This document shows, in pieces, positions 1 to 64,000 of a stretch of 64,000 bases of DNA. A program made the position numbers and the translations under genes. Below the pieces are notes generated by a model. That model was not told the DNA's origin and did no database searches. It was given only the letters and a program-made list of their open reading frames with translations. Numbering within the stretch: the first letter of the stretch is position 1; the number at the start of each line of letters is the position of its first letter. The DNA lies in assembly GCA_934489945.1 (NCBI GenBank), contig CAKSSY010000003.1, forward strand, positions 21 through 64,020, read 5' to 3'. This DNA is from an uncultured Eubacteriales bacterium. GTDB taxonomy: Bacteria > Bacillota > Clostridia > Oscillospirales > CAG-272.

Positions 1-1445
1 ATTCCAAGTTCCATGAGAGCTTTTTTCAGAGGCTCAAACTTGGCTTCCTTGCAAATAATTTCAACTTTTGTGAATTTCGGTGTGTCACTGTCGGACACGG
101 CAACTTTCTTCACGGGAACCGCTTCGGTAATCGGTACCGTGCCCGAAATCGCAACTGCATCCGTGGGAATTTCCGTGTCACCGGTCAGAGTGTCGGGCAA
201 CATGGCAAATCCGGCATAAGCAGTGAGCAATCCGTGTTCCGAAACATCCAGTCCGGCAATTTCTTCTTCGGCAGAGGCTCGCAGACCGATGGTGTGCTTG
301 AGAATCAGAAATACTGCCGTAATTACAACGGTAACATAGGCGGCAACCGATACAACACCCAGGCTTTGTACGCCGAGGAAATGCCATCCGCCGCCGTAGA
401 AAAGACCCTTTTCGGTAGAAGAACCGGTGGCAAACAGACCTGTCAGAATTGTGCCGAGTGCACCGCAGACACAGTGAACCGAAATGGCTCCGACGGGATC
501 ATCGATTTTGGCAACCTTGTCAAAGAATTCTACTGCCAGAACAATGACAATTCCGAAAACAAGTCCCATAATTGCCGCGCCGAGAGGGCTTACCGCATCG
601 CATCCTGCCGTGATGCCGACAAGTCCGGCAAGAGCGGCGTTGTAGGTCATGGAAACATCGGGTTTTTTGTAGCGGATCCAAGTAAAGATCAATGTGGTGC
701 AACAAGCAACGGCTGCTGCCAGGTTTGTGTTGAAGAATACAAGTCCGGCTCTTTCCATCAGTTCATCAGAGTCAAGACCGACGGTGGACGCACCGTTGAA
801 GCCGAACCAACAGAACCAAAGAATAAAGACACCCAATGCGGCGAATGTCAGATTGTGACCGAGAATGGCTTTCGGTTTGCCGTTTTTATCGTATTTCCCG
901 ATACGCGGACCGAGGATTTTAGCACCGATGAGGGCGCAGATGCCACCTACCATATGTACGGCGGTCGAACCTGCAAAATCGTGGAATCCGAGTTGAGCCA
1001 ACCAGCCGCCGCCCCAGATCCAGTGGCCGGAAATCGGGTAGATCAAAAGGGAAATTGCGGCGGAATAGATACAGTATGCGGAAAACTTCGTTCTTTCCGC
1101 CATGGCACCCGAAACAATGGTTGCCGAAGTGGCACAGAAAACCGTTTGGAATATGGCATATGCCCAAAGCGGAACACCGGCGGGAAGAATCGCCGAATAA
1201 TCCTTCATGATAAGCGGATCAATCCAACCGAACAGAGCATTTCCCGTTCCGAACATGATACCGAATCCGATAAGCCAGAAACACGGCGTGCCGATGCAGA
1301 AATCCATCAGATTCTTCATCAGAATATTGCCTGTGTTTTTTGCACGGGTGAAACCCGCTTCACACATGGAAAAACCGGCTTGCATAAAGAATACAAGAGC
1401 GGCACCGAGCAACACCCAAAGTGTATTTACCGGACTGAAAGACAT
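1..1445 (-). CDS. amt: Ammonium transporter (Amt/NrgA family), truncated by the window edge, reading without a stop into a P-II (GlnB/GlnK/NrgB)-like domain
   Basis: Absent from the ORF track because it runs off the window. Minus-strand ATG at 1445-1443 follows GAAAGAAGGGG. Translation starts MSFSPVNTLWVLLGAALVFFMQ. Near 300-250 it reads LRASAEEEIAGLDVSEHG (Amt C-terminal signature). The last codons, KFTKVEIICKEAKFEPLKKALMELGI, resemble a P-II N-terminus. Confidence 0.9.
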   Translation of the reverse strand, partial: MSFSPVNTLWVLLGAALVFFMQAGFSMCEAGFTRAKNTGNILMKNLMDFCIGTPCFWLIGFGIMFGTGNALFGWIDPLIMKDYSAILPAGVPLWAYAIFQTVFCATSATIVSGAMAERTKFSAYCIYSAAISLLIYPISGHWIWGGGWLAQLGFHDFAGSTAVHMVGGICALIGAKILGPRIGKYDKNGKPKAILGHNLTFAALGVFILWFCWFGFNGASTVGLDSDELMERAGLVFFNTNLAAAVACCTTLIFTWIRYKKPDVSMTYNAALAGLVGITAGCDAVSPLGAAIMGLVFGIVIVLAVEFFDKVAKIDDPVGAISVHCVCGALGTILTGLFATGSSTEKGLFYGGGWHFLGVQSLGVVSVAAYVTVVITAVFLILKHTIGLRASAEEEIAGLDVSEHGLLTAYAGFAMLPDTLTGDTEIPTDAVAISGTVPITEAVPVKKVAVSDSDTPKFTKVEIICKEAKFEPLKKALMELG

Positions 1446-1472
1446 AACAACCCCTTCTTTCTTTATTTTTGT

Positions 1473-3569
1473 TTACCGTACACCGAACATCAGATCTTCG
1501 TAAGTCGGGAACGGCCAGTATTTCTTTGCCGTTAAGGTTTCGGCTTCGTCACAGATTACGCGGAGCTCTGCCATTTTACACAAGATATGGTCGCGGATGA
1601 AGTTTGCGGCTTCTGTGATATCTCCGATCGTCTTATAGCGGATCAACTCTGCCTCAAGTGCCGAGATTGCCGCATCGGCTTCCTCGATGAGCCCGGACAG
1701 TTTTGTGATTGCGGAAAGCTCATGCGTGCAGGCAAGTGTCGGAAGAACCGATTTCTTTGTCGCGCAGGTTTCGGTCAGGTCCTTGACATAATCTTCAACT
1801 GCCGGAATAATCTCACGCCGTGCCATATCCACCATGGTAAGTCCTTCAATGTTTACGGTCTTGCAATAGTTTTCCAGCATGATCTCATAACGGGAACGGA
1901 TTTCCGCTTCCGAAAAGACTTTTTGAGCAAGGAGCATCTCGGTGTTTTTCTTTTCGAGAATGGTGGGCAGAGCATCGGGGGTAGTACGCAGATTGTGCAG
2001 ACCGCGTTTTTCGGTTGCTTCACGAATCCAGGCATCGTCATAACCGTTGCCGTTGAAAATGATGCGTTTGTGTTCCTTGATGGTTTTTTTGATCAGATCA
2101 TGAAGAGCCGATTCAAAATCAGCCGCTTTTTCCAAGGTGTCCGCATAGATTTTCAGTGATTCGGCTACTGCCGCATTCAGCATGATGTTGGTGCAGGCAA
2201 TGCTGTTTGACGAACCGAGCATACGGAATTCAAACTTGTTTCCTGTAAAGGCAAACGGGGAGGTGCGGTTACGGTCGGTGGTGTCGCGTGTGAATTTCGG
2301 GAGGACGTGAACACCGAGCTTCATGATCGTTTTTTCGGTTCCGGAGTACGCGGTGTCTTTTTCAATGGCATCCAGCACTGCGGTCAGTTCGTCACCGAGG
2401 AAAATGGAAACCACAGCAGGCGGTGCCTCGTTTGCGCCGAGACGGTGATCGTTTCCTGCAGTTGCGACCGAGAGACGCAACAGATCGGCATAATCGTCGA
2501 CCGCCTGAATGACCGCACAAAGGAACAGAAGAAACTGTGCATTTTCGTATGGAGTCTCACCCGGTGTAAGCAGGTTGACACCGGTATCGGTTGCCATGGA
2601 CCAGTTGTTGTGCTTGCCGGATCCGTTCACACCGGCAAAAGGTTTTTCATGAAGCAGACAGACAAGTCCGTGACGCGAGGCAACTTTCTGCATAATCTCC
2701 ATAGTCAGTTGGTTGTGGTCGGTGGCAATGTTTGTTGTGGTGTATATCGGTGCCAGTTCGTGCTGTGCGGGGGCAACCTCATTGTGTTCGGTCTTGGCAA
2801 GGATGCCGAGTTTCCACAACTCATCGTTCAGATCTGCCATATAAGCTGCAACTCTCGGCTTGATAACACCGAAATAATGGTCGTCAAGCTCCTGTCCTTT
2901 CGGCGGTTTGGCACCAAACAGCGTTCTGCCGGTCAGGATCAGATCCCGACGTTTTTCAAACATGGTTTTATCGACAAGGAAGTATTCCTGCTCGGGACCC
3001 ACCGAGGTACGGACGCATTTGACATCCGTGTTACCGAACAATTTCAGAATCCGCATTGCCTGCTTGTTCAGTGCCTGCATGGAACGAAGAAGCGGTGTTT
3101 TTTTATCGAGTGCTTCACCACCGTAAGAACAGAATGCGGTGGGAATGCAAAGTGTTTTGTCCTTGATAAAAGCGTAGGAAGTCGGGTCCCACGCGGTGTA
3201 GCCACGTGCTTCAAAAGTTGCACGAAGTCCGCCGGACGGGAACGAAGAGGCATCCGGTTCGCCTTTTATCAGTTCTTTTCCGGAGAACTCCATAATCACT
3301 CTGCCGTCGGGGGCGGGGCTGATAAAGCTGTCATGCTTTTCTGCAGTGATACCGGTTAAAGGCTGGAACCAATGGGTGAAATGTGTGGCACCGAGACTTA
3401 CTGCCCAGTCCTTCATTGCCGTTGCCACAGCATTGGCAACATCATTTTCAAGGCTTGCTCCTTCGTCGATGGTTTTTTTCAGAGAATGGTAGACATCCGC
3501 TGAGAGCATGGCTTTCATGACTCTGTCATCAAAGACGAGACTTCCGAATTCATCCGTTACTGTGTTCAT
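1473..3569 (-). CDS. glnN: Glutamine synthetase, type III
   Basis: ORF 1473..3725, with the start trimmed to ATG 3569 behind GGAGAAAATC. About 698 aa, starting [22 protein letters not shown]. Contains [11 protein letters not shown] and [16 protein letters not shown], typical of the long type III GS. Confidence 0.9.
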
Positions 3570-3585
3570 GATTTTCTCCTTTTCC

Positions 3586-3632
3586 AATAAAAAATGGGCA
3601 ACGGGGCTTGAAACACTCAAGACCCCATTGCC
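3586..3632 (-). terminator. Leader terminator 2 of glnN (attenuator candidate)
   Basis: Minus-strand RNA GGCAAUGGGGUCUUGA-GUGU-UUCAAGCCCCGUUGCC followed by CAUUUUUUAUU. Ends about 17 nt before the glnN RBS. Confidence 0.6.
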
Positions 3633-3636
3633 TTGC

Positions 3637-3677
3637 AAAATACAAAAAGCGTCGGAAAACCTTTGTTTTCCAGACGC
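3637..3677 (-). terminator. Leader terminator 1 of glnN (attenuator candidate)
   Basis: Minus-strand RNA GCGUCUGGAAAAC-AAAG-GUUUUCCGACGC followed by UUUUUGUAUUUU. Lies between the promoter and the glnN start. Confidence 0.6.
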
Positions 3678-3696
3678 CCTTGCCTGTATGTGGCGT

Positions 3697-3725
3697 ATTA
3701 TACTACGGGATTTTCGATTTGTCAA
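3697..3725 (-). promoter_or_regulatory. Sigma-A-type promoter of the glnN-amt operon
   Basis: Minus strand: TTGACA (3725-3720), 17 nt, TATAAT (3702-3697). Both hexamers match consensus perfectly. Confidence 0.6.
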
Positions 3726-3742
3726 TACCTTTTTCGATTTTT

Positions 3743-3760
3743 TTTGAAAATTTTTTCAAA
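3743..3760. promoter_or_regulatory. AT-rich inverted repeat between the two divergent nitrogen promoters (operator candidate)
   Basis: TTTGAAAA-tt-TTTTCAAA. Perfect 8-bp arms, 4 nt upstream of the plus-strand -35 box. Confidence 0.3.
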
Positions 3761-3764
3761 GTGC

Positions 3765-3793
3765 TTGACAAGCCGGGAAATATGATGTATAAT
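3765..3793 (+). promoter_or_regulatory. Sigma-A-type promoter of the GOGAT-glnA-ANTAR-pyrG operon
   Basis: TTGACA (3765-3770), 17 nt, TATAAT (3788-3793). Both hexamers match consensus perfectly. Confidence 0.6.
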
Positions 3794-3800
3794 CCCAATC

Positions 3801-3860
3801 ATGAGCAAAGACGTTCATATAGATGGGAAACCATCTTTATGAACGTCTTTTTGTTTGTTC
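3801..3860 (+). terminator. Leader attenuator: long terminator hairpin with a competing 5' hexaloop hairpin
   Basis: AAAGACGTTCAT(3807-3818) pairs with ATGAACGTCTTT(3839-3850) around the inner hairpin AGATGG-GAAA-CCATCT, followed by TTGTTTGTT. The alternative hairpin is ATGAGC-AAAGAC-GTTCAT (3801-3818). Confidence 0.6.
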
Positions 3861-3877
3861 GGAAAGGAAATACTACT

Positions 3878-4972
3878 ATGTTGAAAAAAGAAGGTCAGGT
3901 GCGTATCCCCTCGGGATGTGCGATAGCGGCAGTCATATCCAAGGAAGGAAAAAGAATGACGGGGGAGACCATTATAAGCGGAATGCTTCCGATGCACGAT
4001 CGATCCAACGGACTCGGAGGTGGCTTTGCCGGGTACGGAATTTATCCTGAATATCGGGAATTCTATGCCTTGCACATCTTTTTTGACGACCGCACTGCCA
4101 TGACGGAATGTGAAGCCTTTCTGGTGGACAGTTTTGAGGTTGTAAAAGATGAAAACATACCGATCAGAAAGATTCCCGAGATTACCGATTTGCCGATTAT
4201 ACGAAGATATTTTGTTGCTCCGTTGTCCTCTGTACTTTCACGGCTTCAGTTGGATGAGAAGGAATATGTTGCCCGGATCGTAATGAAAATCAATACGGAA
4301 ATGAAGGGGGCTTACGTTTTTTCGAGCGGGAAGAATATGGGGGCGTTCAAGGCGGTCGGATTTCCCGAGGATGTCGGTCGCTTTTACCGCTTGGAGGAAT
4401 ATGAGGGATATTCATGGACGGCACACGGTCGTTACCCGACCAATACACCGGGCTGGTGGGGGGGTGCACATCCGTTTGGTCTTCTTGATGTTTCGGTTGT
4501 ACATAACGGCGAAATATCTTCTTATGATGCCAATCGTCGTTATATTGAGATGTTCGGTTACAAATGCAATCTGCAGACCGACACAGAGGTTATTACCTAT
4601 ATTGCCGACTATCTGCTCAGGCGGCAAGGACTGACCCCGGAGGAACTCGCGTCTGTCATTGCCGCACCGTTTTGGAGTACAATAGAGCGAAAAGAAGAGA
4701 AAGAGGCGGAACAACTTACTTATCTTCGCAAGGTGTATTCCGAGTTGCTGATTACCGGTCCGTTTTCCATTATTTTGGGGTTTACGGGGGGACTTATGGC
4801 ATTGAATGACCGTTTGAAGCTTCGGTCTATGGTGGTTGCCGAAAAGGATGACCGTGTGTATATTGCCAGTGAGGAAGCGGCAATCCGAAAAATGGAACCC
4901 GATGCCAAGGACTTTTATGCTCCCGGCGGAGGCGAACCGATTCTTGTCAAAGTGAAAGAAGGTGCATTCTGA
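3878..4972 (+). CDS. Class-II (Ntn) glutamine amidotransferase, stand-alone equivalent of glutamate synthase large-subunit domain 1
   Basis: In-frame ATG 3878 after AAAGGAAA. Starts MLKKEGQVRIPSGCAIAAV, with the nucleophile Cys after a 13-aa propeptide. VVHNGEISSYDANRRY is a class-II GATase motif. Confidence 0.85.
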   Translation: MLKKEGQVRIPSGCAIAAVISKEGKRMTGETIISGMLPMHDRSNGLGGGFAGYGIYPEYREFYALHIFFDDRTAMTECEAFLVDSFEVVKDENIPIRKIPEITDLPIIRRYFVAPLSSVLSRLQLDEKEYVARIVMKINTEMKGAYVFSSGKNMGAFKAVGFPEDVGRFYRLEEYEGYSWTAHGRYPTNTPGWWGGAHPFGLLDVSVVHNGEISSYDANRRYIEMFGYKCNLQTDTEVITYIADYLLRRQGLTPEELASVIAAPFWSTIERKEEKEAEQLTYLRKVYSELLITGPFSIILGFTGGLMALNDRLKLRSMVVAEKDDRVYIASEEAAIRKMEPDAKDFYAPGGGEPILVKVKEGAF

Positions 4973-6477
4973 TGGAGGGAATGTATATGGTTCCCGAATT
5001 TGAGGTGGTAAGAAACTCTGACCGTTGTGTTTCCTGCCGCGTTTGCGAACGACAGTGTGCGAACGGTGTTCATACTTATGATGTCGACGGCAAAAGGATG
5101 CTTGCCGATGAGGCGAAGTGTGTGAATTGTCAGAGATGCGTCGTCTTCTGTCCGACGCACGCATTGAAGATTGTAAAAAATGATGGTGTTTTTCGTGAAA
5201 ATGCCAACTGGCAGAGCGATACCATAAAGGAAATTTACAAACAGGCGGCGAGCGGAGGCGTTCTTCTTTCGTCCATGGGCAATCCGAAACCGTTGCCGGT
5301 CTATTGGGATAAAATTCTGATCAATGCGTCACAGGTTACCAATCCGTCGATCGACCCTTTGCGCGAACCGATGGAAACCCGTGTGTTTCTCGGGAAAAAA
5401 CCAAATAAGATCACACGAAGAGCAGACGGTTCACTGGATACGACACTGTCGCCGCAGATTGAACTGACAATGCCGGTTTTGTTTTCGGCAATGAGCTATG
5501 GCTCCATCAGTTACAACGCACATGAGAGTCTGGCGCGTGCCGCTGCCAAACTCGGAATTTGTTACAACACGGGAGAGGGAGGATTGCACGAAGATTTTTA
5601 CGATTACGGCGAACATACGATTGTGCAGGTCGCATCGGGACGCTTTGGTGTTCACGAAGCCTATCTGAATGCGGGCGCGGCAATTGAGATCAAGATGGGG
5701 CAGGGAGCCAAGCCCGGTATCGGAGGGCATTTGCCGGGAACAAAAATTGTCGGCGATGTTTCACGAACCAGAATGATTCCGGAAGGGTCCGATGCGATTT
5801 CGCCTGCACCGCACCATGATATTTATTCAATTGAAGATTTACGCCAGTTGGTCTATTCTCTGAAGGAGGCAACGCAGTATCAAAAGCCCGTGATTGTCAA
5901 GGTGGCAGCAGTCCATAATATTGCGGCAATTGCAAGCGGAATTGCGCGAAGTGGTGCCGACATCATTGCCATTGACGGTTTTCGCGGCGGCACCGGAGCG
6001 GCACCGACCAGAATCCGGGACAATGTCGGAATTCCGATTGAATTGGCGTTGGCGGCAGTAGATACAAGGCTCCGCGATGAAGGGATACGGAATCACGTTT
6101 CACTTATCGTTGGCGGAAGCATTCGGAGTGCGGCGGATGTAGTCAAGGCAATTGCCCTTGGAGCCGATGCCTGCTATGTGGCTACGGCGGCGTTACTTGC
6201 CCTCGGATGCCACTTGTGTCGGACCTGTCAGAGCGGAAAATGCAACTGGGGGATAGCGACACAGCGTCCGGAACTGGTAAAGCGGCTGGATCCCGATATC
6301 GGATGCGAACGTCTGGTCAATCTGATGACAGCATGGCGTCATGAGATCAAAGAACTGATGGGAGGCATGGGGATTAACTCGATTGAAGCACTTCGCGGAA
6401 ACCGTCTGATGCTGCGAGGAATCGGGTTGAACGAAAAAGAACTCGAAATACTCGGAATACGACACGCGGGAGAATAA
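4972..6477 (+). CDS. Glutamate synthase FMN-binding domain protein with an N-terminal 2x[4Fe-4S] ferredoxin domain
   Basis: Ferredoxin motifs CVSCRVCERQC and CVNCQRCVVFCP, then GltB domain-2 motifs NTGEGG, IEIKMGQGAKPGIGGHLPG and FRGGTGAAP. The TGATG overlap gives a start at 4972. An alternative ATG at 4987 sits 6 nt after GGAGGG. Confidence 0.85.
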   Translation: MEGMYMVPEFEVVRNSDRCVSCRVCERQCANGVHTYDVDGKRMLADEAKCVNCQRCVVFCPTHALKIVKNDGVFRENANWQSDTIKEIYKQAASGGVLLSSMGNPKPLPVYWDKILINASQVTNPSIDPLREPMETRVFLGKKPNKITRRADGSLDTTLSPQIELTMPVLFSAMSYGSISYNAHESLARAAAKLGICYNTGEGGLHEDFYDYGEHTIVQVASGRFGVHEAYLNAGAAIEIKMGQGAKPGIGGHLPGTKIVGDVSRTRMIPEGSDAISPAPHHDIYSIEDLRQLVYSLKEATQYQKPVIVKVAAVHNIAAIASGIARSGADIIAIDGFRGGTGAAPTRIRDNVGIPIELALAAVDTRLRDEGIRNHVSLIVGGSIRSAADVVKAIALGADACYVATAALLALGCHLCRTCQSGKCNWGIATQRPELVKRLDPDIGCERLVNLMTAWRHEIKELMGGMGINSIEALRGNRLMLRGIGLNEKELEILGIRHAGE

Positions 6478-6511
6478 AAAATGTTTGAAATTTGAAAGAA
6501 GGTGTGGTATA

Positions 6512-7228
6512 ATGATAGATGCAAACGGACTTGATTTTTCCGAACTGAATGACAGAATACGGGCGGACGATTCGGATTGTGTCATTCGGAAGTGTCTGGG
6601 ACAGCGTTTTCTTGCCGCGGGCATGAGCGGTAAACATATTGTTATTGACGGAATTCCCGGAAATGCACTTGGAGCTTATCTTGCGGGAGCCGATATTACC
6701 GTGAACGGCAACGCACAGGATGCCGTTGGAGATACTATGAACAGCGGCGAGATCGTAATTCACGGAAATATCGGCGATGCGGCAGGATATGCTATGCGAG
6801 GCGGTGCAATTTATGCTTGCGGAAACGCCGGGTATCGGGCGGGAATTCATATGAAGGAATATAAAGACACCAAACCTGTCATCGTGATCGGCGGCAGAGC
6901 GGGAAGTTTTCTCGGGGAGTATCAGGCGGGCGGTATAATTCTTGTTCTTGGGCTTCATCGGGACGGAAAACCGATTGTCGGAAATTTTCCATGCACCGGT
7001 ATGCACGGCGGAAAAATGATTCTGCGCGGAAAAGCGGAGAGTGTTGTATTTCCGAAACAGGTCAATCTGCGAATTGCGGACAGTCGCGATATGACGGAAA
7101 TTGTGCCGTATATTCAAAAGTTCTGTTCTTATTTCGGATATGATGAGAGAGCTTTGATAGAAGATTCATATACGGTGATAACACCGGACAGCAAAAACCC
7201 GTATAAACAAATGTATGTCGCAAATTAG
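6512..7228 (+). CDS. GXGXG-motif protein, equivalent to the glutamate synthase large-subunit C-terminal beta-helix domain
   Basis: Start trimmed to MIDANGLDF after GAAGGTG. Repeated G-x-G motifs: VIDGIPGNALGAYLAGADITVNGNAQDAVGDTMNSGEIVIHGNIGDAAGYAMRGG. Confidence 0.85.
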   Translation: MIDANGLDFSELNDRIRADDSDCVIRKCLGQRFLAAGMSGKHIVIDGIPGNALGAYLAGADITVNGNAQDAVGDTMNSGEIVIHGNIGDAAGYAMRGGAIYACGNAGYRAGIHMKEYKDTKPVIVIGGRAGSFLGEYQAGGIILVLGLHRDGKPIVGNFPCTGMHGGKMILRGKAESVVFPKQVNLRIADSRDMTEIVPYIQKFCSYFGYDERALIEDSYTVITPDSKNPYKQMYVAN

Positions 7229-7247
7229 CATGGATCGGGAGGATAAC

Positions 7248-8462
7248 ATGAAGTATTCAAAAGACGAAGTATTGCAGTATGTCGCGGAGGAGGATGTGAA
7301 ATTTATCCGCCTTGCGTTTTGCGATGTTTTCGGAAAGCCGAAAAATATATCCATTATGCCGGATGAATTGCCCCGGGCATTTGAGACGGGGATTGCCTTT
7401 GATGCTTCGGCAGTTTCGGGTTTCGGCGGCGAGATTCATTCCGATCTCTTCCTTCATCCCGATCCGGCAACGCTGTCGGTGTTGCCGTGGAGACCGGAGC
7501 ATGGCAAGGTGGTTCGGATGTTCTGTACGATTCGGCGTGCGGATGGAAGAGAGTTTGAAGCCGACACCAGAACGATTTTGAAAAAAGCGATTGCGGATGC
7601 CGAAGCGGAAGGCGTGTACTTCTCATTTGGGTCGGAAATGGAATTTTACTTGTTCCGACGGGATGAGAACGGAGAACCGACTGCTGTTCCGTATGACAAC
7701 GCCGGATATATGGATATTGCACCGGAGGATAAGGGCGAGAATGTTCGCCGTGAGATATGCCTTACGCTTGAGAGAATGGGAATAAAGCCTGAAAGTTCGC
7801 ATCATGAGGAAGGACCCGGACAGAACGAAATTGATTTTCGTTACTCCGATCCGCTTACTGCGGCAGATAATGCCGTCACCTTCCGAACCGTTGTCAATAC
7901 GGTTTCGGCACGAAACGGATTGTATGCGGACTTTTCGCCAAAGCCGATTTCCGACAAAGCCGGAAATGGAATGCACATCAATATTTCCGTCAAAGAAAAT
8001 GATAAGTCTGATATGTTGCCGCGTGTGATTGCGGGAATATTGAATCATATTGCGGAAATTACGGTGTTTTTGAACACGGACGAGAAATCGTATGAACGGT
8101 TTGGAAAATGCAAGGCACCGCGCTATATTTCATGGTCGGCGGAGAATCGTTCGCAATTGATTCGTATTCCGGCGGCGACCGGGGAATACCGACGTGCCGA
8201 ATTGCGTTCTCCCGATCCGATGTGCAATCCTTATCTTGCTTTTGCACTTTTGATACGGGTGGGACTGGACGGAATCCGAAAGGCATCGGTATTGCCTCCT
8301 CCAACCGATCTGGATCTTTATCACGCGGACAATGAAGTGACTGAAAAGCTCGGGCTTTTGCCACAAACGTTGTCGGAAGCCGGAAAAGCCGCATCGGAAA
8401 GTGAATTTATTCGGAGCTGTTTGTCCCGGAGTGTTCTCGCACATTATACAGATACAAAATAA
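7248..8462 (+). CDS. glnA: Glutamine synthetase, short type I-like (about 404 aa)
   Basis: ATG 7248 follows GGGAGGA. Starts MKYSKDEVLQYVAEEDVKFIRLAFCD. Contains HHEEGPGQNEIDFRY, NGMHINIS and SWSAENRSQLIRIP. Confidence 0.85.
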   Translation: MKYSKDEVLQYVAEEDVKFIRLAFCDVFGKPKNISIMPDELPRAFETGIAFDASAVSGFGGEIHSDLFLHPDPATLSVLPWRPEHGKVVRMFCTIRRADGREFEADTRTILKKAIADAEAEGVYFSFGSEMEFYLFRRDENGEPTAVPYDNAGYMDIAPEDKGENVRREICLTLERMGIKPESSHHEEGPGQNEIDFRYSDPLTAADNAVTFRTVVNTVSARNGLYADFSPKPISDKAGNGMHINISVKENDKSDMLPRVIAGILNHIAEITVFLNTDEKSYERFGKCKAPRYISWSAENRSQLIRIPAATGEYRRAELRSPDPMCNPYLAFALLIRVGLDGIRKASVLPPPTDLDLYHADNEVTEKLGLLPQTLSEAGKAASESEFIRSCLSRSVLAHYTDTK

Positions 8463-8491
8463 TTTCAATATCGGACAAGGAGGTACGTGAC

Positions 8492-9076
8492 ATGGATTTT
8501 TCGGAACATATTTACAGTGTTCTTCTTGTTTCGTCCTCCGAAAAACTGAATCAATCTTTTTGCGCACTGTTGCCGCAGGAAAAATATCATCCGGTGGTTT
8601 GTGTTCCCGACACGGCGAGTGCCGGACGGAGTCTTTTGGAAAACAGTTATGATATTGTAATTATCAACACGCCGCTCTCCGATGACTTTGGGACGCGGCT
8701 TGCCATTGATATTGTAAATAACGGATCGACGGGAGTTTTGTTGTTGGTAAAGGCAGAACAATATTCGGAAATCAATGCGATGGTGTCTCCGTATGGCGTT
8801 CTGACACTTTTGAAACCGACAACGGCACAGATGATAGCGCAGTCTTTGGTACTTCTTTGCGGAACACGGGAACGTCTTCGACGGATGGAGCAGAAGGCAG
8901 CATCTCTGGAAGAAAAAATGCTGGAAATCCGAACCGTCAACCGCGCAAAATTGTTGTTGATCGAACAACTGAAGATGACGGAAGCGGAAGCGCATCGTTT
9001 CATTGAAAAACAGGCAATGGACAGATGCGTGACACGCAAAAGTATTGCCGAATCCATAATATCTACATATAAATAA
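8492..9076 (+). CDS. ANTAR-domain RNA-binding antiterminator with a degenerate receiver-like N-terminal domain (NitR/AmiR/NasT-like)
   Basis: The C-terminus, EIRTVNRAKLLLIEQLKMTEAEAHRFIEKQAMDRCVTRKSIAESII, fits the ANTAR helix pattern. The N-terminal fold is receiver-like, but has SSSE where the DD pocket should be and DIVIIN where the phospho-acceptor Asp should be. Confidence 0.75.
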   Translation: MDFSEHIYSVLLVSSSEKLNQSFCALLPQEKYHPVVCVPDTASAGRSLLENSYDIVIINTPLSDDFGTRLAIDIVNNGSTGVLLLVKAEQYSEINAMVSPYGVLTLLKPTTAQMIAQSLVLLCGTRERLRRMEQKAASLEEKMLEIRTVNRAKLLLIEQLKMTEAEAHRFIEKQAMDRCVTRKSIAESIISTYK

Positions 9077-10693
<1,617 letters not shown>

Positions 10694-10721
10694 AAGAGCC
10701 AATCCTCTGTCGTTCATAATT

Positions 10722-10760
10722 AAAAGCACCTCTCATGATTTTTTGGGGGTGCTTTTATAT
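10722..10760 (+). terminator. Intrinsic terminator after pyrG
   Basis: AAAGCACC...GGTGCTTT stem followed by TATATT. Begins 29 nt after the pyrG stop. Confidence 0.55.
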
Positions 10761-10895
10761 TGTCCGGGGGAAGAAACCGTGTTTGCCAACAGGGAAAATG
10801 TGAGAGGAGCGGGAATTTCGATGAAAAAAACGACGAAAAAGCCACGACATTTTTCTTGAATTGTTTAAGATTGTCGGAGTTGCCGGAGATTACAT

Positions 10896-10924
10896 TTGCA
10901 ATAAACGAATGATTTTGTTATAAT
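10896..10924 (+). promoter_or_regulatory. Promoter of the LysM/CAP gene
   Basis: TTGCAA, 17 nt, TATAAT. Confidence 0.45.
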
Positions 10925-10979
10925 GGTGACGATGTCGCAACGCGGCAGAACATATCAGAATAAAGGAGAGGTTTGCAGA

Positions 10980-11591
10980 ATGAGAAAAAAATCAAAAATT
11001 TTTCTGACCGTCGTTATGGTTTTGGTTGTTGTTGTGTTTTCTGTTCCGATTGTCGGAGCTGCCACGCACACGGTTGTGCGAGGGGACAGTATGTGGAAGA
11101 TTGCAACCCGGTATCAAGTCGGTGTAAGTGAAATTATAAATGCCAATCCGCAGATCGCCAACCCGAATCTGATTTATCCCGGTCAGAAACTGACGGTTCC
11201 GGAGATTGACAGTACCGTAGCAACATATGAGCAACAGGTGGTTGACCTTGTCAATGAGATTCGTGTGAAGAACGGGCTTTCCCGTCTTTCGGTGAATTGG
11301 GAACTTTCCCGAGTTGCCCGATATAAGTCACAGGATATGGCAGATCGTTCTTATTTTTCACATACCAGTCCGACATACGGTTCGCCGTTTCAGATGATAA
11401 AAGCCTTTGAAATTTCCTATCAGACAGCCGGTGAAAATATAGCTAAGGGGTATCGGACTCCGCAAGCGGTCGTGGACGGATGGATGAATTCGGCGGGACA
11501 TCGTGCGAATATTCTGAATGCTTCTTTTAAAGCGATTGGCGTCGGTTACTCGGCAGACGGAAACCATTGGACGCAGATGTTTATCGGATGA
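10980..11591 (+). CDS. Secreted LysM-domain plus CAP/SCP (YkwD-like) domain protein
   Basis: ATG 10980 follows AAGGAGAGG. Signal-like MRKKSKIFLTVVMVLVVVVF. LysM part: HTVVRGDSMWKIATRYQVGVSEIINANP...YPGQKLTVP. CAP part: GENIAKGY...WMNSAGHRANIL. Confidence 0.8.
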   Translation: MRKKSKIFLTVVMVLVVVVFSVPIVGAATHTVVRGDSMWKIATRYQVGVSEIINANPQIANPNLIYPGQKLTVPEIDSTVATYEQQVVDLVNEIRVKNGLSRLSVNWELSRVARYKSQDMADRSYFSHTSPTYGSPFQMIKAFEISYQTAGENIAKGYRTPQAVVDGWMNSAGHRANILNASFKAIGVGYSADGNHWTQMFIG

Positions 11592-11605
11592 CAACTGTTT
11601 GATTT

Positions 11606-11644
11606 AAAAATCGGCATCGTCTTTTTGGACGATGCCGATTTTGA
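11606..11644. terminator. Bidirectional terminator between convergent genes
   Basis: AAAATCGGCATCGTC-tttttg-GACGATGCCGATTTT. A 15-bp perfect stem flanked by A-run and T-run. Confidence 0.75.
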
Positions 11645-11696
11645 TATGGGAGAGATTTTCGTCTATGAGAGGTTTGTTCGATTTTGCGAAAAAATT

Positions 11697-12809
11697 TTAT
11701 TTGTTCTTTGGGGAGAGCAACCAACTGCCCTCCTTATTGCAAAGACGGATCGGATAAGTTTTTTCGTAGTTTTCACGGAAGTAAAACTCCATTGTCCGTT
11801 CCGATGGGCTGTATACGATACTCCATTGCGTTTGCTCGTTGCTGTCCGGGAAGTTTTTCTGTGCAACTCCGGCAAGGCAGGCGGCAACTTCGTCGGTTGT
11901 CATGATGCCGCTTTTTTCATGAAAGAGTCTCGCAAGCGTATTGTAACGCAGATGTGATTCTTCACTTCCCACGCCCTTTTTCTCACAATCGGACAAATAG
12001 TGGTTGGTTACCACGGCAGTTTCGGTAACAATCATTTTATTTCCGACATACTCCACGACAACCGAACGCCCGGTTGCATCCATCAACGAAAAATGGTGTG
12101 CCGATCCGATCGAGGAGTTCATGTCATATTCGGAAAGCAACGAAAGAGCCTCATCAATATTTGCCGCATGATCGAGAAGCAGGCGGATGGCGGCGGTGAC
12201 GGTCAGATCGGGTTTGTCGGTGTTTTGATGCGTTTCCTCTTTATCGCCCGCCATGAGAACGGCAACACAAAGACCGCGCTCATTCATACCGTCGAGCGGA
12301 ACATAGACCGCTGCCAATGCCAGAAAGCGGTTTTGTATGCCGTCTGTCGGCACCCAGTCCTTGCCGAATCCGAGAAAATCGAGGCAAACGGTAGAGACAG
12401 ACTCCCACCCGTTTTGAGGTTTGGTATGAACGATCATGGTGTCGCAGGATTCCCAGTCATAGTTTCGCCCGAAGATTGGTTTGCCGTCGGTATTCTTTAC
12501 TGCGATGGTGCTGCAACCGAAATCGTTTTCGGGGAGAGAGGTTGTGTCGGGTTTCCAAAAGCCGTGCGAGAGGAAAGAGGCAATGTAATCTGCCATTTTT
12601 GCGTCAGAAGCGGCACCGCCCTGTGCAAGAAAGGTATCAAATCCGTAATCTCCGGCGTATTCCATCGAGTAAAGGTGGTTGTCGAGCTTTTTGATCGTGT
12701 TCGCAGCCTTGAATTGCGTGCCGAACATGGCATAAGCTCCGATAAAGAATACAGTCAACAGAATTGCCAAAGAGATCAGAGAGATTTTCAGTATTTTATA
12801 TTTTTTCAT
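11697..12809 (-). CDS. Linear amide C-N hydrolase (choloylglycine hydrolase / penicillin V acylase family, Ntn), membrane-anchored, with a long pre-nucleophile region
   Basis: N-terminal TM/signal segment MKKYKILKISLISLAILLTVFFIGAYA. The motif DFGCSTIAVKNTDGKPIFGRNYDW matches the Cys-nucleophile plus FGRNxD(W/Y) pattern of the family. Confidence 0.7.
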   Translation of the reverse strand: MKKYKILKISLISLAILLTVFFIGAYAMFGTQFKAANTIKKLDNHLYSMEYAGDYGFDTFLAQGGAASDAKMADYIASFLSHGFWKPDTTSLPENDFGCSTIAVKNTDGKPIFGRNYDWESCDTMIVHTKPQNGWESVSTVCLDFLGFGKDWVPTDGIQNRFLALAAVYVPLDGMNERGLCVAVLMAGDKEETHQNTDKPDLTVTAAIRLLLDHAANIDEALSLLSEYDMNSSIGSAHHFSLMDATGRSVVVEYVGNKMIVTETAVVTNHYLSDCEKKGVGSEESHLRYNTLARLFHEKSGIMTTDEVAACLAGVAQKNFPDSNEQTQWSIVYSPSERTMEFYFRENYEKTYPIRLCNKEGSWLLSPKNK

Positions 12810-12926
12810 GTCAGTCCTCGTTTTCGGCGGTCTTATTTCATCGTCGATGAATTGGCATTATTATACAACGGATATGCAATTTTGTCAAGCATACCGAGGA
12901 ACGTAAAGCGGTTTCGGAAATAGGGC

Positions 12927-12955
12927 TTGCAAACCGGGGAAAAGTATGGTATACT
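12927..12955 (+). promoter_or_regulatory. Promoter of the DEAD-box helicase gene (about 110-nt 5' UTR)
   Basis: TTGCAA (12927-12932), 17 nt, TATACT (12950-12955). Confidence 0.45.
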
Positions 12956-13069
12956 GAAAAAAACAGTGTGTGACGATCATGTCCTTTCTGTTGTGCCGCA
13001 ACTGTCATTTTGCGGCAGTTCCGGGGAGATGTGTTGATAGGTCGCCCATGGAAAAAGAAAAGGATGATT

Positions 13070-14350
13070 ATGAATTTTCAGGAAATGAGTTTGTCAACCA
13101 CGTTGCTGGATGCTGTGCGGGAGAGCGGATATGTTGTTCCGACTCCCATTCAGGAGGCAACAGTTCCCGTAGCGATGGCGGGAAAGGATGTTTTGGGATG
13201 TGCACAGACAGGGAGCGGTAAGACCGCGGCGTTTGTGTTGCCCATTTTGCAAAAACTTGGCACCGGTCGCCAAAAGTCGGATGACCGTCAAATCCGCTCT
13301 TTGATTCTTGTGCCTACACGCGAATTGGCAATTCAGAATTATGACTGTTTTGTCCGTCTTGGTGTGTATACCGATCTTTGTACGGCGGTAATTTACGGCG
13401 GAGTCAGTCAGAATCCGCAGGTAGAGGCAATCAAAAGCGGTGTCGATGTTCTTGTCGCAACTCCTGGGCGATTGAATGATCTCATTCGTCAGGGATTTAT
13501 CTCGCTTGAAAAGCTGGAGATTTTCGTTTTGGACGAGGCGGACCGTATGCTGGATATGGGCTTCATTCACGATGTTAAGGCGATTATCCGCCTTTTGCCG
13601 CGGAAACGTCAGACGCTTCTGTTTTCGGCAACCATGCCGAAAGAGGTTGAGGAGCTGGCACTTGGCTTGCTGAACGATCCGGTAACGGTCAAAGTTGATC
13701 CCGTTACCGGAACGGGCAAAAAAATCAAACAATCGGTTTATTTTGTGGCACGTGAGAACAAAAAGAAACTGTTATTTTACTTGTTGACCGAGGGCGGTGT
13801 TTCGACGGCTTTGGTTTTTACCAGAACGAAGGGCAATGCCGATCAGATCGCACGTTTTCTGAACAAGAATGGCATTGACGCCATGGCAATTCACGGGGAC
13901 AAGAGTCAGACTGCCCGGCAAAAGGCTTTGAGTTCCTTTAAGGCGGGAAAGATCGGGGTTCTTGTGGCAACCGATATTGCCGCGCGCGGCATTGACATTG
14001 TTGAATTGCCTTATGTTGTCAATTATAATATTCCAGAGGAACCGGAAACCTATATTCACCGTATCGGCAGAACGGGACGTGCGGGGCAGGGAGGTGCTGC
14101 GATCAGTATTTGCTCCGCCGAGGAATTGAAAGACTGGCGAGCCATCGAAAAACTGACAAAGGCTTCAATTTTCACAGCCGATTGTGAGTGGAGTGTGAAG
14201 GATATGCTTCCTTGCGAGCGGGTTCGACAAACAAGACCGCCGCAGGCGACCGCAAAGTCCGAAAAAAGGAGTGCGGCGAAGCCATCAAAGATGCCGAGGG
14301 AGAATAAGAAAAAACGTCGTCCGTTTTCCGATTCCGTCAAACATCCGTAA
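13070..14350 (+). CDS. DEAD-box ATP-dependent RNA helicase with a basic C-terminal tail
   Basis: Contains AQTGSGKT, PTRELA, DEAD, SAT and HRIGRTGRAG. Start chosen at MNFQEMSL (13070) after AAAAGGA. 13064 is also possible. Confidence 0.9.
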   Translation: MNFQEMSLSTTLLDAVRESGYVVPTPIQEATVPVAMAGKDVLGCAQTGSGKTAAFVLPILQKLGTGRQKSDDRQIRSLILVPTRELAIQNYDCFVRLGVYTDLCTAVIYGGVSQNPQVEAIKSGVDVLVATPGRLNDLIRQGFISLEKLEIFVLDEADRMLDMGFIHDVKAIIRLLPRKRQTLLFSATMPKEVEELALGLLNDPVTVKVDPVTGTGKKIKQSVYFVARENKKKLLFYLLTEGGVSTALVFTRTKGNADQIARFLNKNGIDAMAIHGDKSQTARQKALSSFKAGKIGVLVATDIAARGIDIVELPYVVNYNIPEEPETYIHRIGRTGRAGQGGAAISICSAEELKDWRAIEKLTKASIFTADCEWSVKDMLPCERVRQTRPPQATAKSEKRSAAKPSKMPRENKKKRRPFSDSVKHP

Positions 14351-14404
14351 ACCGCGAATCGTGACAAATATATTTCGTAGCCGAGACAAAAGGAGAAGTG
14401 AGAA

Positions 14405-14959
14405 ATGAAATCATTGAAAGCTGTCCAGTCTATTATGAAAGTTCTGAAAGTGCTGTCCAAAATCGGATTGGTTCTTTACATTATCGGCACGGTTTTGTGT
14501 CTTGCGGGCGGTGCTGTTTTGGTTGCTATGGAAGCCAATGAAGACAGCACGTTTGTTGCCTCCATACGGGAGGTGTTGGCAGAGGAGTATGGGCTTGAGT
14601 TGTGGGAAACTTATATTTCCGCATTTGCGTTGGCAATCGGCTATGCTTTTTCCTGTTATCTTGAATTTTCAATCTGTCGGTATTTTAAGAATGAATTGGA
14701 GGATGGAACGCCCTTTACCTATCGCGGTGCCGACGAATTGCGGAACCTCGGGATCAAAACCATTATAGTTTCGGTTGTTTCGACAATTTGCACTACAGTT
14801 CTGCTCGGCGTATTTGGTTTTGAGGGGAATTTCAGAATTCAATATTCTTTTGCTCTCGGAATCGGTATGATTCTCCTTTCCGTTGTATTTCGTTACGGAG
14901 CCGATCTGGAAGAAAACAGAATGCCGGAAGAAGAAATTGAACCGGAAATCCGGAACTGA
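14405..14959 (+). CDS. Hypothetical integral membrane protein
   Basis: RBS AAAGGAGAAG. Several hydrophobic segments (IGLVLYIIGTVLCLAGGAVLV, ...IIVSVVSTICTTVLLGVFGF). No family recognised. Confidence 0.6.
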   Translation: MKSLKAVQSIMKVLKVLSKIGLVLYIIGTVLCLAGGAVLVAMEANEDSTFVASIREVLAEEYGLELWETYISAFALAIGYAFSCYLEFSICRYFKNELEDGTPFTYRGADELRNLGIKTIIVSVVSTICTTVLLGVFGFEGNFRIQYSFALGIGMILLSVVFRYGADLEENRMPEEEIEPEIRN

Positions 14960-14974
14960 GGAGACGGGAGCAAT

Positions 14975-15874
14975 ATGAAAACCAAACTGCAAAAAGCAAG
15001 GGGTGTTTTGCTTGTCTGGTGTCTTTTTATCGGGATTGGTGCCGTGGCGGGGGCAATAGGTATGCTAAGCGACCCGAGCGGTAAGAAGATGGGGATGGAC
15101 GCTATGCTTCCTTACTTTCAAAAACTGCCGTTTGCCGATGTTTTGTTTGAGGATCTTCTTTTTTCCGGGTTTGCTCTTCTGATTGTCAACGGACTGACCA
15201 ATTTGACGGCGGCAACATTTCTTATTCTGAAAAAACGCGTCGGTATCATTCTCGGAACGCTGTTCGGAATTACCCTGATGCTTTGGATTTGTATTCAGTT
15301 TTATTTTTTGCCGCCTAACTTCATGTCCACTACATACTTCTTTTTCGGTTTGTTCCAGGCTTTGACCGGATATCTTGCATGGGTGTATGACTGCCGCGTC
15401 CGTTTTCGTTTTGATCCTGCGGATTACCGGAATATCGGAACAAATCCAAGAGAACTTGTTGTGTATTTCTCACGGGAAGGATATACCAGGAAGGTGGCTT
15501 ACGAAACGGCAGACAAAAGCGGCGCGGAACTTTATGAGATTTGCACATCCGAGAGAACAGAGGGAGTCCTCGGATTTTGGTGGTGCGGACGGTTCGGCAT
15601 GCATGCTTGGGCTATGCCGATCAAGAAAGACATTCCCGATCTTGAGTCCTATCATCGCGTTACGTTTTGCACACCGATTTGGGTATTCGGATTGTCTGCT
15701 CCTATGCGGGGATTTTGCCGTGCGGCAAAGGGAAGGGTTCGCAGTGCGGACTATATACTGGTTCATTTCATGAAACATTCCTTCATACGTCCGGCAGAAG
15801 AAATGGACAAATTGCTCGGGATAAAACGCGAAAAACTAACCAATCTTTGCTGTCGCATGGGAAAAATAGTTTGA
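14975..15874 (+). CDS. Membrane protein with a C-terminal flavodoxin-like domain
   Basis: The N-terminal ~150 aa are hydrophobic. The C-terminal ELVVYFSREGYTRKVAYETADKSGAELYEI...GFWWCGRFG resembles flavodoxin-like (Flavodoxin_4-type) proteins. Confidence 0.6.
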   Translation: MKTKLQKARGVLLVWCLFIGIGAVAGAIGMLSDPSGKKMGMDAMLPYFQKLPFADVLFEDLLFSGFALLIVNGLTNLTAATFLILKKRVGIILGTLFGITLMLWICIQFYFLPPNFMSTTYFFFGLFQALTGYLAWVYDCRVRFRFDPADYRNIGTNPRELVVYFSREGYTRKVAYETADKSGAELYEICTSERTEGVLGFWWCGRFGMHAWAMPIKKDIPDLESYHRVTFCTPIWVFGLSAPMRGFCRAAKGRVRSADYILVHFMKHSFIRPAEEMDKLLGIKREKLTNLCCRMGKIV

Positions 15875-15891
15875 TAAACCAAAAGGAAATA

Positions 15892-15936
15892 GCGGTGTTA
15901 AAAAACTCTTTTTGAGTTTTTTAACACCGCTATTTT
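15892..15936 (+). terminator. Terminator of the 14975..15874 gene (first hairpin of repeat copy A)
   Basis: 17-bp stem GCGGTGTTAAAAAACTC/GAGTTTTTTAACACCGC followed by TATTTT. Confidence 0.65.
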
Positions 15937-16059
15937 GTCGCAAAAGGGAGCATGGAATAAAAACAGCAGGCAAAAACGACCATGATTACGTCAAAAAATG
16001 CCGGGTGGGATTCCGGCATTTTAAGAGGCTGTTAAAACATCGGGTTTTGTAACAGACCC
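15892..16059. repeat. Multi-hairpin intergenic repeat, copy A (inverted relative to copy B)
   Basis: Modules: GCGGTGTTAAAAAACTC..GAGTTTTTTAACACCGC, GGCAAAAACGACCATGAT, AAAATGCCGGGTGGGATTCCGGCATTTT and CTGTTAAAACATCGGGTTTTGTAACAG. The reverse complement aligns module by module with 63744-63950. Confidence 0.7.
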
Positions 16060-16110
16060 TTTTGCATATATGGTTTTGCGGTTTGCTTCCAATAAAAACA
16101 AATAGGAGGC

Positions 16111-17205
16111 TCAATCTGTTTTACTGTCGTCGGCGGGGGCGAAAATGTCAAGCTGGTCGTTGTTCTCACGCGATGTCCGGCGATTATCCCGAATTCCGAG
16201 GTGCTCGTAAGCCAGTCTTGTGACACATCTGCCTCGCGGTGTTCGCGAAAGAAAACCGATTTGCATGAGATATGGCTCATAGACATCTTCCAATGTGATG
16301 GCTTCTTCCCCGACGGTTGCCGCCAGTGTATCCAGTCCGACGGGACCGCCGTCGTAAAAATCAATAATGGTTTTGAGCATCCGGCGGTCGGTGTTGTCCA
16401 GTCCGAGAGCATCAATTTCAAGGCGTCCGAGTGCATAGTTGGCAATGTCGGAATCAATGATTCCCTTGCCTTTGACCTGTGCATAGTCGCGGACGCGTTT
16501 GAGCAGACGGTTGGCGATACGCGGCGTTCCGCGTGAACGGGAAGCAATTTCATAGGCACCGTCGTCTGTGATCTCAAATTGCAGGATTTTCGCGCTGCGA
16601 CGGATAATGGTAGCCAGTTCCTCCGGTGTGTAGAGTTCTAATTTCAACAAAAGACCAAAACGGTCACGCAGAGGAGTTGTCAATTGTCCGGCACGTGTCG
16701 TGGCACCAATCAAGGTAAATTTCGGCAGGTCAATGCGTATACTTCTTGCCGAGGGACCTTTGCCGATGATAATATCCAAGGCATAGTCCTCCATTGCCGG
16801 ATAGAGGATTTCTTCGATCGAACGGGAAAGACGGTGTATCTCGTCAATAAAAAGGACGTCGCCTTCCCCAAGGTTGGTCAAAAGTGCCGCAAGGTCGCCT
16901 TGCTTTTCAATGGCGGGACCCGATGTGATTCGGAGATTGACACCCATTTCGGCGGCAATAATACCGGAAAGCGTTGTTTTTCCCAAACCGGGCGGACCAT
17001 AGAGCAGAACATGATCCAGAGAATCGTTTCTCAGCTTGGCGGCATCCATACTGATTTTCAGATTTTCCTTGACTTTTTCCTGCCCGATGTAATCTTCCAG
17101 TCTTTTCGGACGGAGAGATAATTCCGTTTCGCTGTCATCCGGCGTGTAGGAGGAGGTCATAAATCGGTTTTCCATGTCAAGTTCGCCCGCATCAAAGTTG
17201 TTCAT
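16111..17205 (-). CDS. ruvB: Holliday junction branch-migration ATPase RuvB
   Basis: Contains [13 protein letters not shown] and [19 protein letters not shown] lies 7 nt before ATG 17205. Confidence 0.95.
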
Positions 17206-17220
17206 AGCTTATTCCTCCTG

Positions 17221-17838
17221 TCAGATATTTCGCATCAGTTTTTTGAGAGCAGCTTTGATCATTTCTCCCGATTCAAGAGTGGGGTCGACCGATTGCAACG
17301 CCGCAGCGGATTCGGCACGGTTGTAACCGAGAACCATGAGGGCATCCAATGCTTCACCGAGAGCACCGTGAGTGGCAGGTGCAGTGGCGGTTTGGCTTTG
17401 ACCGGCTTTCAGAACATCGTTTCCGGTTTCCTTAAGCAGTTTGTCTTGTAACTCCAAAATGATTCGTGCGGCTGTTTTGGCACCGACACCGCTGGCTTTG
17501 GAGATTGCTTTGCTGTCTCCTGTGCAGACGGCAAGCGCAAATTTTTCGGGCGTCATGATAGACAGGATTGCCATGGCGGCTTTGGGACCGACTCCGGAAA
17601 CACCGATCAGCATTTTGAAGGAAGAGAGTTCCTCACGCGACCCGAAGCCGAAAAGCTCAATGTCGTCCTCGCGAACGGCGAGGTGTGTGAAGAGACGAAT
17701 GTCATTGGTATTGGAAACGTTTGCCAGACGGTCATGGGTTGTGGTGCTGATTGTCAATTTGTAGCCGACACCGCCTGCGTCGATGACTGCCACCGACGGC
17801 TCCAGAATGGTAAGGGGACCTTGGATATAATAGAACAC
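17221..17838 (-). CDS. ruvA: Holliday junction DNA-binding protein RuvA
   Basis: Starts MFYYIQGPLTILEPSVAVIDAGGVGYKL. Helix-hairpin-helix part: LIGVSGVGPKAAMAIL...ISKASGVGAKTAARI. Confidence 0.93.
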   Translation of the reverse strand: MFYYIQGPLTILEPSVAVIDAGGVGYKLTISTTTHDRLANVSNTNDIRLFTHLAVREDDIELFGFGSREELSSFKMLIGVSGVGPKAAMAILSIMTPEKFALAVCTGDSKAISKASGVGAKTAARIILELQDKLLKETGNDVLKAGQSQTATAPATHGALGEALDALMVLGYNRAESAAALQSVDPTLESGEMIKAALKKLMRNI

Positions 17839-17841
17839 GGT

Positions 17842-20800
17842 TTATTGTCCTTTCGTTTGGTCGTGATTTTCGGAGGTATTCTTGGCGGCTCTGCGACGGC
17901 GAATGAGCAGGTCTCCACCGAGAATCGCACCGTAAAGAATGACAGAACCGAGTGAAATCAGTGCACCGACATTCACGATTTTCGGGGAATATTTCAGTTC
18001 CAGCGTGTGGTTACCATTTCCTTCGATATCGAAAGAAACGAGTGCATCAAGTGACTTACGGATCGGCACTTTTTTGCCGTCGACAAAGACGTTCCAGCCC
18101 TCGTCATAGGCAATTGTTGTGAGAATGGTAGTCTTTTCCTTGTTGGTTCGAATGGTTCCTTCCAAGTGAGAATCGGAGGCTTTTTCAATCGCAAATTGTC
18201 CGTCTGCAAGGATATTCATGACTTTTTCAAACGCCTCTATGTCGAAATAGTACAAATAATGCTCATCGTTTTTCAGATAAAGATTGCTTTCTTCCAGAAT
18301 CAATTTCACCGTGACATTGGAACCGCGTTCCCGATACCCAAGTGCCTTGATACGGTCAGAATCACTTGCCATGAAGTCTTCATATTCTTCGTTGTTGACG
18401 GTCAGCTTGACCTCGCGCGGATAGAGGGAAGGGGCGTAAAAATAGAGCAAGGCATCCTCCGGCATGGAGATTGTGAACAGGGCGTAGGTGTCATAACTTC
18501 CGGTGTCCTCATGAGGTTTATAAGAGGTATGACCGGCGATTGTCGATTTCTGACCGTTTGTATAGGTGGATGCAATTTCGATCGGAACAAACACTTGGAT
18601 TGGTTCCTTTGAACCTGTCATTGCCGTCACGAGAGAATTCAATCGTTCAAACGGAGAATTCAGAAGGACTTCGGATTTGCCGTCTTCGTTGGTGCGACGG
18701 AAGTGGTAATCATTCAATGCCTCATCCACGGCATAAGCAATGGAAAGCGCGTAGGGGTTTTTATAGGCGGTGTAGTTTGCGGTTTCGGTGCTGACCTCGC
18801 CAAGCATACGGAGAGCTTCTTCCAGTGCCATACTTTCGTGATAAACGGCTCTGGTTTCGCTGATGTTTTTGTCACAAAGGATATATTTCAATCCGAGCAA
18901 GGAATCGCTAAGAGGATTGCCGCCGAGATAGCGCGACCAATGTGACTCAGAGGCGTATCCCATATCGGAAAGGAAGTGAATGGTTTCCTTATTGAGTGTT
19001 GAGGTAGAGCAGGAGAGACCGCGCATGCCGAGAGCCATATTGTCGTTGGTCTTGCGATGCGTGGTTTTTTCCATGCGATAGAAGGAGGGGTCGTTTTTCA
19101 TGACTTCGTTTACAATCGGGCGGACGCGTGAGATATATTCGTTGTACGAACTATACGAAGAATAGACAACGTCGCAGTCAAGGCTTGTCATGTGGATAAT
19201 GCCGTTGCCGAACAGCTCAACACAAACGACGATCAATAAGATGCGGGAGAGGTTTTGCCTTGCCTTCGGTTCATTTGCACGGAGAAGAAGGTAAAGAACG
19301 GCGCAGAGCAGAACGATCATGACGAGTGAGAACAGAACGGTGCGAAGCGGATCGATCCGTCCTTCCACGAAACCGTATTCGCCGTCAAGAACAAAATTCG
19401 GGAACTTGAATTTTTGCAGGATCATGACGATAACTGCCAGTGCCGAACCCACAAGGAACAGAATATGAGCCTTTTGTTTGCGGAATTCCGCCGTTGCCTT
19501 GTAGGCAAGTGTCAGCAGGAAGAAGGACAGCAGAAAGCTGTAACGATAATTGAGCCAGTTCGGTTTCTGAAATCCGTGCCAAACAATATCGACGGGGCTG
19601 ATAATAAAGCTGAGAACAAAGACAGCAACGAAAAATACGGAAAACAGCTTTTCCCGCACGGAGATATTTTTGGAAAGAAAGTAGAAAGGAATCATCAAAA
19701 GCGTCAGGATACCGCAGTAGATAAACGGCAGACCTGCCGGGCGCACGGTGTCGTAGGTTCCGGGCAGGAGCTTAACGAAAAGATCGGCAAGATCATAGCG
19801 CAGAATAAACGACCAGTTCGGAGTCGAAAAGGTGTTTTTTCCGAAGGTAAGAGAATAGTAGGCGGCAAGCAGAATCACGGCGGCAATTCCGATGGCGAGG
19901 AGTGCGGAAAATCCCATGCGGAGCAGGGAACGAAGAAAATGAATCTTCTCCCCGCGCGGGTTAATATCGCCGTTTTCTCCGCCGTGAGCAAGATAATAAT
20001 AGAAAAAGTACAGGGCTATATAAATACAGACCATGTAGCCGATGTAGAAATTGCTCATCAGCGTAAGGGCGAGAACCGGGATAAACAGTTTGAATTTGCC
20101 GTATTTCAGCATCTGTTCAATCAGATAGGTGAGCACAGGCAACCAAATAAAGGCATCAATCCACATGGAGTTGTGCTGTTGTACGATGGCGTAGGAACAG
20201 AGTGCATACAGGCAGGAGAAAATCCAGACCGCATATTTATTCGGTTTCGCGGTGGTTTTGTGAAGGTACCAGCCGAATGTCAGCCCGGAGCAACCGGTTT
20301 TCAAGAGGAAGATGGTGAGCAGGGCTTCCAAAATCCGCGATTGCGGAAAGAGTGCTACGATGTAGGAAAAGGGGCTGGCAATATAGTAGGCGTAAATACC
20401 GAGAAATTCGCCGCCGAGTGCCCGTGAGAAGGAGTACAAAAGGCTTTTGTCACCGTAGATGGCGTTGCGGAGTGCTTCGTAAAAATAGACATATTGTCCG
20501 TTGAGATCAAGCACCAGTACACTCTCATTGCCGAACGGGTGGATTCCCTTGACAACATAGAGAAGATACATCAAAGCAACCGGCAGAAAAAAGGAGATCG
20601 AGAGATACGCCCATGGTTTTTGACGCAATCGGGAAAACCATGCTGCAATTTTTCTCTGTGCCCGATCCGGTGCTTCTTCCGAAGCGACAATTGCCGCTTC
20701 GGACTCCGGCAATGTATTTTCGTATTCTGTCGTGTCCTCCGATTCGGCAAGCGGAATTTCCGGTTCATCCGGAGAGGTTGTTTCCGGTTTTGCAGAGGTT

Positions 20801-21021
20801 GTCAAAGGTTCCTCGGGTGACACACTGGATTCTGTGCCGGATGCCGTGTTCATTTGTTCGTTTTTTTCCTCCAGCGATGCGGTAAGATCCAAAACACGCT
20901 TGGGAACCTTTTCACGCGGTTTCCAGGATTCCGGCATCTCGTATGAGGAGAGCTCGTCCCCGGCAGCTTGATTTTCGTTATTGCGGATCGGATCCGAATT
21001 CTGATTCATGGCTTTTATCAC
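17842..21021 (-). CDS. YfhO-family polytopic membrane protein (putative glycosyltransferase) with an acidic N-terminal extension of about 130 aa
   Basis: YfhO-like core: GIHPFGNESVLVLDLNGQYVYFYEALRNAIYGDKSLLYSFSRALGGEFLGIYAYYIASPF, plus many TM segments. The start is uncertain (GTG 21021 or ATG 21009). Both overlap the upstream DUF951 gene. Confidence 0.8.
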   Translation of the reverse strand: MIKAMNQNSDPIRNNENQAAGDELSSYEMPESWKPREKVPKRVLDLTASLEEKNEQMNTASGTESSVSPEEPLTTSAKPETTSPDEPEIPLAESEDTTEYENTLPESEAAIVASEEAPDRAQRKIAAWFSRLRQKPWAYLSISFFLPVALMYLLYVVKGIHPFGNESVLVLDLNGQYVYFYEALRNAIYGDKSLLYSFSRALGGEFLGIYAYYIASPFSYIVALFPQSRILEALLTIFLLKTGCSGLTFGWYLHKTTAKPNKYAVWIFSCLYALCSYAIVQQHNSMWIDAFIWLPVLTYLIEQMLKYGKFKLFIPVLALTLMSNFYIGYMVCIYIALYFFYYYLAHGGENGDINPRGEKIHFLRSLLRMGFSALLAIGIAAVILLAAYYSLTFGKNTFSTPNWSFILRYDLADLFVKLLPGTYDTVRPAGLPFIYCGILTLLMIPFYFLSKNISVREKLFSVFFVAVFVLSFIISPVDIVWHGFQKPNWLNYRYSFLLSFFLLTLAYKATAEFRKQKAHILFLVGSALAVIVMILQKFKFPNFVLDGEYGFVEGRIDPLRTVLFSLVMIVLLCAVLYLLLRANEPKARQNLSRILLIVVCVELFGNGIIHMTSLDCDVVYSSYSSYNEYISRVRPIVNEVMKNDPSFYRMEKTTHRKTNDNMALGMRGLSCSTSTLNKETIHFLSDMGYASESHWSRYLGGNPLSDSLLGLKYILCDKNISETRAVYHESMALEEALRMLGEVSTETANYTAYKNPYALSIAYAVDEALNDYHFRRTNEDGKSEVLLNSPFERLNSLVTAMTGSKEPIQVFVPIEIASTYTNGQKSTIAGHTSYKPHEDTGSYDTYALFTISMPEDALLYFYAPSLYPREVKLTVNNEEYEDFMASDSDRIKALGYRERGSNVTVKLILEESNLYLKNDEHYLYYFDIEAFEKVMNILADGQFAIEKASDSHLEGTIRTNKEKTTILTTIAYDEGWNVFVDGKKVPIRKSLDALVSFDIEGNGNHTLELKYSPKIVNVGALISLGSVILYGAILGGDLLIRRRRAAKNTSENHDQTKGQ

Positions 21022-21214
21022 TTTCTGTATTTTTTGTCAGTTTTTTGATGGCTTTTTCAAATTTCACTCTGTCGACGGTAATATCCCGTCCGCATCCAGT
21101 GCAGATTGCGCGGATGTCGCTTCCGACGCGGAGAATCCGGAACGAGGAGGAACCGCACGGGTGCTTTTTTTTCATTTCGGCAATGTCTCCGACTGCCAGA
21201 CGAATAATGTTCAC
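20978..21214 (-). CDS. DUF951-family small protein
   Basis: GTG start 21214 follows AGGAGGAGAG. MKKKHPCGSSSFRILRVGSDIRAICTGCGRDITVDRVKFEKAIKK matches the DUF951 Cys pattern. Confidence 0.7.
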   Translation of the reverse strand: MNIIRLAVGDIAEMKKKHPCGSSSFRILRVGSDIRAICTGCGRDITVDRVKFEKAIKKLTKNTESDKSHESEFGSDPQ

Positions 21215-21246
21215 GTGAAACTCTCCTCCTAAAAAATATATATCTT

Positions 21247-21275
21247 AATATAACATAATATCCCATAAAAGTCAA
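21247..21275 (-). promoter_or_regulatory. Promoter of the DUF951-yfhO-ruvA-ruvB operon
   Basis: Minus strand: TTGACT (21275-21270), 17 nt, TATATT (21252-21247). Confidence 0.45.
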
Positions 21276-21314
21276 CTCGGATTCGGCTTTTTTTCACAAA
21301 AAAGAAAAATCTGT

Positions 21315-21343
21315 TTGACAGGAACACCTCGATGTGCTATAAT
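21315..21343 (+). promoter_or_regulatory. Promoter of ruvC
   Basis: TTGACA (21315-21320), 17 nt, TATAAT (21338-21343). Confidence 0.55.
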
Positions 21344-21383
21344 TTATCATGGCATAAAAGTTTAAGTCGGTATGGGAGAAAAA

Positions 21384-21881
21384 ATGAGAATACTTGGAAT
21401 CGATCCCGGAATAGCCATCGTCGGATGGGGGGTCGTTGATTATACGGGAAACCGTTTTCGTATGATTGGTTGCGGCTCGGTTCAGACACCGGCGGAAATG
21501 CGGACCGAGGACAGACTGATGGAAATTTATCGGAGAATTTCAGAGTTGATTGAGATTTATAAACCTGATTGTATGTCCATTGAGGAACTGTTCTGGAATA
21601 CCAATCAGACTACGGGTATCCGTGTCAGCGAGGCACGCGGTGTCATGCTTTTGTGCGCGGCACAGAGGAAACTTCGGATTTTTGAATATACACCTCTTCA
21701 GGTCAAACAAGCGGTGGTCGGTTACGGACGTGCCGAAAAAAAGCAGATTATTGCTATGGTTACCAGGATTCTCGGATTGGAAAAACCGCCTAAACCCGAC
21801 GATACTGCCGATGCGTTGGCTCTTGCCATCTGCCACGCACACAGTGGGTGTTCAAGACTGGCGGACTATTATAATAAATGA
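21384..21881 (+). CDS. ruvC: Crossover junction endodeoxyribonuclease RuvC
   Basis: Starts MRILGIDPGIAIVGWGVV. Ends DDTADALALAICHAH. Start trimmed to 21384 after GGGAGAAAAA. Confidence 0.93.
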   Translation: MRILGIDPGIAIVGWGVVDYTGNRFRMIGCGSVQTPAEMRTEDRLMEIYRRISELIEIYKPDCMSIEELFWNTNQTTGIRVSEARGVMLLCAAQRKLRIFEYTPLQVKQAVVGYGRAEKKQIIAMVTRILGLEKPPKPDDTADALALAICHAHSGCSRLADYYNK

Positions 21882-21897
21882 ATTTTGAGGAAAAACA

Positions 21898-22767
21898 ATG
21901 TGGTGTTCGCAAAACTGGAAGGATTATGAATTGATCGACACCTCCGAGGGAGAGAGATTGGAGCGTTGGGGAAAATATTTGCTGATTCGTCCCGATCCGC
22001 AGATCATTTGGAAAAATGAAAAGAAAAGCCTGCTTTGGGAAAAGGCGGATGCCATGTATAAGCGTTCTTCCGGAGGGGGCGGCGGATGGAAAAACAACCG
22101 TTTGCCCGAACAATGGAAGATCCGATACGGAGATCTGAATTTTGTCGTTCGCCCGACGGGGTTCAAACATACGGGGCTTTTTCCGGAACAGGCTGCAAAT
22201 TGGGATTGGTTTTCCGCTCTGATTCGGAGTGCCGGGCGTCCGGTGAAGGTGCTGAATCTTTTTGCCTACACGGGAGGGGCTACGGTTGCTGCTGCCAAGG
22301 CGGGGGCTTCGGTCTGTCATGTTGATGCCGCCAAAGGCATGGTGGCACAGGCAAAGGAAAATGCGGCACTTTCGGGATTGGCGGATGCTCCGATCCGCTA
22401 TATTGTGGATGATTGCAAAAAGTTTGTTGAACGTGAGATCAAGCGGGGAAATCGCTATGACGGCGTGATTATGGACCCGCCTTCTTATGGCAGAGGTCCG
22501 TCCGGCGAGGTATGGAAAATTGAGGACAATATCGATGAACTTGTGGGGCTGGTCGTAAAGGTGCTTTCGGATGAACCGCTGTTTTTCCTTGTCAATTCTT
22601 ATACGACGGGACTTTCCCCCCTTGCCATGAATTATATTCTGAATCTTCGGCTTTGCCGTCGCTTCGGAGGTAAGGCGGAGGCGGGTGAACTGGCTCTTCC
22701 TGTAACGCGCACGGGTGGATTTCTCCCTTGTGGTGCCAGCGTCAGATGGTCGGCGGACAAAATCTAA
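21898..22767 (+). CDS. Class I SAM-dependent methyltransferase (RlmI/YwbD-like catalytic domain, no PUA domain)
   Basis: NLFAYTGGATVAAA (motif I) and GVIMDPPSYG (motif IV). Confidence 0.75.
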   Translation: MWCSQNWKDYELIDTSEGERLERWGKYLLIRPDPQIIWKNEKKSLLWEKADAMYKRSSGGGGGWKNNRLPEQWKIRYGDLNFVVRPTGFKHTGLFPEQAANWDWFSALIRSAGRPVKVLNLFAYTGGATVAAAKAGASVCHVDAAKGMVAQAKENAALSGLADAPIRYIVDDCKKFVEREIKRGNRYDGVIMDPPSYGRGPSGEVWKIEDNIDELVGLVVKVLSDEPLFFLVNSYTTGLSPLAMNYILNLRLCRRFGGKAEAGELALPVTRTGGFLPCGASVRWSADKI

Positions 22768-22786
22768 TGCAGAACGGGTGTTTTTC

Positions 22787-23674
22787 ATGAAGGATACGTT
22801 TATCGCAATTGAAAAATTGAATTATGCTTATAAAGACGACGATGGAAGAGAGGTGCCGGTTCTTCATGACATTTCTCTGGAGATCGGGCGAGGTGAATAT
22901 GTGGCGGTTCTCGGACATAACGGTTCGGGAAAGTCCACACTTGCCAAGTTGATGACATTGATTCTGACTCCCACTTCGGGAAAGATTAAGGTGGACGGAA
23001 TGGAAGTGACTTCCGAGGGGATTTCCGATGACGATCTCTATCGTCTCCGTCGAAAGGTCGGAATGGTGTTCCAGAATCCGGACAATCAACTTGTTGCCAC
23101 CATTGTGGAAGAGGATGTTGCATTCGGTCCTGAGAATCTCGGATTGCCTCAGGCGGAAATCCGCCGGCGCGTCGACGAGGCACTTGCCACGGTCGGGATG
23201 TCCGAATATGCGCATCATGAGCCGCATCGCTTGTCGGGCGGACAAAAACAACGGGTTGCCATTGCCGGCATCATTGCTATGATGCCGGAGTGTATGATTT
23301 TCGATGAGTCGACCGCCATGCTGGATCCTTCGGGACGCAAGGAGGTTCTTTCCACGATCGAACGGTTGAACCGCGAAAAAAAGATTACCGTTCTGACCAT
23401 TACGCATTATATGAACGAGGCGGCAAAGGCGGACAGAGTGATCGTTCTGGACGACGGTCGGATTCTTTTGTCCGGCACTCCCGCCGAGGTGTTTTCAAAG
23501 CCTGAGTTGTTGCGCCGGGCGGGACTGGATGTTCCTCAATGCAGTGCGCTTGTCGAGAGCTTGCGTGCGGAAGGCTTTGATTTGAAAGGGGACTGCTATT
23601 CCACAGAACGATGTGCCGATGTGATCTGTCGTTATATCCGGGATCATTCGGACGGACAGGAAAAGAGGGGTTGA
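22787..23674 (+). CDS. ecfA: Energy-coupling factor (ECF) transporter ATPase
   Basis: Contains GHNGSGKST, LSGGQKQRVAIAG and IFDEST. Start trimmed to MKDTFIAIEKL. Confidence 0.9.
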   Translation: MKDTFIAIEKLNYAYKDDDGREVPVLHDISLEIGRGEYVAVLGHNGSGKSTLAKLMTLILTPTSGKIKVDGMEVTSEGISDDDLYRLRRKVGMVFQNPDNQLVATIVEEDVAFGPENLGLPQAEIRRRVDEALATVGMSEYAHHEPHRLSGGQKQRVAIAGIIAMMPECMIFDESTAMLDPSGRKEVLSTIERLNREKKITVLTITHYMNEAAKADRVIVLDDGRILLSGTPAEVFSKPELLRRAGLDVPQCSALVESLRAEGFDLKGDCYSTERCADVICRYIRDHSDGQEKRG

Positions 23675-23676
23675 AT

Positions 23677-24546
23677 GTGGCTAAAATAGAATTGGAGAAT
23701 GTCACTTATATTTACAGCAAGGGAACCCCTTATGAAATACGGGCACTTGATAATGTCAGTGTCGGAATCGAGGAGGGCTCTGTTACCGGCATTATCGGAC
23801 ACACCGGCTCCGGCAAATCTACATTTGTTCAACTTCTGAACGGATTGGAGCGGGCAAGCGAGGGGCGTGTTTTGCTTGACGGCAAAGATATTTGGGAAAA
23901 TCCGAAAGAGATCGGCAAGATACGGTTTCGTGTCGGACTTGTCATGCAGTATCCCGAATATCAGCTTTTTGAGGAAACCATCCGTCGGGATATTGCGTTC
24001 GGTCCTGTCAATATGGGACTTGAGGAAAAGGAAATTGCCGAGAGAGTGGAACAGGCGGCAGAGTTTGTGGGACTCGGGAAAGAACTTCTCGATAAGTCTC
24101 CGTTTGATTTGTCAGGCGGACAGAAGCGTCGTGCGGCAATTGCAGGGGTAATTGCCATGAGACCGGAGGTTTTGGTTCTTGACGAGCCGTCGGCAGGATT
24201 GGATCCGGTCGGCAGGGATTCCATTTTCAACAGTATTCTCAATTACCGGAACGAAACGGGAGCCACCGTTGTGATTGTCAGTCACAGTATGGAGGATATG
24301 GCGCGCTTTTGTGAGAATCTTATCGTGCTTTCTCATGCCAAAGTTGTGATGCAGGGCAAATGCGCCGAGGTTTTTTCGCGGGCAAAGGATCTTGGCGAGA
24401 TCGGATTGGATATTCCGCAGATTACCGAGTTGATGCAGGTGCTGAAAGCACGCGGCGTGCCGGTAAATGACGGGATTTACACCGTAAAGGATGCAGTGCG
24501 GGAAATTGCCCGTATTTTGAAACCCATTTCACCCGAAAGGTCTTGA
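23677..24546 (+). CDS. ecfA: Energy-coupling factor (ECF) transporter ATPase, second copy
   Basis: GTG 23677 follows AGAGGGG, 2 nt after the upstream stop. Contains GHTGSGKST, LSGGQKRRAAIAG and VLDEPS. Confidence 0.9.
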   Translation: MAKIELENVTYIYSKGTPYEIRALDNVSVGIEEGSVTGIIGHTGSGKSTFVQLLNGLERASEGRVLLDGKDIWENPKEIGKIRFRVGLVMQYPEYQLFEETIRRDIAFGPVNMGLEEKEIAERVEQAAEFVGLGKELLDKSPFDLSGGQKRRAAIAGVIAMRPEVLVLDEPSAGLDPVGRDSIFNSILNYRNETGATVVIVSHSMEDMARFCENLIVLSHAKVVMQGKCAEVFSRAKDLGEIGLDIPQITELMQVLKARGVPVNDGIYTVKDAVREIARILKPISPERS

Positions 24547-24552
24547 TTCAGA

Positions 24553-25371
24553 ATGAAAAATATCGCATTCGGGCAGTATTATCCGGCGGATTCGGTAATT
24601 CACCGACTTGATCCGCGGGCAAAAGTGATTCTTGCGATTCTGTATATCGTCTGCTCGTTTTTATGTAAAAATATACTCAGTTTTGCGGCTCTTGCCGTAT
24701 CCGCGGTTGTGGTGGTTCTGATGAGCAGAATTCCCATCGGAACCGTTTTGCGTTCGGTGCGTCCGGTTCTGTTTATCATGTTGTTTACCGCTGTGTTGAA
24801 CATTTTCTGGACGACGGGCGAATCACCGCTTTTTGCTTGGGGAATTCTGAAGGTATACCCCGAGGGCTTGTACAATGCGCTCTTTATGTTGATTCGTATT
24901 CTTTCGCTTATTGTCGGAACCGGTATATTCATGACGTATACCACAACTCCGATTTCGCTTGCTGACGGGTTGGAGCAATTGCTCTCTCCGCTCAAGAAAA
25001 TCCGGGTTCCCGTTCACGAGTTCTCCATGATGATGACCGTGGCACTTCGTTTTATTCCGACGCTTATCGAAGAAACCGATAAGATTATCGCTGCTCAAAA
25101 GGCAAGAGGAGCTGATTTTACCACGGGCGGTCTTGTTAAACGAGCCAAGGCGTTGGTTCCCATTCTGGTTCCGCTTGTGATTTCGGCTTTTCGCCGTGCA
25201 GATGAGTTGGCAACGGCAATGGAGTGTCGGTGTTACCGGGGCGGCGAGGGAAGAACCAAACTTTATGTTCTGCATTATGCGGCGCGTGATTTCTTGGCGA
25301 TGGGAACGGTTGTACTGTTTGGCGTCGGGTTGGTGCTTCTCAATCGTTTGGCAGTCGGATATTCAATTTGA
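24553..25371 (+). CDS. ecfT: ECF transporter transmembrane component EcfT
   Basis: Follows the two ecfA genes. Polytopic, with AAQKARGADF, an EcfT/CbiQ-type motif. Confidence 0.88.
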   Translation: MKNIAFGQYYPADSVIHRLDPRAKVILAILYIVCSFLCKNILSFAALAVSAVVVVLMSRIPIGTVLRSVRPVLFIMLFTAVLNIFWTTGESPLFAWGILKVYPEGLYNALFMLIRILSLIVGTGIFMTYTTTPISLADGLEQLLSPLKKIRVPVHEFSMMMTVALRFIPTLIEETDKIIAAQKARGADFTTGGLVKRAKALVPILVPLVISAFRRADELATAMECRCYRGGEGRTKLYVLHYAARDFLAMGTVVLFGVGLVLLNRLAVGYSI

Positions 25372-25384
25372 GGAAGGAGACAAA

Positions 25385-26194
25385 ATGAAGCTCTTTCTGA
25401 AACTCTCGTTCCTTGGAACAAGGTATCAGGGATATCAGGTACAGGGGGATCGACCGACGGTTCAGAAGATTCTGAACGAGGTCACAGAACACATTTTCGG
25501 TTTTCCTTGTGATATTGTGGGATGTAGCCGCACCGACAGCGGGGTTCACGCCGAGGAGTTTTGCGTTACTGTGGCGAATAAGGGACAGGGAAGACTGGAA
25601 ACGACGGTGCCGGCTGAGAAGGTGCCGCGTGCCCTGAACGCTCTGTTGCCGGAGGACATTGCCGTAAATGATGCTTATTGGGTTCCGGATGAATTTCATC
25701 CCCGGTATGACGTGAAATATAAGGAATATGTATATCGGATGTGGAACGGAAAGGTCAGGAATCCCTTTCTTGCCGACCGTATGTTTTGCTTGCCGCATTT
25801 GGCAACAGAAGAGGATGTCGCACGTATGGATTGTGCTGCCCGGGAGTTTGTCGGAACGCACGATTTCCGTGCTTTCATGGCACAGGGTTCCAAGGTGAAG
25901 GATACGGTTCGTACCGTTTTTGATGCCGCCGTGACATCCGGGGAAAACAGCGTCGTCTTTCGTGTGGCGGCGAACGGATTTCTTTACAATATGGTCAGAA
26001 TCATGGCGGGAACTCTGCTTGATGTCGGACGCGGATATACCGCACCCGAGGAGATCGGCAACATTCTTGCGGGCAGAAACCGCCATGCGGCAGGCAGAAC
26101 CGCACCGGCATACGGTCTCTATCTTCACCGGGTATCGTACACCGATTACGATTTTAAGGAGGAAAAGGATGGGTATTTTCCAATATATCGTTGA
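25385..26194 (+). CDS. truA: tRNA pseudouridine(38-40) synthase TruA
   Basis: ATG 25385 follows GAAGGAGA. Starts MKLFLKLSFLGTRYQGYQVQ. The catalytic Asp lies in GCSRTDSGVHA. Confidence 0.92.
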   Translation: MKLFLKLSFLGTRYQGYQVQGDRPTVQKILNEVTEHIFGFPCDIVGCSRTDSGVHAEEFCVTVANKGQGRLETTVPAEKVPRALNALLPEDIAVNDAYWVPDEFHPRYDVKYKEYVYRMWNGKVRNPFLADRMFCLPHLATEEDVARMDCAAREFVGTHDFRAFMAQGSKVKDTVRTVFDAAVTSGENSVVFRVAANGFLYNMVRIMAGTLLDVGRGYTAPEEIGNILAGRNRHAAGRTAPAYGLYLHRVSYTDYDFKEEKDGYFPIYR

Positions 26195-26876
26195 TGCTGC
26201 TTATGTGATTGCGGCAATCTCGATTGTGTGCGTGTTCGCGGCAAGAGGCTTTTTTGAGTCGGTCTTCCGTTTCGGACGGTATATTGCATCGGCACTGATC
26301 AGCTATAGTTTCGGTCCCATGCTGAGTGGATTTCTGTATCGGAAATGGATTTTTAACTTTATTGCCGTTCCTGTGGCAGAAAAGATTTCCAATTTGCTTT
26401 CCAATACCATCGGCAGTGTGGATGTCGATTCTATGTTGGACACTCTGCCTGCCATTATGAAAAAATTGGTAGATGTTGATGCTCTGAAAGAAAAATACGG
26501 TACAACCGTGGAAAATATCGACGGAATGGCAGAGGATTTTGCCGCATCGGTCTCGGCACCTTTGGCGGGGTTGTTGTCTAATCTGATTGCTTACGTTGCG
26601 ATCTTCTTCTTTTCCGTACTGCTTCTTACTCTCTTATTTAAGTTGCTGAATCATGTATTTGAACTTCCGGGACTCAATTTCGTCAATCACTTGCTCGGAG
26701 CTGCGCTCGGAGCCTTGGCGGCATTGTTGACGCTTGCTGCGGTCACATGGCTCCTCGGCGTTCTCATCAGCTTGTTTGGGTCAAGCGGGAAGCTGGCGGA
26801 ATTTGCGGAAAGTTCTAAAATTTTCGGCTTTTTCCGGGATTTGGATGTTTTTAAACTGTTTCAATCTGTTAACTGA
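26169..26876 (+). CDS. CvpA-family membrane protein
   Basis: ATG 26169 follows AAGGAGGA and overlaps the truA 3' end by 26 nt. Contains IVDAAYVIAAISIVCVFAARGFFES and LPGLNFVNHLLGAALGALAALL, which fit the CvpA pattern. Confidence 0.6.
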   Translation: MGIFQYIVDAAYVIAAISIVCVFAARGFFESVFRFGRYIASALISYSFGPMLSGFLYRKWIFNFIAVPVAEKISNLLSNTIGSVDVDSMLDTLPAIMKKLVDVDALKEKYGTTVENIDGMAEDFAASVSAPLAGLLSNLIAYVAIFFFSVLLLTLLFKLLNHVFELPGLNFVNHLLGAALGALAALLTLAAVTWLLGVLISLFGSSGKLAEFAESSKIFGFFRDLDVFKLFQSVN

Positions 26877-26895
26877 TAACCGAAAGGGATAAAAT

Positions 26896-29208
26896 ATGGT
26901 AATGTGTGCGAGATGTCATAAAAGAGCCGCTGTGATTTTTATGACGAGAATGGAAGGCGAAAAACGCGTCAATGAAGGACTCTGTCTGACCTGTGCCAAG
27001 GAGATGGGACTGCCGTTGGAAAATCTTTTGGGGGGCTTCATGGATAAAATGGGACTGACACCGGAGCAACTTTCCGAAATGGAACAGCAGTTTGCCGACA
27101 TGACACAGATGAACGATCTCTCCGAAGACGGAGAAGGGGATGGCGAAGAAGGCGGTGCTCCGACATTGGATCTGGCAAAACTGTTCCGTGAAAACGGAGA
27201 AGTTCAAAAGTCGAACGAAACGTCCGATGCCGGTCAGGGAACCGCGGGAGAAAAACCGAAACAGCCAAACAAAAACAAAAAGAATAAGTTTTTGGATGCT
27301 TATTGCACCAATCTGACAAAGCGGGCAAGAGAAGGACAGTTGGATACGATTGTGGGAAGAACCCGCGAACTGGAACGTGTGATTCAGATTCTCTGTCGTC
27401 GTCAGAAAAATAACCCCTGTCTGATCGGAGAACCGGGAGTGGGAAAAACCGCAATTGTGGAGGCTTTGGCACAACGAATCGCGGCAGACACAGTGCCGTA
27501 TAAGCTCAGCGGGAAAGAAGTATATCTGATGGATCTTACGGCTTTGGTCTCGGGGACACAGTTCCGCGGTCAATTTGAAGCTCGTATTCAAGGACTTCTT
27601 AAGGAAGTCAAGGATGCGGGAAACATTATTCTTGTGATTGATGAGGTGCATAATATTGTCGGGGCGGGAGATGCCGAAGGGAGCATGAGTGCCGCGAATA
27701 TGTTGAAACCGGCTTTATCACGAGGGGAAATCCGTGTGATCGGTGCTACGACGCTCAATGAATATCGGAAGTATATCGAAAAGGATACCGCTCTCGAACG
27801 CCGTTTTCAACCCGTTACGGTGAACGAGCCGTCGGTTGCCGATACCATACAGATGTTAAGGGGAATCAAGCACTATTACGAGGACTTCCACTCAATTGTT
27901 ATCCCCGAGGAACTTCTCGAAAGAACCGTAACATTGTCGGAACGATATATAACCGATCGTTATCTGCCTGACAAGGCAATCGATCTGATCGACGAGGCGG
28001 CATCCAGATTGTCACTCAGTTCGGCGGCACTGAACGAGAGCTATAAAATACGAGACAAACTGATCACGCTGAAAGCGGAACGGGAAAAGGAAGAAGCGGC
28101 AACGGTTCCGGAGGACGGCGAGAAGGAACACTACGAGAAAATTGCCGAACTTCGTTCGGAGGAACTTCGCCTTTCGACACACCTGAAGGAAATCGAACCG
28201 GAATGTCGGAATATACGAATGACCGATGAGGACCTTGCCGAAGTCATTGAGATATGGACGGGGATTCCTGCCACCAATATCACTGTTAACGAGTTTGAAA
28301 AGTTGGAAGGACTGGAGGCGCGCCTGAAGCAACACATTATCGGTCAGGATGAAGCGATCTGTGCTGTTGTGCGTGCCATTAAGCGAAACCGTGCGGGAAT
28401 CTCTTATAAACGTAAACCGGTTTCCTTTATTTTTGCTGGACCTACCGGTGTCGGAAAAACCGAACTTGTCAAAACGCTTGCTGCGGATCTTTTCGATTCG
28501 CCCGAGACGCTCATTCGCCTCGATATGTCCGAATTTATGGAGAAACATTCGGTTTCCCGAATCATCGGAGCTCCTCCCGGTTACGTCGGCTATGATGAAG
28601 CGGGGCAACTGACCGAAAAGATCCGTCGCCGACCGTATTCTGTTGTTTTGTTTGATGAGATTGAAAAGGCGCATCCGGATGTGCTCAATGTCCTTCTCCA
28701 GATTTTGGACGACGGCAGAGTGACAGATGCTCATGGAAAAACCGTCAATTTTGAAAATACCGTAATCGTGATGACGACCAATGCCGGATCGGACCATACC
28801 GGAAATCGTGTCGGATTTGAGACTGCTCCCGAAAACGGTGCGAACGCCACTACCGAAAAAGCTCTTTCTGCATTTCTTCGACCGGAATTTCTCAACAGAG
28901 TCGACGAAATCATTACATTCCGTTCGCTGAGTACCGATGACTTTGCAAAGATCGCCGGGATTATGCTCGGACAACTCGCGTCCGCTCTTTCGGAACGGGG
29001 AATTACTTTCCGTTTTGATGAGGAAGCCGAGAGATTTGTTGCCGAGAAGTCTTATTCCCATAAGTTCGGTGCACGGAATATGCGGCGGTATATTCAGACA
29101 CATGTGGAGGATCCGCTTGCCGAGGAAATTATCTCCCATTATCGAGAAAAGATTACACAGGCAACGCTTGGTGTAAAGGATGGTGAACTTCGGATTCTTT
29201 GTATGTAA
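26896..29208 (+). CDS. ClpC/ClpA-class double-AAA+ unfoldase with an N-terminal CxxC...CxxC zinc-ribbon-like segment instead of Clp_N repeats
   Basis: AAA+ modules: GEPGVGKT with IDEVH, and GPTGVGKTE with FDEIEKAH. NRVGFE provides a ClpP-docking VGF-type tripeptide. The N-terminus is MVMCARCHKRAAV...LCLTCAKE. Confidence 0.88.
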   Translation: MVMCARCHKRAAVIFMTRMEGEKRVNEGLCLTCAKEMGLPLENLLGGFMDKMGLTPEQLSEMEQQFADMTQMNDLSEDGEGDGEEGGAPTLDLAKLFRENGEVQKSNETSDAGQGTAGEKPKQPNKNKKNKFLDAYCTNLTKRAREGQLDTIVGRTRELERVIQILCRRQKNNPCLIGEPGVGKTAIVEALAQRIAADTVPYKLSGKEVYLMDLTALVSGTQFRGQFEARIQGLLKEVKDAGNIILVIDEVHNIVGAGDAEGSMSAANMLKPALSRGEIRVIGATTLNEYRKYIEKDTALERRFQPVTVNEPSVADTIQMLRGIKHYYEDFHSIVIPEELLERTVTLSERYITDRYLPDKAIDLIDEAASRLSLSSAALNESYKIRDKLITLKAEREKEEAATVPEDGEKEHYEKIAELRSEELRLSTHLKEIEPECRNIRMTDEDLAEVIEIWTGIPATNITVNEFEKLEGLEARLKQHIIGQDEAICAVVRAIKRNRAGISYKRKPVSFIFAGPTGVGKTELVKTLAADLFDSPETLIRLDMSEFMEKHSVSRIIGAPPGYVGYDEAGQLTEKIRRRPYSVVLFDEIEKAHPDVLNVLLQILDDGRVTDAHGKTVNFENTVIVMTTNAGSDHTGNRVGFETAPENGANATTEKALSAFLRPEFLNRVDEIITFRSLSTDDFAKIAGIMLGQLASALSERGITFRFDEEAERFVAEKSYSHKFGARNMRRYIQTHVEDPLAEEIISHYREKITQATLGVKDGELRILCM

Positions 29209-29259
29209 GCCGCCATTGTTGCATATATTGGTAGTAAAAGCCACAAGGAGGTTTTTATT

Positions 29260-29547
29260 ATGAAATTGTGCAGTACGGCGGATCTGCGGGAAAAGGAGGT
29301 TATTAACCTTTGTGACGGGATGAGGCTCGGTTATGCGACTGATTTTGAGATCGAAATCTGTGAGGCAAGAGTCGTTTCTCTCATAATTCCCGCTGAAACC
29401 GGTTTTTTTGGCTTTCCCAAGGGAGACAGTCTTGTAATTCCGTGGGGAAAGATTGAATGTATCGGTGAGGATACGATTCTCGTGAAGGTGGCACCGGGAG
29501 AACTCATGCACTGTCAGTCAGACAAGAAAAAAAAGAAAAAATGCTGA
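29260..29547 (+). CDS. YlmC/YmxH-family (PRC-barrel) sporulation-associated protein
   Basis: ADLREKEVINLCDGMRLGYATDFEIEICEARVVSLIIP...IPWGKIECIGEDTILV. Confidence 0.8.
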   Translation: MKLCSTADLREKEVINLCDGMRLGYATDFEIEICEARVVSLIIPAETGFFGFPKGDSLVIPWGKIECIGEDTILVKVAPGELMHCQSDKKKKKKC

Positions 29548-29587
29548 CTCAAGATGTAAACAAAATGTAAATACTGCATTTTTCTTG

Positions 29588-29616
29588 TTGAAACAACAGG
29601 AAAAATGTGCTATACT
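29588..29616 (+). promoter_or_regulatory. Promoter of rpsB-tsf (leader of about 117 nt)
   Basis: TTGAAA, 17 nt, TATACT. The leader begins with the hairpin ATGGTTGTTCC-ggaaaaa-GGACAACCAT. Confidence 0.45.
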
Positions 29617-29739
29617 TACATGGTTGTTCCGGAAAAAGGACAACCATAAAATACACACACAGTCGCGTTCAGGGCGGTCGGTGCCGAAAGGTTGACGCAT
29701 GTTGCACTGTGGTGGAAAAACCGAAGGAGGACATGAATC

Positions 29740-30501
29740 ATGTCTGTTGTAACCATCAAGCAGTTGCTTGAAGCAGGTGTCCATTTCGGACATCACACCA
29801 GAAGATGGAACCCCAAAATGGCGGAATACATCTTCACAGAGAGAAACGGAATCTACATTATCGACCTTCAGAAAACCGTGAAGAAGTTTGAGGAAGCGTA
29901 TATGTTTGTCCGTGACCTTGCCGCAGAGGGCGGAACCATTCTGTTTGTCGGAACCAAGAAGCAGGCTGCCGATGCCATCAAGGAAGAGGCAGAGCGTTGC
30001 GGAATGTACTATGTAAATGTACGTTGGCCCGGCGGCATGATGACCAACTTCAAGACCATTCAGCGTTCAATCGGCAGATTGAATAATCTTGAGAAAATGC
30101 AGGAAGACGGTACCTTTGACCTTCTTACTAAGAAGGAGATTGCCGCAAAGCAGAAGGAAATTTTCGATCTGAATAAGAACTACGGCGGTATTAAGACAAT
30201 GAGCACCCTTCCTTCCGCAATCTTCATTGTCGACCCCAGAAAAGAGAGAAATGCCGTTCTTGAGGCAAAGAGACTGGGGATTCCGGTGATTGCCATTGTC
30301 GATACAAACTGCGATCCCGATGATGCTGATTATGTAATTCCCGGAAATGATGACGCAATCCGTGCCATCAAGCTCATCTCTTCTGTACTTGCTGATGCCG
30401 TTATTGAGGGCAAACAGGGTGAACAGACCACGGAGGCAACTTCCACTGAAGAAGTAACCGAGAGTGCAGAGGAAGCTGCTAAGGAAAATGCGGCAGAATA
30501 A
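29740..30501 (+). CDS. rpsB: 30S ribosomal protein S2
   Basis: Starts [39 protein letters not shown]. Confidence 0.97.
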
Positions 30502-30539
30502 TCCGTAATAAACAAGAAAAGAAAAAGAGGATATAGAAT

Positions 30540-31469
30540 ATGGCTACAATCACCGCAAAAGATGTTGCCGCACTCCGTGCCAAAACCGGTCTTGGTATGA
30601 TGGACTGCAAGAAGGCACTTGTTGAGGCTGACGGCGATATGGAAAAGGCAGTCAAGATTCTTCGCGAAAAGGGACTTGCTACCGCCGCAAAGAAGGAAAG
30701 CAGAATTGCCGCTGAGGGTGTCGTTGACATTCTTACAAAAGGCAATGTTGCCGCTATGATCGAGGTCAATACCGAGACAGACTTTGTTGCCAAGAACGAA
30801 TCATTCAAGGAATTTGTCAAGGGACTTCTGGAGACTATTATTGACAAGAAGCCCGCTGATGTGGATGCTTTGATGAAGCTCCCCTTTGCAGGAACCGAGA
30901 CCACTGTTGAGGCTACTCTCATTGAGAAAATTGCCGTAATCGGTGAAAAAATCAGCATCCGTCGTTTTGTGATTTTTGAGGGCGTTCTTTCCACATATAT
31001 TCACGGTGCCGGTATGGCGGGTGTTATTGTGAAGTTTGAGACAGGGGCAGATGTAACCAACAATGCCGCATTTGCGGAATTTGCAAAGAACATCGCTCTT
31101 CAGCTTGCGGCAGGAAATCCGCCTCAGTATGTCAATAAGGAGGATGTTCCTCAGAGTGCAATCGATGAGGAAAAGTCGGTTCTTGTTGCACAGGCAAAGA
31201 ACGATCCCAAGAATGCCAACAAACCCGATGCGATTCTTGAAAAGATGGTTATGGGCAGACTGGGTAAGTTCTATGAAAGAGTTTGTCTTGTTGAACAGCC
31301 TTATGTCAAGGATGATGAGTTGACTGTTGCTAAGTATGTTGCCAAGACTGCTAAGGAACTGGGTACTGATATCAAGATTGTCAGCTTCAGCCTCTTTGAA
31401 AAGGGCGAGGGCATTCAGAAGAGAGAAGAAAACTTTGCTGAGGAAATTGCCAAACTTGCCAATAAGTAA
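30540..31469 (+). CDS. tsf: Translation elongation factor Ts
   Basis: Starts MATITAKDVAALRAKTGLGMMDCKKALVEADGDMEKAVKILREKG. Follows rpsB. Confidence 0.97.
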   Translation: MATITAKDVAALRAKTGLGMMDCKKALVEADGDMEKAVKILREKGLATAAKKESRIAAEGVVDILTKGNVAAMIEVNTETDFVAKNESFKEFVKGLLETIIDKKPADVDALMKLPFAGTETTVEATLIEKIAVIGEKISIRRFVIFEGVLSTYIHGAGMAGVIVKFETGADVTNNAAFAEFAKNIALQLAAGNPPQYVNKEDVPQSAIDEEKSVLVAQAKNDPKNANKPDAILEKMVMGRLGKFYERVCLVEQPYVKDDELTVAKYVAKTAKELGTDIKIVSFSLFEKGEGIQKREENFAEEIAKLANK

Positions 31470-31483
31470 TTTCAAAATACTTG

Positions 31484-31519
31484 AAAGCAGGAACTTTTTG
31501 AAAGTTCCTGCTTTTTTTG
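31484..31519 (+). terminator. Intrinsic terminator after tsf
   Basis: AAAGCAGGAACTTT-ttga-AAGTTCCTGCTTT followed by TTTTTGT. Confidence 0.8.
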
Positions 31520-31528
31520 TCAAACCTC

Positions 31529-31557
31529 TTGACAAGAGGCATTTTTGCCGATATAAT
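31529..31557 (+). promoter_or_regulatory. Promoter of the GntR-ABC-permease operon
   Basis: TTGACA (31529-31534), 17 nt, TATAAT (31552-31557). Confidence 0.55.
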
Positions 31558-31560
31558 ATA

Positions 31561-31585
31561 ACTGTACTATGATTCATAGTACAGT
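31561..31585. promoter_or_regulatory. Perfect 12-bp inverted repeat: candidate autoregulatory operator of the YtrA-type GntR regulator
   Basis: ACTGTACTATGA-t-TCATAGTACAGT. Starts 4 nt after the -10 box and so covers the expected transcription start. It contains the GT..AC core typical of GntR operators. Confidence 0.55.
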
Positions 31586-31602
31586 TGAAGTGAGGTGAAA
31601 GG

Positions 31603-31983
31603 ATGTTAGTAATTGATAAAATATCCAGAAAGCCAATTTATGAGCAGCTTGTTGACGGTTTGGAACGGGAAATTGTAACGGGTTTGTTGCAACCACAGAC
31701 ACAACTGCCGTCGATTCGCGAGCTGTCGGCGACGCTCGGTGTAAACCCCAATACGGTACAGAGGGCGTTGCAGGAGCTTGACAGAATCGGAATTGTTGTA
31801 GCGGCTCCGGGACGAGGTGTGTTTGTAGCCGATGATGCCCCTACAATCATTCGGAGAAGAATGTCGACAAAAATTGCCGAGATACGGGATATTGCCGCGG
31901 AACTGGCACGTGCAGGGGTTGAAATGGAGTCGGTTCTGAATGTCGTTCAAGAGGCATACGGTCAAACCGGGAAAAATTCATAG
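31603..31983 (+). CDS. GntR-family transcriptional regulator, YtrA subfamily (short, 126 aa)
   Basis: Winged HTH: PIYEQLVDGLEREIVTGLLQPQTQLPSIRELSATLGVNPNTVQRALQELDRIGIV. Confidence 0.85.
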   Translation: MLVIDKISRKPIYEQLVDGLEREIVTGLLQPQTQLPSIRELSATLGVNPNTVQRALQELDRIGIVVAAPGRGVFVADDAPTIIRRRMSTKIAEIRDIAAELARAGVEMESVLNVVQEAYGQTGKNS

Positions 31984-31999
31984 AGAGCGAGGAAATATC

Positions 32000-32899
32000 A
32001 TGATTTGTGCAGAAAATATAAACATGAAATTCGACGATTTTGCCGCGCTGAAAAATCTGAACTGTAAGATACCGGATGGTTGCATTTACGGTCTTGTCGG
32101 AAGCAATGGTGCGGGGAAATCCACATTTTTAAGACTTATCAGCGGTATTTACCGTCCCATGAGCGGCAGTGTGACTTTTGACGGACAGCCGGTTTATGAA
32201 AACCCGGCGGTAAAAAACAAAATTCTGTTTGTGCCGGATGAACTGTACTTTCTTCCGCAGTCCAATATGTTGCGGATGGCAAAGTTGTATGGTGCGGTTT
32301 ATCGGAATTTCAGTATGGAGCGTTTTTGGAATCTTGTGAAGACTTTTGGACTTGATCCGAAGGCCAACATCGGGACTTTTTCCAAGGGAATGAAGCGACA
32401 GGCAAGTACCATTCTCGCGCTGTCCGCTATGTCGGAGTATTTGTTTTTCGATGAAACCTTTGACGGACTGGATCCTGTGATGCGGAATCTTGTCAAGCAG
32501 GTGATTTATAATGATGTTATGGAGCGTAAGACAACGACGATTATTACTTCACACTCGCTCCGGGAACTGGAGGATACCTGCGATCAGCTTGCTCTGCTTC
32601 ATAAAGGCGGCATTGTTTTTGAAAGCGATATTCAGAACCTCAAAACACAGCTTTTCAAGGTTCAGGTTGCTTTTGGGGAGGCGTTTGACAAGAGTCGTTT
32701 CGCAGCAGTGGAAATGCTGAATTATTCGCAGGTCGGCTCGGTTGCTACCTTTATTGCTCGAGGCGACAGGGAGGAAGTAGTCACTCTGATTCGAAAGATG
32801 AATCCGATTCTTTTGGATGTGCTTCCGCTGAATCTTGAGGAAGTGTTTGTGTATGAGATGGAGGCACTCGGTTACGCCTTCAAGGAAATTGTAATGTGA
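32000..32899 (+). CDS. ABC transporter ATP-binding protein
   Basis: ATG 32000 follows GAGGAAA. Contains GSNGAGKST, FSKGMKRQ and FFDETFDGLD. Confidence 0.88.
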   Translation: MICAENINMKFDDFAALKNLNCKIPDGCIYGLVGSNGAGKSTFLRLISGIYRPMSGSVTFDGQPVYENPAVKNKILFVPDELYFLPQSNMLRMAKLYGAVYRNFSMERFWNLVKTFGLDPKANIGTFSKGMKRQASTILALSAMSEYLFFDETFDGLDPVMRNLVKQVIYNDVMERKTTTIITSHSLRELEDTCDQLALLHKGGIVFESDIQNLKTQLFKVQVAFGEAFDKSRFAAVEMLNYSQVGSVATFIARGDREEVVTLIRKMNPILLDVLPLNLEEVFVYEMEALGYAFKEIVM

Positions 32900-32911
32900 G
32901 GAGGGAAGCAC

Positions 32912-35008
32912 ATGAAACAGTATTTTTCTTTGAGGTTGTATCTGGAGGGACTCAAACGGATTAAGATTGCCGGGATTGCGGCATCTATTGCCGTGATCTT
33001 GCTGAATGCCGCACTTCCTGTTATCCAAATTATGGATAATAAATGGAGCTATTTTCGCGGAGAGCGGAGCGTGACTTCTGTCGCGCCGGGCGAATTTATG
33101 CCGTTTAGCTGTCTGTTGCTGATTTTTTCGGCAGTGTTTGTTTATTCTATGTTTTCCTATCTGAATGAGAGAAACCGTTCCGACTTCTTTCATGCGATTC
33201 CGCAAAAGCGGTTATGTGTGTACCTGAGTTTTTTGGCAGCGATTCTTTCTTGGATTGCCGCAATTTTGCTTGCCAGTACGATTGTCAATACCGTTCTTTA
33301 CGGATTTGCAAAATTTTATACCGTGAATCTTTCGGTGATTTTTGTTACGCCGTTGGTGTATCTGCTCGGATGCACTATGATTGTCGGATTTATGGCACTT
33401 GCCATGACCTTGACGGGAACGGTTGTGTCCAATTTGCTGATCTTCACGCTTTTGCTTCTGTTTGTGCGTACAGTGGGACAGATCTTTATTACCTGTTTGG
33501 AAGAATTGGCTCCTGTTGTGGAGATCGAAAGTTCGTTTCTGCGCTTTTTCCGAATCGATTTCTTTCTTCCGTTTTCGTTGTTCACGGTTTCGTTGAGCAC
33601 GGCAGATAACTGTTTTGGCAACGGACCTTTGTTGCTGTATTCGTTGGGAGTGGCGTTGTTATTGCTCGTTCTCGGTGGCGTGGTTTATGTTTTCCGCAGA
33701 AGCGAGACGGCTACCAAGAGCGCACCGAATAAAGTGATGCAACATATTTACCGCAGTGCTGTAACGCTTCCGTTCTTTTTGTTGTTGGTTATGAATTATA
33801 TTTGCAACGGCTTTTTTGAGCCTTCGCTCATGACAATCCTTTTCATTTTGGCAATTCTCGTCTATTGCATTTTTGAATTGATGACGACAAAAAAGATTCG
33901 GATGCTTGTTAAGGCATTGCCGCTGATTGTGATACCGATTGCTCTGTCGGCTGTTTTTACGGGAGCGGTGTACCTTGAACGCAACGCAATTTTGAACGAT
34001 ATTCCCACTGTGGATGAAATTGCATCGGTTGGCACTTATACGCCAGACAGGGTATACAGTCACACCTATCATGAACTTCGAACCGTGGATTGTACCGTGG
34101 AAAACGAAGAGGCGAGGGCGATTGTGCAACGGGCATTGACAAAAACCGTAGACGAAATCCGCAACGAGCCACAATCTTATCCGGGACAAAAAGAAGAATA
34201 CTGGCAGACGATTACGGTCAGAATTTGTCTGAAGAACGGAAGGAAAATGGGCAGAGTAGTCAAGATGTCGGCAGATGAGTACAAACGCTTCCATGAATTG
34301 CTTTTGGAATCGGACGAATATATCAATGGGTATCTGGCATTGCCGGACAGTCGCGAGGTCGATTCTGTCCGCACAGCCGGTTTTTCGGTCAACGATGAGG
34401 CGGCAAAGCGTTTGTGGGCAAGTTTTCTTCTGGAATACAGCGCACTGACAAAGGAACAGAAAATCGCGTATCATGATATTGATGAATATAATGATACGGC
34501 ATCGGTCGGAACACTCATTGTGGACGGTATGTATCGGTTCGTCTCGTTTCGTTCTCAGTATCGGATATATTATGAATACACGCCGAAAACCGCGCAGATG
34601 TTGCTTGAGGCGAAGGAACAATGCGGATGGTTATTCTTTGATACCGAAGAAATCGATGTTTATAAAAAGTGCTTAGCGGACACAGAGCGAAGTTATGACA
34701 TTCGGTTTGAAATGACATATTTGAACGGGAAATATGTAGAAGAGGTCGATTTCTTTGTGGGAAACAGCAAAACGCTTCCGAGAGAGGATGTCATCGGAAT
34801 TTTGGACTTTATCACCGCTCGTGCCGGGATTTCTTCCTATTCGGCAGACAAAAATCTGGTGCACCTTTCGATCGGCTTTTATTCGGCAGACAAAGATATC
34901 GGAGCGATGAGCACACTGGATGAGAGTGACGGAATTGATGCGGTTGTGTTTTTCCGTGACGAAGATCTTGAGGAACTGCGGGCGAAACTGGAACCGCTTG
35001 TCAAGTAA
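32912..35008 (+). CDS. Large membrane protein: ABC-2-like permease region (about 340 aa, multiple TM segments) fused to a C-terminal soluble domain of about 350 aa and unknown function
   Basis: Follows the ABC ATPase. The N-terminal half is hydrophobic. The C-terminal half (from about DIPTVDEIASVG) is hydrophilic, and I recognise no family. Confidence 0.65.
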   Translation: MKQYFSLRLYLEGLKRIKIAGIAASIAVILLNAALPVIQIMDNKWSYFRGERSVTSVAPGEFMPFSCLLLIFSAVFVYSMFSYLNERNRSDFFHAIPQKRLCVYLSFLAAILSWIAAILLASTIVNTVLYGFAKFYTVNLSVIFVTPLVYLLGCTMIVGFMALAMTLTGTVVSNLLIFTLLLLFVRTVGQIFITCLEELAPVVEIESSFLRFFRIDFFLPFSLFTVSLSTADNCFGNGPLLLYSLGVALLLLVLGGVVYVFRRSETATKSAPNKVMQHIYRSAVTLPFFLLLVMNYICNGFFEPSLMTILFILAILVYCIFELMTTKKIRMLVKALPLIVIPIALSAVFTGAVYLERNAILNDIPTVDEIASVGTYTPDRVYSHTYHELRTVDCTVENEEARAIVQRALTKTVDEIRNEPQSYPGQKEEYWQTITVRICLKNGRKMGRVVKMSADEYKRFHELLLESDEYINGYLALPDSREVDSVRTAGFSVNDEAAKRLWASFLLEYSALTKEQKIAYHDIDEYNDTASVGTLIVDGMYRFVSFRSQYRIYYEYTPKTAQMLLEAKEQCGWLFFDTEEIDVYKKCLADTERSYDIRFEMTYLNGKYVEEVDFFVGNSKTLPREDVIGILDFITARAGISSYSADKNLVHLSIGFYSADKDIGAMSTLDESDGIDAVVFFRDEDLEELRAKLEPLVK

Positions 35009-35025
35009 AAATATTACTCGTAAAA

Positions 35026-35070
35026 AGAACACCTCTGAAGCCTCGGCTTCAAAGGTGTTCTGTGTTTTGT
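35026..35070. terminator. Bidirectional terminator between convergent genes
   Basis: AGAACACCTCTGAAGC-ctcg-GCTTCAAAGGTGTTCT (one mismatch) followed by GTGTTTTGTT. An A-run precedes it for the opposite strand. Confidence 0.65.
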
Positions 35071-35076
35071 TGAAAA

Positions 35077-36180
35077 TTATAAGAACATTGCCACAAGTGT
35101 CAGAGTCCCGAGAAACAAAAGATTCAGTCCGGCAAAAATTTTCAGATACTTTCCGATTTTGTAAGGCTCGCGGAGCGAGTATTCGCGAAAGGTGATAAGA
35201 CTGGCGAGGGAGGCAATCAGGGTTCCTGTTCCGCCGATATTGACGCCGAGCAAAAGCGCGCGGTAATTGTCGGTGAATTGCGAAAGAAGAATGGAGGTAG
35301 GTACATTGCTGATAATCTGACAGGAGAGAATGGAGATCAAAAGCGTGTTTTTTGCCAGAACTTTGACGAGAAGGCTGTGAACCAGTTCTATTCGCGAAAG
35401 ATTTCCGGCAAAAATAAAGAAACAGACAAATGTCATCAGAAGTGCGTAGTCGACGCACTGTAGTGCTTTCCGATCAAGAACAAGGAGTGCAAGGAGAACA
35501 ACGGCGGTGCCGATCAGATAGGGAACCGCACGAAAGACAACGGAAATGGAAAGGGCAAACAGAACAAGGTACAAAATCGTCCGTACCCGCGGCAATCGGT
35601 AATTGTCCTGTTCGGGCAGTTCGATTTTTTCGCTTTTTACAAAGCAACAACAGATTACAATCAGAATTGTCGCCGTCAGGAAGGGCGGAAACATAATGCC
35701 GAGAAATTCGCCTGTCGGAATATGGAAACGGGAGTAGAGATAGAGGTTCTGCGGGTTGCCGAACGGCGTCAGCATACCGCCGAGATTGGCGGCAATGTTT
35801 TGCATGACAAAGACAAATGCCATATAATCCCGCTTTCCCGTAGAGGAGAGAACATAATATCCGAGCGGCAGAAAGGTGATAAGTGCCATATCGTTGGCGA
35901 TGAGCATAGAGCCGACGAAGGTGATGAATACAAGAGCCAGTACCGCACTTCGGAGGTTTCCGGTGGCGTGAACAATCGAACGTGCGAGAAAGGTGAAAAA
36001 ACGAATGTTTTTCAGCGCACAAATGACTGCCAGTGTGCAGAAAAGACAGGCAAGTGTTTTGAAATCAAAATAGGATTTATAGTTGCTGTCCGGCGGAACA
36101 AGGAAGGATGTGATGAGAGCCAGGCAGAACGCAATGGTCAGAACAAGATTGGCTTTGAGAAAACGTATGATTTTCAGCAT
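35077..36180 (-). CDS. ArsB/NhaD-superfamily (CitMHS/SLC13-like) anion permease
   Basis: Polytopic. Contains MLIANDMALITFLP and NLGGMLTPFGNPQNLYL, typical of this permease superfamily. Confidence 0.7.
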   Translation of the reverse strand: MLKIIRFLKANLVLTIAFCLALITSFLVPPDSNYKSYFDFKTLACLFCTLAVICALKNIRFFTFLARSIVHATGNLRSAVLALVFITFVGSMLIANDMALITFLPLGYYVLSSTGKRDYMAFVFVMQNIAANLGGMLTPFGNPQNLYLYSRFHIPTGEFLGIMFPPFLTATILIVICCCFVKSEKIELPEQDNYRLPRVRTILYLVLFALSISVVFRAVPYLIGTAVVLLALLVLDRKALQCVDYALLMTFVCFFIFAGNLSRIELVHSLLVKVLAKNTLLISILSCQIISNVPTSILLSQFTDNYRALLLGVNIGGTGTLIASLASLITFREYSLREPYKIGKYLKIFAGLNLLFLGTLTLVAMFL

Positions 36181-36271
36181 AATGCCTCACAATATTAAAG
36201 TTAATGTCGAAACAAGTATATACTTCTGTGAAAAAAAGTCAAGAGGTTTTGCCAAAAAAGACCTGTGGTGC

Positions 36272-36300
36272 TTTACAAATGATCGGAAATGTGCTAAAAT
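36272..36300 (+). promoter_or_regulatory. Promoter of the flippase gene
   Basis: TTTACA, 17 nt, TAAAAT. Confidence 0.4.
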
Positions 36301-36334
36301 AAATCGAAATTGCCATTGACGGAAAGGAAAACCA

Positions 36335-37747
36335 ATGGACAGAAAACAAAAATTGTTATCCAATACGCTGATCCTTGCCGTCGGCACCTTCAGCTCGAAA
36401 ATACTTGTGTTTTTCATGATGCCGCTGTACACCGCCTGTCTTGCACCGGGGGAATACAGTGCGGCGGATCTGATTACGCAGACTGCCAATTTTCTGATTC
36501 CCGTTGCCTGTGCCGGAATTACGGACGGGATATTTCGTTTTGCTATGGAACAAAACGAGGATAAAAAAACGGTGTTTTCATCCGGAATTGCCGTGCTTCT
36601 CGCGACAACGGCGGTCTTTTTGTTGCTTTCGCCCATGATTGGACTTTATGGAGAGTTAACCCGTTATGTCTGGCTTGTGGCGGTTTATGTTGTGGCGGCA
36701 AATTTTCATTCGGCGGTTTCTCAGTATATCCGCGCAAAGGGAAACATGACATTGTTTTCGGTAGGCGGTATTCTCGGAACAGCGTTGACGATTGCGTTCA
36801 ATTTGATTTTTCTGCTTGGGCTGGACATGGGGGTGATCGGGTATGTTCTTTCGGTTGTCCTCGGGGATGTGTTTGTTACGGTCTTTCTTGTGTTGTTTTC
36901 CGGTGTTTGGCGGGATATCGATTTTCGCACCGTAAACCGTATGAAAATTTCCGAAATGCTGAAATACAGTATTCCGATGATTCCCACGGTTATTTTTTGG
37001 TGGGTGACATCGGTGTCTGACCGTTTTCTTGTAATTGCCATTCAGGGGGATGCTGTCAATGGTCTTTATGCCGCGGCTTACAAAGTGCCGACACTTCTCA
37101 CACTTTTGTGCACGGTTTTTATTGAGGCTTGGCAGTTTTCCGCAGTCACGGAACGAGACGAAAAAGAACGCGCCGCATTTTTTACGGAGGTGTTTGCGGG
37201 ATTTCAGGGACTTCTTTTTATGGCAGCATCGGCATTGGTTTTGCTTGCTGAACCGATTACGAAAATTCTTCTTGATGACAGTTATTATGAGTCATGGCGA
37301 TATATTCCCGTGTTGGCTCTTGCCATGGTCTTTTCGTCGCTGGTTACTTTTATGGGCAGTGTTTATATGGTCAGGAAAAAAAGTATGTATTCCTTCGTGA
37401 CCGCGGCAATCGGAGCCATTGTCAATATTCTTCTGAATGTTCTGCTGATTCCGACATACTCGGCAATGGGAGCGGCGGTTGCTACTGTTGTCAGTTATCT
37501 TGTTGTATTGTGCATCCGTGCGGTTCATACGGTAAAACTTGTGAAATTTCGGGTGGGTGTGCCGCGCCTTGTATTCAATACCGTGGCTCTTGCGGGACAG
37601 TGTGTGCTTGCCCTGACGGAGTTTCGTTACCGGATTCCGCTTCTGCTTCTTTTGTTTGGCGCGATTTTGGCGGTCAACGGACGCGATATTATACGGGGGA
37701 GTCTCGGGATTCTGTCAAATCTGCGAAAAAAAAGCAAAAAGATATAA
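36335..37747 (+). CDS. MOP-superfamily oligosaccharide flippase (Wzx / polysaccharide biosynthesis protein family)
   Basis: Starts MDRKQKLLSNTLILAVGTFSSKILVFFMMPLYTACLAPGEYSAADL. About 14 TM segments, 470 aa. Confidence 0.75.
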   Translation: MDRKQKLLSNTLILAVGTFSSKILVFFMMPLYTACLAPGEYSAADLITQTANFLIPVACAGITDGIFRFAMEQNEDKKTVFSSGIAVLLATTAVFLLLSPMIGLYGELTRYVWLVAVYVVAANFHSAVSQYIRAKGNMTLFSVGGILGTALTIAFNLIFLLGLDMGVIGYVLSVVLGDVFVTVFLVLFSGVWRDIDFRTVNRMKISEMLKYSIPMIPTVIFWWVTSVSDRFLVIAIQGDAVNGLYAAAYKVPTLLTLLCTVFIEAWQFSAVTERDEKERAAFFTEVFAGFQGLLFMAASALVLLAEPITKILLDDSYYESWRYIPVLALAMVFSSLVTFMGSVYMVRKKSMYSFVTAAIGAIVNILLNVLLIPTYSAMGAAVATVVSYLVVLCIRAVHTVKLVKFRVGVPRLVFNTVALAGQCVLALTEFRYRIPLLLLLFGAILAVNGRDIIRGSLGILSNLRKKSKKI

Positions 37748-37764
37748 AAAGTTTTCAAAATCAC

Positions 37765-37793
37765 TTGCATTCATACGAAAAATGTGATATAAT
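37765..37793 (+). promoter_or_regulatory. Promoter of rplS
   Basis: TTGCAT, 17 nt, TATAAT. Confidence 0.5.
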
Positions 37794-37799
37794 ACAAAC

Positions 37800-37886
37800 A
37801 ATGTGTGCCATTCGGCACGTCAGAATTAGGGATAGTCCGCTGCGAAGCTCTGCATGAATGTCCCGATATGAAGGAGGAGCCAGATT
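37800..37886 (+). ncRNA. Structured rplS 5' leader (possible L19 autoregulatory leader)
   Basis: About 87-nt leader with hairpin GTGCC-attc-GGCAC and a pyrimidine/purine-rich segment before the GAAGGAGGAG RBS. L19 leaders are known upstream of rplS in Firmicutes. I could not test covariation. Confidence 0.3.
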
Positions 37887-38228
37887 ATGGATATGATTCA
37901 GGCTTTTACAAACGAGCAGCTCAAGGAAAATGTTCCTGAGATCAATGTGGGTGACACCGTCCGTGTCTATAACAAGATTAAAGAGGGTACCCGCGAAAGA
38001 ATTCAGATTTTTGAAGGCACGATTATCGCTAAGCACGGCGGCGGAATTTCCGAGACCTTTACCGTAAGACGTATTTCTTACGGTGTCGGTGTTGAAAAGA
38101 CTTTCCCGCTTCACTCTCCCAATGTGGATAAGGTGGAAACGATCCGCTCCGGTAGAGTCAGACGTGCAAAACTCTATTACCTGCGTGACAGAGTCGGTAA
38201 GGCGTCCAAGGTGAAAGAGAAAATCTGA
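37887..38228 (+). CDS. rplS: 50S ribosomal protein L19
   Basis: [62 protein letters not shown]. Confidence 0.97.
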
Positions 38229-38247
38229 ACCTGTTTTCGGAGAGATC

Positions 38248-38277
38248 AAGAGGTGTGCTTTCGGCATACCTCTTTTT
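38248..38277 (+). terminator. Intrinsic terminator after rplS
   Basis: AAGAGGTGTGC-tttcg-GCATACCTCTT followed by TTT. Ends only 16 nt before the DUF5131 start codon. Confidence 0.7.
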
Positions 38278-38293
38278 CCGTATCGGAGGAATT

Positions 38294-39013
38294 ATGGAGT
38301 ATTCTTGGAATCCGTGGCACGGTTGTCACAAACTCAGTCCCGGCTGTAAACACTGCTATGTTTATCGGATTGATGCGGCACACGGAAGGGAACCGGGCAA
38401 GGTAACACGAAATGCCGATTTTGACCTTCCGTTGCAACGGGGAAGAAGCGGATATAAAATACCGTCCGGAAGTCTTGTGTATACCTGCTTTTCCTCGGAC
38501 TTTTTGGTAGAGGATGCCGATGGATGGCGACCGGAGGTTTGGGATTGTATGCGGCAACGACCGGATTTGGATTTTCTTTTTATTACGAAACGTATCGATC
38601 GCTTTCTTTCTTGTGTGCCGGATGATTGGGGAGACGGTTATCCGAATGTGAGTGTCGGTTGCACCTGCGAAAATCAAAGTATGGCAGAATACCGACTGCC
38701 GTTTTTTCTTGAGGCACCGATCATTCACAAATTTATCGTTTGTGAACCGCTTCTTGAGAGGATTGATTTTACCGATATTCTGCACGATCCCGGAAAAATC
38801 GAACAAATCACTGTGGGAGGCGAATCGGGTCCCGAGGCGAGAGTGTGCGATTACGATTGGGTTCTGGGGATTCGCGATTTCTGTATTTCGGCAAACGTTC
38901 CGTTTCGGTTTCGTCAGACCGGAGCAAACTTCCGGCGAGGTGGGAAAGTTTTCCGAATTCGAAGGGAATTTCAACATTCTCAGGCAAAAAGAGCGGGCAT
39001 TGATTGGCATTAA
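38294..39013 (+). CDS. Phage Gp37/Gp68-family (DUF5131) three-Cys-motif protein
   Basis: ATG 38294 follows GGAGGA. Starts MEYSWNPWHGCHKLSPGCKHCYVY. Contains VGGESGPEAR, characteristic of the family. Confidence 0.75.
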   Translation: MEYSWNPWHGCHKLSPGCKHCYVYRIDAAHGREPGKVTRNADFDLPLQRGRSGYKIPSGSLVYTCFSSDFLVEDADGWRPEVWDCMRQRPDLDFLFITKRIDRFLSCVPDDWGDGYPNVSVGCTCENQSMAEYRLPFFLEAPIIHKFIVCEPLLERIDFTDILHDPGKIEQITVGGESGPEARVCDYDWVLGIRDFCISANVPFRFRQTGANFRRGGKVFRIRREFQHSQAKRAGIDWH

Positions 39014-39087
39014 GAGGCGTTTTTCGATGGAATGTGCTCTTTTTTGTAAAATATTTTGAATTTCGTAAAACTTTTTCTAAAAAACTA

Positions 39088-39116
39088 TAGACTTTTTCAG
39101 GAAAATCATATATAAT
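39088..39116 (+). promoter_or_regulatory. Candidate promoter of the hydrogenase operon
   Basis: TAGACT (4/6 match to the -35 consensus), 17 nt, TATAAT (39111-39116). Confidence 0.35.
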
Positions 39117-39164
39117 AATTAGTATACATTGCTATGATGAGGACAGCATCATGCGATGGAGTGG

Positions 39165-39207
39165 GGTATGTCAGATTAGCAAAAATCCGGCATACCGTAT
39201 ATTTTGT
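39165..39207 (+). promoter_or_regulatory. Hairpin plus U-rich tract in the hyd operon leader (weak attenuator candidate)
   Basis: GGTATGTC (39165-39172) pairs with GGCATACC (39189-39196), an 8-bp stem including one G-U pair, with a 16-nt loop, followed by GTATATTTTG. A second hairpin lies at 39131-39154. Confidence 0.3.
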
Positions 39208-39248
39208 CAGAGTTAGTTAAAGGAATATCAATCAGGAGGTTTAGTTGC

Positions 39249-39743
39249 ATGAAAAAGAAATTGACGACTGTCACATTCAAGGGAACCGAAGAACAGGAGA
39301 AGAAATTGCTTGCCGTTATCGACGAGTATAGGGGCATTGAGGGAAATCTTCTTCCTGTTCTCCAGGGGGCACAGGATATTTACGGATATCTTCCCATTGA
39401 AGTGCAGAAAATCATCGCCAGAGAGTTGGATGTGTCGCTGACCGAAATTTACGGTGTCGCATCTTTCTACTCCCAGTTTAAGCTTAACCCCAACGGAGAG
39501 GTTGCGATTGCCGTTTGCTTGGGGACCGCTTGCTATGTTAAGGGATCCGGAAAAATCGCCGATAAGGTGACGGAAATTGTCGGAGTGGCTCCCGGTGAGA
39601 CATCTTCCGATGGCAAATACAGCTTTGAAGCAACCCGTTGCATCGGCGCATGTGGTCTGGCTCCTGTTTTGACCGTCAACGGAGATGTATACGGACGTCT
39701 TTCGCCCGCAGACATCGAAGGCATTATTGAAAAATACAGATAA
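39249..39743 (+). CDS. hydC: NuoE-like [2Fe-2S] subunit of bifurcating [FeFe]-hydrogenase (HydC)
   Basis: Thioredoxin-like 2Fe-2S motif: CLGTACYVKG...CIGACGLAPV. RBS AGGAGG. Confidence 0.88.
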   Translation: MKKKLTTVTFKGTEEQEKKLLAVIDEYRGIEGNLLPVLQGAQDIYGYLPIEVQKIIARELDVSLTEIYGVASFYSQFKLNPNGEVAIAVCLGTACYVKGSGKIADKVTEIVGVAPGETSSDGKYSFEATRCIGACGLAPVLTVNGDVYGRLSPADIEGIIEKYR

Positions 39744-39753
39744 GCGGAAAAGT

Positions 39754-40116
39754 ATGAAGATTCACGAGATTTCCCGGCTTCTTGATGCCAAAATCTGCTG
39801 CTGTGAAGAAAAGGCAGACAGTGAGGTCAGTTCGGCTTGCGGAAGCGACATGATGAGCGATGTACTTGCCTTTGTAAAGGATCAGGCGGTTCTGCTCACC
39901 GGTCTTGTCAATTCGCAGGTGATTCGTACCGCGGAAATGATGGATATGCGTTGCATTGTCTTTGTTCGGAACAAACAGCCGACCGAGGAGATGCTCGCAA
40001 TTGCCCGTGACAGCGGTATTGTTGTACTGACAACCCCTATGAGAATGTACGAGGCGTGCGGAGTTCTATACTCAAGCGGTCTCAACAGTCTGAAGGTGGC
40101 TGCCCGTCATGAGTGA
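39754..40116 (+). CDS. DRTGG-domain protein (copy 1)
   Basis: 120 aa. The pattern AVLLTGLVNSQVIRTAEMMDMRCIVFVRNKQPTEEMLAIARDSGIVVLTTPMRMYEACGVL fits the DRTGG fold. Weak RBS. Confidence 0.6.
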   Translation: MKIHEISRLLDAKICCCEEKADSEVSSACGSDMMSDVLAFVKDQAVLLTGLVNSQVIRTAEMMDMRCIVFVRNKQPTEEMLAIARDSGIVVLTTPMRMYEACGVLYSSGLNSLKVAARHE

Positions 40117-40531
40117 GCCGCTTGTCTATACATTTCAGGTCGACGGTGATAATTTTACCTCGGCGGGCGAGGCTTCGGTTAAGATGAAGAAGAATCTCCG
40201 GATGCTGGCAATTTCGCCGGATATCATTCGCCGTGTTGCCATTGCCATGTATGAAGGAGAAATCAATATGGTGATTCATGCGGGCGGCGGCGTCGCTACG
40301 GTCAGTGTGTATCATGACCGTATAGAGATTGTACTTGACGATCAGGGACCCGGCATCGCCGATATTGATCTTGCTATGAAAGAGGGCTTTTCCACGGCTC
40401 CCGAGAACATCAGGAACCTTGGCTTCGGAGCGGGTATGGGACTTCCGAATATGAAACGGAACACCGATACTATGAATATTGAGTCGACACTTGGTGTGGG
40501 AACCAAGATCACCATGACGGTGAAGATCTGA
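40109..40531 (+). CDS. Small GHKL/HATPase_c protein (RsbW/SpoIIAB-size Ser/Thr-kinase-like)
   Basis: G1 box DQGPGI and G2 box GFGAGMGLP. 140 aa. Overlaps the upstream gene by 8 nt. Confidence 0.75.
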   Translation: MSEPLVYTFQVDGDNFTSAGEASVKMKKNLRMLAISPDIIRRVAIAMYEGEINMVIHAGGGVATVSVYHDRIEIVLDDQGPGIADIDLAMKEGFSTAPENIRNLGFGAGMGLPNMKRNTDTMNIESTLGVGTKITMTVKI

Positions 40532-40564
40532 TGTTGTCCGATCTCCTGAAAGGAAGAATGGAAA

Positions 40565-41839
40565 ATGACATCCTATCAACATTCGGTATCCTTAAAGCTC
40601 GATAAATGCCGCGGTTGTACACATTGTCTGAAACATTGTCCGACCGAGGCAATACGGGTTCGTGACGGTCACGCGGTTATCAATGCCGCGCGGTGTGTGG
40701 ATTGCGGACAGTGTATTCAGTATTGTCCGCATCAGGCGAAAAAGGCGGCATCCGATAAATTGTCTGATATTTCAAAGAGCAGGTGGAAGATTGCTTTACC
40801 GGCTCCCTCGCTGTTTGGACAGTTTGACAATCTGGATGATATCGACTATGTCTTGCAGGGACTTTTGGATTGTGGTTTTGACGACGTATATGAAGTCGCA
40901 CGTGCGGCAGAACTGGTTTCCGATTATACTAGAAAATATATGAAGGAAGCAAAGCCGGAATTGCCTGTCATTTCGTCGGCGTGCCCCGTGGTCGAACGAC
41001 TTATCGGGTTGCGCTATCCGTATCTTGCCGAACACCTTCTGCCGATTTTGCCGCCTATGGAGATTGCGGCAATGGAGGCGAGAAAGGAAGCGGTGGAGAA
41101 ACATCCGGAATTGTCTGCCGATGATGTTTGCGTCGTGTTTATTTCGCCGTGTCCCGCAAAGGTCAGTTACGTTAAAAATCGTGAACCTGATAAAAAATCC
41201 AATGTGGATTTTGTCGTCTCCATCTCGGATGTGTATTTTGAACTTCTCGGCGTAATGAAAAAAGCCATTACTCCTATTCCTGTTTCCCGAACCGGCATGA
41301 TTGGTCTCGGATGGGCGAGCACGGGCGGAGAGGCAACCGCGATTTTCAATGACAAATATCTGGCAGCAGACGGCATTGATAATGTTGTTCATGTCCTGGA
41401 AGAACTTGACAACGGGTCTTTCCCGGAGTTAGAGTTTATTGAACTTAACGCTTGCGCCGGTGGTTGCGTCGGTGGCGTTATGAATGTAGTTAACCCTTTT
41501 ATTGCCAAGGCACGTTTGCGCTCATTACGCCGGTATCTTCCGGTTTCTCAGAACTGGGCGGCATTGGATGGAGCAGAAGTGCCGGGTGAGGTGATCCGTC
41601 ATGCCGATTTTCGATATGAGTCGGTCTCATCTTTTGGTCATGATCGCAAGGAATCCATGTGCATGATGAGCAGGATGGAGGAAATCTGTAAAGAACTTCC
41701 CGGAATCGATTGCGGTTCCTGCGGAGCACCGACATGTCGCGCATTTGCTACTGATATTGTCAGAGGTGAGGCTGCGATTGGTGAGTGTCCCGTTTTGTGG
41801 AGAAAAAACAGGGAAGAAACGGATCACAGCGAAAGTTGA
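40565..41839 (+). CDS. [FeFe]-hydrogenase-like protein, putative sensory type (HydS-like, no PAS domain)
   Basis: Two ferredoxin motifs (CRGCTHCLKHCP, CVDCGQCIQYCP). Degenerate H-domain motifs SSACPVV, ISPCPAKV and ELNACAGGCVGGV. C-terminal LPGIDCGSCGAPTCRAFA is an RnfB-type 4-Cys motif. Confidence 0.8.
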   Translation: MTSYQHSVSLKLDKCRGCTHCLKHCPTEAIRVRDGHAVINAARCVDCGQCIQYCPHQAKKAASDKLSDISKSRWKIALPAPSLFGQFDNLDDIDYVLQGLLDCGFDDVYEVARAAELVSDYTRKYMKEAKPELPVISSACPVVERLIGLRYPYLAEHLLPILPPMEIAAMEARKEAVEKHPELSADDVCVVFISPCPAKVSYVKNREPDKKSNVDFVVSISDVYFELLGVMKKAITPIPVSRTGMIGLGWASTGGEATAIFNDKYLAADGIDNVVHVLEELDNGSFPELEFIELNACAGGCVGGVMNVVNPFIAKARLRSLRRYLPVSQNWAALDGAEVPGEVIRHADFRYESVSSFGHDRKESMCMMSRMEEICKELPGIDCGSCGAPTCRAFATDIVRGEAAIGECPVLWRKNREETDHSES

Positions 41840-41848
41840 GGGAGCGGT

Positions 41849-42178
41849 ATGAAAGTAAGCGAACTTGCCGAAAAATTGAAATTGGATTGTCTTGCTGTGC
41901 CGATGCCGGAGCGTGAGATTACCGGAGCTTATGCAGGAGATCTCCTGAGTTGGGTGATGGGACGCGCAGAGGCAAACTGTGTTTGGGCGACAATCATGAA
42001 TAATATCAATGTTCTGGCGGTTGCGTCGTTGGCGGATGTCGCGGTTGCGGTGATTTGCGAGGGCTGCGAGGTGTCAGACGAGATTGTACAGACCGCTATG
42101 AAAAAAGGCGTAAATCTTATGCGGACGGAAATGTCTGTGTATGAATTTTGCGTCGCAGTTTCAAGGTATATTTCATGA
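41849..42178 (+). CDS. DRTGG-domain protein (copy 2)
   Basis: 109 aa. GAYAGDLLSWVMGRAEANCVWATIMNNINVLAVASLADVAVAVICEGCEVSDEIVQTAMKKGVNLMRT. RBS GAGGGAG. Confidence 0.6.
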   Translation: MKVSELAEKLKLDCLAVPMPEREITGAYAGDLLSWVMGRAEANCVWATIMNNINVLAVASLADVAVAVICEGCEVSDEIVQTAMKKGVNLMRTEMSVYEFCVAVSRYIS

Positions 42179-42906
42179 ATCGGTATTCATACGACCTTCA
42201 TGTTCACTCCTGTCTTTCCCCCTGTGCCGATAACGACATGACGCCGAATAACATAGCGGGAATGGCGGCGATTAAGGGACTTGGGATTGTGGCACTTACC
42301 GATCATAATTCAACCAAAAACTGTCGTGCATTCTTTGCTGCGGCGAAGAGGAACGGCATTGTTCCCGTTGCCGGCATGGAAATGACGACGGCGGAGGATA
42401 TACATATTGTTTGTCTCTTTCCTACGTTGGAAAGTGCCGAGGATTTTGACAGGGAATATCAACAATATCGGATTTTTTATCCGAACCGACCTGAGATTTT
42501 CGGAGATCAGCTCATTTTGGATGAAAATGACGAGGTGATAGGGCGGGAAGAAAATCTTTTGCTCAACGCCTCTACACTTTCGGTGCCGGATGCCGTTCGA
42601 TTGCTTGACCCATATGGAGCCGTTGCGTTTCCTGCTCATATTGACCGGGAGGAAAACGGAATGGTTGCGGTACTCGGTTGTATTCCGGAGAAACCGCATT
42701 TTGATTGTGTGGAATTTCGGGATAAATCCGCAATCGGCGAATATACGGAAAAATATAGATTGAAGGATAAAAGAATTCTTACCGATTCCGATGCTCATTA
42801 TCTTTGGGATATCAGTGAGGCAGAAAATTTTCTGATGTTGGAGGATGAGCCGTACAGTTCGGCACTCGTGAGAGGGTCGCTGATGCGGTTCCTTGCCGGA
42901 AAGTGA
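42175..42906 (+). CDS. PHP-family metal-dependent phosphoesterase
   Basis: Starts MNRYSYDLHVHSCLSPCADNDMTP, with TDHNS and DSDAH motifs. ATGA overlap with the upstream stop. Confidence 0.8.
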   Translation: MNRYSYDLHVHSCLSPCADNDMTPNNIAGMAAIKGLGIVALTDHNSTKNCRAFFAAAKRNGIVPVAGMEMTTAEDIHIVCLFPTLESAEDFDREYQQYRIFYPNRPEIFGDQLILDENDEVIGREENLLLNASTLSVPDAVRLLDPYGAVAFPAHIDREENGMVAVLGCIPEKPHFDCVEFRDKSAIGEYTEKYRLKDKRILTDSDAHYLWDISEAENFLMLEDEPYSSALVRGSLMRFLAGK

Positions 42907-43451
42907 AAGAAATTTCTCTTAATATTCTTGACATTGTGCAGAATTCGTTGAAAGCCGGTGCAACCCGCATCGAAATATTTATTGATGAGACCGAAACAAC
43001 ACTTACCTTTTCGGTGCATGATAACGGTTGCGGAATGAGTGAGGCGTTTCTCGCCCACGTGACCGAGCCCTTTACGACTACGCGCACAACGCGTCGTGTC
43101 GGATTGGGGCTTCCGCTTTTGAAAATGGAGGCGGAGATGACGGGCGGTACATTTTCCATTCAGTCCCGTAGCGAGAAGGAATACCCCAATCACGGAACAA
43201 GTGTTACCGCAATGTTCCGAAAGGATAATATCGACTGTATTCCGCTCGGTGATATTGTCGGAACGGTTTGCGTTCTTGTGAGCGGCATCGGAGAGGAAAA
43301 TATTTTGTTTGAACATCGTATGCCGAATGGGAAGGTAAGGCTTTCCACCGCAGAAATGCGGGAAGTCCTGGGCGATATTCCGCTTGCTTCTCCGGAGGTT
43401 GTAAATTGGGTAAGAGAGTATCTGAAAGAGGCATATCAAATTTGTAGTTAA
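42903..43451 (+). CDS. GHKL/HATPase_c protein (second, 182 aa)
   Basis: N-box NILDIVQNSLKAGA, G1 DNGCGM, G2 GLGLPLL. GTG start with GTGA overlap. Confidence 0.75.
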   Translation: MKEISLNILDIVQNSLKAGATRIEIFIDETETTLTFSVHDNGCGMSEAFLAHVTEPFTTTRTTRRVGLGLPLLKMEAEMTGGTFSIQSRSEKEYPNHGTSVTAMFRKDNIDCIPLGDIVGTVCVLVSGIGEENILFEHRMPNGKVRLSTAEMREVLGDIPLASPEVVNWVREYLKEAYQICS

Positions 43452-43480
43452 AAATTCAATATAAAGAAAGGATTTCTTAC

Positions 43481-43852
43481 ATGAAAACACTGGAAGAACT
43501 TTCCGCGATCCGTGATCGCATGAAAAGCAAGGTCGCTTTGCGCGAGGAAAGCAATGAAATCAGAATTGTTGTGGGTATGGCAACCTGCGGAATTGCTGCA
43601 GGAGCAAGACCGGTTCTGAATACTTTTGTCGAGGAAGTCGACAAGGCAGGTCTTGTTGGTACGGTTTCCGTGACACAGACGGGTTGTATCGGTATGTGCC
43701 GCTTTGAGCCGATTGTTGAAGTTATGAAAGCCGGAGAAGAGAAGGTTACATACGTCAAAATGACTCCCGATAAGGCAAAGGAAGTTATGGAAAAGCATAT
43801 CAAGGGCGGCAAACCCGTCGTTGAATATACAATAGGCAACGCCAAAATATAA
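43481..43852 (+). CDS. Thioredoxin-like [2Fe-2S] ferredoxin (HydD-like small subunit)
   Basis: GMATCGIAAGA...TGCIGMCRFEPIV. 123 aa. Lies immediately upstream of hydB. Confidence 0.8.
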   Translation: MKTLEELSAIRDRMKSKVALREESNEIRIVVGMATCGIAAGARPVLNTFVEEVDKAGLVGTVSVTQTGCIGMCRFEPIVEVMKAGEEKVTYVKMTPDKAKEVMEKHIKGGKPVVEYTIGNAKI

Positions 43853-43865
43853 GGAGGAAAAAAAC

Positions 43866-45659
43866 ATGGTACGTTCACATGTACTTATTTGCGGCGGTAC
43901 CGGTTGTACATCGTCGGGTAGTGTAAAGATCCGCGAAAAAATGACAGCCGAACTGGAAGCCGCAGGTCTTTCTGATGAGATCAAGGTTGTCCAGACCGGT
44001 TGCTTTGGTCTTTGTGCAAACGGTCCCATTATGATCGTATATCCGGAGGGTACCTTTTATTCCAAGGTGTCGGAGGATGATGTTCACGAAATCGTGACCG
44101 AGCATCTTCTTAAGGGAAGAGTTGTCAGCCGTCTGGTTCATAAGGATGCCGGCGAGGATGGCGGGCTTCGTGAAATGGCTCTTTCCGAGACTACTTTCTA
44201 TAAGAGACAAAAGAGAGTCGCGCTTCGAAACTGCGGCGTTATCAACCCCGAAAATATCGACGAGTACATCGGAACCGACGGTTATCAGGCACTCGGTAAG
44301 GTTCTGACCGAAATGACACCTCAGGAAGTGATTGATACCATCAAGGCATCCGGACTTCGCGGAAGAGGCGGAGCCGGATTCCCGACAGGAAACAAGTGGC
44401 AGTTTGCCGCAAACCAGCCGAAGGGAAAGAAATATGTTTGCTGCAACGCTGACGAGGGCGACCCCGGCGCGTTCATGGACAGATCGGTTCTTGAGGGCGA
44501 TCCGCATGCCGTTCTTGAGGCTATGGCAATTGCCGGTTATGCGATTGGCTCGGATGAAGGTTATATTTATGTCCGCGCCGAATACCCCATTGCCGTTCAT
44601 CGCCTTGAAGTTGCTATTCGCGAGGCTCACGAATACGGTCTGCTTGGCAACAATATTTTCGGAACCGACTTTTCCTTTGACATTCACCTTCGCCTTGGTG
44701 CAGGTGCATTCGTCTGCGGAGAGGAAACGGCACTTATGACCTCTATTGAAGGTAAACGCGGTGAACCGCGTCCCCGTCCTCCGTTCCCGGCAATCAAGGG
44801 TCTTTTCGGTAAACCTTCCATTTTGAATAACGTTGAAACATATGCCAATATTCCGCAGATTATCCTTAAGGGAGCAGACTGGTTTGCGTCTATGGGTACC
44901 GAGAAGTCCAAGGGTACAAAAGTATTCGCGTTGGGCGGAAAAATTACCAATACCGGACTTGTTGAAGTTCCTATGGGAACGACGCTTCGGGAAATCATTG
45001 AGGATATCGGCGGTGGTATCCCGAACGGCAAGAAGTTTAAGGCGGCTCAGACCGGCGGACCTTCCGGCGGTTGTATTCCCGCGTCTCTTATCGATACGCC
45101 GATCGATTATGACAACCTGCTTGCTATCGGTTCCATGATGGGGTCCGGCGGACTTATTGTCATGGATGAGGATACCTGTATGGTGGATATTGCCAAGTTC
45201 TTCCTGGAGTTTACCGTGGATGAATCCTGTGGAAAGTGTACCCCTTGTCGTATCGGTACAGTTCGCCTTTTGGAAATCCTCAATAAGATTACAAGCGGAA
45301 ACGGTGAGATGGAAGACCTTGACCGTCTTGAGGAACTTTGCAATTACATTAAGGCGGGTTCTCTTTGCGGACTTGGTCAGACGGCACCCAACCCTGTTCT
45401 TTCTACACTTCGTTATTTCCGTGATGAGTATATTGCTCATATCGTAGATAAGAAGTGTCCTGCTCATGTGTGCAAGAATCTGATGCAATTCAAGATTGAT
45501 GCTGATAAATGCCGCGGATGTACAGCTTGTGCAAGAAAATGCCCTGTTGATGCGATTGAAGGTGCGGTCAAGACTCCGCATACCATTGATTCTGCAAAGT
45601 GTATCAGATGCGGTGCTTGTATCGCAACGTGCAAGTTCGGCGCAATTTACAAGGATTGA
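43866..45659 (+). CDS. hydB: NuoF-like NAD(P)H/FMN-binding subunit of bifurcating [FeFe]-hydrogenase (HydB)
   Basis: N-terminal 2Fe-2S (CGGTGCTSS...TGCFGLCANGP). FMN/NADH part GLRGRGGAGFPTGNKW. SLBB part CGKCTPCR. C-terminal CRGCTACARKCP and CIRCGACIATC. Confidence 0.92.
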   Translation: MVRSHVLICGGTGCTSSGSVKIREKMTAELEAAGLSDEIKVVQTGCFGLCANGPIMIVYPEGTFYSKVSEDDVHEIVTEHLLKGRVVSRLVHKDAGEDGGLREMALSETTFYKRQKRVALRNCGVINPENIDEYIGTDGYQALGKVLTEMTPQEVIDTIKASGLRGRGGAGFPTGNKWQFAANQPKGKKYVCCNADEGDPGAFMDRSVLEGDPHAVLEAMAIAGYAIGSDEGYIYVRAEYPIAVHRLEVAIREAHEYGLLGNNIFGTDFSFDIHLRLGAGAFVCGEETALMTSIEGKRGEPRPRPPFPAIKGLFGKPSILNNVETYANIPQIILKGADWFASMGTEKSKGTKVFALGGKITNTGLVEVPMGTTLREIIEDIGGGIPNGKKFKAAQTGGPSGGCIPASLIDTPIDYDNLLAIGSMMGSGGLIVMDEDTCMVDIAKFFLEFTVDESCGKCTPCRIGTVRLLEILNKITSGNGEMEDLDRLEELCNYIKAGSLCGLGQTAPNPVLSTLRYFRDEYIAHIVDKKCPAHVCKNLMQFKIDADKCRGCTACARKCPVDAIEGAVKTPHTIDSAKCIRCGACIATCKFGAIYKD

Positions 45660-45675
45660 GAAAGGAGAACCACCC

Positions 45676-47436
45676 ATGGAAATGTTAAATATAAAGATCA
45701 ATGGTGCGGACTATCAGATTCCCGCCGGTTCCACCGTGTTGGAAGCCGCACGTGTCGCTCATGTTGATATCCCCACCCTCTGCTATCTGAAGGATATCAA
45801 TGAAATCGGTGCTTGCCGTCTCTGCCTTGTTGAGGTCGCTGAAATGCGCGGTCCTCAACTCGGACCTTACAGAATGGTAACTGCCTGCGTATACCCTGTT
45901 ACGGAGGGCATGAATATCATCACCAACTCCGAAAAGATCCGCAATTCGAGAAAACTCAATCTTGAACTGGTTCTTTCCAATCATAATAAGAAGTGTCTTT
46001 CCTGTATTCGCAGCACCACGTGCGAGCTTCAGAAGCTCTGCAACGAATACGGAGTAGAGGAGACTCACTTCAGTGGCAAGACAACTCCTACCGAAATTGA
46101 CGATTCGTCGGTTTCCATTATTCGTGATAACAGTAAGTGTATTCTTTGCCGTCGGTGTGTTGCCGCTTGTAAGAATATGCAGGGAATCGGCGTGATCGGT
46201 TCCATTAATCGTGGCTTTGATACCGTTATCGGCACCGGATTTGAAAAGGAACTCGCTTCTACGTCTTGCGTCAACTGCGGTCAGTGTATCGTCGCTTGTC
46301 CGACCGGCGCACTCTATGAGAGAGACGATACCGCCAAGGTGTTTGCCGCTCTGAATGATCCGAAAAAACATGTTGTGATTTGCACGGCTCCTTCTGTCCG
46401 CGCAACACTCGGAGAATGCTTCGGCTATGCTCCCGGAACCGATGTGGAAGGTAAGATGGTTACCGCTCTCAAGAAACTCGGTTTTGACGGTGTGTTCGAT
46501 ATGAATACAACCGCTGACCTTACCATTATGGAAGAGGCATATGAAGTTCTTGATAGATTGAATCATGGCGGAAAACTTCCGCTTATTACATCCTGCTCGC
46601 CCGGATGGGTTAAGTACTGTGAGCATTATTTCCCGGAGTTTACCGAAAATCTTTCCACTTGTAAATCTCCTCAACAGATGTTCGGTGCTATCGTCAAGAC
46701 ATACTATGCACAGAAGAAGGGCATTGATCCTAAAGATATCTTTATGGTTTCTGCCATTCCCTGTACAGCCAAGAAATTTGAAGTCGGTCGCGACGGCGAG
46801 TCTGCGGCAGGCGTTCCTGATGTCGATGTTGCTATCACGACTCGTGAAGTCGGCAGAATGATTCAGACTGCCGGTATCCAGTTTACAGAGCTTGAAGACA
46901 GTATGTATGATGATGCGTTCGGAATCGGAACCGGTGCCGGTGCCATCTTTGGCGCAACGGGCGGTGTTATGGAGGCGGCACTTCGTACTGCGGCGGAGGT
47001 TATCCTCGGTAAGCCTTTGGAAAAGGTGGAGTTTACCGATGTTCGTGGTCCTGAAAAGGTTCGTTATGCTACGTATAAACTCGGCGATGTCGAGTTGAAG
47101 GTGGCGGTAACATCCGGAACCAAGAATGCAAAGGAACTTCTCAGAAAAATTGAAGCCGGTGAAGTCAATGTTCAGTTCGTGGAGATTATGGCTTGTCCCG
47201 GTGGATGTGTTAACGGCGGCGGTCAGCCTTATCAGCCCGCAACGGTTCGGAACAATACCGATCTGGCTTCCAAGAGGGCAACTGTGCTGTACAATGCTGA
47301 TGCCAACAAGCTCGCACTTCGCAAATCTCATGAGAATCCGGTTGTTCAGACTCTTTATAAGGAATTTTTGGGTGAGCCGAACAGCCACAAGGCACATGAG
47401 ATCCTTCACACGCACTATGTAAAACGCGGACTTTAA
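45676..47436 (+). CDS. hydA: [FeFe]-hydrogenase catalytic subunit (HydA, M3-type N-terminal cluster domains)
   Basis: ATG 45676 follows AAAGGAGAA. 2Fe-2S part CYLKDINEIGACRLC. HNKKCLSCIRSTTC. Two 4Fe-4S motifs. H-cluster motifs TSCSPGW, IPCTAKKFE and EIMACPGGCVNGGGQP. Confidence 0.93.
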   Translation: MEMLNIKINGADYQIPAGSTVLEAARVAHVDIPTLCYLKDINEIGACRLCLVEVAEMRGPQLGPYRMVTACVYPVTEGMNIITNSEKIRNSRKLNLELVLSNHNKKCLSCIRSTTCELQKLCNEYGVEETHFSGKTTPTEIDDSSVSIIRDNSKCILCRRCVAACKNMQGIGVIGSINRGFDTVIGTGFEKELASTSCVNCGQCIVACPTGALYERDDTAKVFAALNDPKKHVVICTAPSVRATLGECFGYAPGTDVEGKMVTALKKLGFDGVFDMNTTADLTIMEEAYEVLDRLNHGGKLPLITSCSPGWVKYCEHYFPEFTENLSTCKSPQQMFGAIVKTYYAQKKGIDPKDIFMVSAIPCTAKKFEVGRDGESAAGVPDVDVAITTREVGRMIQTAGIQFTELEDSMYDDAFGIGTGAGAIFGATGGVMEAALRTAAEVILGKPLEKVEFTDVRGPEKVRYATYKLGDVELKVAVTSGTKNAKELLRKIEAGEVNVQFVEIMACPGGCVNGGGQPYQPATVRNNTDLASKRATVLYNADANKLALRKSHENPVVQTLYKEFLGEPNSHKAHEILHTHYVKRGL

Positions 47437-47444
47437 GGTCGTTT

Positions 47445-47481
47445 AAACGGGTGTATTCTTTGAAATACACCCGTTTTTTTT
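47445..47481 (+). terminator. Intrinsic terminator after hydA
   Basis: AAACGGGTGTATT-ctttga-AATACACCCGTTT followed by TTTTTTTG. Confidence 0.85.
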
Positions 47482-47511
47482 GATTCGGCACGAGATATTT
47501 ACAAAAAGCTG

Positions 47512-47540
47512 TTTACAAAAGCGTCGGAATGTAGTAAAAT
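47512..47540 (+). promoter_or_regulatory. Promoter of the pyrH-frr... block
   Basis: TTTACA, 17 nt, TAAAAT. Confidence 0.4.
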
Positions 47541-47570
47541 AAATAAGAAAAAACATTTGAGGTGGAAACA

Positions 47571-48287
47571 ATGGAAAATAAGAGTCCAAAATATAAGCGG
47601 ATTTTATTGAAACTGTCCGGTGAAACACTTGCCGCAGGAAGTAACGGGGTTTTGAATTTCAATTTTATCAGCGAGATTGGTGAGGTTCTCCGTAAGTGCT
47701 TGAGTTGCGGGGTTCAGATTGGATTGATTGTCGGTGCCGGGAATATTTGGCGCGGACGGCAGGGACAAAAGATGAACCGTGTCAGGGCGGATCAAATGGG
47801 GATGCTTGCCACGGTTATCAATTCTCTTGCACTACAGGATACGTTTGAGGAGATGGGAATTCCGACGCGCGTGATGACTGCGGTGGATATTCAGGGCTTT
47901 ACCGATCGGTTTTCTGCTCAGGGGGCGATTCGATTGTTAGAGGAAGGGAAGGTTGTGGTGTTCGGCGGTGGACTTGGATCTCCGTATTTCTCTACCGATA
48001 CCGCAGCGGTGCTTCGTGCTGCTGAGATTGAGGCGGATGCGGTGCTGATGGCAAAGAATATAGATGGCATTTATTCTGCCGATCCCAAGATTTGTCCGGA
48101 TGCCGTAAAATATGATAGCATTACATATAAGGAAATTTTGGAGAAGGAACTGAAAGCACTTGACCTTTCTGCAACGACTTTCTGTATGGAGAATGACATT
48201 CGCGTGTATGCCTTTGGGCTGAAAGATCCCGAAAATATTTATCGGGCAGTCATGGGCGAAAAAATCGGAACCGAAATTCACAGATAA
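47571..48287 (+). CDS. pyrH: UMP kinase
   Basis: ATG 47571 follows GAGGTGG. Contains YKRILLKLSGETLA and VVFGGGLGSPYFSTDTAA. Confidence 0.95.
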   Translation: MENKSPKYKRILLKLSGETLAAGSNGVLNFNFISEIGEVLRKCLSCGVQIGLIVGAGNIWRGRQGQKMNRVRADQMGMLATVINSLALQDTFEEMGIPTRVMTAVDIQGFTDRFSAQGAIRLLEEGKVVVFGGGLGSPYFSTDTAAVLRAAEIEADAVLMAKNIDGIYSADPKICPDAVKYDSITYKEILEKELKALDLSATTFCMENDIRVYAFGLKDPENIYRAVMGEKIGTEIHR

Positions 48288-48335
48288 AAAACAATCAGAG
48301 AAAGGAATTCAGAACAAATCTGAAAGGGAATCGTT

Positions 48336-48890
48336 ATGAAATTTGTTACGAAAGAATACGAAGAAAAGATGCAGAAATCCATTGCTGCGTATGAGGAAAA
48401 TTTGGGAACGATTCGCGCCGGTCGCGCCAGTGCCACGATACTTTCCCGTGTGACCTTTGATTATTACGGGGCACCGACTCCCCTCAATTCTATGGCGGAT
48501 GTCCGTGTGGCGGATGCCAGAACTTTGACGATTACGCCTTACGATGCTTCAACGCTTAAGGCGATGGAAAAAGCAATTCTTGCTTCCGATGTGGGGATTA
48601 CTCCCAACAATGACGGAAAAATCCTCCGTCTCTCTTTTCCGCAACTTACCGAAGATCGTCGCAAAGAACTGACAAAGAGCGTTCAGAAGGAAGGCGAAGA
48701 GGCTAAGGTTGCCATTCGGAATATCCGCCGTGATGCAATGGATGCCTCCAAGAAGATGAAAAAAGACAACCTTATGACGGAGGATGAACAGAAGGATGCG
48801 GAAAAGATGATTCAGGATCTGACCGATAAATACATCAAGAACATCGACGCAATTTCGGCAAAGAAAGAAAAGGAACTTATGGAAATCTGA
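48336..48890 (+). CDS. frr: Ribosome recycling factor
   Basis: TIRAGRASATILSRVTFDYYGAPTPLNSMA...LTEDRRKELTK. 184 aa. Confidence 0.96.
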   Translation: MKFVTKEYEEKMQKSIAAYEENLGTIRAGRASATILSRVTFDYYGAPTPLNSMADVRVADARTLTITPYDASTLKAMEKAILASDVGITPNNDGKILRLSFPQLTEDRRKELTKSVQKEGEEAKVAIRNIRRDAMDASKKMKKDNLMTEDEQKDAEKMIQDLTDKYIKNIDAISAKKEKELMEI

Positions 48891-48918
48891 GTCTTTGCGC
48901 GAGGTTCCGACTGTAAAA

Positions 48919-48950
48919 AGGGGCTGTCGCTTGTGGCGGTAGCCCCGATT
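48919..48950 (+). terminator. Weak terminator-like hairpin after frr
   Basis: GGGGCT..CGC-ttgt-GCG..AGCCCC with an internal loop, followed by GATTT. A partial terminator at best. Confidence 0.3.
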
Positions 48951-48967
48951 TAAAAAACGGAGAGAAA

Positions 48968-49675
48968 ATGATACAGCAGGAAGAAAAGAAACTGCCGGAC
49001 AACCGATTGAACCATATCGCAATTATCATGGACGGAAATGGCAGATGGGCAAAAAAAAGAGGGCTTCCTCGGGAAATCGGGCATAAATACGGGGCATCAA
49101 CCTTTCGCAAGATCGTGAATTACTGCGGAAAGATCGGACTGCGTGCTGTGACTGCTTATGCTTTTTCCACAGAGAATTGGAAGCGTCCGCCGAAAGAAGT
49201 GAATTCAATATTGTCTCTTCTGAAACAGTATGTTGATGAGATTGAACGAACGATGGATCAATACGATGCACACTTTCGTTTTATCGGGGATCTTTCGGTG
49301 TTTGACAGAGATTTTGTAAATCGAATTGAAGCACTCGAACATCAGACACGGAACCGACCGTTTACGTTGAATATTGCTTTGAACTATGGCGGAAGAGGTG
49401 AGTTGGTTCGCGCATTCCGGAATCTTTACGAGTCGGGAAAAACCGAGGTGACGGAGGATGATATTTCCAGGGAAATGTATACGTTCGATTGCGGAGATCC
49501 CGATCTTATCATTCGTACAGGTGGCGAAATGCGAATTTCCAATTTTTTGCTGTGGCAGGCGGCGTATGCCGAACTTTATTTTACCGATGTGCTTTGGCCG
49601 GACTTCAATGAGAAGGAACTGAACAAAGCAATTGAGAATTTTTATTCCAGAAAAAGACGCTATGGCGGTGTCTGA
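48968..49675 (+). CDS. uppS: Isoprenyl transferase (undecaprenyl-diphosphate synthase family)
   Basis: Contains HIAIIMDGNGRWA and FSTENWKRP. ISNFLLWQAAYAELYF. Confidence 0.95.
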   Translation: MIQQEEKKLPDNRLNHIAIIMDGNGRWAKKRGLPREIGHKYGASTFRKIVNYCGKIGLRAVTAYAFSTENWKRPPKEVNSILSLLKQYVDEIERTMDQYDAHFRFIGDLSVFDRDFVNRIEALEHQTRNRPFTLNIALNYGGRGELVRAFRNLYESGKTEVTEDDISREMYTFDCGDPDLIIRTGGEMRISNFLLWQAAYAELYFTDVLWPDFNEKELNKAIENFYSRKRRYGGV

Positions 49676-49687
49676 CGGAGGAACCCC

Positions 49688-50530
49688 ATGAAAACAAGAA
49701 TTATTACTGCCATAATAGCCTTGGCAGTCTTTGTTCCGTTTCTGATTTTTTCGGACACATGGCTGTTTGCACTTGGTATGACGATCTGTTCCGTTGTTTC
49801 GGATTATGAAATGCTTCGGTGCATCGGCGTTCATAAAAATTTTACTGTTTCACTTCCGATTTTGTTGTGTGGTGCGGCATTGCCGATGTCGGTTTATTTC
49901 TTTGAAGGACTTTCGGCGTTTTTGTCGATTGCACTGTTGTGTGTGTTGCTTGTTGTGTTGTGGCTTCTTGCCGTTACGGTTTTTTCGGCGGGAAAAATCG
50001 ATATTACGTCAATTGCCACAGCGGCATTCCTGTGTTTCTATATCACTTGCGCGTATGCTTCCATTTTGTTTTTGCGTTATTACGATGAGTTGGGGGCATA
50101 TACATATCTGCTCATTTTTATCGGGGCTTGGGTTACGGATTCGTCTGCTTATTTCTGCGGTATGTTTTTCGGCAAACATAAATTGATTCCGTCTGTCAGT
50201 CCGAAAAAGACGATAGAGGGAAGTGTTGGCGGTATCCTTTTTTGCGGACTGGCTTTTGTTTTTTATGGCTTTATTCTGAGGCATTGGGTGAATACTTCTG
50301 CTGACTTTAATTATTTTTTGCTGTTTGTATATGGCGTGGCAATTTCTGTTGTGTCGCAGATCGGTGATCTTGTTATGTCTGCCATAAAACGGCACTTCGG
50401 CATTAAGGATTACGGTAAAATATTACCGGGGCACGGCGGAATGCTGGATCGATTCGACTCGATTCTTGCGGTTTCGACTTTGTTGTTTATTTTGAATGAA
50501 TTTTCCGGTGTTTTTCAGGTAATGGGTTGA
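49688..50530 (+). CDS. cdsA: Phosphatidate cytidylyltransferase
   Basis: SPKKTIEGSVGG...DLVMSAIKRHFGIKDYGKILPGHGGMLDRFDS. Confidence 0.93.
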   Translation: MKTRIITAIIALAVFVPFLIFSDTWLFALGMTICSVVSDYEMLRCIGVHKNFTVSLPILLCGAALPMSVYFFEGLSAFLSIALLCVLLVVLWLLAVTVFSAGKIDITSIATAAFLCFYITCAYASILFLRYYDELGAYTYLLIFIGAWVTDSSAYFCGMFFGKHKLIPSVSPKKTIEGSVGGILFCGLAFVFYGFILRHWVNTSADFNYFLLFVYGVAISVVSQIGDLVMSAIKRHFGIKDYGKILPGHGGMLDRFDSILAVSTLLFILNEFSGVFQVMG

Positions 50531-50531
50531 T

Positions 50532-51704
50532 ATGAAAGAAACGGTACGATTTGATTTGCTTGGTTCAACCGGTTCCATCGGAGAGCAGGCAATTGATGTG
50601 GCAAGACAGACGGGAAGTCGTATTTCCTCCCTTTGTGCCTGTCGTAACGATAAACGTGTGGAAGAACAGGCAAGAGAGTTTCACCCGGCTTTTTGCGCTA
50701 TGGCGAATGAGGAAGCAGCCAAAAGTTTGAAACTGCGTCTTGCCGATACGGATATCTGTGTGCTTGGCGGTTCCGGGGGGATTGCGGAGATGATAGAACG
50801 AAGCGGTGCCTCAGTGTCTCTCAATGCCATTCTCGGAGAGGCGGGATTGGAACCGACTCTCACCGTAATTCGGAGCGGTAAGTCGTTGGCACTTGCCAAT
50901 AAGGAGTCTCTTGTAGTGGCGGGAGAGATCGTGATGAATGAGGTGCGGCAACATTGCATCAAATTGACACCGGTTGACAGTGAGCATTGTGCGATACATC
51001 AGTGCTTGCGTGCCGGAACTAAAAAAGAAGTCAAAAGATTGATTGTTACGGCATCCGGCGGTCCCTTTTTCGGGAGAAAAAAGGAAGATCTTCGTGACGT
51101 AACGGTTCGGGAAGCACTGGCACATCCGACTTGGTCCATGGGGGCAAAGATCACGGTGGACAGTGCGACGCTTATGAATAAAGGCTTTGAACTGATTGAG
51201 GCGCATCATCTTTTTGGTATTGACATGGAGCGGATCACAGCAATTGTGCATCGGGAAAGTATAATTCATTCTATGGTAGAATATATTGACAACAGCGTAA
51301 TTGCACAAATGTCCCTTCCGGATATGCGGTTTTGTATCGGGTATGGGCTTTTCAAAGGTGCACGCGGCAAGGCCGTGATTGACGAATTGGATTTTTCTAA
51401 GATTGCAAGACTTAGTTTTTATGAGCCGGACACCGATGCTTTTCCGCTTTTGGAAACTGCGATTTGTTGCGGAAAGATCGGCGGTGGAATGCCGGCGGTA
51501 TTGAATGCCGCTAATGAAGTTACCGTTGATGCTTTTCTTGCAGGACGAATTCGTTTCGGCGGGATTGCTGATACGGTGACGAAAACCGTTGACTTGCTTT
51601 CGCAGTATGCTTTGGCACATAGCCTTGAGGAAATTCTTGAGGCGGACAGAGCCGCTCGTCGTTTGGCGGCGGAGATAATATCGGGAAAGGGTGATCGTAA
51701 TTAA
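50532..51704 (+). CDS. dxr: 1-deoxy-D-xylulose 5-phosphate reductoisomerase
   Basis: Contains LLGSTGSIGEQA, LANKESLV, PVDSEHCAI and HPTWSMGAKITVDSATLMNKG. Confidence 0.95.
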   Translation: MKETVRFDLLGSTGSIGEQAIDVARQTGSRISSLCACRNDKRVEEQAREFHPAFCAMANEEAAKSLKLRLADTDICVLGGSGGIAEMIERSGASVSLNAILGEAGLEPTLTVIRSGKSLALANKESLVVAGEIVMNEVRQHCIKLTPVDSEHCAIHQCLRAGTKKEVKRLIVTASGGPFFGRKKEDLRDVTVREALAHPTWSMGAKITVDSATLMNKGFELIEAHHLFGIDMERITAIVHRESIIHSMVEYIDNSVIAQMSLPDMRFCIGYGLFKGARGKAVIDELDFSKIARLSFYEPDTDAFPLLETAICCGKIGGGMPAVLNAANEVTVDAFLAGRIRFGGIADTVTKTVDLLSQYALAHSLEEILEADRAARRLAAEIISGKGDRN

Positions 51705-52737
51705 ATTCTGGTATATTTTTCCTGCCATTCTTGTGTTTGGATTCCTGATTTTTATTCATGAATTTGGACATTTTCTTTGCGCCCGCGCTTTTGGTGTGGG
51801 GATTAAGGAGTTCTCAATCGGTATGGGCCCCCGACTTGGCGGATGGACTTCCAAGAAGGGAAACATTCAATATTCGGTTCGTGCTTTGCCGATCGGTGGT
51901 TATGTCAGTATGCTCGGCGAGGACGAGGAATCGGATAATCCGGCAGCCTTCGGAAATAAAAAAGTATGGCAGAGGATGCTGATTGTCCTTGCAGGGCCTA
52001 TAATGAATCTGCTGATCGGTCTTGTGGCGATGTCAATTATGGTAACGTCGGGGGGAAAACTCTATTCTACGGAGATCAAGTATCCCGAACGGGACGGATA
52101 TGTGGCAATGAGCCAAGCCAATGGACTTGCCGATGGCGATGTGATTCTGAAAGTCGGGAAGGTTCGGGTTCATACCCGATACGAAGTAAACTATGAAATC
52201 ATGCGACAGGGAAGTGAACCGATAGATGTGACGGTCCGTCGCAACGGTGAAAAAATAAAAGTGGAAAAGGTTCTTTTTCCGACCACAGAGGTGAGCGGCG
52301 TTCTGTTCGGACAGGTCGATTTTTATGCCGGAACCGATTCGTTTCACGTTGGAAATGTGCTAAAGCATACTTTTTACCGTTCTATGTCAACGGTCAAAAT
52401 GGTGATAGATTCGTTTGTTGATCTTATCCGCGGAAAATACGGTTTGGATGCGATGTCAGGACCTGTCGGTATGACTCAGACAATCGGGGAGTCGGTTGCG
52501 GGAGGTTTGCAGAGTTTTCTGTATATATTTGTCGTTATTACGATAAATCTCGGCGTTTTCAATCTGTTTCCGATTCCTGCGTTGGACGGCGGACGCTTTT
52601 TGTTTTTGCTTGTTGAGGCAATCATTCGGCGACCGTTGAATGCAAAGCTGGAGGGATATGTTCAGGCTGTTGGTTTGGTTTGTATGCTGGCACTTGCTGC
52701 CCTTGTGACGTTCAATGATATAATAAGGCTGTTTTAA
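51691..52737 (+). CDS. rseP: RIP (site-2) zinc metalloprotease RseP/M50 family
   Basis: HEFGHFLCARAFGV (HExxH) and NLFPIPALDGG. GTG start overlaps the dxr end by 14 nt. Confidence 0.9.
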   Translation: MIVIKFWYIFPAILVFGFLIFIHEFGHFLCARAFGVGIKEFSIGMGPRLGGWTSKKGNIQYSVRALPIGGYVSMLGEDEESDNPAAFGNKKVWQRMLIVLAGPIMNLLIGLVAMSIMVTSGGKLYSTEIKYPERDGYVAMSQANGLADGDVILKVGKVRVHTRYEVNYEIMRQGSEPIDVTVRRNGEKIKVEKVLFPTTEVSGVLFGQVDFYAGTDSFHVGNVLKHTFYRSMSTVKMVIDSFVDLIRGKYGLDAMSGPVGMTQTIGESVAGGLQSFLYIFVVITINLGVFNLFPIPALDGGRFLFLLVEAIIRRPLNAKLEGYVQAVGLVCMLALAALVTFNDIIRLF

Positions 52738-52739
52738 TA

Positions 52740-53834
52740 ATGAAATATAACGAGATACGAAGAAAAACCGGAACCGTGATGGTCGGTTCCGTTCGCATAG
52801 GGGGACGGAACCCCATTGCGATTCAATCCATGACCAATACCGATACCGCCGATTTTGAGGCGACAAAAAAACAAATTGAAGCACTTGCCGAAAGTGGGTG
52901 TGATATTGTTCGTATAACGGTTCCCGATCTTGAGGCAGCCGAAACCGTGCGTCGATTGAAGGAAAGTGGTGTGTCGGTTCCGATTGTGGCGGACATTCAT
53001 TTCGACTATAAAATTGCAATTCGATGTGCAGAGTACGGCGTGGATAAGATACGGATCAACCCCGGCAACATCGGGGACGATGACCATGTCCGTATAGTGT
53101 GCGAAGTCTGTCGGGCGAGGCATATTCCCATCCGTATCGGCGTGAACAGCGGTTCTTTGGAACATTCGATTTTGGAAAAGTATGGTGCTCCCACTCCCGA
53201 AGCACTTTGCGAAAGTGCAATGGTTCACGTGAAACTATTGGAAAAATACGATTTTGAGGATATTGTTATTTCTATGAAAGCGTCGGATGTTTATGGCATG
53301 ATTGCCGCAAACCGTATGCTTGCGGAGCAAGTATCATATCCGTTGCATCTCGGCGTAACCGAGGCAGGGAGTTATCGTTCGGGACTTGTCAAAAGTGCAG
53401 TCGGGATTGGAAGTCTGCTCGCCGACGGCATTGGCGATACTATTCGGGTTTCTCTTACGGATGACCCGTTGCTTGAGGTGGAAGCCGCACGAGAGATTTT
53501 GAATTCGCTTGCTATAGAGGGACAGAGTGGGATGAACATTGTCAGTTGTCCGACCTGCGGACGAACTAAAATCGACTTAATTCGACTTGTAAAACTCTTT
53601 GAGGAGGCGGTTGACAGAGAAGGTTTGCGTTCGGTTCCGATTCATGTGGCGTTGATGGGATGTATTGTTAATGGACCGGGTGAGGCACGTGAAGCAGATA
53701 TCGGAATTGCCGGCGGAAAAGAAGAAGCACTTTTGTTTTCACACGGACAGATTCTCGGGAAAATACGTGAGGACGAGATTATTGACACTTTGATTGCAAG
53801 AATAAAGAAATGGCAAAAAAGTGAGGATGTATAA
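52740..53834 (+). CDS. ispG: 4-hydroxy-3-methylbut-2-en-1-yl diphosphate synthase (flavodoxin/ferredoxin type)
   Basis: Contains VRIGGRNPIAIQSMTNT and IRINPGNIG. Cluster cysteines: SCPTCGRT...GCIVNGPGE. Confidence 0.95.
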   Translation: MKYNEIRRKTGTVMVGSVRIGGRNPIAIQSMTNTDTADFEATKKQIEALAESGCDIVRITVPDLEAAETVRRLKESGVSVPIVADIHFDYKIAIRCAEYGVDKIRINPGNIGDDDHVRIVCEVCRARHIPIRIGVNSGSLEHSILEKYGAPTPEALCESAMVHVKLLEKYDFEDIVISMKASDVYGMIAANRMLAEQVSYPLHLGVTEAGSYRSGLVKSAVGIGSLLADGIGDTIRVSLTDDPLLEVEAAREILNSLAIEGQSGMNIVSCPTCGRTKIDLIRLVKLFEEAVDREGLRSVPIHVALMGCIVNGPGEAREADIGIAGGKEEALLFSHGQILGKIREDEIIDTLIARIKKWQKSEDV

Positions 53835-56800
53835 TGGCAGAGAAAGGGTTCTTTGACATTTTCAATTTATATGAGCCATCCGGCACCGAACGCTCTGTAC
53901 TTGCTTTGGCGACTGGAATTGCCGTGCGAGCCAATAAAGAACGTCGCTTTTTGGAGATTCGGTGCCGATTTCCGCACATCGTAGAAAAGGACGAGCTGTA
54001 CGGAATCGAAGTGGGAATGGCACAGACTTATCATATGAATGCCGTGCGGATTTTACCGAGCTATCCGCCCGATTGTTTTTATGAGGGCTATATTTCTCAG
54101 ATCCTGACCGAGACCGAGCGTACGGGGATTGTTGCTAAAGGATTCTTCTCGCGGTACGAATGTGAATGTGAGAATAGAAAGATTACCATTCGCATTCCTT
54201 TTGAGGCGGGGGGCATACGTCTTCTTTACGACGCCAATACGCCGACTGTTATTTCCAATATTTTGATGTCTGAATTCGGAGTCGCTTTTGAAGTGAAGAT
54301 CGAACAGGATGAAAACGGACTTTCGGAAATGGAGGAACGTCACAGCCGTGAATTGGAACGCCTCGGAGTTGCGGTGGCGGCGGCGGGAAATGCTTATGCC
54401 AACCGTCCGCGCGGGAATGAAAATCAGGGAGTTTCGGAATCTCCCGTCGTTACCGAGCCGTCTTTGCCGCGAGCTGTTTCTTTGATGAAAGAGGGAAGCC
54501 CACCGATTCTGGAGAACGGAATTTTTACTTCGGGATATTGTCGGTTTGATCTGAATGATCCTAAGTTTTCCATTGGAGAACCGTTTGACATTGTGCCGAT
54601 TCCGTTGGCAATGGTGAATCATCCGATGAAGGCGATTGTTGTCGGCGAGGTTTTCGGCTTTAAACAGGAACCAAACCGTACCGGCGACAAAATGAACACC
54701 GTTTACAATATTACCGATGGATATACCTCATTGGAAGTACACGCATCCTATATGGAACTGGATGAGGCGGCGGATCTTGCGTCGGTTGTTTCGGACGGTG
54801 TTTGTGTTGCCTTGAAGGGGTATTCCAAGCATGAAACGCGGCGCGGCAGAGTGGACGAGGATCTGGTCTTTTTTGCTTCCGAAATTGCCGTGGTTTCTAA
54901 GATCAAACGTAAAGATAACGCTCCGAAAAAGCGTGTGGAGTTGCATTTACATACGAATATGTCGGCGATGGATGCGTTGATCCCGCCCGATGTTGCCGTA
55001 AAAACGGCGAAGGCATGGGGACATCCTGCCGTCGCCATTACTGACCACGGTAATCTGCAAGGATTTCCCGATGCAATGCTCACCTCTGAAAAAATTGGCG
55101 GTATTAAGGTGATTTATGGGTTGGAGGCATATTTTGTCAACGATTCCGCAAGTGCGATCAACGGAAAAGCAATCTGCGGGTTCGATGATGAAATCGTGGT
55201 GTTTGATATTGAGACCACCGGACTTTCTGCTCTGAATTGCGGTATTACCGAGATCGGTGCCGTAAAGATTAAGTCAGGAAGCGTCATAGCACGGTTTAAT
55301 ACTTTTGTCAATCCCGGAATGCCGATTCCTCCCGAGATCACAAAGCTGACTTCCATCACAGACGAAATGGTTGCCGACGCACCTTCGGTTGCCGAGGCGT
55401 TGCGGGATTTTTTTGCTTTCACGGGGAAGAGTCTCCTTGTTGCACATAATGCCAATTTTGATATCGGTTTCATTCGTCATTATGCTGAGGTGTCCGGTCT
55501 TCCGTTTGTGAATCCGTATTTGGATACTGTTGCTCTTTCGCGGTTTTTGAATCCCGAACTGAAAAATCATAAACTGGATACATTGGCTGAGCATTACGGA
55601 CTCGGAGATTTCAACCATCATCGTGCTTGTGACGATGCCGAGATGCTTGCAGGAATCTTTTTCTGCATGATCGACCGTATGAAAGAGCAGGACATCAAAA
55701 ATTTCAGTGAAATGAACAGTGAAATGATTGCCAAGTCTGATCCGTTGAAACTTCCCACTTATCATCAGATTATTTTGGTGCGAAACAGGGCGGGACTTAA
55801 AAATCTGTATAAACTGGTTTCGTACAGTTATCTGAAATATTATAAGCGAAATCCCAGAATCCCGAAATCCGAACTGGAGAAACTGAGAGACGGATTGATT
55901 ATCGGTTCTGCCTGCGAGGCGGGAGAGTTGATGCGTGCCATCATCGAAAACAAGCCGGAATCCGAGATTGAAGAGATTGTGAATTTTTACGATTATCTCG
56001 AAATCCAGCCAACCTGTAATAACCGTTTTTTGATTGACGATGGGGTTGTTGCTGATGAAGAGGGACTCCGCAATCTGAACCGTCGTGTCGTGGAACTCGG
56101 CAAAAAATATAACAAACCGGTTGTTGCCACTTGTGATGCTCATTTTTTGGACAAGGAAGATGAGATATATCGAAAGATTCTGTTGGCGGGAATGAAATTC
56201 AAGGATCATGACAGGGATATTCATTTGTATTATCGGACAACAGAGGAGATGTTGGAGGATTTTTCCTATCTCGGCGAGGACAAGGCATACGAGGTTGTCG
56301 TTACCAACAGCAATCTGATTGCGGATATGATAGAAGATGATGTCCGCCCGATTCCCACCGGTACCTACACGCCCAAAATGGAAGGCGCAGAGGAGGATCT
56401 CCAAAGAATTTGCTGGGGGCACGCAAAAGAGCGTTATGGAGAGCCGTTGCCGGAGATTGTGGAGAAACGGTTGGCAAAGGAATTGGATTCCATTATCAGC
56501 CATGGATTTGCCGTTCTTTATATGATTGCTCAGAAACTCGTTTGGTATAGTGAAAGTGAAGGGTATCTTGTAGGCTCGCGCGGTTCTGTCGGTTCATCTT
56601 TTGTCGCTTCTATGGCGGGGATATCGGAAGTTAACCCGCTCCCCCCGCACTATTATTGCCCAAAATGCAAACACTCGGAATTTTTTACGGACGGCTCTGT
56701 CGGTTCCGGATTTGATTTGCCGGACAAGAACTGTCCTGTTTGCGGAACACCGTATATAGGAGACGGACACGACATTCCTTTTGAGACTTTCCTCGGATTC

Positions 56801-58243
56801 CATGGCGATAAATCTCCCGATATTGACCTCAATTTCTCCGGGGATGTGCAGGCAAAGGTTCATAAGTACACGGAGCAGCTTTTCGGAGAGGAAAACGTGT
56901 TCAAAGCCGGAACCATCGGAACGCTTGCCGATAAAACCGCATATGGATATGTTATGAAATATGTGGAGGAAAAAGGAATCAGTTTGTCGCGTGCCGAGAT
57001 AAACCGCATGGTTTCAAAGTGCGTGGGGATTAAGCGGACTACGGGGCAGCATCCGGGCGGGATTATCGTTATTCCGCGAGAATACGAGGTGTACGATTTC
57101 ACACCTGTTCAGCATCCTGCCGACGATCCGAATTCCAGTATTGTTACGACACATTTTGCATTTTCCTATCTTCATGATACGATTCTGAAACTGGATGAGT
57201 TGGGACACGATATTCCCACCAAATATAAATATCTGGAAAGATTCAGTAATACCAGTGTCATGGATGTGAAAATGAACGATAAGGAGAATTACGAGCTGTT
57301 TCTGTCTACAGAACCGCTCGGAATCAAGCCGGATGAGATTGGATGTGACTGCGGCACTGTCGGAATTCCGGAATTCGGAACGCGTTTTGCCATGAAGATG
57401 TTGCAGGAGGCAAAACCCAAATCCTTTGCCGACCTGTTGCAGATTTCGGGACTGTCACATGGTACCGATGTTTGGACCAATAACGCCGAAGATTTGATAA
57501 AAAACGGTATTTGTGACATTTCTCACGTAATCGGGTGCCGTGACAACATTATGAACGACCTCATTTTTTGGGGAGTGGAGAAGGAGCACGCGTTCAAAAT
57601 CATGGAGTCGGTGCGAAAGGGAAAAGGACTGAAGCCGGAATGGGAGGAAGAAATGACCGCCCATGGAGTACCGGACTGGTATATTGCTTCCTGTAAAAAA
57701 ATCAAGTACATGTTTCCGAAGGCGCATGCGGCGGCATATGTTATGTCTGCGATTCGTCTTGCATGGTACAAGATTTATAAGCCGGTTGCGTTCTATTGCT
57801 CGATTTTTACCGTTGCACCAAACGGTTTTGACGCTGAGGTGGCGAGTCGCGGAAAACAATTTGTTCTTGATCTTATTAAAGATATTGATAAGCGAAATAA
57901 CAGCCGCGAGGCATCGCCAAAGGAGGTCAGTTCCATTCCCACACTTCAGCTGATTGCGGAATGTTATGCGCGTCATATCAAATTTTTACCCATCAGCATT
58001 GAAAAATCACACGCATTTATGTTCCAACCAGAGGACGGTAATATACGGATGCCGTTTTCGGCTTTGGCGGGGCTTGGTGAAAACGCAGCGGCAAACATTA
58101 TTGCAGCGCGCGAAAAAGAACCGTTTTCCTCCGTTGAGGATTTGCAGATTCGCGGAAAAATTTCCAAAAGCGTGATTGACATTCTCAAAAAGAATTCGGT
58201 GTTGGATGATCTCAGTGAAACCAACCAGTTGTCATTCTTCTGA
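53834..58243 (+). CDS. polC: DNA polymerase III PolC-type (Gram-positive replicative polymerase with built-in 3'-5' exonuclease)
   Basis: 1469 aa. PHP part VELHLHTNMSAMD. Exonuclease part VVFDIETTGLS...HNANFDIGF...HRACDDAE. Pol III alpha core with YYCPKCKHSEF zinc motif. Confidence 0.97.
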   Translation: MAEKGFFDIFNLYEPSGTERSVLALATGIAVRANKERRFLEIRCRFPHIVEKDELYGIEVGMAQTYHMNAVRILPSYPPDCFYEGYISQILTETERTGIVAKGFFSRYECECENRKITIRIPFEAGGIRLLYDANTPTVISNILMSEFGVAFEVKIEQDENGLSEMEERHSRELERLGVAVAAAGNAYANRPRGNENQGVSESPVVTEPSLPRAVSLMKEGSPPILENGIFTSGYCRFDLNDPKFSIGEPFDIVPIPLAMVNHPMKAIVVGEVFGFKQEPNRTGDKMNTVYNITDGYTSLEVHASYMELDEAADLASVVSDGVCVALKGYSKHETRRGRVDEDLVFFASEIAVVSKIKRKDNAPKKRVELHLHTNMSAMDALIPPDVAVKTAKAWGHPAVAITDHGNLQGFPDAMLTSEKIGGIKVIYGLEAYFVNDSASAINGKAICGFDDEIVVFDIETTGLSALNCGITEIGAVKIKSGSVIARFNTFVNPGMPIPPEITKLTSITDEMVADAPSVAEALRDFFAFTGKSLLVAHNANFDIGFIRHYAEVSGLPFVNPYLDTVALSRFLNPELKNHKLDTLAEHYGLGDFNHHRACDDAEMLAGIFFCMIDRMKEQDIKNFSEMNSEMIAKSDPLKLPTYHQIILVRNRAGLKNLYKLVSYSYLKYYKRNPRIPKSELEKLRDGLIIGSACEAGELMRAIIENKPESEIEEIVNFYDYLEIQPTCNNRFLIDDGVVADEEGLRNLNRRVVELGKKYNKPVVATCDAHFLDKEDEIYRKILLAGMKFKDHDRDIHLYYRTTEEMLEDFSYLGEDKAYEVVVTNSNLIADMIEDDVRPIPTGTYTPKMEGAEEDLQRICWGHAKERYGEPLPEIVEKRLAKELDSIISHGFAVLYMIAQKLVWYSESEGYLVGSRGSVGSSFVASMAGISEVNPLPPHYYCPKCKHSEFFTDGSVGSGFDLPDKNCPVCGTPYIGDGHDIPFETFLGFHGDKSPDIDLNFSGDVQAKVHKYTEQLFGEENVFKAGTIGTLADKTAYGYVMKYVEEKGISLSRAEINRMVSKCVGIKRTTGQHPGGIIVIPREYEVYDFTPVQHPADDPNSSIVTTHFAFSYLHDTILKLDELGHDIPTKYKYLERFSNTSVMDVKMNDKENYELFLSTEPLGIKPDEIGCDCGTVGIPEFGTRFAMKMLQEAKPKSFADLLQISGLSHGTDVWTNNAEDLIKNGICDISHVIGCRDNIMNDLIFWGVEKEHAFKIMESVRKGKGLKPEWEEEMTAHGVPDWYIASCKKIKYMFPKAHAAAYVMSAIRLAWYKIYKPVAFYCSIFTVAPNGFDAEVASRGKQFVLDLIKDIDKRNNSREASPKEVSSIPTLQLIAECYARHIKFLPISIEKSHAFMFQPEDGNIRMPFSALAGLGENAAANIIAAREKEPFSSVEDLQIRGKISKSVIDILKKNSVLDDLSETNQLSFF

Positions 58244-58296
58244 TTTCGCGCTTTTTCGGGCGATACTGTCAAAATCCGTCTTTTCGCATAGTATGT

Positions 58297-58327
58297 TATG
58301 GAGAGAAGCATTTTGCCTCTCTCCATA
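58297..58327 (+). promoter_or_regulatory. Strong hairpin between polC and the Cys-rich gene, without a U-tract
   Basis: TATGGAGAGAAGC-atttt-GCCTCTCTCCATA. 12 bp with one mismatch. Ends 26 nt before ATG 58353. Confidence 0.4.
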
Positions 58328-58352
58328 CTACTGTATTATGGAGGAGAAATCT

Positions 58353-59189
58353 ATGCCTGAAAACAGATTTCCGTGTGGTATATCGAGTCCTGCGGGCAGA
58401 GATATGGTTTGCATTGAGACAAATCGGATTCTCGATTCCTGCCGTGACCGCGATTGTTTTGAAGATGTTCGTGTATTTCTGACCGATTTCGGTAATGAAA
58501 TCATTGAGCATACCTCGTCCGTTCGTGTAAAGGATTCTGAGATCGGATATGCCAACATTTCGATTGATCCGGTTCGTTTCAACCGCGGATTTTACACGGT
58601 GAATATCAAATTCTTTATTAAGTTGTGTCTGGAAGCCTGTGTCAGCGGACATTCGCAGGAATTTGACGGTGTTGCCGTAATTGAAAAGAAAGTGGTTCTG
58701 TTCGGAGGCGACAACAATGTTTGCTCGTTCAGAAGCAATTCGGATAACGGCGGCGATTATTGTGCGACACCCGAGCCGTGTAACGGAACGAGAAACACAC
58801 CGACTGCGGTTGTGGATGTGGTGGACCCGCTTATACTCGGGGTCAAGGTTCTGGAAACGCCGAGATCGTGCTGTTGCTGCTGTTCCGCTTGTGATGTTCC
58901 TCAGGGAATCACCTCGCGGCTCAACGGAATTCTGAACGACGGAGAGGGAAGTCGCAGATATCTTTCGGTTTCGATCGGCTTGTTCTCTGTAGTTCGGATT
59001 GTGCGTCCCGGACAGTATCTTGTGAACGCTACCGAATATTCGGTTCCGGATAAAGAATGTATATCGCCGGAAAGCGATGATCCGTGCGGTGTCTTTCAGT
59101 CCATGCCGTTCCCGACGATGGAATTCAGTTCGCAGGGAAAGCCCGGTCAAACTCATTCCAACACCTGCAATAAAGGTTGCGGAGGTTAA
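58353..59189 (+). CDS. Cysteine-rich hypothetical protein (278 aa, about 19 Cys, including a CCCCCSAC run)
   Basis: ATG 58353 lies 7 nt after GGAGGAG. Contains MVCIETNRILDSCRDRDCFED...ETPRSCCCCCSACD...NTCNKGCGG. No signal peptide or TM segment visible. The opposite-strand ORF is Arg-rich and looks like noise. Confidence 0.7.
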   Translation: MPENRFPCGISSPAGRDMVCIETNRILDSCRDRDCFEDVRVFLTDFGNEIIEHTSSVRVKDSEIGYANISIDPVRFNRGFYTVNIKFFIKLCLEACVSGHSQEFDGVAVIEKKVVLFGGDNNVCSFRSNSDNGGDYCATPEPCNGTRNTPTAVVDVVDPLILGVKVLETPRSCCCCCSACDVPQGITSRLNGILNDGEGSRRYLSVSIGLFSVVRIVRPGQYLVNATEYSVPDKECISPESDDPCGVFQSMPFPTMEFSSQGKPGQTHSNTCNKGCGG

Positions 59190-59249
59190 TTGAAAAAGGT
59201 CTTTCGGGATGATACGCAGCCGCAATCGTTCCGAAAGACTCTGACGGAT

Positions 59250-60119
59250 TTATTTTCCTTTTCGGTATTTCGTGGGCGTCTGCCCCGTAATTTTCCGAAA
59301 AACCCGATTGAAATGGGAAATATTATTGAATCCGCAGTCAAACGAAATATCCAATACCGATTTTTCGGTAGAGCGCAGGAGTTCCTGCGCTTTTTCAATA
59401 CGCTTGATGCTGATATATTCCCAAGGAGTCATACCATTGAGCCGTTTGAACATCTGGCAAAAATAGGTGCGACTCATTCCTGCTTCCGCGGCGATATTTT
59501 CAAGCGAGAGAGAAGCAGAAAAGTTTTTGTTAATATAGTCAAGTGCGATTCCGATTCCGGCAAAAGCCTCTGATCCGATTTGTTTTCCGGTCATTTCTTC
59601 GGTTTGAAAGGAACGGGTCAGCAGGATCAGAATTTCCAAGAGCAACAGCTTCATTCTGAGGGCATAGGCGGTTTTCTTTTGGAATGACTCCCATTGTATG
59701 GAAAGCATAACGGAGGTGATTTCCCGGGCAATTTTTTCTTCGCAGTCAAGACGATTCGGAATTCCGTTGTTCTTTTCCAAAAAGAAAGAGAGGGATTTTC
59801 CGCCTTCCAGTTTTTCCTCCACCGACCAAATGAAACGCGGTTCAAAGTGCAGGTTCAAAAGGTGCATTTCCTGTTCGGGAAAGACCTCGGTGATGCAATG
59901 TTCCTCATTGGTTCCGAAAAAAAACACATCTCCCGTGCGGATTGGAGTTTCTTTTCCGTGGATTCGATAGATGCCGCTGCCGGAAAGAATACAGGACAGT
60001 TCAAATGCAGTGTGGCGATGTTCGGTAAAATCCCGTCGTAAGAAACCGGGTACCGACTCAAAAAGACGGAAAAGAGGGGTTTTGTTGTATCCTGTGAGAA
60101 CCATGTCCGAGACGATCAT
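59250..60119 (-). CDS. AraC-family transcriptional regulator (N-terminal cupin, C-terminal dual HTH)
   Basis: C-terminus: AGMSRTYFCQMFKRLNGMTPWEYISIKRIEKAQELL...GFNNISHFNRVFRKITGQTP. Confidence 0.88.
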   Translation of the reverse strand: MIVSDMVLTGYNKTPLFRLFESVPGFLRRDFTEHRHTAFELSCILSGSGIYRIHGKETPIRTGDVFFFGTNEEHCITEVFPEQEMHLLNLHFEPRFIWSVEEKLEGGKSLSFFLEKNNGIPNRLDCEEKIAREITSVMLSIQWESFQKKTAYALRMKLLLLEILILLTRSFQTEEMTGKQIGSEAFAGIGIALDYINKNFSASLSLENIAAEAGMSRTYFCQMFKRLNGMTPWEYISIKRIEKAQELLRSTEKSVLDISFDCGFNNISHFNRVFRKITGQTPTKYRKGK

Positions 60120-60155
60120 ACCAGCCTCCGAATCAATAATATAGTGTCATAAAAT

Positions 60156-60167
60156 CACAATATTGTG
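60156..60167. promoter_or_regulatory. Perfect 12-bp palindrome abutting the -35 box of the sugar-acid operon promoter
   Basis: CACAATATTGTG lies 1 nt upstream of TTGAAA (60169-60174). Confidence 0.35.
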
Positions 60168-60168
60168 C

Positions 60169-60197
60169 TTGAAAACAAAGTGATTTTTGATTATACT
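60169..60197 (+). promoter_or_regulatory. Promoter of the enolase-family / SDR / GH13 operon
   Basis: TTGAAA, 17 nt, TATACT. Divergent from the AraC gene. Confidence 0.45.
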
Positions 60198-60251
60198 GAA
60201 ATCAGAACAAAATATCTGCTTATATTATGCAGCAAAGAAAGGATTTTGTCA

Positions 60252-61637
60252 ATGGAAAATCTGAAAAAAGGCAAAACCGTCAACGAAGTGCTTTCCGGGA
60301 ACGTCAACACCTTTTCCTCTCCCGCTACGTTGAAGATTACGGACCTCCGCGTTTGTAATATCAACGGGGCACCGAAGCATTGCCCGCTTCTTAAGATTTA
60401 TACCAATCAAGGTATTGTCGGATATGGTGAGGTGCGCGATGCGTCGAGTGCCACTTACGCGCTGATGCTGAAGAGTCGTATTCTTGGGGAAAACCCTCTG
60501 AATGTTGACAAACTCTTCCATCGCATTAAGCAGTTTGGCGGACATTCCCGTCAGGGAGGAGGCGTTTCCGGTATCGAGATCGCGCTTTGGGATATTGTCG
60601 GTAAAGCATACGGTGTTCCGTTGTATCAACTTCTCGGAGGCAAATATCGCGACAAAGTGCGGATGTACTGTGATACCGACGTTGAGGGAAAACATACCGG
60701 ACACGATATGGGACTTGCTTTGAAAAAGCGTTTGGAAAGCGGCTTTACTTTCCTGAAAATGGATCTCGGCATCGAGTTGATGCTTGACGAACCGGGATGT
60801 CTGAATGCCCCTGTCGGATTTCTTGAGGACATCAAGAAATATTCCATGAAGGCAATCAATCATCAGCACGGTTCGGTCGATATGGATATGATGCTGGGAA
60901 AGAATTATGAGGTTTTTACAATTCCGCATTATGCTACGGGAATTCATCTGACCGATAAGGGGATTGAATATCTGACAAACTATGTGAAGGAAGTTCGTGA
61001 CGTGATCGGTTATGATGCCCCTCTTGCTATCGATCATCTTGGACATATCGGTGTCGGAGATGTGATTCGTCTTGCCAAGAGCTTGGAACCGTATAATATT
61101 TCTTGGTTGGAAGATGTTGCGCCGTGGCAATATACCGATCAGTTTGTCAGAATTGCCAACAATACGACGATTCCGATTTGTACCGGCGAGGATATATTCC
61201 TGCATGATAATTTTGAGCCGCTTATGAGCCGTGGCGGTGTTTCGGTGATTCATCCCGATATTCTCACGGTCGGCGGTGCCATGGAAATGAAGAAACTGGG
61301 CGATATGTGTGATAAATACGGCGTTGCTATGGCAATTCACATGGCAGAAAGTCCGATTGCGGCTATGGCGGCAATTCAGACCGCGGCAGCACTTCGCAAT
61401 GTTCTTGCCGTTGAGTATCACTCGGTTGATTGCGCGTGGTGGAACGATATAGCGGTCGGTATTGATAATCCGATTTTCAAGGACGGCTTTGCTACGGTTT
61501 CAGATAAGCCCGGTCTGGGAATTGAATCGCTTAACGAGGAACTTCTTTCCGAGCATATGCACGAGAAATATCCGGAAATGTGGGCAAACACCGACGAATG
61601 GAATAAAGAATGGGCAAACGACCGCACATGGTCGTGA
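60252..61637 (+). CDS. Enolase-superfamily (mandelate racemase / muconate lactonizing enzyme family) sugar-acid dehydratase-like protein
   Basis: ATG 60252 follows AAAGGA. Contains GYGEVRDASS and GIEIALWDIVGKAYGVPLYQLLGG. Metal-ligand regions KMDLG, WLED, GEDI. Confidence 0.8.
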   Translation: MENLKKGKTVNEVLSGNVNTFSSPATLKITDLRVCNINGAPKHCPLLKIYTNQGIVGYGEVRDASSATYALMLKSRILGENPLNVDKLFHRIKQFGGHSRQGGGVSGIEIALWDIVGKAYGVPLYQLLGGKYRDKVRMYCDTDVEGKHTGHDMGLALKKRLESGFTFLKMDLGIELMLDEPGCLNAPVGFLEDIKKYSMKAINHQHGSVDMDMMLGKNYEVFTIPHYATGIHLTDKGIEYLTNYVKEVRDVIGYDAPLAIDHLGHIGVGDVIRLAKSLEPYNISWLEDVAPWQYTDQFVRIANNTTIPICTGEDIFLHDNFEPLMSRGGVSVIHPDILTVGGAMEMKKLGDMCDKYGVAMAIHMAESPIAAMAAIQTAAALRNVLAVEYHSVDCAWWNDIAVGIDNPIFKDGFATVSDKPGLGIESLNEELLSEHMHEKYPEMWANTDEWNKEWANDRTWS

Positions 61638-61648
61638 TAGGAGAGAAA

Positions 61649-62377
61649 ATGTTTGATCTTCACGGAAAACGTGCTCTTGTTACCGGATCAACGCAGGGAA
61701 TCGGGCTTGCTATTGCCAGGTTGTTTCGCGAATCGGGAGCAGAAGTCATTGTTCACGGTGCTACAAGCATCGAAAAATGCGAGACGGCAGCGAAAATTGT
61801 CGGATGTACAAAATACGTAGTGAAATCGCTTACCGATCGCGATGCTGCAGAGGTTATTTACGCACAAACGGGGGATGTGGATATTTTGGTTCTCAACGCC
61901 AGTATCCAATACCGTACTCCATGGCAGGAAATTGACCGGGATGCACTTGATACACAGGTTTCTATCAATTTTGCGGCAACGCTTGCTATGATTCAGAAGT
62001 ATTATCCCCATATGAAAGAGCAAAGATACGGCAGAATCCTGACCGTCGGAAGTGTACAGCAGTATCGCGCTCATCCTGATATGGCAGTATATGCCGCTAC
62101 CAAGGAAGCACAGATGAGTCTTGTGCGAAACATCGGAAAACAGATTGCGCCATTTGGTGTAACGCTCAATAACCTTTGTCCCGGTGCGATTGCTACCCCG
62201 CGGAATGCGGCGGCAGTTGCGGACAAAGAATATCTTGCCAAGGTTAACGCAGGAATACCGGCGGGATATATGGGACTTGCAGAGGATTTGGCACCTGCCG
62301 CGCTCTATCTCTGTTCGGATGAAGCCAGATATGTTACAGGAAGTGAGATTATAGTAGACGGCGGTATGCATCTTTGA
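61649..62377 (+). CDS. SDR-family oxidoreductase
   Basis: ATG 61649 follows AGGAGAG. VTGSTQGIGLAIA (TGxxxGIG), NAS and YAATKEA (YxxxK). Confidence 0.88.
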   Translation: MFDLHGKRALVTGSTQGIGLAIARLFRESGAEVIVHGATSIEKCETAAKIVGCTKYVVKSLTDRDAAEVIYAQTGDVDILVLNASIQYRTPWQEIDRDALDTQVSINFAATLAMIQKYYPHMKEQRYGRILTVGSVQQYRAHPDMAVYAATKEAQMSLVRNIGKQIAPFGVTLNNLCPGAIATPRNAAAVADKEYLAKVNAGIPAGYMGLAEDLAPAALYLCSDEARYVTGSEIIVDGGMHL

Positions 62378-62392
62378 TTGAAGGGAGAATTT

Positions 62393-63733
62393 ATGAAAAT
62401 GATTTCCAGAAAAGTGCCGGTTTGGTTTGAAAAATCAATCATATATCAGATCAATCTTCGTTGCTTTACACAGGAGGGAACCCTCCGTTCGGCGGAACGT
62501 CTTTTGCCGCATATCAAATCCATGGGAGTTGACATCGTTTATCTTTGTCCATTTGTCATGTCTGACGATGATCCGGATCAGAATGGATGGAGTCGTCGTC
62601 AGATCAAGAGCGGTTCGCTTAATCCTAAAAATCCCTACCGTATCAGCGATTACTTTACTGTCGATCCCGAATACGGTACTGACGACGATGTGGAGAGTTT
62701 CGTCAAGACCGCACATGAAATCGGATTGCGTGTGATGTTTGATCTAGTGTATATGCACTGTGGTCCGAACGCCGTATTTCTTAAGGAGCATCCCGATTTT
62801 GTAAAGCATAATGAAGACGGAAGTATCAAGTTGACTGAATACCATTTCCCGATTATCAATTTTGACTCGGCGGAGCTTAGGAAATATCTCTATGACAATA
62901 TGCTGTATTTTGTTCGTCGTTTCGATGTGGACGGCTACCGTTGCGATGTCGGCGATGCTTGTCCGTTGGATTTTTGGATTGAGGGAAGTCGCCGCGTCCG
63001 CGAGTTGAAACCGGATTTTGTTATGCTCAATGAGGGAAGAAATGCCGAGGCACTTGCAACCTGCTTTGATGCAAACTACGGTTTCGAGTGGGGACTCACG
63101 CTTTCCAAGATTTTTCAAGACAAGATGAAGCCTGCCGAACTGAGAATACATTGGGAACAGGATGCCGAAAATAACCCTAAGGGAGCCAGAATGATCCGTT
63201 GGTACGAGAATCACGATGTGGCAAATGATTCGTATGACCATCGTATTGATGTGCCGGAGAATGGAGTCAAGGGAGAGGCGGCACTTGTGCTTTGTTATAT
63301 GATTGATGGCATTCCGTTCCTGTATAATGGGAACGAAATTGCGGATTGCGGAAGAAATGATTTCTTTGCTAATCGCTTTTCAAAAGGTTTCCATGGTCTG
63401 GATTGGGCGACGGTTTTGACCGAGCGCGGAAAGCATCGAATGGAGCTTGTCAAGAAACTGTCCCGCATGAGACACGCCAATCGGATCCTTACAGCGGGAA
63501 AAACCGAGTGGTTGACAAACGATAAGGAAGATGCTGTGATTTCCTTTGCCCGTGTATGCGGAAAGAAAAAGGTTGTTGTTCTTGTCAACATGAAGAACGA
63601 ACCTGTGAACGTCACCTGTCACTTAGAGGAAAATGTCCTGACGGAAATGTTGTCAAGCGGGGCATCGTTTGAAGGCGGAAAAGAACTTCGTGCCACTTTG
63701 AAACCATTCGGATATTTGGTTTTGAAAAACTGA
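62393..63733 (+). CDS. GH13-family (alpha-amylase superfamily) glycoside hydrolase, cytoplasmic
   Basis: ATG 62393 follows GAAGGGAGA. Starts WFEKSIIYQINLRCF. Contains DLVYMHCG, DGYRCDVGD, MLNEG and WYENHD. No signal peptide. Confidence 0.85.
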   Translation: MKMISRKVPVWFEKSIIYQINLRCFTQEGTLRSAERLLPHIKSMGVDIVYLCPFVMSDDDPDQNGWSRRQIKSGSLNPKNPYRISDYFTVDPEYGTDDDVESFVKTAHEIGLRVMFDLVYMHCGPNAVFLKEHPDFVKHNEDGSIKLTEYHFPIINFDSAELRKYLYDNMLYFVRRFDVDGYRCDVGDACPLDFWIEGSRRVRELKPDFVMLNEGRNAEALATCFDANYGFEWGLTLSKIFQDKMKPAELRIHWEQDAENNPKGARMIRWYENHDVANDSYDHRIDVPENGVKGEAALVLCYMIDGIPFLYNGNEIADCGRNDFFANRFSKGFHGLDWATVLTERGKHRMELVKKLSRMRHANRILTAGKTEWLTNDKEDAVISFARVCGKKKVVVLVNMKNEPVNVTCHLEENVLTEMLSSGASFEGGKELRATLKPFGYLVLKN

Positions 63734-63743
63734 CAGTATAAAA

Positions 63744-63950
63744 GGGGCTGTTAAAAAACTCGATGTTTTTAACAGCTCCTCCAAAATGCCGGATGGGATT
63801 CCGGGATTTTGGATGCGATCTTGGTCGTTTTTGCCTCTGTGACTTTGTCCTTTCGACTTTCTTGGTGGCAAAATGGTGGTCTCAAGCCGCCGCGACCAAA
63901 GTCGTCGGGGATGTTAAAAAAAACTCAAAATGAGTTTTTTTAACATCCCC
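63744..63950. repeat. Multi-hairpin intergenic repeat, copy B
   Basis: Modules: GGGGCTGTTAAAAAACTCGATGTTTTTAACAGCTCC, AAAATGCCGGATGGGATTCCGGGATTTT, ATCTTGGTCGTTTTTGCC, an extra hairpin-forming insert of about 60 nt, then GGGGATGTTAAAAAAAACTCAAAATGAGTTTTTTTAACATCCCC. Confidence 0.7.
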
Positions 63951-63958
63951 CTTTCGCT

Positions 63959-64000
63959 TCAGAAGAGTCCTGTAATTCTGCCGTTATGGTCGACATCAAT
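63959..64000 (-). CDS. 3' end (last 13 codons) of an unidentified minus-strand gene
   Basis: The reverse complement reads ...IDVDHNGRITGLF-TGA, with the stop at 63961-63959. It is followed by the multi-hairpin repeat. Too short to identify. Confidence 0.3.
   Translation of the reverse strand: MDVDHNGRITGLF

Follow-up and report, generated by a model that had tools for sequence, protein, structure and literature searches.

[quoted passage not shown]

A HydS-type gene 5' of bifurcating hydrogenase genes, with a "kinase" gene between them, was already described in 2012, and the same neighbourhood was remarked on in the paper describing TamHydS, a protein whose properties are sensor-like and whose operon context matches (PMC8163306). 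TamHydS catalyses reversible H+/H2 interconversion at low rates, and an "AraC" regulator is mentioned as its neighbour (PMC8163306). Its C-terminal cluster, according to the latest biochemistry, is not reduced by H2, a result set that its authors regard as challenging earlier signal-transduction hypotheses (PMC13104023). Older literature assumes that sensory hydrogenases control gene expression (PMC3561251), and fusions of HATPase_c to group C1 sensory hydrogenases have been reported (PMC11406978). The purified bifurcating enzymes consist of HydABC(D) only (PMC4694547, PMC8880783), the hydD product being a true subunit of Caldanaerobacter HydABCD (PMC4694547). The original prediction for the locus described here held that its signalling path is not worked out; this agrees with the paper of April 2026, which still asks for interaction partners of group D hydrogenases (PMC13104023).

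The window, the whole 64,000-nucleotide stretch analysed, contains ten plus-strand genes in the order hydC–DRTGG1–HATPase1–HydS–DRTGG2–PHP–HATPase2–hydD–hydB–hydA. Domains were called by Pfam and NCBIfam profile searches of the six inserted proteins and their flanks. The features are as follows.

39088..39116, + strand: sigma-70-like promoter candidate, TAGACT-17-TATAAT, 5' of hydC; consensus match only
39249..39743, + strand: hydC, NuoE-type thioredoxin-like [2Fe-2S] subunit of the bifurcating hydrogenase (PF01257, 161 bits)
39754..40116, + strand: DRTGG1, 120 aa, small DRTGG/HPrK-N-like protein (PF07085)
40109..40531, + strand: HATPase1, 140 aa, SpoIIAB/RsbW-like stand-alone GHKL protein (PF02518, HATPase_c; PF13581, HATPase_c_2)
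40565..41839, + strand: HydS, 424 aa, putative sensory [FeFe] hydrogenase, group D (M2e) (two Fer4, Fe_hyd_lg_C, PF04060)
41849..42178, + strand: DRTGG2, 109 aa, DRTGG1 paralogue with translational coupling to PHP (Hpr_kinase_N, sub-cut-off DRTGG)
42175..42906, + strand: PHP-family metal-dependent phosphoesterase, 243 aa (PF02811)
42903..43451, + strand: HATPase2, 182 aa, GHKL ATP-binding domain followed by a conserved domain of roughly 70 aa at the C-terminus (PF02518; PF13589, HATPase_c_3)
43481..43852, + strand: hydD-like thioredoxin-like [2Fe-2S] ferredoxin (PF01257, 24.3 bits; NF041612, 48 bits)
43866..45659, + strand: hydB, NuoF-type FMN/NADH subunit with N-terminal 2Fe-2S and C-terminal 2x[4Fe-4S] domains (Pfam/NCBIfam)
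45673..47436, + strand: hydA, catalytic [FeFe] hydrogenase subunit, group A, NADH-dependent/bifurcating type (NF040763)
47445..47476, + strand: intrinsic-terminator-like hairpin, 13-bp stem followed by a T run, at the operon end; consensus match only

The hydA product reaches 852.9 bits on NF040763 ("NADH-dependent [FeFe] hydrogenase A6"; cut-off 765) and also matches Fe_hyd_lg_C (311 bits) and Fe_hyd_SSU in Pfam. Read directly from the sequence, three overlaps of 8, 4 and 4 nt occur in the operon: ATGAGTGA at 40109-40116 (DRTGG1/HATPase1), ATGA at 42175-42178 (DRTGG2/PHP) and GTGA at 42903-42906 (PHP/HATPase2). All six inserted reading frames, with their motifs, overlaps and hyd flanks, lie where they had been placed. 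An AGGAGG ribosome-binding site precedes the hydC ATG. The prediction of one transcript across the promoter-to-terminator span is plausible: the operon contains no internal terminator comparable to the 47445-47476 hairpin, while both end signals are consensus matches, from a promoter scan that found 20 sites against 11.7 expected in the case of the promoter candidate.

The 424-aa protein belongs to the group D (M2e) putative sensory [FeFe] hydrogenases, since its domains and motifs fit and its identity with TamHydS is about 42% across 308 aa. Pfam finds in it two [4Fe-4S] motifs, Fe_hyd_lg_C and, at the C-terminus, the FeS domain PF04060; the sequence contains the motifs PVISSACP, FISPCPAK, ELNACAGGC and Cx2Cx4Cx16C and lacks a PAS domain. 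By residue comparison with the TamHydS paper (PMC8163306), C299 of CpI is replaced by Ala139 and M353 by Ser194, so that the proton-pathway Cys is Ala here as in TamHydS.

DRTGG1 scores 25.8 bits for PF07085, barely above the cut-off of 25.2, and matches PDB 2ioj with E=0.0018 as a single sequence and 4.5e-7 by profile. DRTGG2 falls under that cut-off (18.9 bits) and just reaches Hpr_kinase_N (24.3 against a cut-off of 24), yet its cross-match to the DRTGG1 profile makes it a clear DRTGG1 paralogue. Neither paralogue varies at D32, S35 or T49 in either clade. Another match of the DRTGG profile is to CBS-pyrophosphatase (3l2b/3l31), in its CBS-DRTGG regulatory region, which binds adenine nucleotides and diadenosine polyphosphates. 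HATPase1 most resembles SpoIIAB, a Ser kinase and anti-sigma factor; its best NCBIfam match is TIGR01925 SpoIIAB, at 51.8 bits far below the cut-off of 135, and it aligns over nearly its full length with PDB 1til (anti-sigma F, E=3e-4). Both clades keep the N box YE.E.N, G1 box D.GPGI and G2 box GFGAGMGL. Gene position and the 8-nt overlap pair HATPase1 with DRTGG1, and in 80% of 75 loci the HATPase1 start overlaps or abuts the DRTGG1 stop; the DRTGG2-to-PHP gap is zero or negative in 92% of 76 loci. With DRTGG1 ahead of HATPase1, the gene order parallels spoIIAA-spoIIAB, in which the antagonist gene precedes the kinase gene, although the DRTGG proteins are unrelated to STAS antagonists.

The PHP protein has the invariant metal ligands H9, H11, H44, E69, H155, D206 and H208, and at least 90% of sequences keep D43 and H77. 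By sequence profile and fold it resembles nucleotide and nucleic-acid phosphoesterases most closely, with EndoQ, BAD_1165, RNase AM and the pAp phosphatase Cv1693 as nearest solved relatives; PHP-type protein phosphatases (CpsB/YwqE) were absent from both its profile and its fold searches. A phosphoprotein is therefore only one option for its substrate. The model is of moderate confidence (pLDDT 75), and the likeness to these relatives peaks within the first 80-100 residues. HATPase2 represents a family of 4551 50%-identity clusters, nearly all of about 180-190 aa, with D10, N14, A18, D40, G42, G44, G67 and G69 invariant. Its AF2 model (pLDDT 91) resembles a MutL-like GHKL ATPase, the top Foldseek matches being N-terminal fragments of MutL, PMS2 and MLH1 over 162-209 columns, with moderate TM-scores to MutL of 0.52-0.60. 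HATPase2 has Asp at the position of the catalytic Glu of GHL ATPases, and its C-terminal domain contains no invariant Lys. The original prediction had cast the ATPases and the PHP protein as a kinase/phosphatase pair, a pairing that these affinities and the absence of a DHp domain from HATPase2 leave unestablished. Across two deeply diverged clades, at least 90% of sequences keep the PHP metal ligands and, in both HATPases, the N, G1 and G2 boxes; by these residues the parts look catalytically competent. PHP::HATPase2 fusions in three divergent lineages hint at physical linkage.

About 170 related loci were compared. The six-gene run is kept in 67 of 80 species-level genome loci, 9 of the 13 others ending at contig ends, and all ten genes stand in order in 40 of the 80; the gene overlaps are kept in 60-92% of loci, depending on the gene pair. 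This arrangement, for which a neighbourhood census had been proposed, is far from chance, and the six-gene runs and kept overlaps argue that the module is selected as a unit. The six genes are contiguous here as predicted, but the unit is better drawn as a five-gene cassette, DRTGG1–HATPase1–HydS–DRTGG2–PHP, plus HATPase2. The cassette lies upstream of hydC-HATPase2-hydD-hydB-hydA in two loci (L081, L171), is divergent from the same genes in L083/L084, and follows hydC only in the clade of the window. HATPase2 travels with hydC/hydD or with PHP; one locus without hydB and hydA (L089) has a hydD-like gene after HATPase2.

In all of the best 80 metagenomic loci (80/80) the same module occurs without HydS and with a CBS pair fused to the N-terminus of HATPase1. 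These loci and L088 share the order DRTGG1, CBS::HATPase1, DRTGG2, PHP, then (hydC) and HATPase2; stand-alone pairs of DRTGG1 and CBS::HATPase1 occur in L116 and L150 and are a further hint of physical linkage. CBS-type loci adjoin NuoE/NuoF-type (Bfu) enzymes, one placement of the module being between hydB and the A subunit. All seven A subunits scanned (7/7) lack the [FeFe] H-domain and have molybdopterin or Pyr_redox_2 domains in its place. The module core is thus not hydrogenase-specific, and its common denominator is the NuoE/NuoF/HydD part. Fusion of the CBS pair to HATPase1 where HydS is absent indicates that the sensor attaches at HATPase1. The hydrogenase-like input that had been predicted is sensory-type by sequence, but HydS is a replaceable input of a wider control module.

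Neither two-component nor sigma-factor parts had been expected, and Pfam and NCBIfam searches of the six proteins at E<=0.01 found no HTH, receiver, HisKA/DHp, STAS, PP2C or sigma domain; precomputed Pfam lists for the module genes of ten further loci likewise contain no HTH, sigma or receiver domain. With no DNA-binding part, the module most probably has proteins, not transcription, as its target. We put at about even the chance that it is a partner-switch-like, non-transcriptional control module for HydABC(D) with plug-in sensors, and hold with similarly balanced confidence that DRTGG1, HATPase1, DRTGG2, PHP and HATPase2 form its conserved core, HydS being the sixth member and the sensory input here. 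We infer the protein-protein and phosphoryl-transfer steps, the acceptor residue and the target as follows. HydS, a hydrogenase with tight H2 binding and slow turnover, would report H2 pressure or redox state to HATPase1, which would bind and probably phosphorylate its translationally coupled partner DRTGG1, with the invariant Ser35 of the D-x-x-S motif, or Thr49, as candidate phosphoacceptor. The DRTGG2-PHP-HATPase2 trio may then reset or relay this state, PHP serving as hydrolase and HATPase2 as a MutL-like ATP-driven switch. The output would fall on the NuoE/NuoF-type core and HydD ferredoxin, common to all variants, and not on the H-cluster subunit. The HATPase2-position protein is not a stable enzyme subunit in Caldanaerobacter (PMC4694547) or A. 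mobile (PMC8880783), and its absence from the stable complex fits a transient regulator.

HATPase1 finds its best matches, by family and by structure, in SpoIIAB and RsbW, and it could instead be a true anti-sigma factor or anti-regulator with DRTGG1 as antagonist, H2 sensing by HydS altering hyd expression through an unlinked sigma factor or repressor. The literature assumption of expression control (PMC3561251), a Rex gene directly 5' of the module in L088 and the "AraC" gene beside TamHydS are in keeping with this. That Rex gene is, however, the sole sigma, HTH or Rex case among the Pfam-annotated loci, none of the six proteins has such a domain, Rex-box matches 5' of hydC are at chance level, and the varying placement among the structural genes suits promoter control less well than it does a stoichiometric action on the enzyme; we consider transcriptional action unlikely. 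An equally unlikely scheme is nucleotide signalling, in which PHP degrades pAp, a linear dinucleotide or an ApnA-type alarmone, CBS and DRTGG domains sense it, and the HATPases are ATP-binding switches, with no protein phosphorylation. The relatives of PHP, the CBS pairs standing in for HydS and the match of DRTGG to CBS-pyrophosphatase all suit it, but the module has no nucleotide cyclase or synthetase that we could find, the PHP likeness is mainly N-terminal in a model of pLDDT 75, and the invariant D-x-x-S and T of DRTGG fit ligand binding or phosphorylation alike.

Slightly less probable again is a helper role, the GHKL ATPases and PHP inserting FMN or Fe-S into the NuoE/NuoF core, or assembling it, with HydS as scaffold or redox partner. 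Such a role would account for a module that is found beside Bfu enzymes whatever their catalytic subunit, and is hence concerned with the common core, and for the resemblance of HATPase2 to MutL-type ATPases. Yet the exchange of HydS for a CBS pair at one position is typical of signalling, and SpoIIAB-like proteins work by binding and phosphorylation, not as chaperones. Moreover, the DRTGG1-to-PHP cassette is dispensable for assembly: recombinant Caldanaerobacter HydABCD was obtained in assembled form in E. coli without it, though Tte0891, the protein at the HATPase2 position, was co-expressed (PMC4694547). Given the H+/H2 interconversion by TamHydS, HydS might also be a second catalytic hydrogenase or electron-entry subunit among unrelated passenger genes. 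This is very improbable: the TamHydS rates are low, the proton-pathway Cys is Ala here too, HydS is no part of the purified enzymes, and gene order and overlaps among the supposed passengers are conserved in 80 species, these genes persisting without HydS.

Control at the protein level remains our preferred reading. The neighbourhood was already known; what this analysis adds is a separable cassette, a swappable sensor, a variant without HydS, and the affinities of the HATPase and PHP proteins.

Ten tightly packed genes run along the forward strand of the window from 39249 to 47436 in the ORF list. They are given below with the sites that bracket them.

Genes and bracketing sites of the hydrogenase operon in the window
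39088-39116, +, promoter-like site, consensus match, 5' bracket of the ten genes
39249-39743, +, hydC (NuoE-type); PF01257, 161 bits
39754-40116, +, DRTGG1; PF07085, 25.8 bits (cut-off 25.2)
40109-40531, +, HATPase1, 140 aa; HATPase_c and HATPase_c_2; top NCBIfam match SpoIIAB, 51.8 bits (cut-off 135)
40565-41839, +, HydS-like protein, 424 aa; two [4Fe-4S] motifs, Fe_hyd_lg_C, C-terminal PF04060
41849-42178, +, DRTGG2; PF07085, 18.9 bits (below cut-off); Hpr_kinase_N, 24.3 bits against a cut-off of 24
42175-42906, +, PHP; PF02811
42903-43451, +, HATPase2, 182 aa; HATPase_c and HATPase_c_3
43481-43852, +, hydD-like 2Fe-2S ferredoxin; PF01257, 24.3 bits; NF041612, 48 bits
43866-45659, +, hydB (NuoF-type); NuoF-type domains and extra clusters
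45673-47436, +, hydA; NF040763, 852.9 bits (cut-off 765)
47445-47476, +, strong terminator-like hairpin, consensus match, 3' bracket of the ten genes

Three gene junctions overlap when the sequence is read directly: ATGAGTGA at 40109-40116, ATGA at 42175-42178 and GTGA at 42903-42906. Both bracketing sites are consensus matches, so a single transcript of the ten genes is hypothesized. By Pfam and NCBIfam, the subunit make-up of the host operon (a NuoE-like C, a NuoF-like B with extra clusters, an [FeFe] A) fits the electron-bifurcating HydABC enzymes of the NuoE/NuoF-type (Bfu) family, and the host hydrogenase is predicted to be of the bifurcating type. The ORF list, domain scans and sequence reading bear out the original prediction's description of reading frames, motifs, overlaps and flanks. 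Its statement that the six proteins encoded between hydC and hydD lack HTH, receiver, HisKA/DHp and sigma-factor domains also holds, as Pfam and NCBIfam scans of the six find none of these, nor STAS or PP2C domains. A classical two-component system, which it had set aside, is likewise disfavored by the absence of any Response_reg match and of sequence ahead of the N box in either HATPase that could form a DHp domain. Its exclusion of a partner switch onto a sigma factor agrees with the lack of STAS, SpoIIE/PP2C and sigma domains in the six proteins and in the annotated related loci.

Several features of the surrounding DNA were recorded. Across positions 1-64000 the + strand carries nearly all long ORFs, and only the first 2-kb bin lacks a positive GC skew, so a single leading strand appears to span the whole window. 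Genes named from their translations flank the hyd operon: rplS (37887-38228) on one side and a pyrH-frr-uppS-cdsA housekeeping block on the other. Directly 5' of the hyd promoter-like site, a gene for a DUF5131 protein (38255-39013, +; PF07505, 149 bits) is covered almost wholly by a 254-aa ORF on the other strand. For a 698-aa ORF at 32912-35008 (+), Pfam gives no match at E<=1e-5; the first ~370 residues are rich in hydrophobic segments, the C-terminal half looks soluble, and the ORF falls within the window's strongest AT-skew swing (-0.197, then +0.141). Rfam and tRNA scans of the window returned no matches.

Judged by sequence, the 424-aa protein, HydS, is a group D (M2e) putative sensory [FeFe] hydrogenase, with all the defining motifs, the substitutions, and homology to TamHydS of Thermoanaerobacter mathranii, the one member of the group characterized so far. 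Fer4-type domains occupy residues 9-58 by Pfam, with cysteines invariant in 18 homologs. In the H-domain (Fe_hyd_lg_C, 97 bits), the three H-cluster cysteine motifs PVISSAC140P, FISPC196PAK and ELNAC297AGGC301 are invariant and align to DdH motifs. In an alignment to the Desulfovibrio enzyme (1hfe), the proton-relay cysteine (C299 of CpI) is replaced by Ala139, and M353 by Ser194. At the C-terminus, PF04060 matches residues 378-410, where Cx2Cx4Cx16C reads C383GSC386GAPTC391...C408, and Pfam finds no PAS domain; this C-terminal motif and the lack of PAS are the features described for TamHydS as defining the group (PMC8163306). A tblastn comparison with the TamHydS coding sequence covers 308 aa at 41.9% identity (E=1.6e-72) and shows the same signature motifs, the identity being approximate because the subject sequence, from the supplement of PMC13104023, is OCR-damaged. 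Sensing of H2 in vivo by group D proteins is a literature proposal (PMC8163306; PMC13104023). The family is large, with at least 8000 clusters at 90% identity. One homolog, 56% identical to the window protein (57-1382 of related locus L036), has no DRTGG2, PHP or HATPase2 downstream; an unassigned 133-aa ORF and then opposite-strand genes (DUF4867) follow it, and the contig begins just before it. This is the sole HydS-alone case among the 80 genome loci described below.

The original prediction had proposed a kinase/phosphatase pair, which stays putative. HATPase1 is SpoIIAB-like: it aligns nearly full length to SpoIIAB (PDB 1til, E=3e-4), scores 51.8 bits for SpoIIAB (cut-off 135) and 24 bits for RsbW (cut-off 145), both below cut-off in NCBIfam, and retains the ATP-binding N, G1 and G2 boxes across two deeply diverged clades. 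HATPase2 models as MutL-like. It has 13 residues ahead of N14, invariant D10, N14, D40-x-G42-x-G44 and G67-x-G69, a PF13589 match of 38 bits (cut-off 25), and a conserved C-terminal region with I-D-x-x-P-L-G-D. Its AF2 model (pLDDT 91) matches in Foldseek the N-terminal fragments of MutL (LN40), PMS2 and MLH1 over 162-209 columns, with TMq of 0.52-0.60 for the top ten matches and 0.49 at the lowest, while histidine-kinase CA domains align over only ~100-114 columns. HATPase2 may thus be an ATP-driven switch rather than a kinase. The evidence for this is moderate, as an invariant Asp10 stands where GHL ATPases have the catalytic Glu, four residues before the N-box Asn, and the C-terminal domain has no invariant Lys such as the one that senses the gamma-phosphate in the GHL transducer domain.

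Nor does PHP resemble a PHP-type protein phosphatase. All 53 sequences compared, from both clades, keep the metal ligands H9, H11, H44, E69, H155, D206 and H208, and at least 90% of them keep D43 and H77. Searches by sequence, profile and model place it nearest, among solved structures, to EndoQ, BAD_1165, RNase AM, the pAp phosphatase Cv1693 and TM0559; no PHP-type protein phosphatase (CpsB/YwqE) appeared in the PDB profile search to E=10 or among the top 50 Foldseek matches, for which the model, built from a five-sequence alignment, has pLDDT 75 and an unreliable C-terminal third. DRTGG1 and DRTGG2 are paralogs of each other. Their joint profile finds 2ioj at E=4.5e-7, as well as 3l2b/3l31 and 1ko7, all of the DRTGG/HPrK-N superfamily. 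Residues D32, S35, T49 and A84 are invariant in both paralogs and both clades. DRTGG1 scores 25.8 bits, just over the PF07085 cut-off of 25.2, and DRTGG2 scores 18.9, below it; T49-G50 is kept and the name-giving D-R reads V-N. Designed 'Pizza' repeat proteins that topped the DRTGG profile search of the PDB were discarded as an artifact of summed repeats, no single stretch having passed.

A gene-neighborhood census had been proposed with the original prediction. With one genome per species scanned, at least 570 genomes have a relative; 80 species-level loci were kept, and their six-frame ORFs were searched with the window proteins. The six-gene run is intact in 67 of the 80; of the 13 others, nine are truncated at contig ends, and in two the break comes from how overlapping ORFs were ordered. 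All ten genes occur in the window's order (hydC-DRTGG1-HATPase1-HydS-DRTGG2-PHP-HATPase2-hydD-hydB-hydA) in 40 of 80 loci, and in two others, L009 and L025, hydC is placed after PHP. Neighboring genes overlap or abut at DRTGG2->PHP in 92% of loci, at DRTGG1->HATPase1 in 80%, at PHP->HATPase2 in 73% and at HydS->DRTGG2 in 60%. The best 120 protein matches listed are all close relatives. Distant members were reached by searching HATPase2 against cluster representatives, then with a profile of distant members, after which their contigs were looked up.

These comparisons revise the view of a six-gene unit: the six genes are contiguous in the window, but elsewhere they resolve into a five-gene cassette, DRTGG1-HATPase1-HydS-DRTGG2-PHP, and a separable HATPase2. 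The cassette lies upstream of hydC-HATPase2-hydD-hydB-hydA in L081/L082 and L171, and on the opposite strand, divergent from that same block, in L083/L084 (Hydrogenoanaerobacterium). In L172, other genes, including one for homoserine O-succinyltransferase, split the cassette from the hydC-HATPase2-hydD block; PHP in that locus (4181-4985) is in two ORFs of 89 aa (the PHP N-terminus) and 192 aa, a frameshift or pseudogene. HATPase2 thus goes with hydC and hydD or else with PHP, and the latter link is underlined by PHP::HATPase2 fusions in three divergent lineages, one being the Deltaproteobacteria MAG protein MBM4387392.1. A rule that HATPase2 always precedes hydD was dropped, the next gene being hydC or the A subunit in several of the HydS-less loci. 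Placement of the cassette after hydC is a trait of the window's own clade (gut/rumen Oscillospirales-type MAGs); with hydC moved in front of it, the module comes to lie inside the structural operon, unlike in TamHydS-type loci. Locus L089 (6736-10928) has the complete six genes and the hydD-like gene, with no hydB or hydA found within ~6.7 kb upstream of the cassette or ~9.6 kb downstream of hydD, which suggests that the hydD-like ferredoxin can belong to the signaling set rather than to the enzyme. Genes for a membrane protein and a malic enzyme lie downstream in L089.

A second form of the module dispenses with HydS. In L088 the order is Rex, DRTGG1, a 321-aa protein, DRTGG2, PHP, hydC, HATPase2, hydD, hydB, hydA, and the 321-aa protein carries a CBS pair on the N-terminus of HATPase1, with every HATPase1 motif kept. 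A metagenome scan with this protein found at least 558 relatives, and in each of the 80 loci kept the match spans almost all of it. The dominant order in these CBS-type loci is DRTGG1-CBS::HATPase1-DRTGG2-PHP-hydC-HATPase2-hydD-hydB-...-A; in some variants the five genes are placed after hydB and before the A subunit. Six CBS::HATPase1 proteins, that of L088 among them, have their CBS pair confirmed by Pfam. The 'A' subunits in the seven CBS-type loci scanned are NuoG-like proteins with molybdopterin or Pyr_redox_2 domains and no [FeFe] H-domain. DRTGG1 and CBS::HATPase1 form a pair by themselves in L116 (9572-10927), and apparently also in L150 (9420-10915), with no DRTGG2, PHP, HATPase2 or Bfu genes within these ~21-kb loci. 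In the literature, HATPase_c is fused to group C1 sensory hydrogenases (PMC11406978). The sensor thus appears to attach at HATPase1, leaving DRTGG1, HATPase1, DRTGG2, PHP and HATPase2 as the likely conserved core, and its target would be a feature common to Bfu-type enzymes, either the NuoE/NuoF core or HydD, or the expression of these.

Some CBS-type loci have further peculiarities. Rubrerythrin, ABC-transporter and polysaccharide deacetylase genes neighbor the L116 pair. In L102, L130, L136, L140, L145, L149, L152 and L162, hydC-HATPase2-hydD-hydB is followed by a second hydC-hydB and then the A subunit; with two consecutive NuoE/NuoF pairs, many CBS-type loci have a duplicated NuoE/NuoF core. 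The A subunit is formate-dehydrogenase-like in L152 and has a shorter molybdopterin-type domain in L102.

Among known systems, the nearest relatives of the window's arrangement are the M2e proteins TamHydS, TTE0887, Cthe_0335, Athe_1292, Csac_1857 and Cphy_3798, which share with window HydS the domain plan, the active-site substitutions and the lack of PAS. TamHydS too is encoded with a bifurcating HydABC, adjoining genes for 'histidine kinase-like ATPase' proteins. In the cited thermophiles, as in L081/L171, HydS lies five genes 5' of the hydrogenase cluster's first gene, judging from locus-tag spacing. The position of HATPase2 between hydC and hydD is shared by the 'HisK' of the A. mobile NiFe-HydABCSL operon and by tte0891 in the Caldanaerobacter order hydC-tte0891-hydD-hydB-hydA; neither 'HisK' nor Tte0891 is part of the purified enzyme (PMC8880783; PMC4694547). 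Equivalence of the module genes to 'HisK', TTE0887-0894 and Cthe_0335-0342 is one of position, locus-tag spacing and annotation.

Partner switches (SpoIIAA-SpoIIAB-SpoIIE, RsbV-RsbW-RsbU) likewise place a ~140-aa GHKL protein just after a small alpha/beta protein, with a hydrolase gene nearby, and a scheme of that kind, in which a kinase acts on a substrate/antagonist and another enzyme resets it, would suit the module. They differ in using a STAS antagonist, a PP2C phosphatase and a sigma factor, where the module has DRTGG, PHP and no sigma factor, and the module adds a second GHKL and a second DRTGG protein. Group C sensors (T. maritima HydS, R. albus HydS, Thermoanaerobacterium HfsB) also sit beside a presumed target hydrogenase, and for hfsB there is genetic evidence of a regulatory role. 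They have a PAS domain, however, and pair with the serine-phosphatase-type HfsC or a Ser/Thr kinase rather than with DRTGG, GHKL and PHP proteins; hfsABCD was rejected as the same module on these grounds. In HoxBC-HoxJ-HoxA of Ralstonia/Cupriavidus, a low-activity hydrogenase serves as H2 sensor coupled to an ATP-binding kinase-type protein, as proposed here, but the Hox sensor is the [NiFe] enzyme HoxBC, its partner HoxJ is a true histidine kinase carrying PAS and DHp domains, and HoxA is a DNA-binding response regulator; the module has none of these. The DRTGG proteins match by profile the CBS-DRTGG-CBS insert of CBS-pyrophosphatases and the N-terminal domain of HPr kinase/phosphorylase, yet are free-standing at ~110-120 aa, with D-R replaced and their own invariant D-x-x-S and T signature. 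CBS and DRTGG domains, which co-occur in CBS-pyrophosphatases, meet again in the HydS-less variant.

Part of the neighborhood is on record. The M2e 'D' hydrogenases in the table of Carere et al. (2012) are TTE0887, Cthe_0335, Athe_1292, Csac_1857, Cphy_3798 and Teth39_1463; counted by locus tags, each except Teth39_1463 is five genes away from where the tabulated bifurcating-hydrogenase cluster starts. Land et al. (2020) noted the flanking 'histidine kinase-like ATPase' and posed the route of signal transduction as a question (PMC8163306). The gene between hydC and hydD was 'hypothetical protein Tte0891' in synthetic operons whose purified recombinant enzyme consists of HydA-D only (PMC4694547). 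In April 2026 the TamHydS group reported that its C-terminal cluster is not reduced by H2 and called the finding of interaction partners 'critical' (PMC13104023), in keeping with the original prediction's view that the signaling path had not been worked out. The gene order is thus on record and the neighborhood familiar to specialists, so the finding is not categorically new, while the literature itself poses the pathway as a question. We found no paper on the DRTGG or PHP genes here, nor one with a tested mechanism; literature matches for DRTGG plus hydrogenase were unrelated to the module, and the 'S' of HydABCSL was rejected as a sensory HydS, S and L being hydrogenase subunits of a NiFe enzyme (PMC8880783). 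We did not come across the five-plus-one anatomy, the exchange of CBS for HydS or the tie to the wider Bfu family in the searchable literature.

Best supported is a reading in which the module works like a partner switch at the protein level, takes plug-in sensors and acts on the bifurcating enzyme. The comparative facts are direct observations, and from them we infer binding and phosphoryl-transfer steps in which HATPase1 and DRTGG1 would receive the HydS signal, and PHP, DRTGG2 and HATPase2 would form the reset and output side; candidate key residues are, in the DRTGG proteins, Ser35 and Thr49 and, in HATPase2, Asp10 and Asn14. Three main rivals stand against this reading: control of transcription by an unlinked factor, a role in maturation, and signaling based on nucleotides, the last prompted by the solved relatives of PHP and by the link between CBS and DRTGG domains. 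Because this core, with a CBS input, also accompanies Bfu enzymes that are not hydrogenases, the bifurcating core itself is the probable target. One specific transcription factor was considered and rejected as a general feature: a Rex-type redox-sensing repressor gene (L088, 6255-6941) lies immediately 5' of the HydS-less module, but a search with the L088 Rex protein alone found no match in other loci, and operator matches number 6 against 5.6 expected window-wide, none near the operon.

Beyond action on the bifurcating core stands a broader proposal, which we put forward tentatively and consider somewhat less probable than its negation: that DRTGG-GHKL-DRTGG-PHP-GHKL is an undescribed signaling class for post-translational control of the NuoE/NuoF (Bfu) core, with chemistry neither two-component nor classical partner-switching, and with plug-in sensors in the form of HydS for H2 in gut and thermophilic Firmicutes and a CBS pair for adenine nucleotides in sediment and bioreactor bacteria.

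In guts, rumens, digesters and sediments, the amount of H2 that fermenting bacteria give off is set by electron-bifurcating hydrogenases. Their feedback control by H2 pressure is a question of long standing, and the comparison names concrete candidate partners for the group D sensor. The five-plus-one anatomy, the CBS-for-HydS swap and the wider Bfu association make the open pathway directly testable. If the target is indeed the bifurcating core, the module would offer a way to regulate flavin-based electron bifurcation, the first of its kind, and a lever for engineering the yield of H2 or ethanol.

Follow-up and report, generated by a model that had tools for sequence, protein, structure and literature searches.

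Within the 64,000-nucleotide window analysed here, a stretch of contig CAKSSY010000003.1 from an uncultured Eubacteriales bacterium, lies a gene for a hydrogenase-like protein, hereafter HydS, with degenerate active-site motifs and no recognizable domain for passing on a signal. This raises the questions of which class of [FeFe]-hydrogenases the protein belongs to, whether it is a sensor, and how it might then communicate with its surroundings. On balance, we regard it as the best explanation, and a probable one, that HydS is a group D enzyme whose state would be read by contact within a signalling module encoded around it.

Architecture and affinities of HydS

The HydS gene is real. Its open frame begins at an ATG that follows a GGAAGA-type ribosome site, at least 8000 database proteins of identical architecture match its product at E<=1e-10, and 392 clusters (50% identity level) match it at E<=1e-30. 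The AlphaFold2 model is a confident hydrogenase fold (pLDDT 94.2, the value also reported for TamHydS, the model enzyme of group D; pTM 0.92), with a TM-score of ~0.7 against solved [FeFe]-hydrogenases. An earlier note on this DNA had described two N-terminal ferredoxin motifs, three altered H-domain motifs and a C-terminal four-cysteine motif of the kind found in RnfB and the corrinoid Fe-S protein, and we recover all of these. The F-domain matches Fer4 families, and its eight Cys are located in CRGCTHCLKHCP (C15, C18, C21, C25) and CVDCGQCIQYCP (C44, C47, C50, C54). The H-domain motifs are ISSACPVV, with A139 at the position of C299 in CpI followed by C140; ISPCPAKV, with S194 at the position of M353, C196 and K199; and ELNACAGGCVGG, with E293, N295 at the position of M497, C297 and C301. 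Hence, the four cluster-ligating cysteines (C140, C196, C297 and C301) are retained and are invariant in the family alignment, whereas Ala, Ser and Asn take the places of the proton-relay Cys and of the two framing Met, just as had been claimed. K199 corresponds to the Lys conserved in MPCxxK, a residue that we take to contact a diiron-site CN ligand. At the C-terminus, the motif IDCGSCGAPTC...GECP (C383, C386, C391, C408) has exactly the Cx2Cx4Cx16C spacing that is common to RnfB and the large subunit of the corrinoid Fe-S protein; the stretch matches both at E values from 1e-9 to 1e-6 (9eri_B, residues 42-77, E 9.5e-10; 4djd_C, residues 7-54, E 6.9e-7), in which this element is N-terminal, whereas in HydS it lies C-terminal to the hydrogenase domain. 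The Pfam scan found neither a PAS nor any other output domain in HydS, and, as the protein ends at residue 424, only 16 residues past the last Cys, there is no space for one.

Retained ligands combined with these substitutions, which the earlier note had taken as the pattern of slow, H2-sensing enzymes, are indeed what has been published as characteristic of [FeFe]-hydrogenases that are slow and putatively sense H2 (PMC8163306). Judged by its sequence, HydS is very probably a member of group D (M2e), the class of PAS-less putative H2 sensors typified by TamHydS. M2e enzymes are described as having no PAS domain, a Cx2Cx4Cx16C motif, a residue other than Cys in place of C299, Ser or Thr in place of M353, and a variable residue at M497 (PMC8163306). 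Across the 107 full-length cluster representatives that served as our family comparison set, Ala, Ser, Phe and Thr account for most residues at position 139, where Cys is not common; 90/107 have Ser or Thr at position 194, and position 295 is variable. TamHydS itself, from Thermoanaerobacter mathranii, has been studied since 2019; it interconverts H+ and H2 reversibly but slowly (PMC8163306), and the redox state of its C-terminal cluster is unchanged under H2 (PMC13104023). The sensory role of the group is putative in the literature. That the class was already named and biochemically studied had been overlooked in the earlier note.

HydS and TamHydS (PMC8163306, PMC10407848, PMC13104023) are about equal in length and share their domain order, the four H-cluster cysteines, the loss of C299, the replacement of M353 by Ser, the Cx2Cx4Cx16C C-terminal cluster and the lack of PAS; at the M497 position HydS has Asn, which is conserved within its order, and TamHydS has Leu. 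The proton path exclusive to group D comprises E252, E289, S249 and D265 in TamHydS numbering (PMC10407848). Its counterparts in HydS, matched by motif context and a constant +4 offset, are the family-conserved E256, E293, T253 and D269, making the alternative Glu-Glu-Ser/Thr-Asp path common to both proteins; the residue equivalent to E256 adjoins the amine bridgehead (PMC10407848). Of the charged residues around the accessory clusters that are conserved in 70 group D enzymes (R30, R32, E392, D393, D378 and D403; PMC13104023), HydS has R31 and R33, an N-domain Arg pair as in TamHydS, D382, the Asp that stands beside the first C-terminal Cys in both, and D397, while E407 before the last Cys is a conservative change from the Asp of TamHydS. 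T396 departs from the set in replacing the conserved Glu that is present in TamHydS and in 86/107 representatives. The published group D set includes the Oscillospirales species [Clostridium] leptum and Pseudoflavonifractor capillosus, and all 80 named relatives are Oscillospirales-type bins; the named cluster members of ten representatives include none of the 70 published group D accessions. HydS is an ordinary member of a known, very large class, to which the gene itself adds nothing new.

Group C (M2f), including TmHydS of Thermotoga maritima and HfsB of Thermoanaerobacterium, resembles HydS in its two N-terminal clusters, altered second sphere, C-terminal 4-Cys cluster and proposed role in H2 sensing, but carries a PAS domain after that cluster, which HydS lacks. 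The genome has a group C copy of its own, with PAS (L082:703-2373, minus strand, contig C103), whose motifs GPCVAKK and EMSACSGSC display the Gly and Ser that group C has at the M353 and M497 places; HydS has neither. The 30% identity of HydS to this paralogue, as against 22% to the genome's own HydA, agrees with published work that puts group D closest to group C. Group A enzymes (CpI, DdH, A. woodii HydA1 and the HydA of this operon) share with HydS the H-domain fold (TM ~0.7), the four cluster cysteines and an F-domain with two [4Fe-4S] clusters; however, HydS is only ~20% identical to them, is without the proton-relay Cys, both Met and the small-subunit region, and has the extra C-terminal cluster domain.

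The operon and its conserved five-gene block

The HydS gene lies inside a ten-gene operon for a HydABC(D) hydrogenase of the electron-bifurcating type (Table 1).

Table 1. Features of the HydS operon and of the HydS protein (positions in the window)
Feature	Position	Strand	Support or remark
Promoter-like site TAGACT-17-TATAAT in AT-rich gap ahead of operon	39088..39116	+	consensus scan only
hydC, NuoE-like thioredoxin-type [2Fe-2S] subunit	39204..39743	+	PF01257, E 2.9e-47
DRTGG-domain protein 1	39685..40116	+	PF07085, E 1.6e-5
Small GHKL ATPase, SpoIIAB/RsbW (serine-kinase, anti-sigma) type	40109..40531	+	PF02518, PF13581; N-box, G1 and G2 intact
HydS gene, group D (M2e) putative sensory [FeFe]-hydrogenase	40565..41839	+	424 aa (P0001)
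HydS F-domain, N-terminal, two [4Fe-4S] motifs, residues 9-58	40589..40738	+	Pfam Fer4 families, Cys positions
HydS H-domain, residues 77-304	40793..41476	+	Fe_hyd_lg_C, PF02906, E 1.4e-27
HydS C-terminal cluster domain, RnfB/corrinoid Fe-S protein type, Cx2Cx4Cx16C, residues 378-410	41696..41794	+	PF04060 'Putative Fe-S cluster', E 8.4e-15
DRTGG-domain protein 2	41849..42178	+	PF02603, E 3.2e-5; PF07085, E 1.4e-3; 9 nt past HydS stop
PHP-domain phosphoesterase	42148..42906	+	PF02811, E 4.6e-10; HxH and other metal-binding motifs present
Second GHKL ATPase, histidine-kinase-type catalytic domain only, without DHp or sensor part	42903..43451	+	PF02518, E 6.9e-16
Small thioredoxin-like [2Fe-2S] ferredoxin, HydD-like	43481..43852	+	PF01257, E 3.1e-5; NF041612, E 1.3e-12, below cut-off
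hydB, NuoF-like FMN/NADH subunit with C-terminal ferredoxin domain	43866..45659	+	PF01512, E 1.2e-45; PF10589, E 9.9e-36
hydA, prototypical group A NADH-linked [FeFe]-hydrogenase	45676..47436	+	NF040763, 852.9 bits (cut-off 765); PF02906, E 1.1e-92; PF02256
Terminator-like hairpin, 13-bp stem then T run	47445..47476	+	9 nt past hydA stop

Three of the frames probably start later than listed: hydC at the ATG at 39249, after AGGAGG; the first DRTGG protein at the ATG at 39754 (MKIHEIS), directly past the hydC stop; and the PHP protein at the ATG at 42175, overlapping the stop of the second DRTGG gene. By eye, no obvious Rex-type operator is seen in the promoter gap ahead of the operon. The ATP-binding motifs are intact in both GHKL ATPases. 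The smaller of these hits the spIIAB model TIGR01925 at E 7.6e-14 and 51.8 bits, below the cut-off of 135, and the Pfam scan found no STAS gene in the operon; its resemblance to SpoIIAB/RsbW would be one of mode of action only. The HydA motifs are TSCSPGW, IPCTAKKFE and EIMACPGGCVNGGGQP. As in this operon, which ends in the prototypical HydA, the TamHydS gene is upstream of a bifurcating-type HydABC and beside a histidine-kinase-like ATPase, but the AraC-type regulator beside the TamHydS operon has no equivalent here.

HydS is the centre of a block in the order DRTGG, SpoIIAB-like ATPase, HydS, DRTGG, PHP. Within the reach of their contigs, nearly all 80 order-level loci keep this block. In a phylum-level sample of 29 loci, with HydS at 36-48% identity, the ATPase is directly upstream of HydS and a DRTGG gene downstream of it in 29/29, and PHP is present in 28/29; the first DRTGG gene is upstream of the ATPase in 26/29 of these loci and in 73/80 at the order level. 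Furthermore, we observed natural fusions of three kinds, DRTGG-HydS, ATPase-HydS (P0166 and P0298-P0302) and HydS-DRTGG, the last with the DRTGG domain joined to the HydS C-terminus (P0140, P0144, P0254, P0226, P0265), on several independent contigs. No fused form longer than 743 aa was found, which is weak evidence. How a PAS-less sensor transfers its signal is stated as an open question in the TamHydS papers, and the earlier note had argued that it must pass by contact with the neighbouring gene products. The conserved synteny, together with the fusions to DRTGG and the small ATPase, lends support to such signal transfer by protein contact, and the invariant block points to four concrete candidate partner proteins of HydS. 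In a literature search of incomplete coverage, we found no paper linking DRTGG to hydrogenases.

A putative contact-read switch

We posit, at odds slightly better than even, the following putative sensory mechanism. H2 would react slowly at the HydS H-cluster and stabilize a reduced state, which in turn would bring about a conformational change in HydS; this change might then be read by physical contact within the module of DRTGG protein, SpoIIAB-like ATPase/kinase, HydS, DRTGG protein and PHP protein, which would most likely operate as an ATP-dependent phospho- or partner-switch. That the neighbours act as kinase, phosphatase and partner-switch components is predicted from their domain families. 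Two working analogies are available for such a device: the SpoIIAB/RsbW partner switch, with its small GHKL serine-kinase-type ATPase, small partners and phosphatase, and the regulatory [NiFe]-hydrogenase HoxBC-HoxJ, in which a slow hydrogenase signals its state to a kinase through contact. The HydS module differs from the former in that its partners are DRTGG proteins and its phosphoesterase a PHP protein, where SpoIIAB/RsbW uses STAS and PP2C; the HydS operon has neither a sigma factor nor a response regulator. Since the operon and the genes next to it encode no DNA-binding protein, and since the module is placed between hydC and hydB/hydA, its output is more likely to be control of HydABC or of a distal regulator than direct control of transcription.

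The co-occurrence with hydC, hydB and hydA might also be read in another way, namely that HydS is a true, if slow, hydrogenase catalyst, serving as an additional subunit or isoenzyme that handles H2 and trades electrons with HydABC through its three accessory clusters, with the small neighbours as assembly or accessory factors. Consistent with this, the turnover of TamHydS is slow yet reversible (PMC8163306), HydS carries a complete electron relay of clusters, and its gene is predicted, from the tight spacing and the lack of a strong internal terminator, to be co-transcribed with those of the bifurcating enzyme. However, the canonical proton relay is lost and rates are low family-wide, and the two GHKL ATP-binding proteins and the phosphoesterase are parts of a signalling rather than a redox type. 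Further, HydABC(D) complexes as purified from Thermotoga, Acetobacterium and Thermoanaerobacter are not known to contain a HydS-like subunit, which also counts against this alternative. We deem it very unlikely and favour the contact-read switch.

Apparent lack of maturases and the state of the H-cluster

The host of HydS also differs from that of TamHydS in being a mesophilic gut Clostridia bacterium in which HydEFG were not found, an apparent absence that the earlier note had overlooked. In its 96% complete, 164-contig draft genome, HydE and HydG had no match at all and searches for HydF returned generic GTPases only; direct tblastn of the whole assembly likewise recovered no HydE/F/G. The flanks of the hydE-hydG-hydF operon of a relative (G015) were sought in the genome as well: a single gene is shared, mid-contig on C66 with no maturase adjoining, and synteny is otherwise not conserved. 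Searches for HydG in 13 genomes of the same genus were negative throughout. Among genomes of the order with a completeness of 95% or more and a gene for a prototypical HydA, 53/93 yielded no HydG, as did 16/42 group-D-bearing genomes of the phylum sample. The genomes without a HydG hit include near-closed ones of 3-10 contigs; most of the genomes are metagenome bins.

As HydE/F/G were not found, an alternative that the earlier note had itself named retains some probability: HydS in this lineage may be without the [2Fe] subcluster and, with [4Fe-4S] clusters only, might sense O2 or the redox state of ferredoxin/NADH, or relay it to the module of DRTGG, ATPase and PHP proteins, being Nar1-like and not an H2 sensor. 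The negative searches of the genome itself, tblastn included, speak for it, as does the recurrence of the absence in the genus, order and phylum samples, near-closed genomes included. Nevertheless, K199, E256, D269 and E293, residues linked to the H-cluster and to the published group D proton path, do not differ between genomes in which HydG was found and those in which it was not, at an overall identity of only 48-79%, and the co-encoded HydA is equally well conserved; the preponderance of bins also counts against this alternative, and active [FeFe]-hydrogenases are made even in archaea and protists that lack HydEFG (PMC11216029). We consider the absence of the [2Fe] subcluster unlikely and retain HydS as a putative H2 sensor.

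So far, a route to the H-cluster that is independent of HydEFG has been put forward for archaea and some protists alone, and our literature search, incomplete in its coverage, found no report of HydEFG-less bacteria with a prototypical HydA. Should closed genomes and cultures uphold the apparent absence of HydEFG from over half of the order's high-quality genomes with a prototypical HydA, the problem of alternative H-cluster maturation would reach beyond archaea and protists to common gut bacteria, and the prediction of H2 production from gut metagenomes would be affected. Taking both lines together, one may tentatively envisage, as a conjunction that we hold to be rather doubtful, that HydS is the sensing component of an ATP-dependent switch, made of a fixed set of five proteins, that controls the bifurcating hydrogenase post-translationally, and that this genus and many gut Clostridia keep HydS, the group C sensor and HydABC under purifying selection without HydE/F/G. 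The first part, if true, would answer how PAS-less sensors signal; the second would imply a HydEFG-independent bacterial H-cluster route or uptake of the cofactor.

We also considered that the operon HydA might be dead or a Stn-type transhydrogenase, as suspected from TSCSPGW in place of TSCCPGW, with Ser at the second Cys, which would explain the missing maturases. This was rejected because the experimentally active A. woodii HydA1 (PDB 7q4v) has the identical TSCSPGW, because this variant is found in 25/40 HydA copies of HydG-positive and 35/40 of HydG-negative genomes, and because the protein scores above the NF040763 cut-off and retains its second and third motifs as well as its small-subunit domain.

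Sequence, fold and class of the hydrogenase-like protein

The gene under study is an open reading frame for 424 residues, with an ATG start preceded by a purine-rich ribosome site. The N-terminus of its product carries two CxxCxxCxxxCP motifs (C15-C25 and C44-C54). The three H-domain motifs read ISSACPVV (A139, C140), ISPCPAKV (S194, C196, K199) and ELNACAGGCVGG (E293, N295, C297, C301), while the C-terminus, IDCGSCGAPTC...GECP, displays an exact Cx2Cx4Cx16C pattern (C383, C386, C391, C408). These include, residue for residue, all motifs quoted in an earlier note on this DNA. Pfam searches recovered a ferredoxin domain, Fe_hyd_lg_C (E 1.4e-27) and PF04060 (E 8.4e-15), and detected no PAS or other output domain in the protein, which ends 16 residues past its last cysteine. 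Among solved structures, the C-terminal stretch matches the N-termini of RnfB and the corrinoid Fe-S protein. Hence, both the RnfB/corrinoid-type cluster and the lack of an output domain, as claimed in that note, are borne out. An AlphaFold2 model built with 59 relatives as input (pLDDT 94.2, pTM 0.92) has as its top structural matches the [FeFe]-hydrogenases of Desulfovibrio, C. beijerinckii and C. pasteurianum (TM ~0.7). At least 8000 database proteins of identical architecture match the protein at E<=1e-10, as do 392 clusters of 50% identity at E<=1e-30; the gene is therefore no chance ORF.

The M2e subclass of [FeFe]-hydrogenases, now termed group D, was defined by two N-terminal clusters, absence of the C299 proton relay, Ser or Thr in place of M353, a variable M497 position (CpI numbering), a C-terminal Cx2Cx4Cx16C without a PAS domain, and a gene adjoining that of a group A hydrogenase; TamHydS of Thermoanaerobacter mathranii was the first of this subclass to be characterised (PMC8163306). 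Among 107 full-length representatives aligned from the relatives found here, position 139 is most commonly Ala, Ser, Phe or Thr, with Cys not among these; 90 have Ser or Thr at position 194, position 295 is variable, and the cluster cysteines hardly vary. The alternative proton path that a later paper describes as unique to group D (E252, E289, S249 and D265 in TamHydS; PMC10407848) has its counterparts in E256, E293, T253 and D269, which are conserved in the family. A study of 70 group D enzymes reported a set of conserved charged residues (PMC13104023), of which the protein has R31, R33, D382 and D397, with a conservative change at E407; T396 occupies a position that is usually Glu in group D. 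Its identity is 30% to the PAS-bearing paralogue of the same genome versus 22% to the HydA of its own operon, in keeping with the published view that group C is the closest group to group D. Thus, the reading of a hydrogenase-like protein in the earlier note is supported, and the combination of features, as compared with published descriptions of the class, makes it very probable that this is a group D (M2e) enzyme. As such, it is one more member of an already known kind.

The operon and its conserved putative sensor module

The gene is the fourth in a row of ten co-directional, tightly spaced genes, flanked upstream by a gene for a DUF5131 protein and downstream by pyrH and frr. Both ATPases retain intact ATP-binding motifs, and the PHP protein its metal-binding ones. 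Neither the operon nor the genes next to it encode a DNA-binding protein. An opposite-strand ORF of equal size at the DUF5131 gene lacks a family match and is probably spurious.

Features of the ten-gene hydrogenase operon, its surroundings and a paralogue elsewhere in the genome
Feature	Location	Strand	Remark
DUF5131 protein	38255-39013	+	just upstream of operon; PF07505 E 1.6e-43
Promoter-like site	39088-39116		upstream end of operon
Gene 1			NuoE-like HydC
Gene 2			DRTGG protein
Gene 3			140-aa GHKL ATPase, SpoIIAB/RsbW type
Gene 4	40565-41839	+	probable group D protein (HydS)
Gene 5			second DRTGG protein
Gene 6			PHP phosphoesterase
Gene 7			second GHKL ATPase, catalytic domain only
Gene 8			small [2Fe-2S] ferredoxin
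Gene 9			NuoF-like HydB
Gene 10	45676-47436		prototypical NADH-linked HydA
Strong terminator-like hairpin	47445-47476		downstream end of operon
Group C / M2f-type putative sensory hydrogenase, 556 aa	703-2373 (locus L082, contig C103)	-	outside the window

We compared 80 named loci from other species, which are 54-78% identical and all come from gut or rumen bins carrying labels such as Acutalibacteraceae, Oscillospiraceae, Ruminococcaceae and Clostridia. As far as the contigs reach, nearly all keep the order DRTGG, ATPase, HydS, DRTGG, PHP, ATPase, ferredoxin, HydB, HydA, the sole variable being the place of hydC. This gene takes one of two places (loci L019, L062, L069, L074, L075, L078 and most of L195-L223): the operon head, as here, or the interval from the PHP gene to the second ATPase. 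Therefore, the five-gene block from the first DRTGG to the PHP gene shifts as a whole with respect to the structural genes. Of 121 genomes sampled evenly across the phylum, 42 contain a relative at E<=1e-40. Profiles built from the order-level loci and searched against 29 phylum-level loci (36-48% identity) placed the small ATPase directly upstream and a DRTGG protein directly downstream of HydS in all 29, with the PHP gene present in 28 and the upstream DRTGG gene in 26. In one phylum-level group D homologue (L198, G199:C47:41714-42952), a lone in-frame TAG splits the reading frame; recoding, a sequencing error or pseudogene status could explain it.

HydS is also naturally fused to its neighbors: to a DRTGG domain at the N-terminus (P0138, P0209) or C-terminus (P0140, P0144, P0254, P0226, P0265), and to an N-terminal SpoIIAB-like ATPase (P0166). 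Most of these fusions were seen on several contigs independently, and the records include one from a cultured isolate. Conserved adjacency combined with fusion is a classical sign of physical partnership. This genomic evidence supports the proposal of the earlier note that the signal probably exits by contact with the neighboring gene products. No published link between DRTGG proteins and hydrogenases was found in the literature searched.

What is directly established for the module is its parts list and the conservation thereof. TamHydS turns over H2 slowly (PMC8163306), and its C-terminal cluster remains oxidised under H2 (PMC13104023); when artificially matured it binds the H-cluster, its reduced states are stabilised, and exposure to H2 alters its secondary structure. 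We posit that HydS would adopt an H2-dependent conformation, which the DRTGG proteins bound to HydS and the SpoIIAB-like ATPase would read; this ATPase and the PHP phosphoesterase would form an ATP-driven phospho- or partner-switch. The block sits within the structural operon and carries no gene for a regulator; it therefore likely acts on HydABC itself or on some distal factor. We consider this chain as a whole an even or slightly better than even proposition. Both the clearly delimited set of partners and the apparent lack of maturases described below are offered as testable leads, not established findings.

Maturases and the other hydrogenases of the genome

The window is C3:21-64020 of a 2.0-Mb genome that is 96% complete in 164 contigs. 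Its hydrogenase-domain genes number three: HydA, the group D protein and a PAS-bearing group C protein. Curated models of the H-cluster maturases HydE and HydG had no match in it, and that of HydF matched only generic GTPases; tblastn with HydE, HydG and HydF of a relative likewise recovered no maturase from the whole assembly. HydG was not found in any of 13 other species of the genus, each of which has hydrogenase-domain genes. Among 101 genomes of the order with completeness of at least 95%, 93 have a prototypical HydA, 45 have HydG and 53 have HydA without HydG. HydG was not found in 16 of the 42 genomes of the phylum sample that bear a group D gene; most of the genomes behind these counts are bins. 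Closed single-contig genomes in the samples all have HydG. Within the order its presence tracks lineage (0/5, 0/5 and 0/3 in some families; 5/6 and 3/3 in others), and neither family model nor protein query detected it in five near-closed genomes (3-10 contigs). HydE was not found in two near-closed genomes (G022, G203), nor HydF in the former. Where relatives have maturase genes, these lie on long chromosomal contigs, in one case (G015) as a hydE-hydG-hydF operon.

Whether or not a genome has HydG, its group D protein keeps identical H-cluster-related residues, at overall identities of 48-79%; selection thus still acts on these residues. Hydrogenases without HydEFG are a known puzzle in archaea and some protists, for which another route of maturation has been suggested (PMC11216029); no such report for bacteria was found in the literature searched.

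The HydA of the operon has TSCSPGW, in which Ser takes the place of the second Cys of classical TSCCPxW, and IPCTAKK, with Ile for the classical Met (46588-46608, 46756-46776). TSCSPGW does not mark an inactive HydA that would need no maturases, since it is shared by the active A. woodii HydA1. The motif is common in HydG-positive and HydG-negative genomes alike and is found in most HydA of the order; hence, it is a clade trait and not a defect.

The group C paralogue has two Fer4 motifs, the H-domain motifs ISSCCPSV, GPCVAKK and EMSACSGSC, the same Cx2Cx4Cx16C as the group D protein, and a PAS domain. In relatives, a gene for a hydrogenase of ~480 aa lies ~3 kb from the group C gene, in an hfs-like layout.
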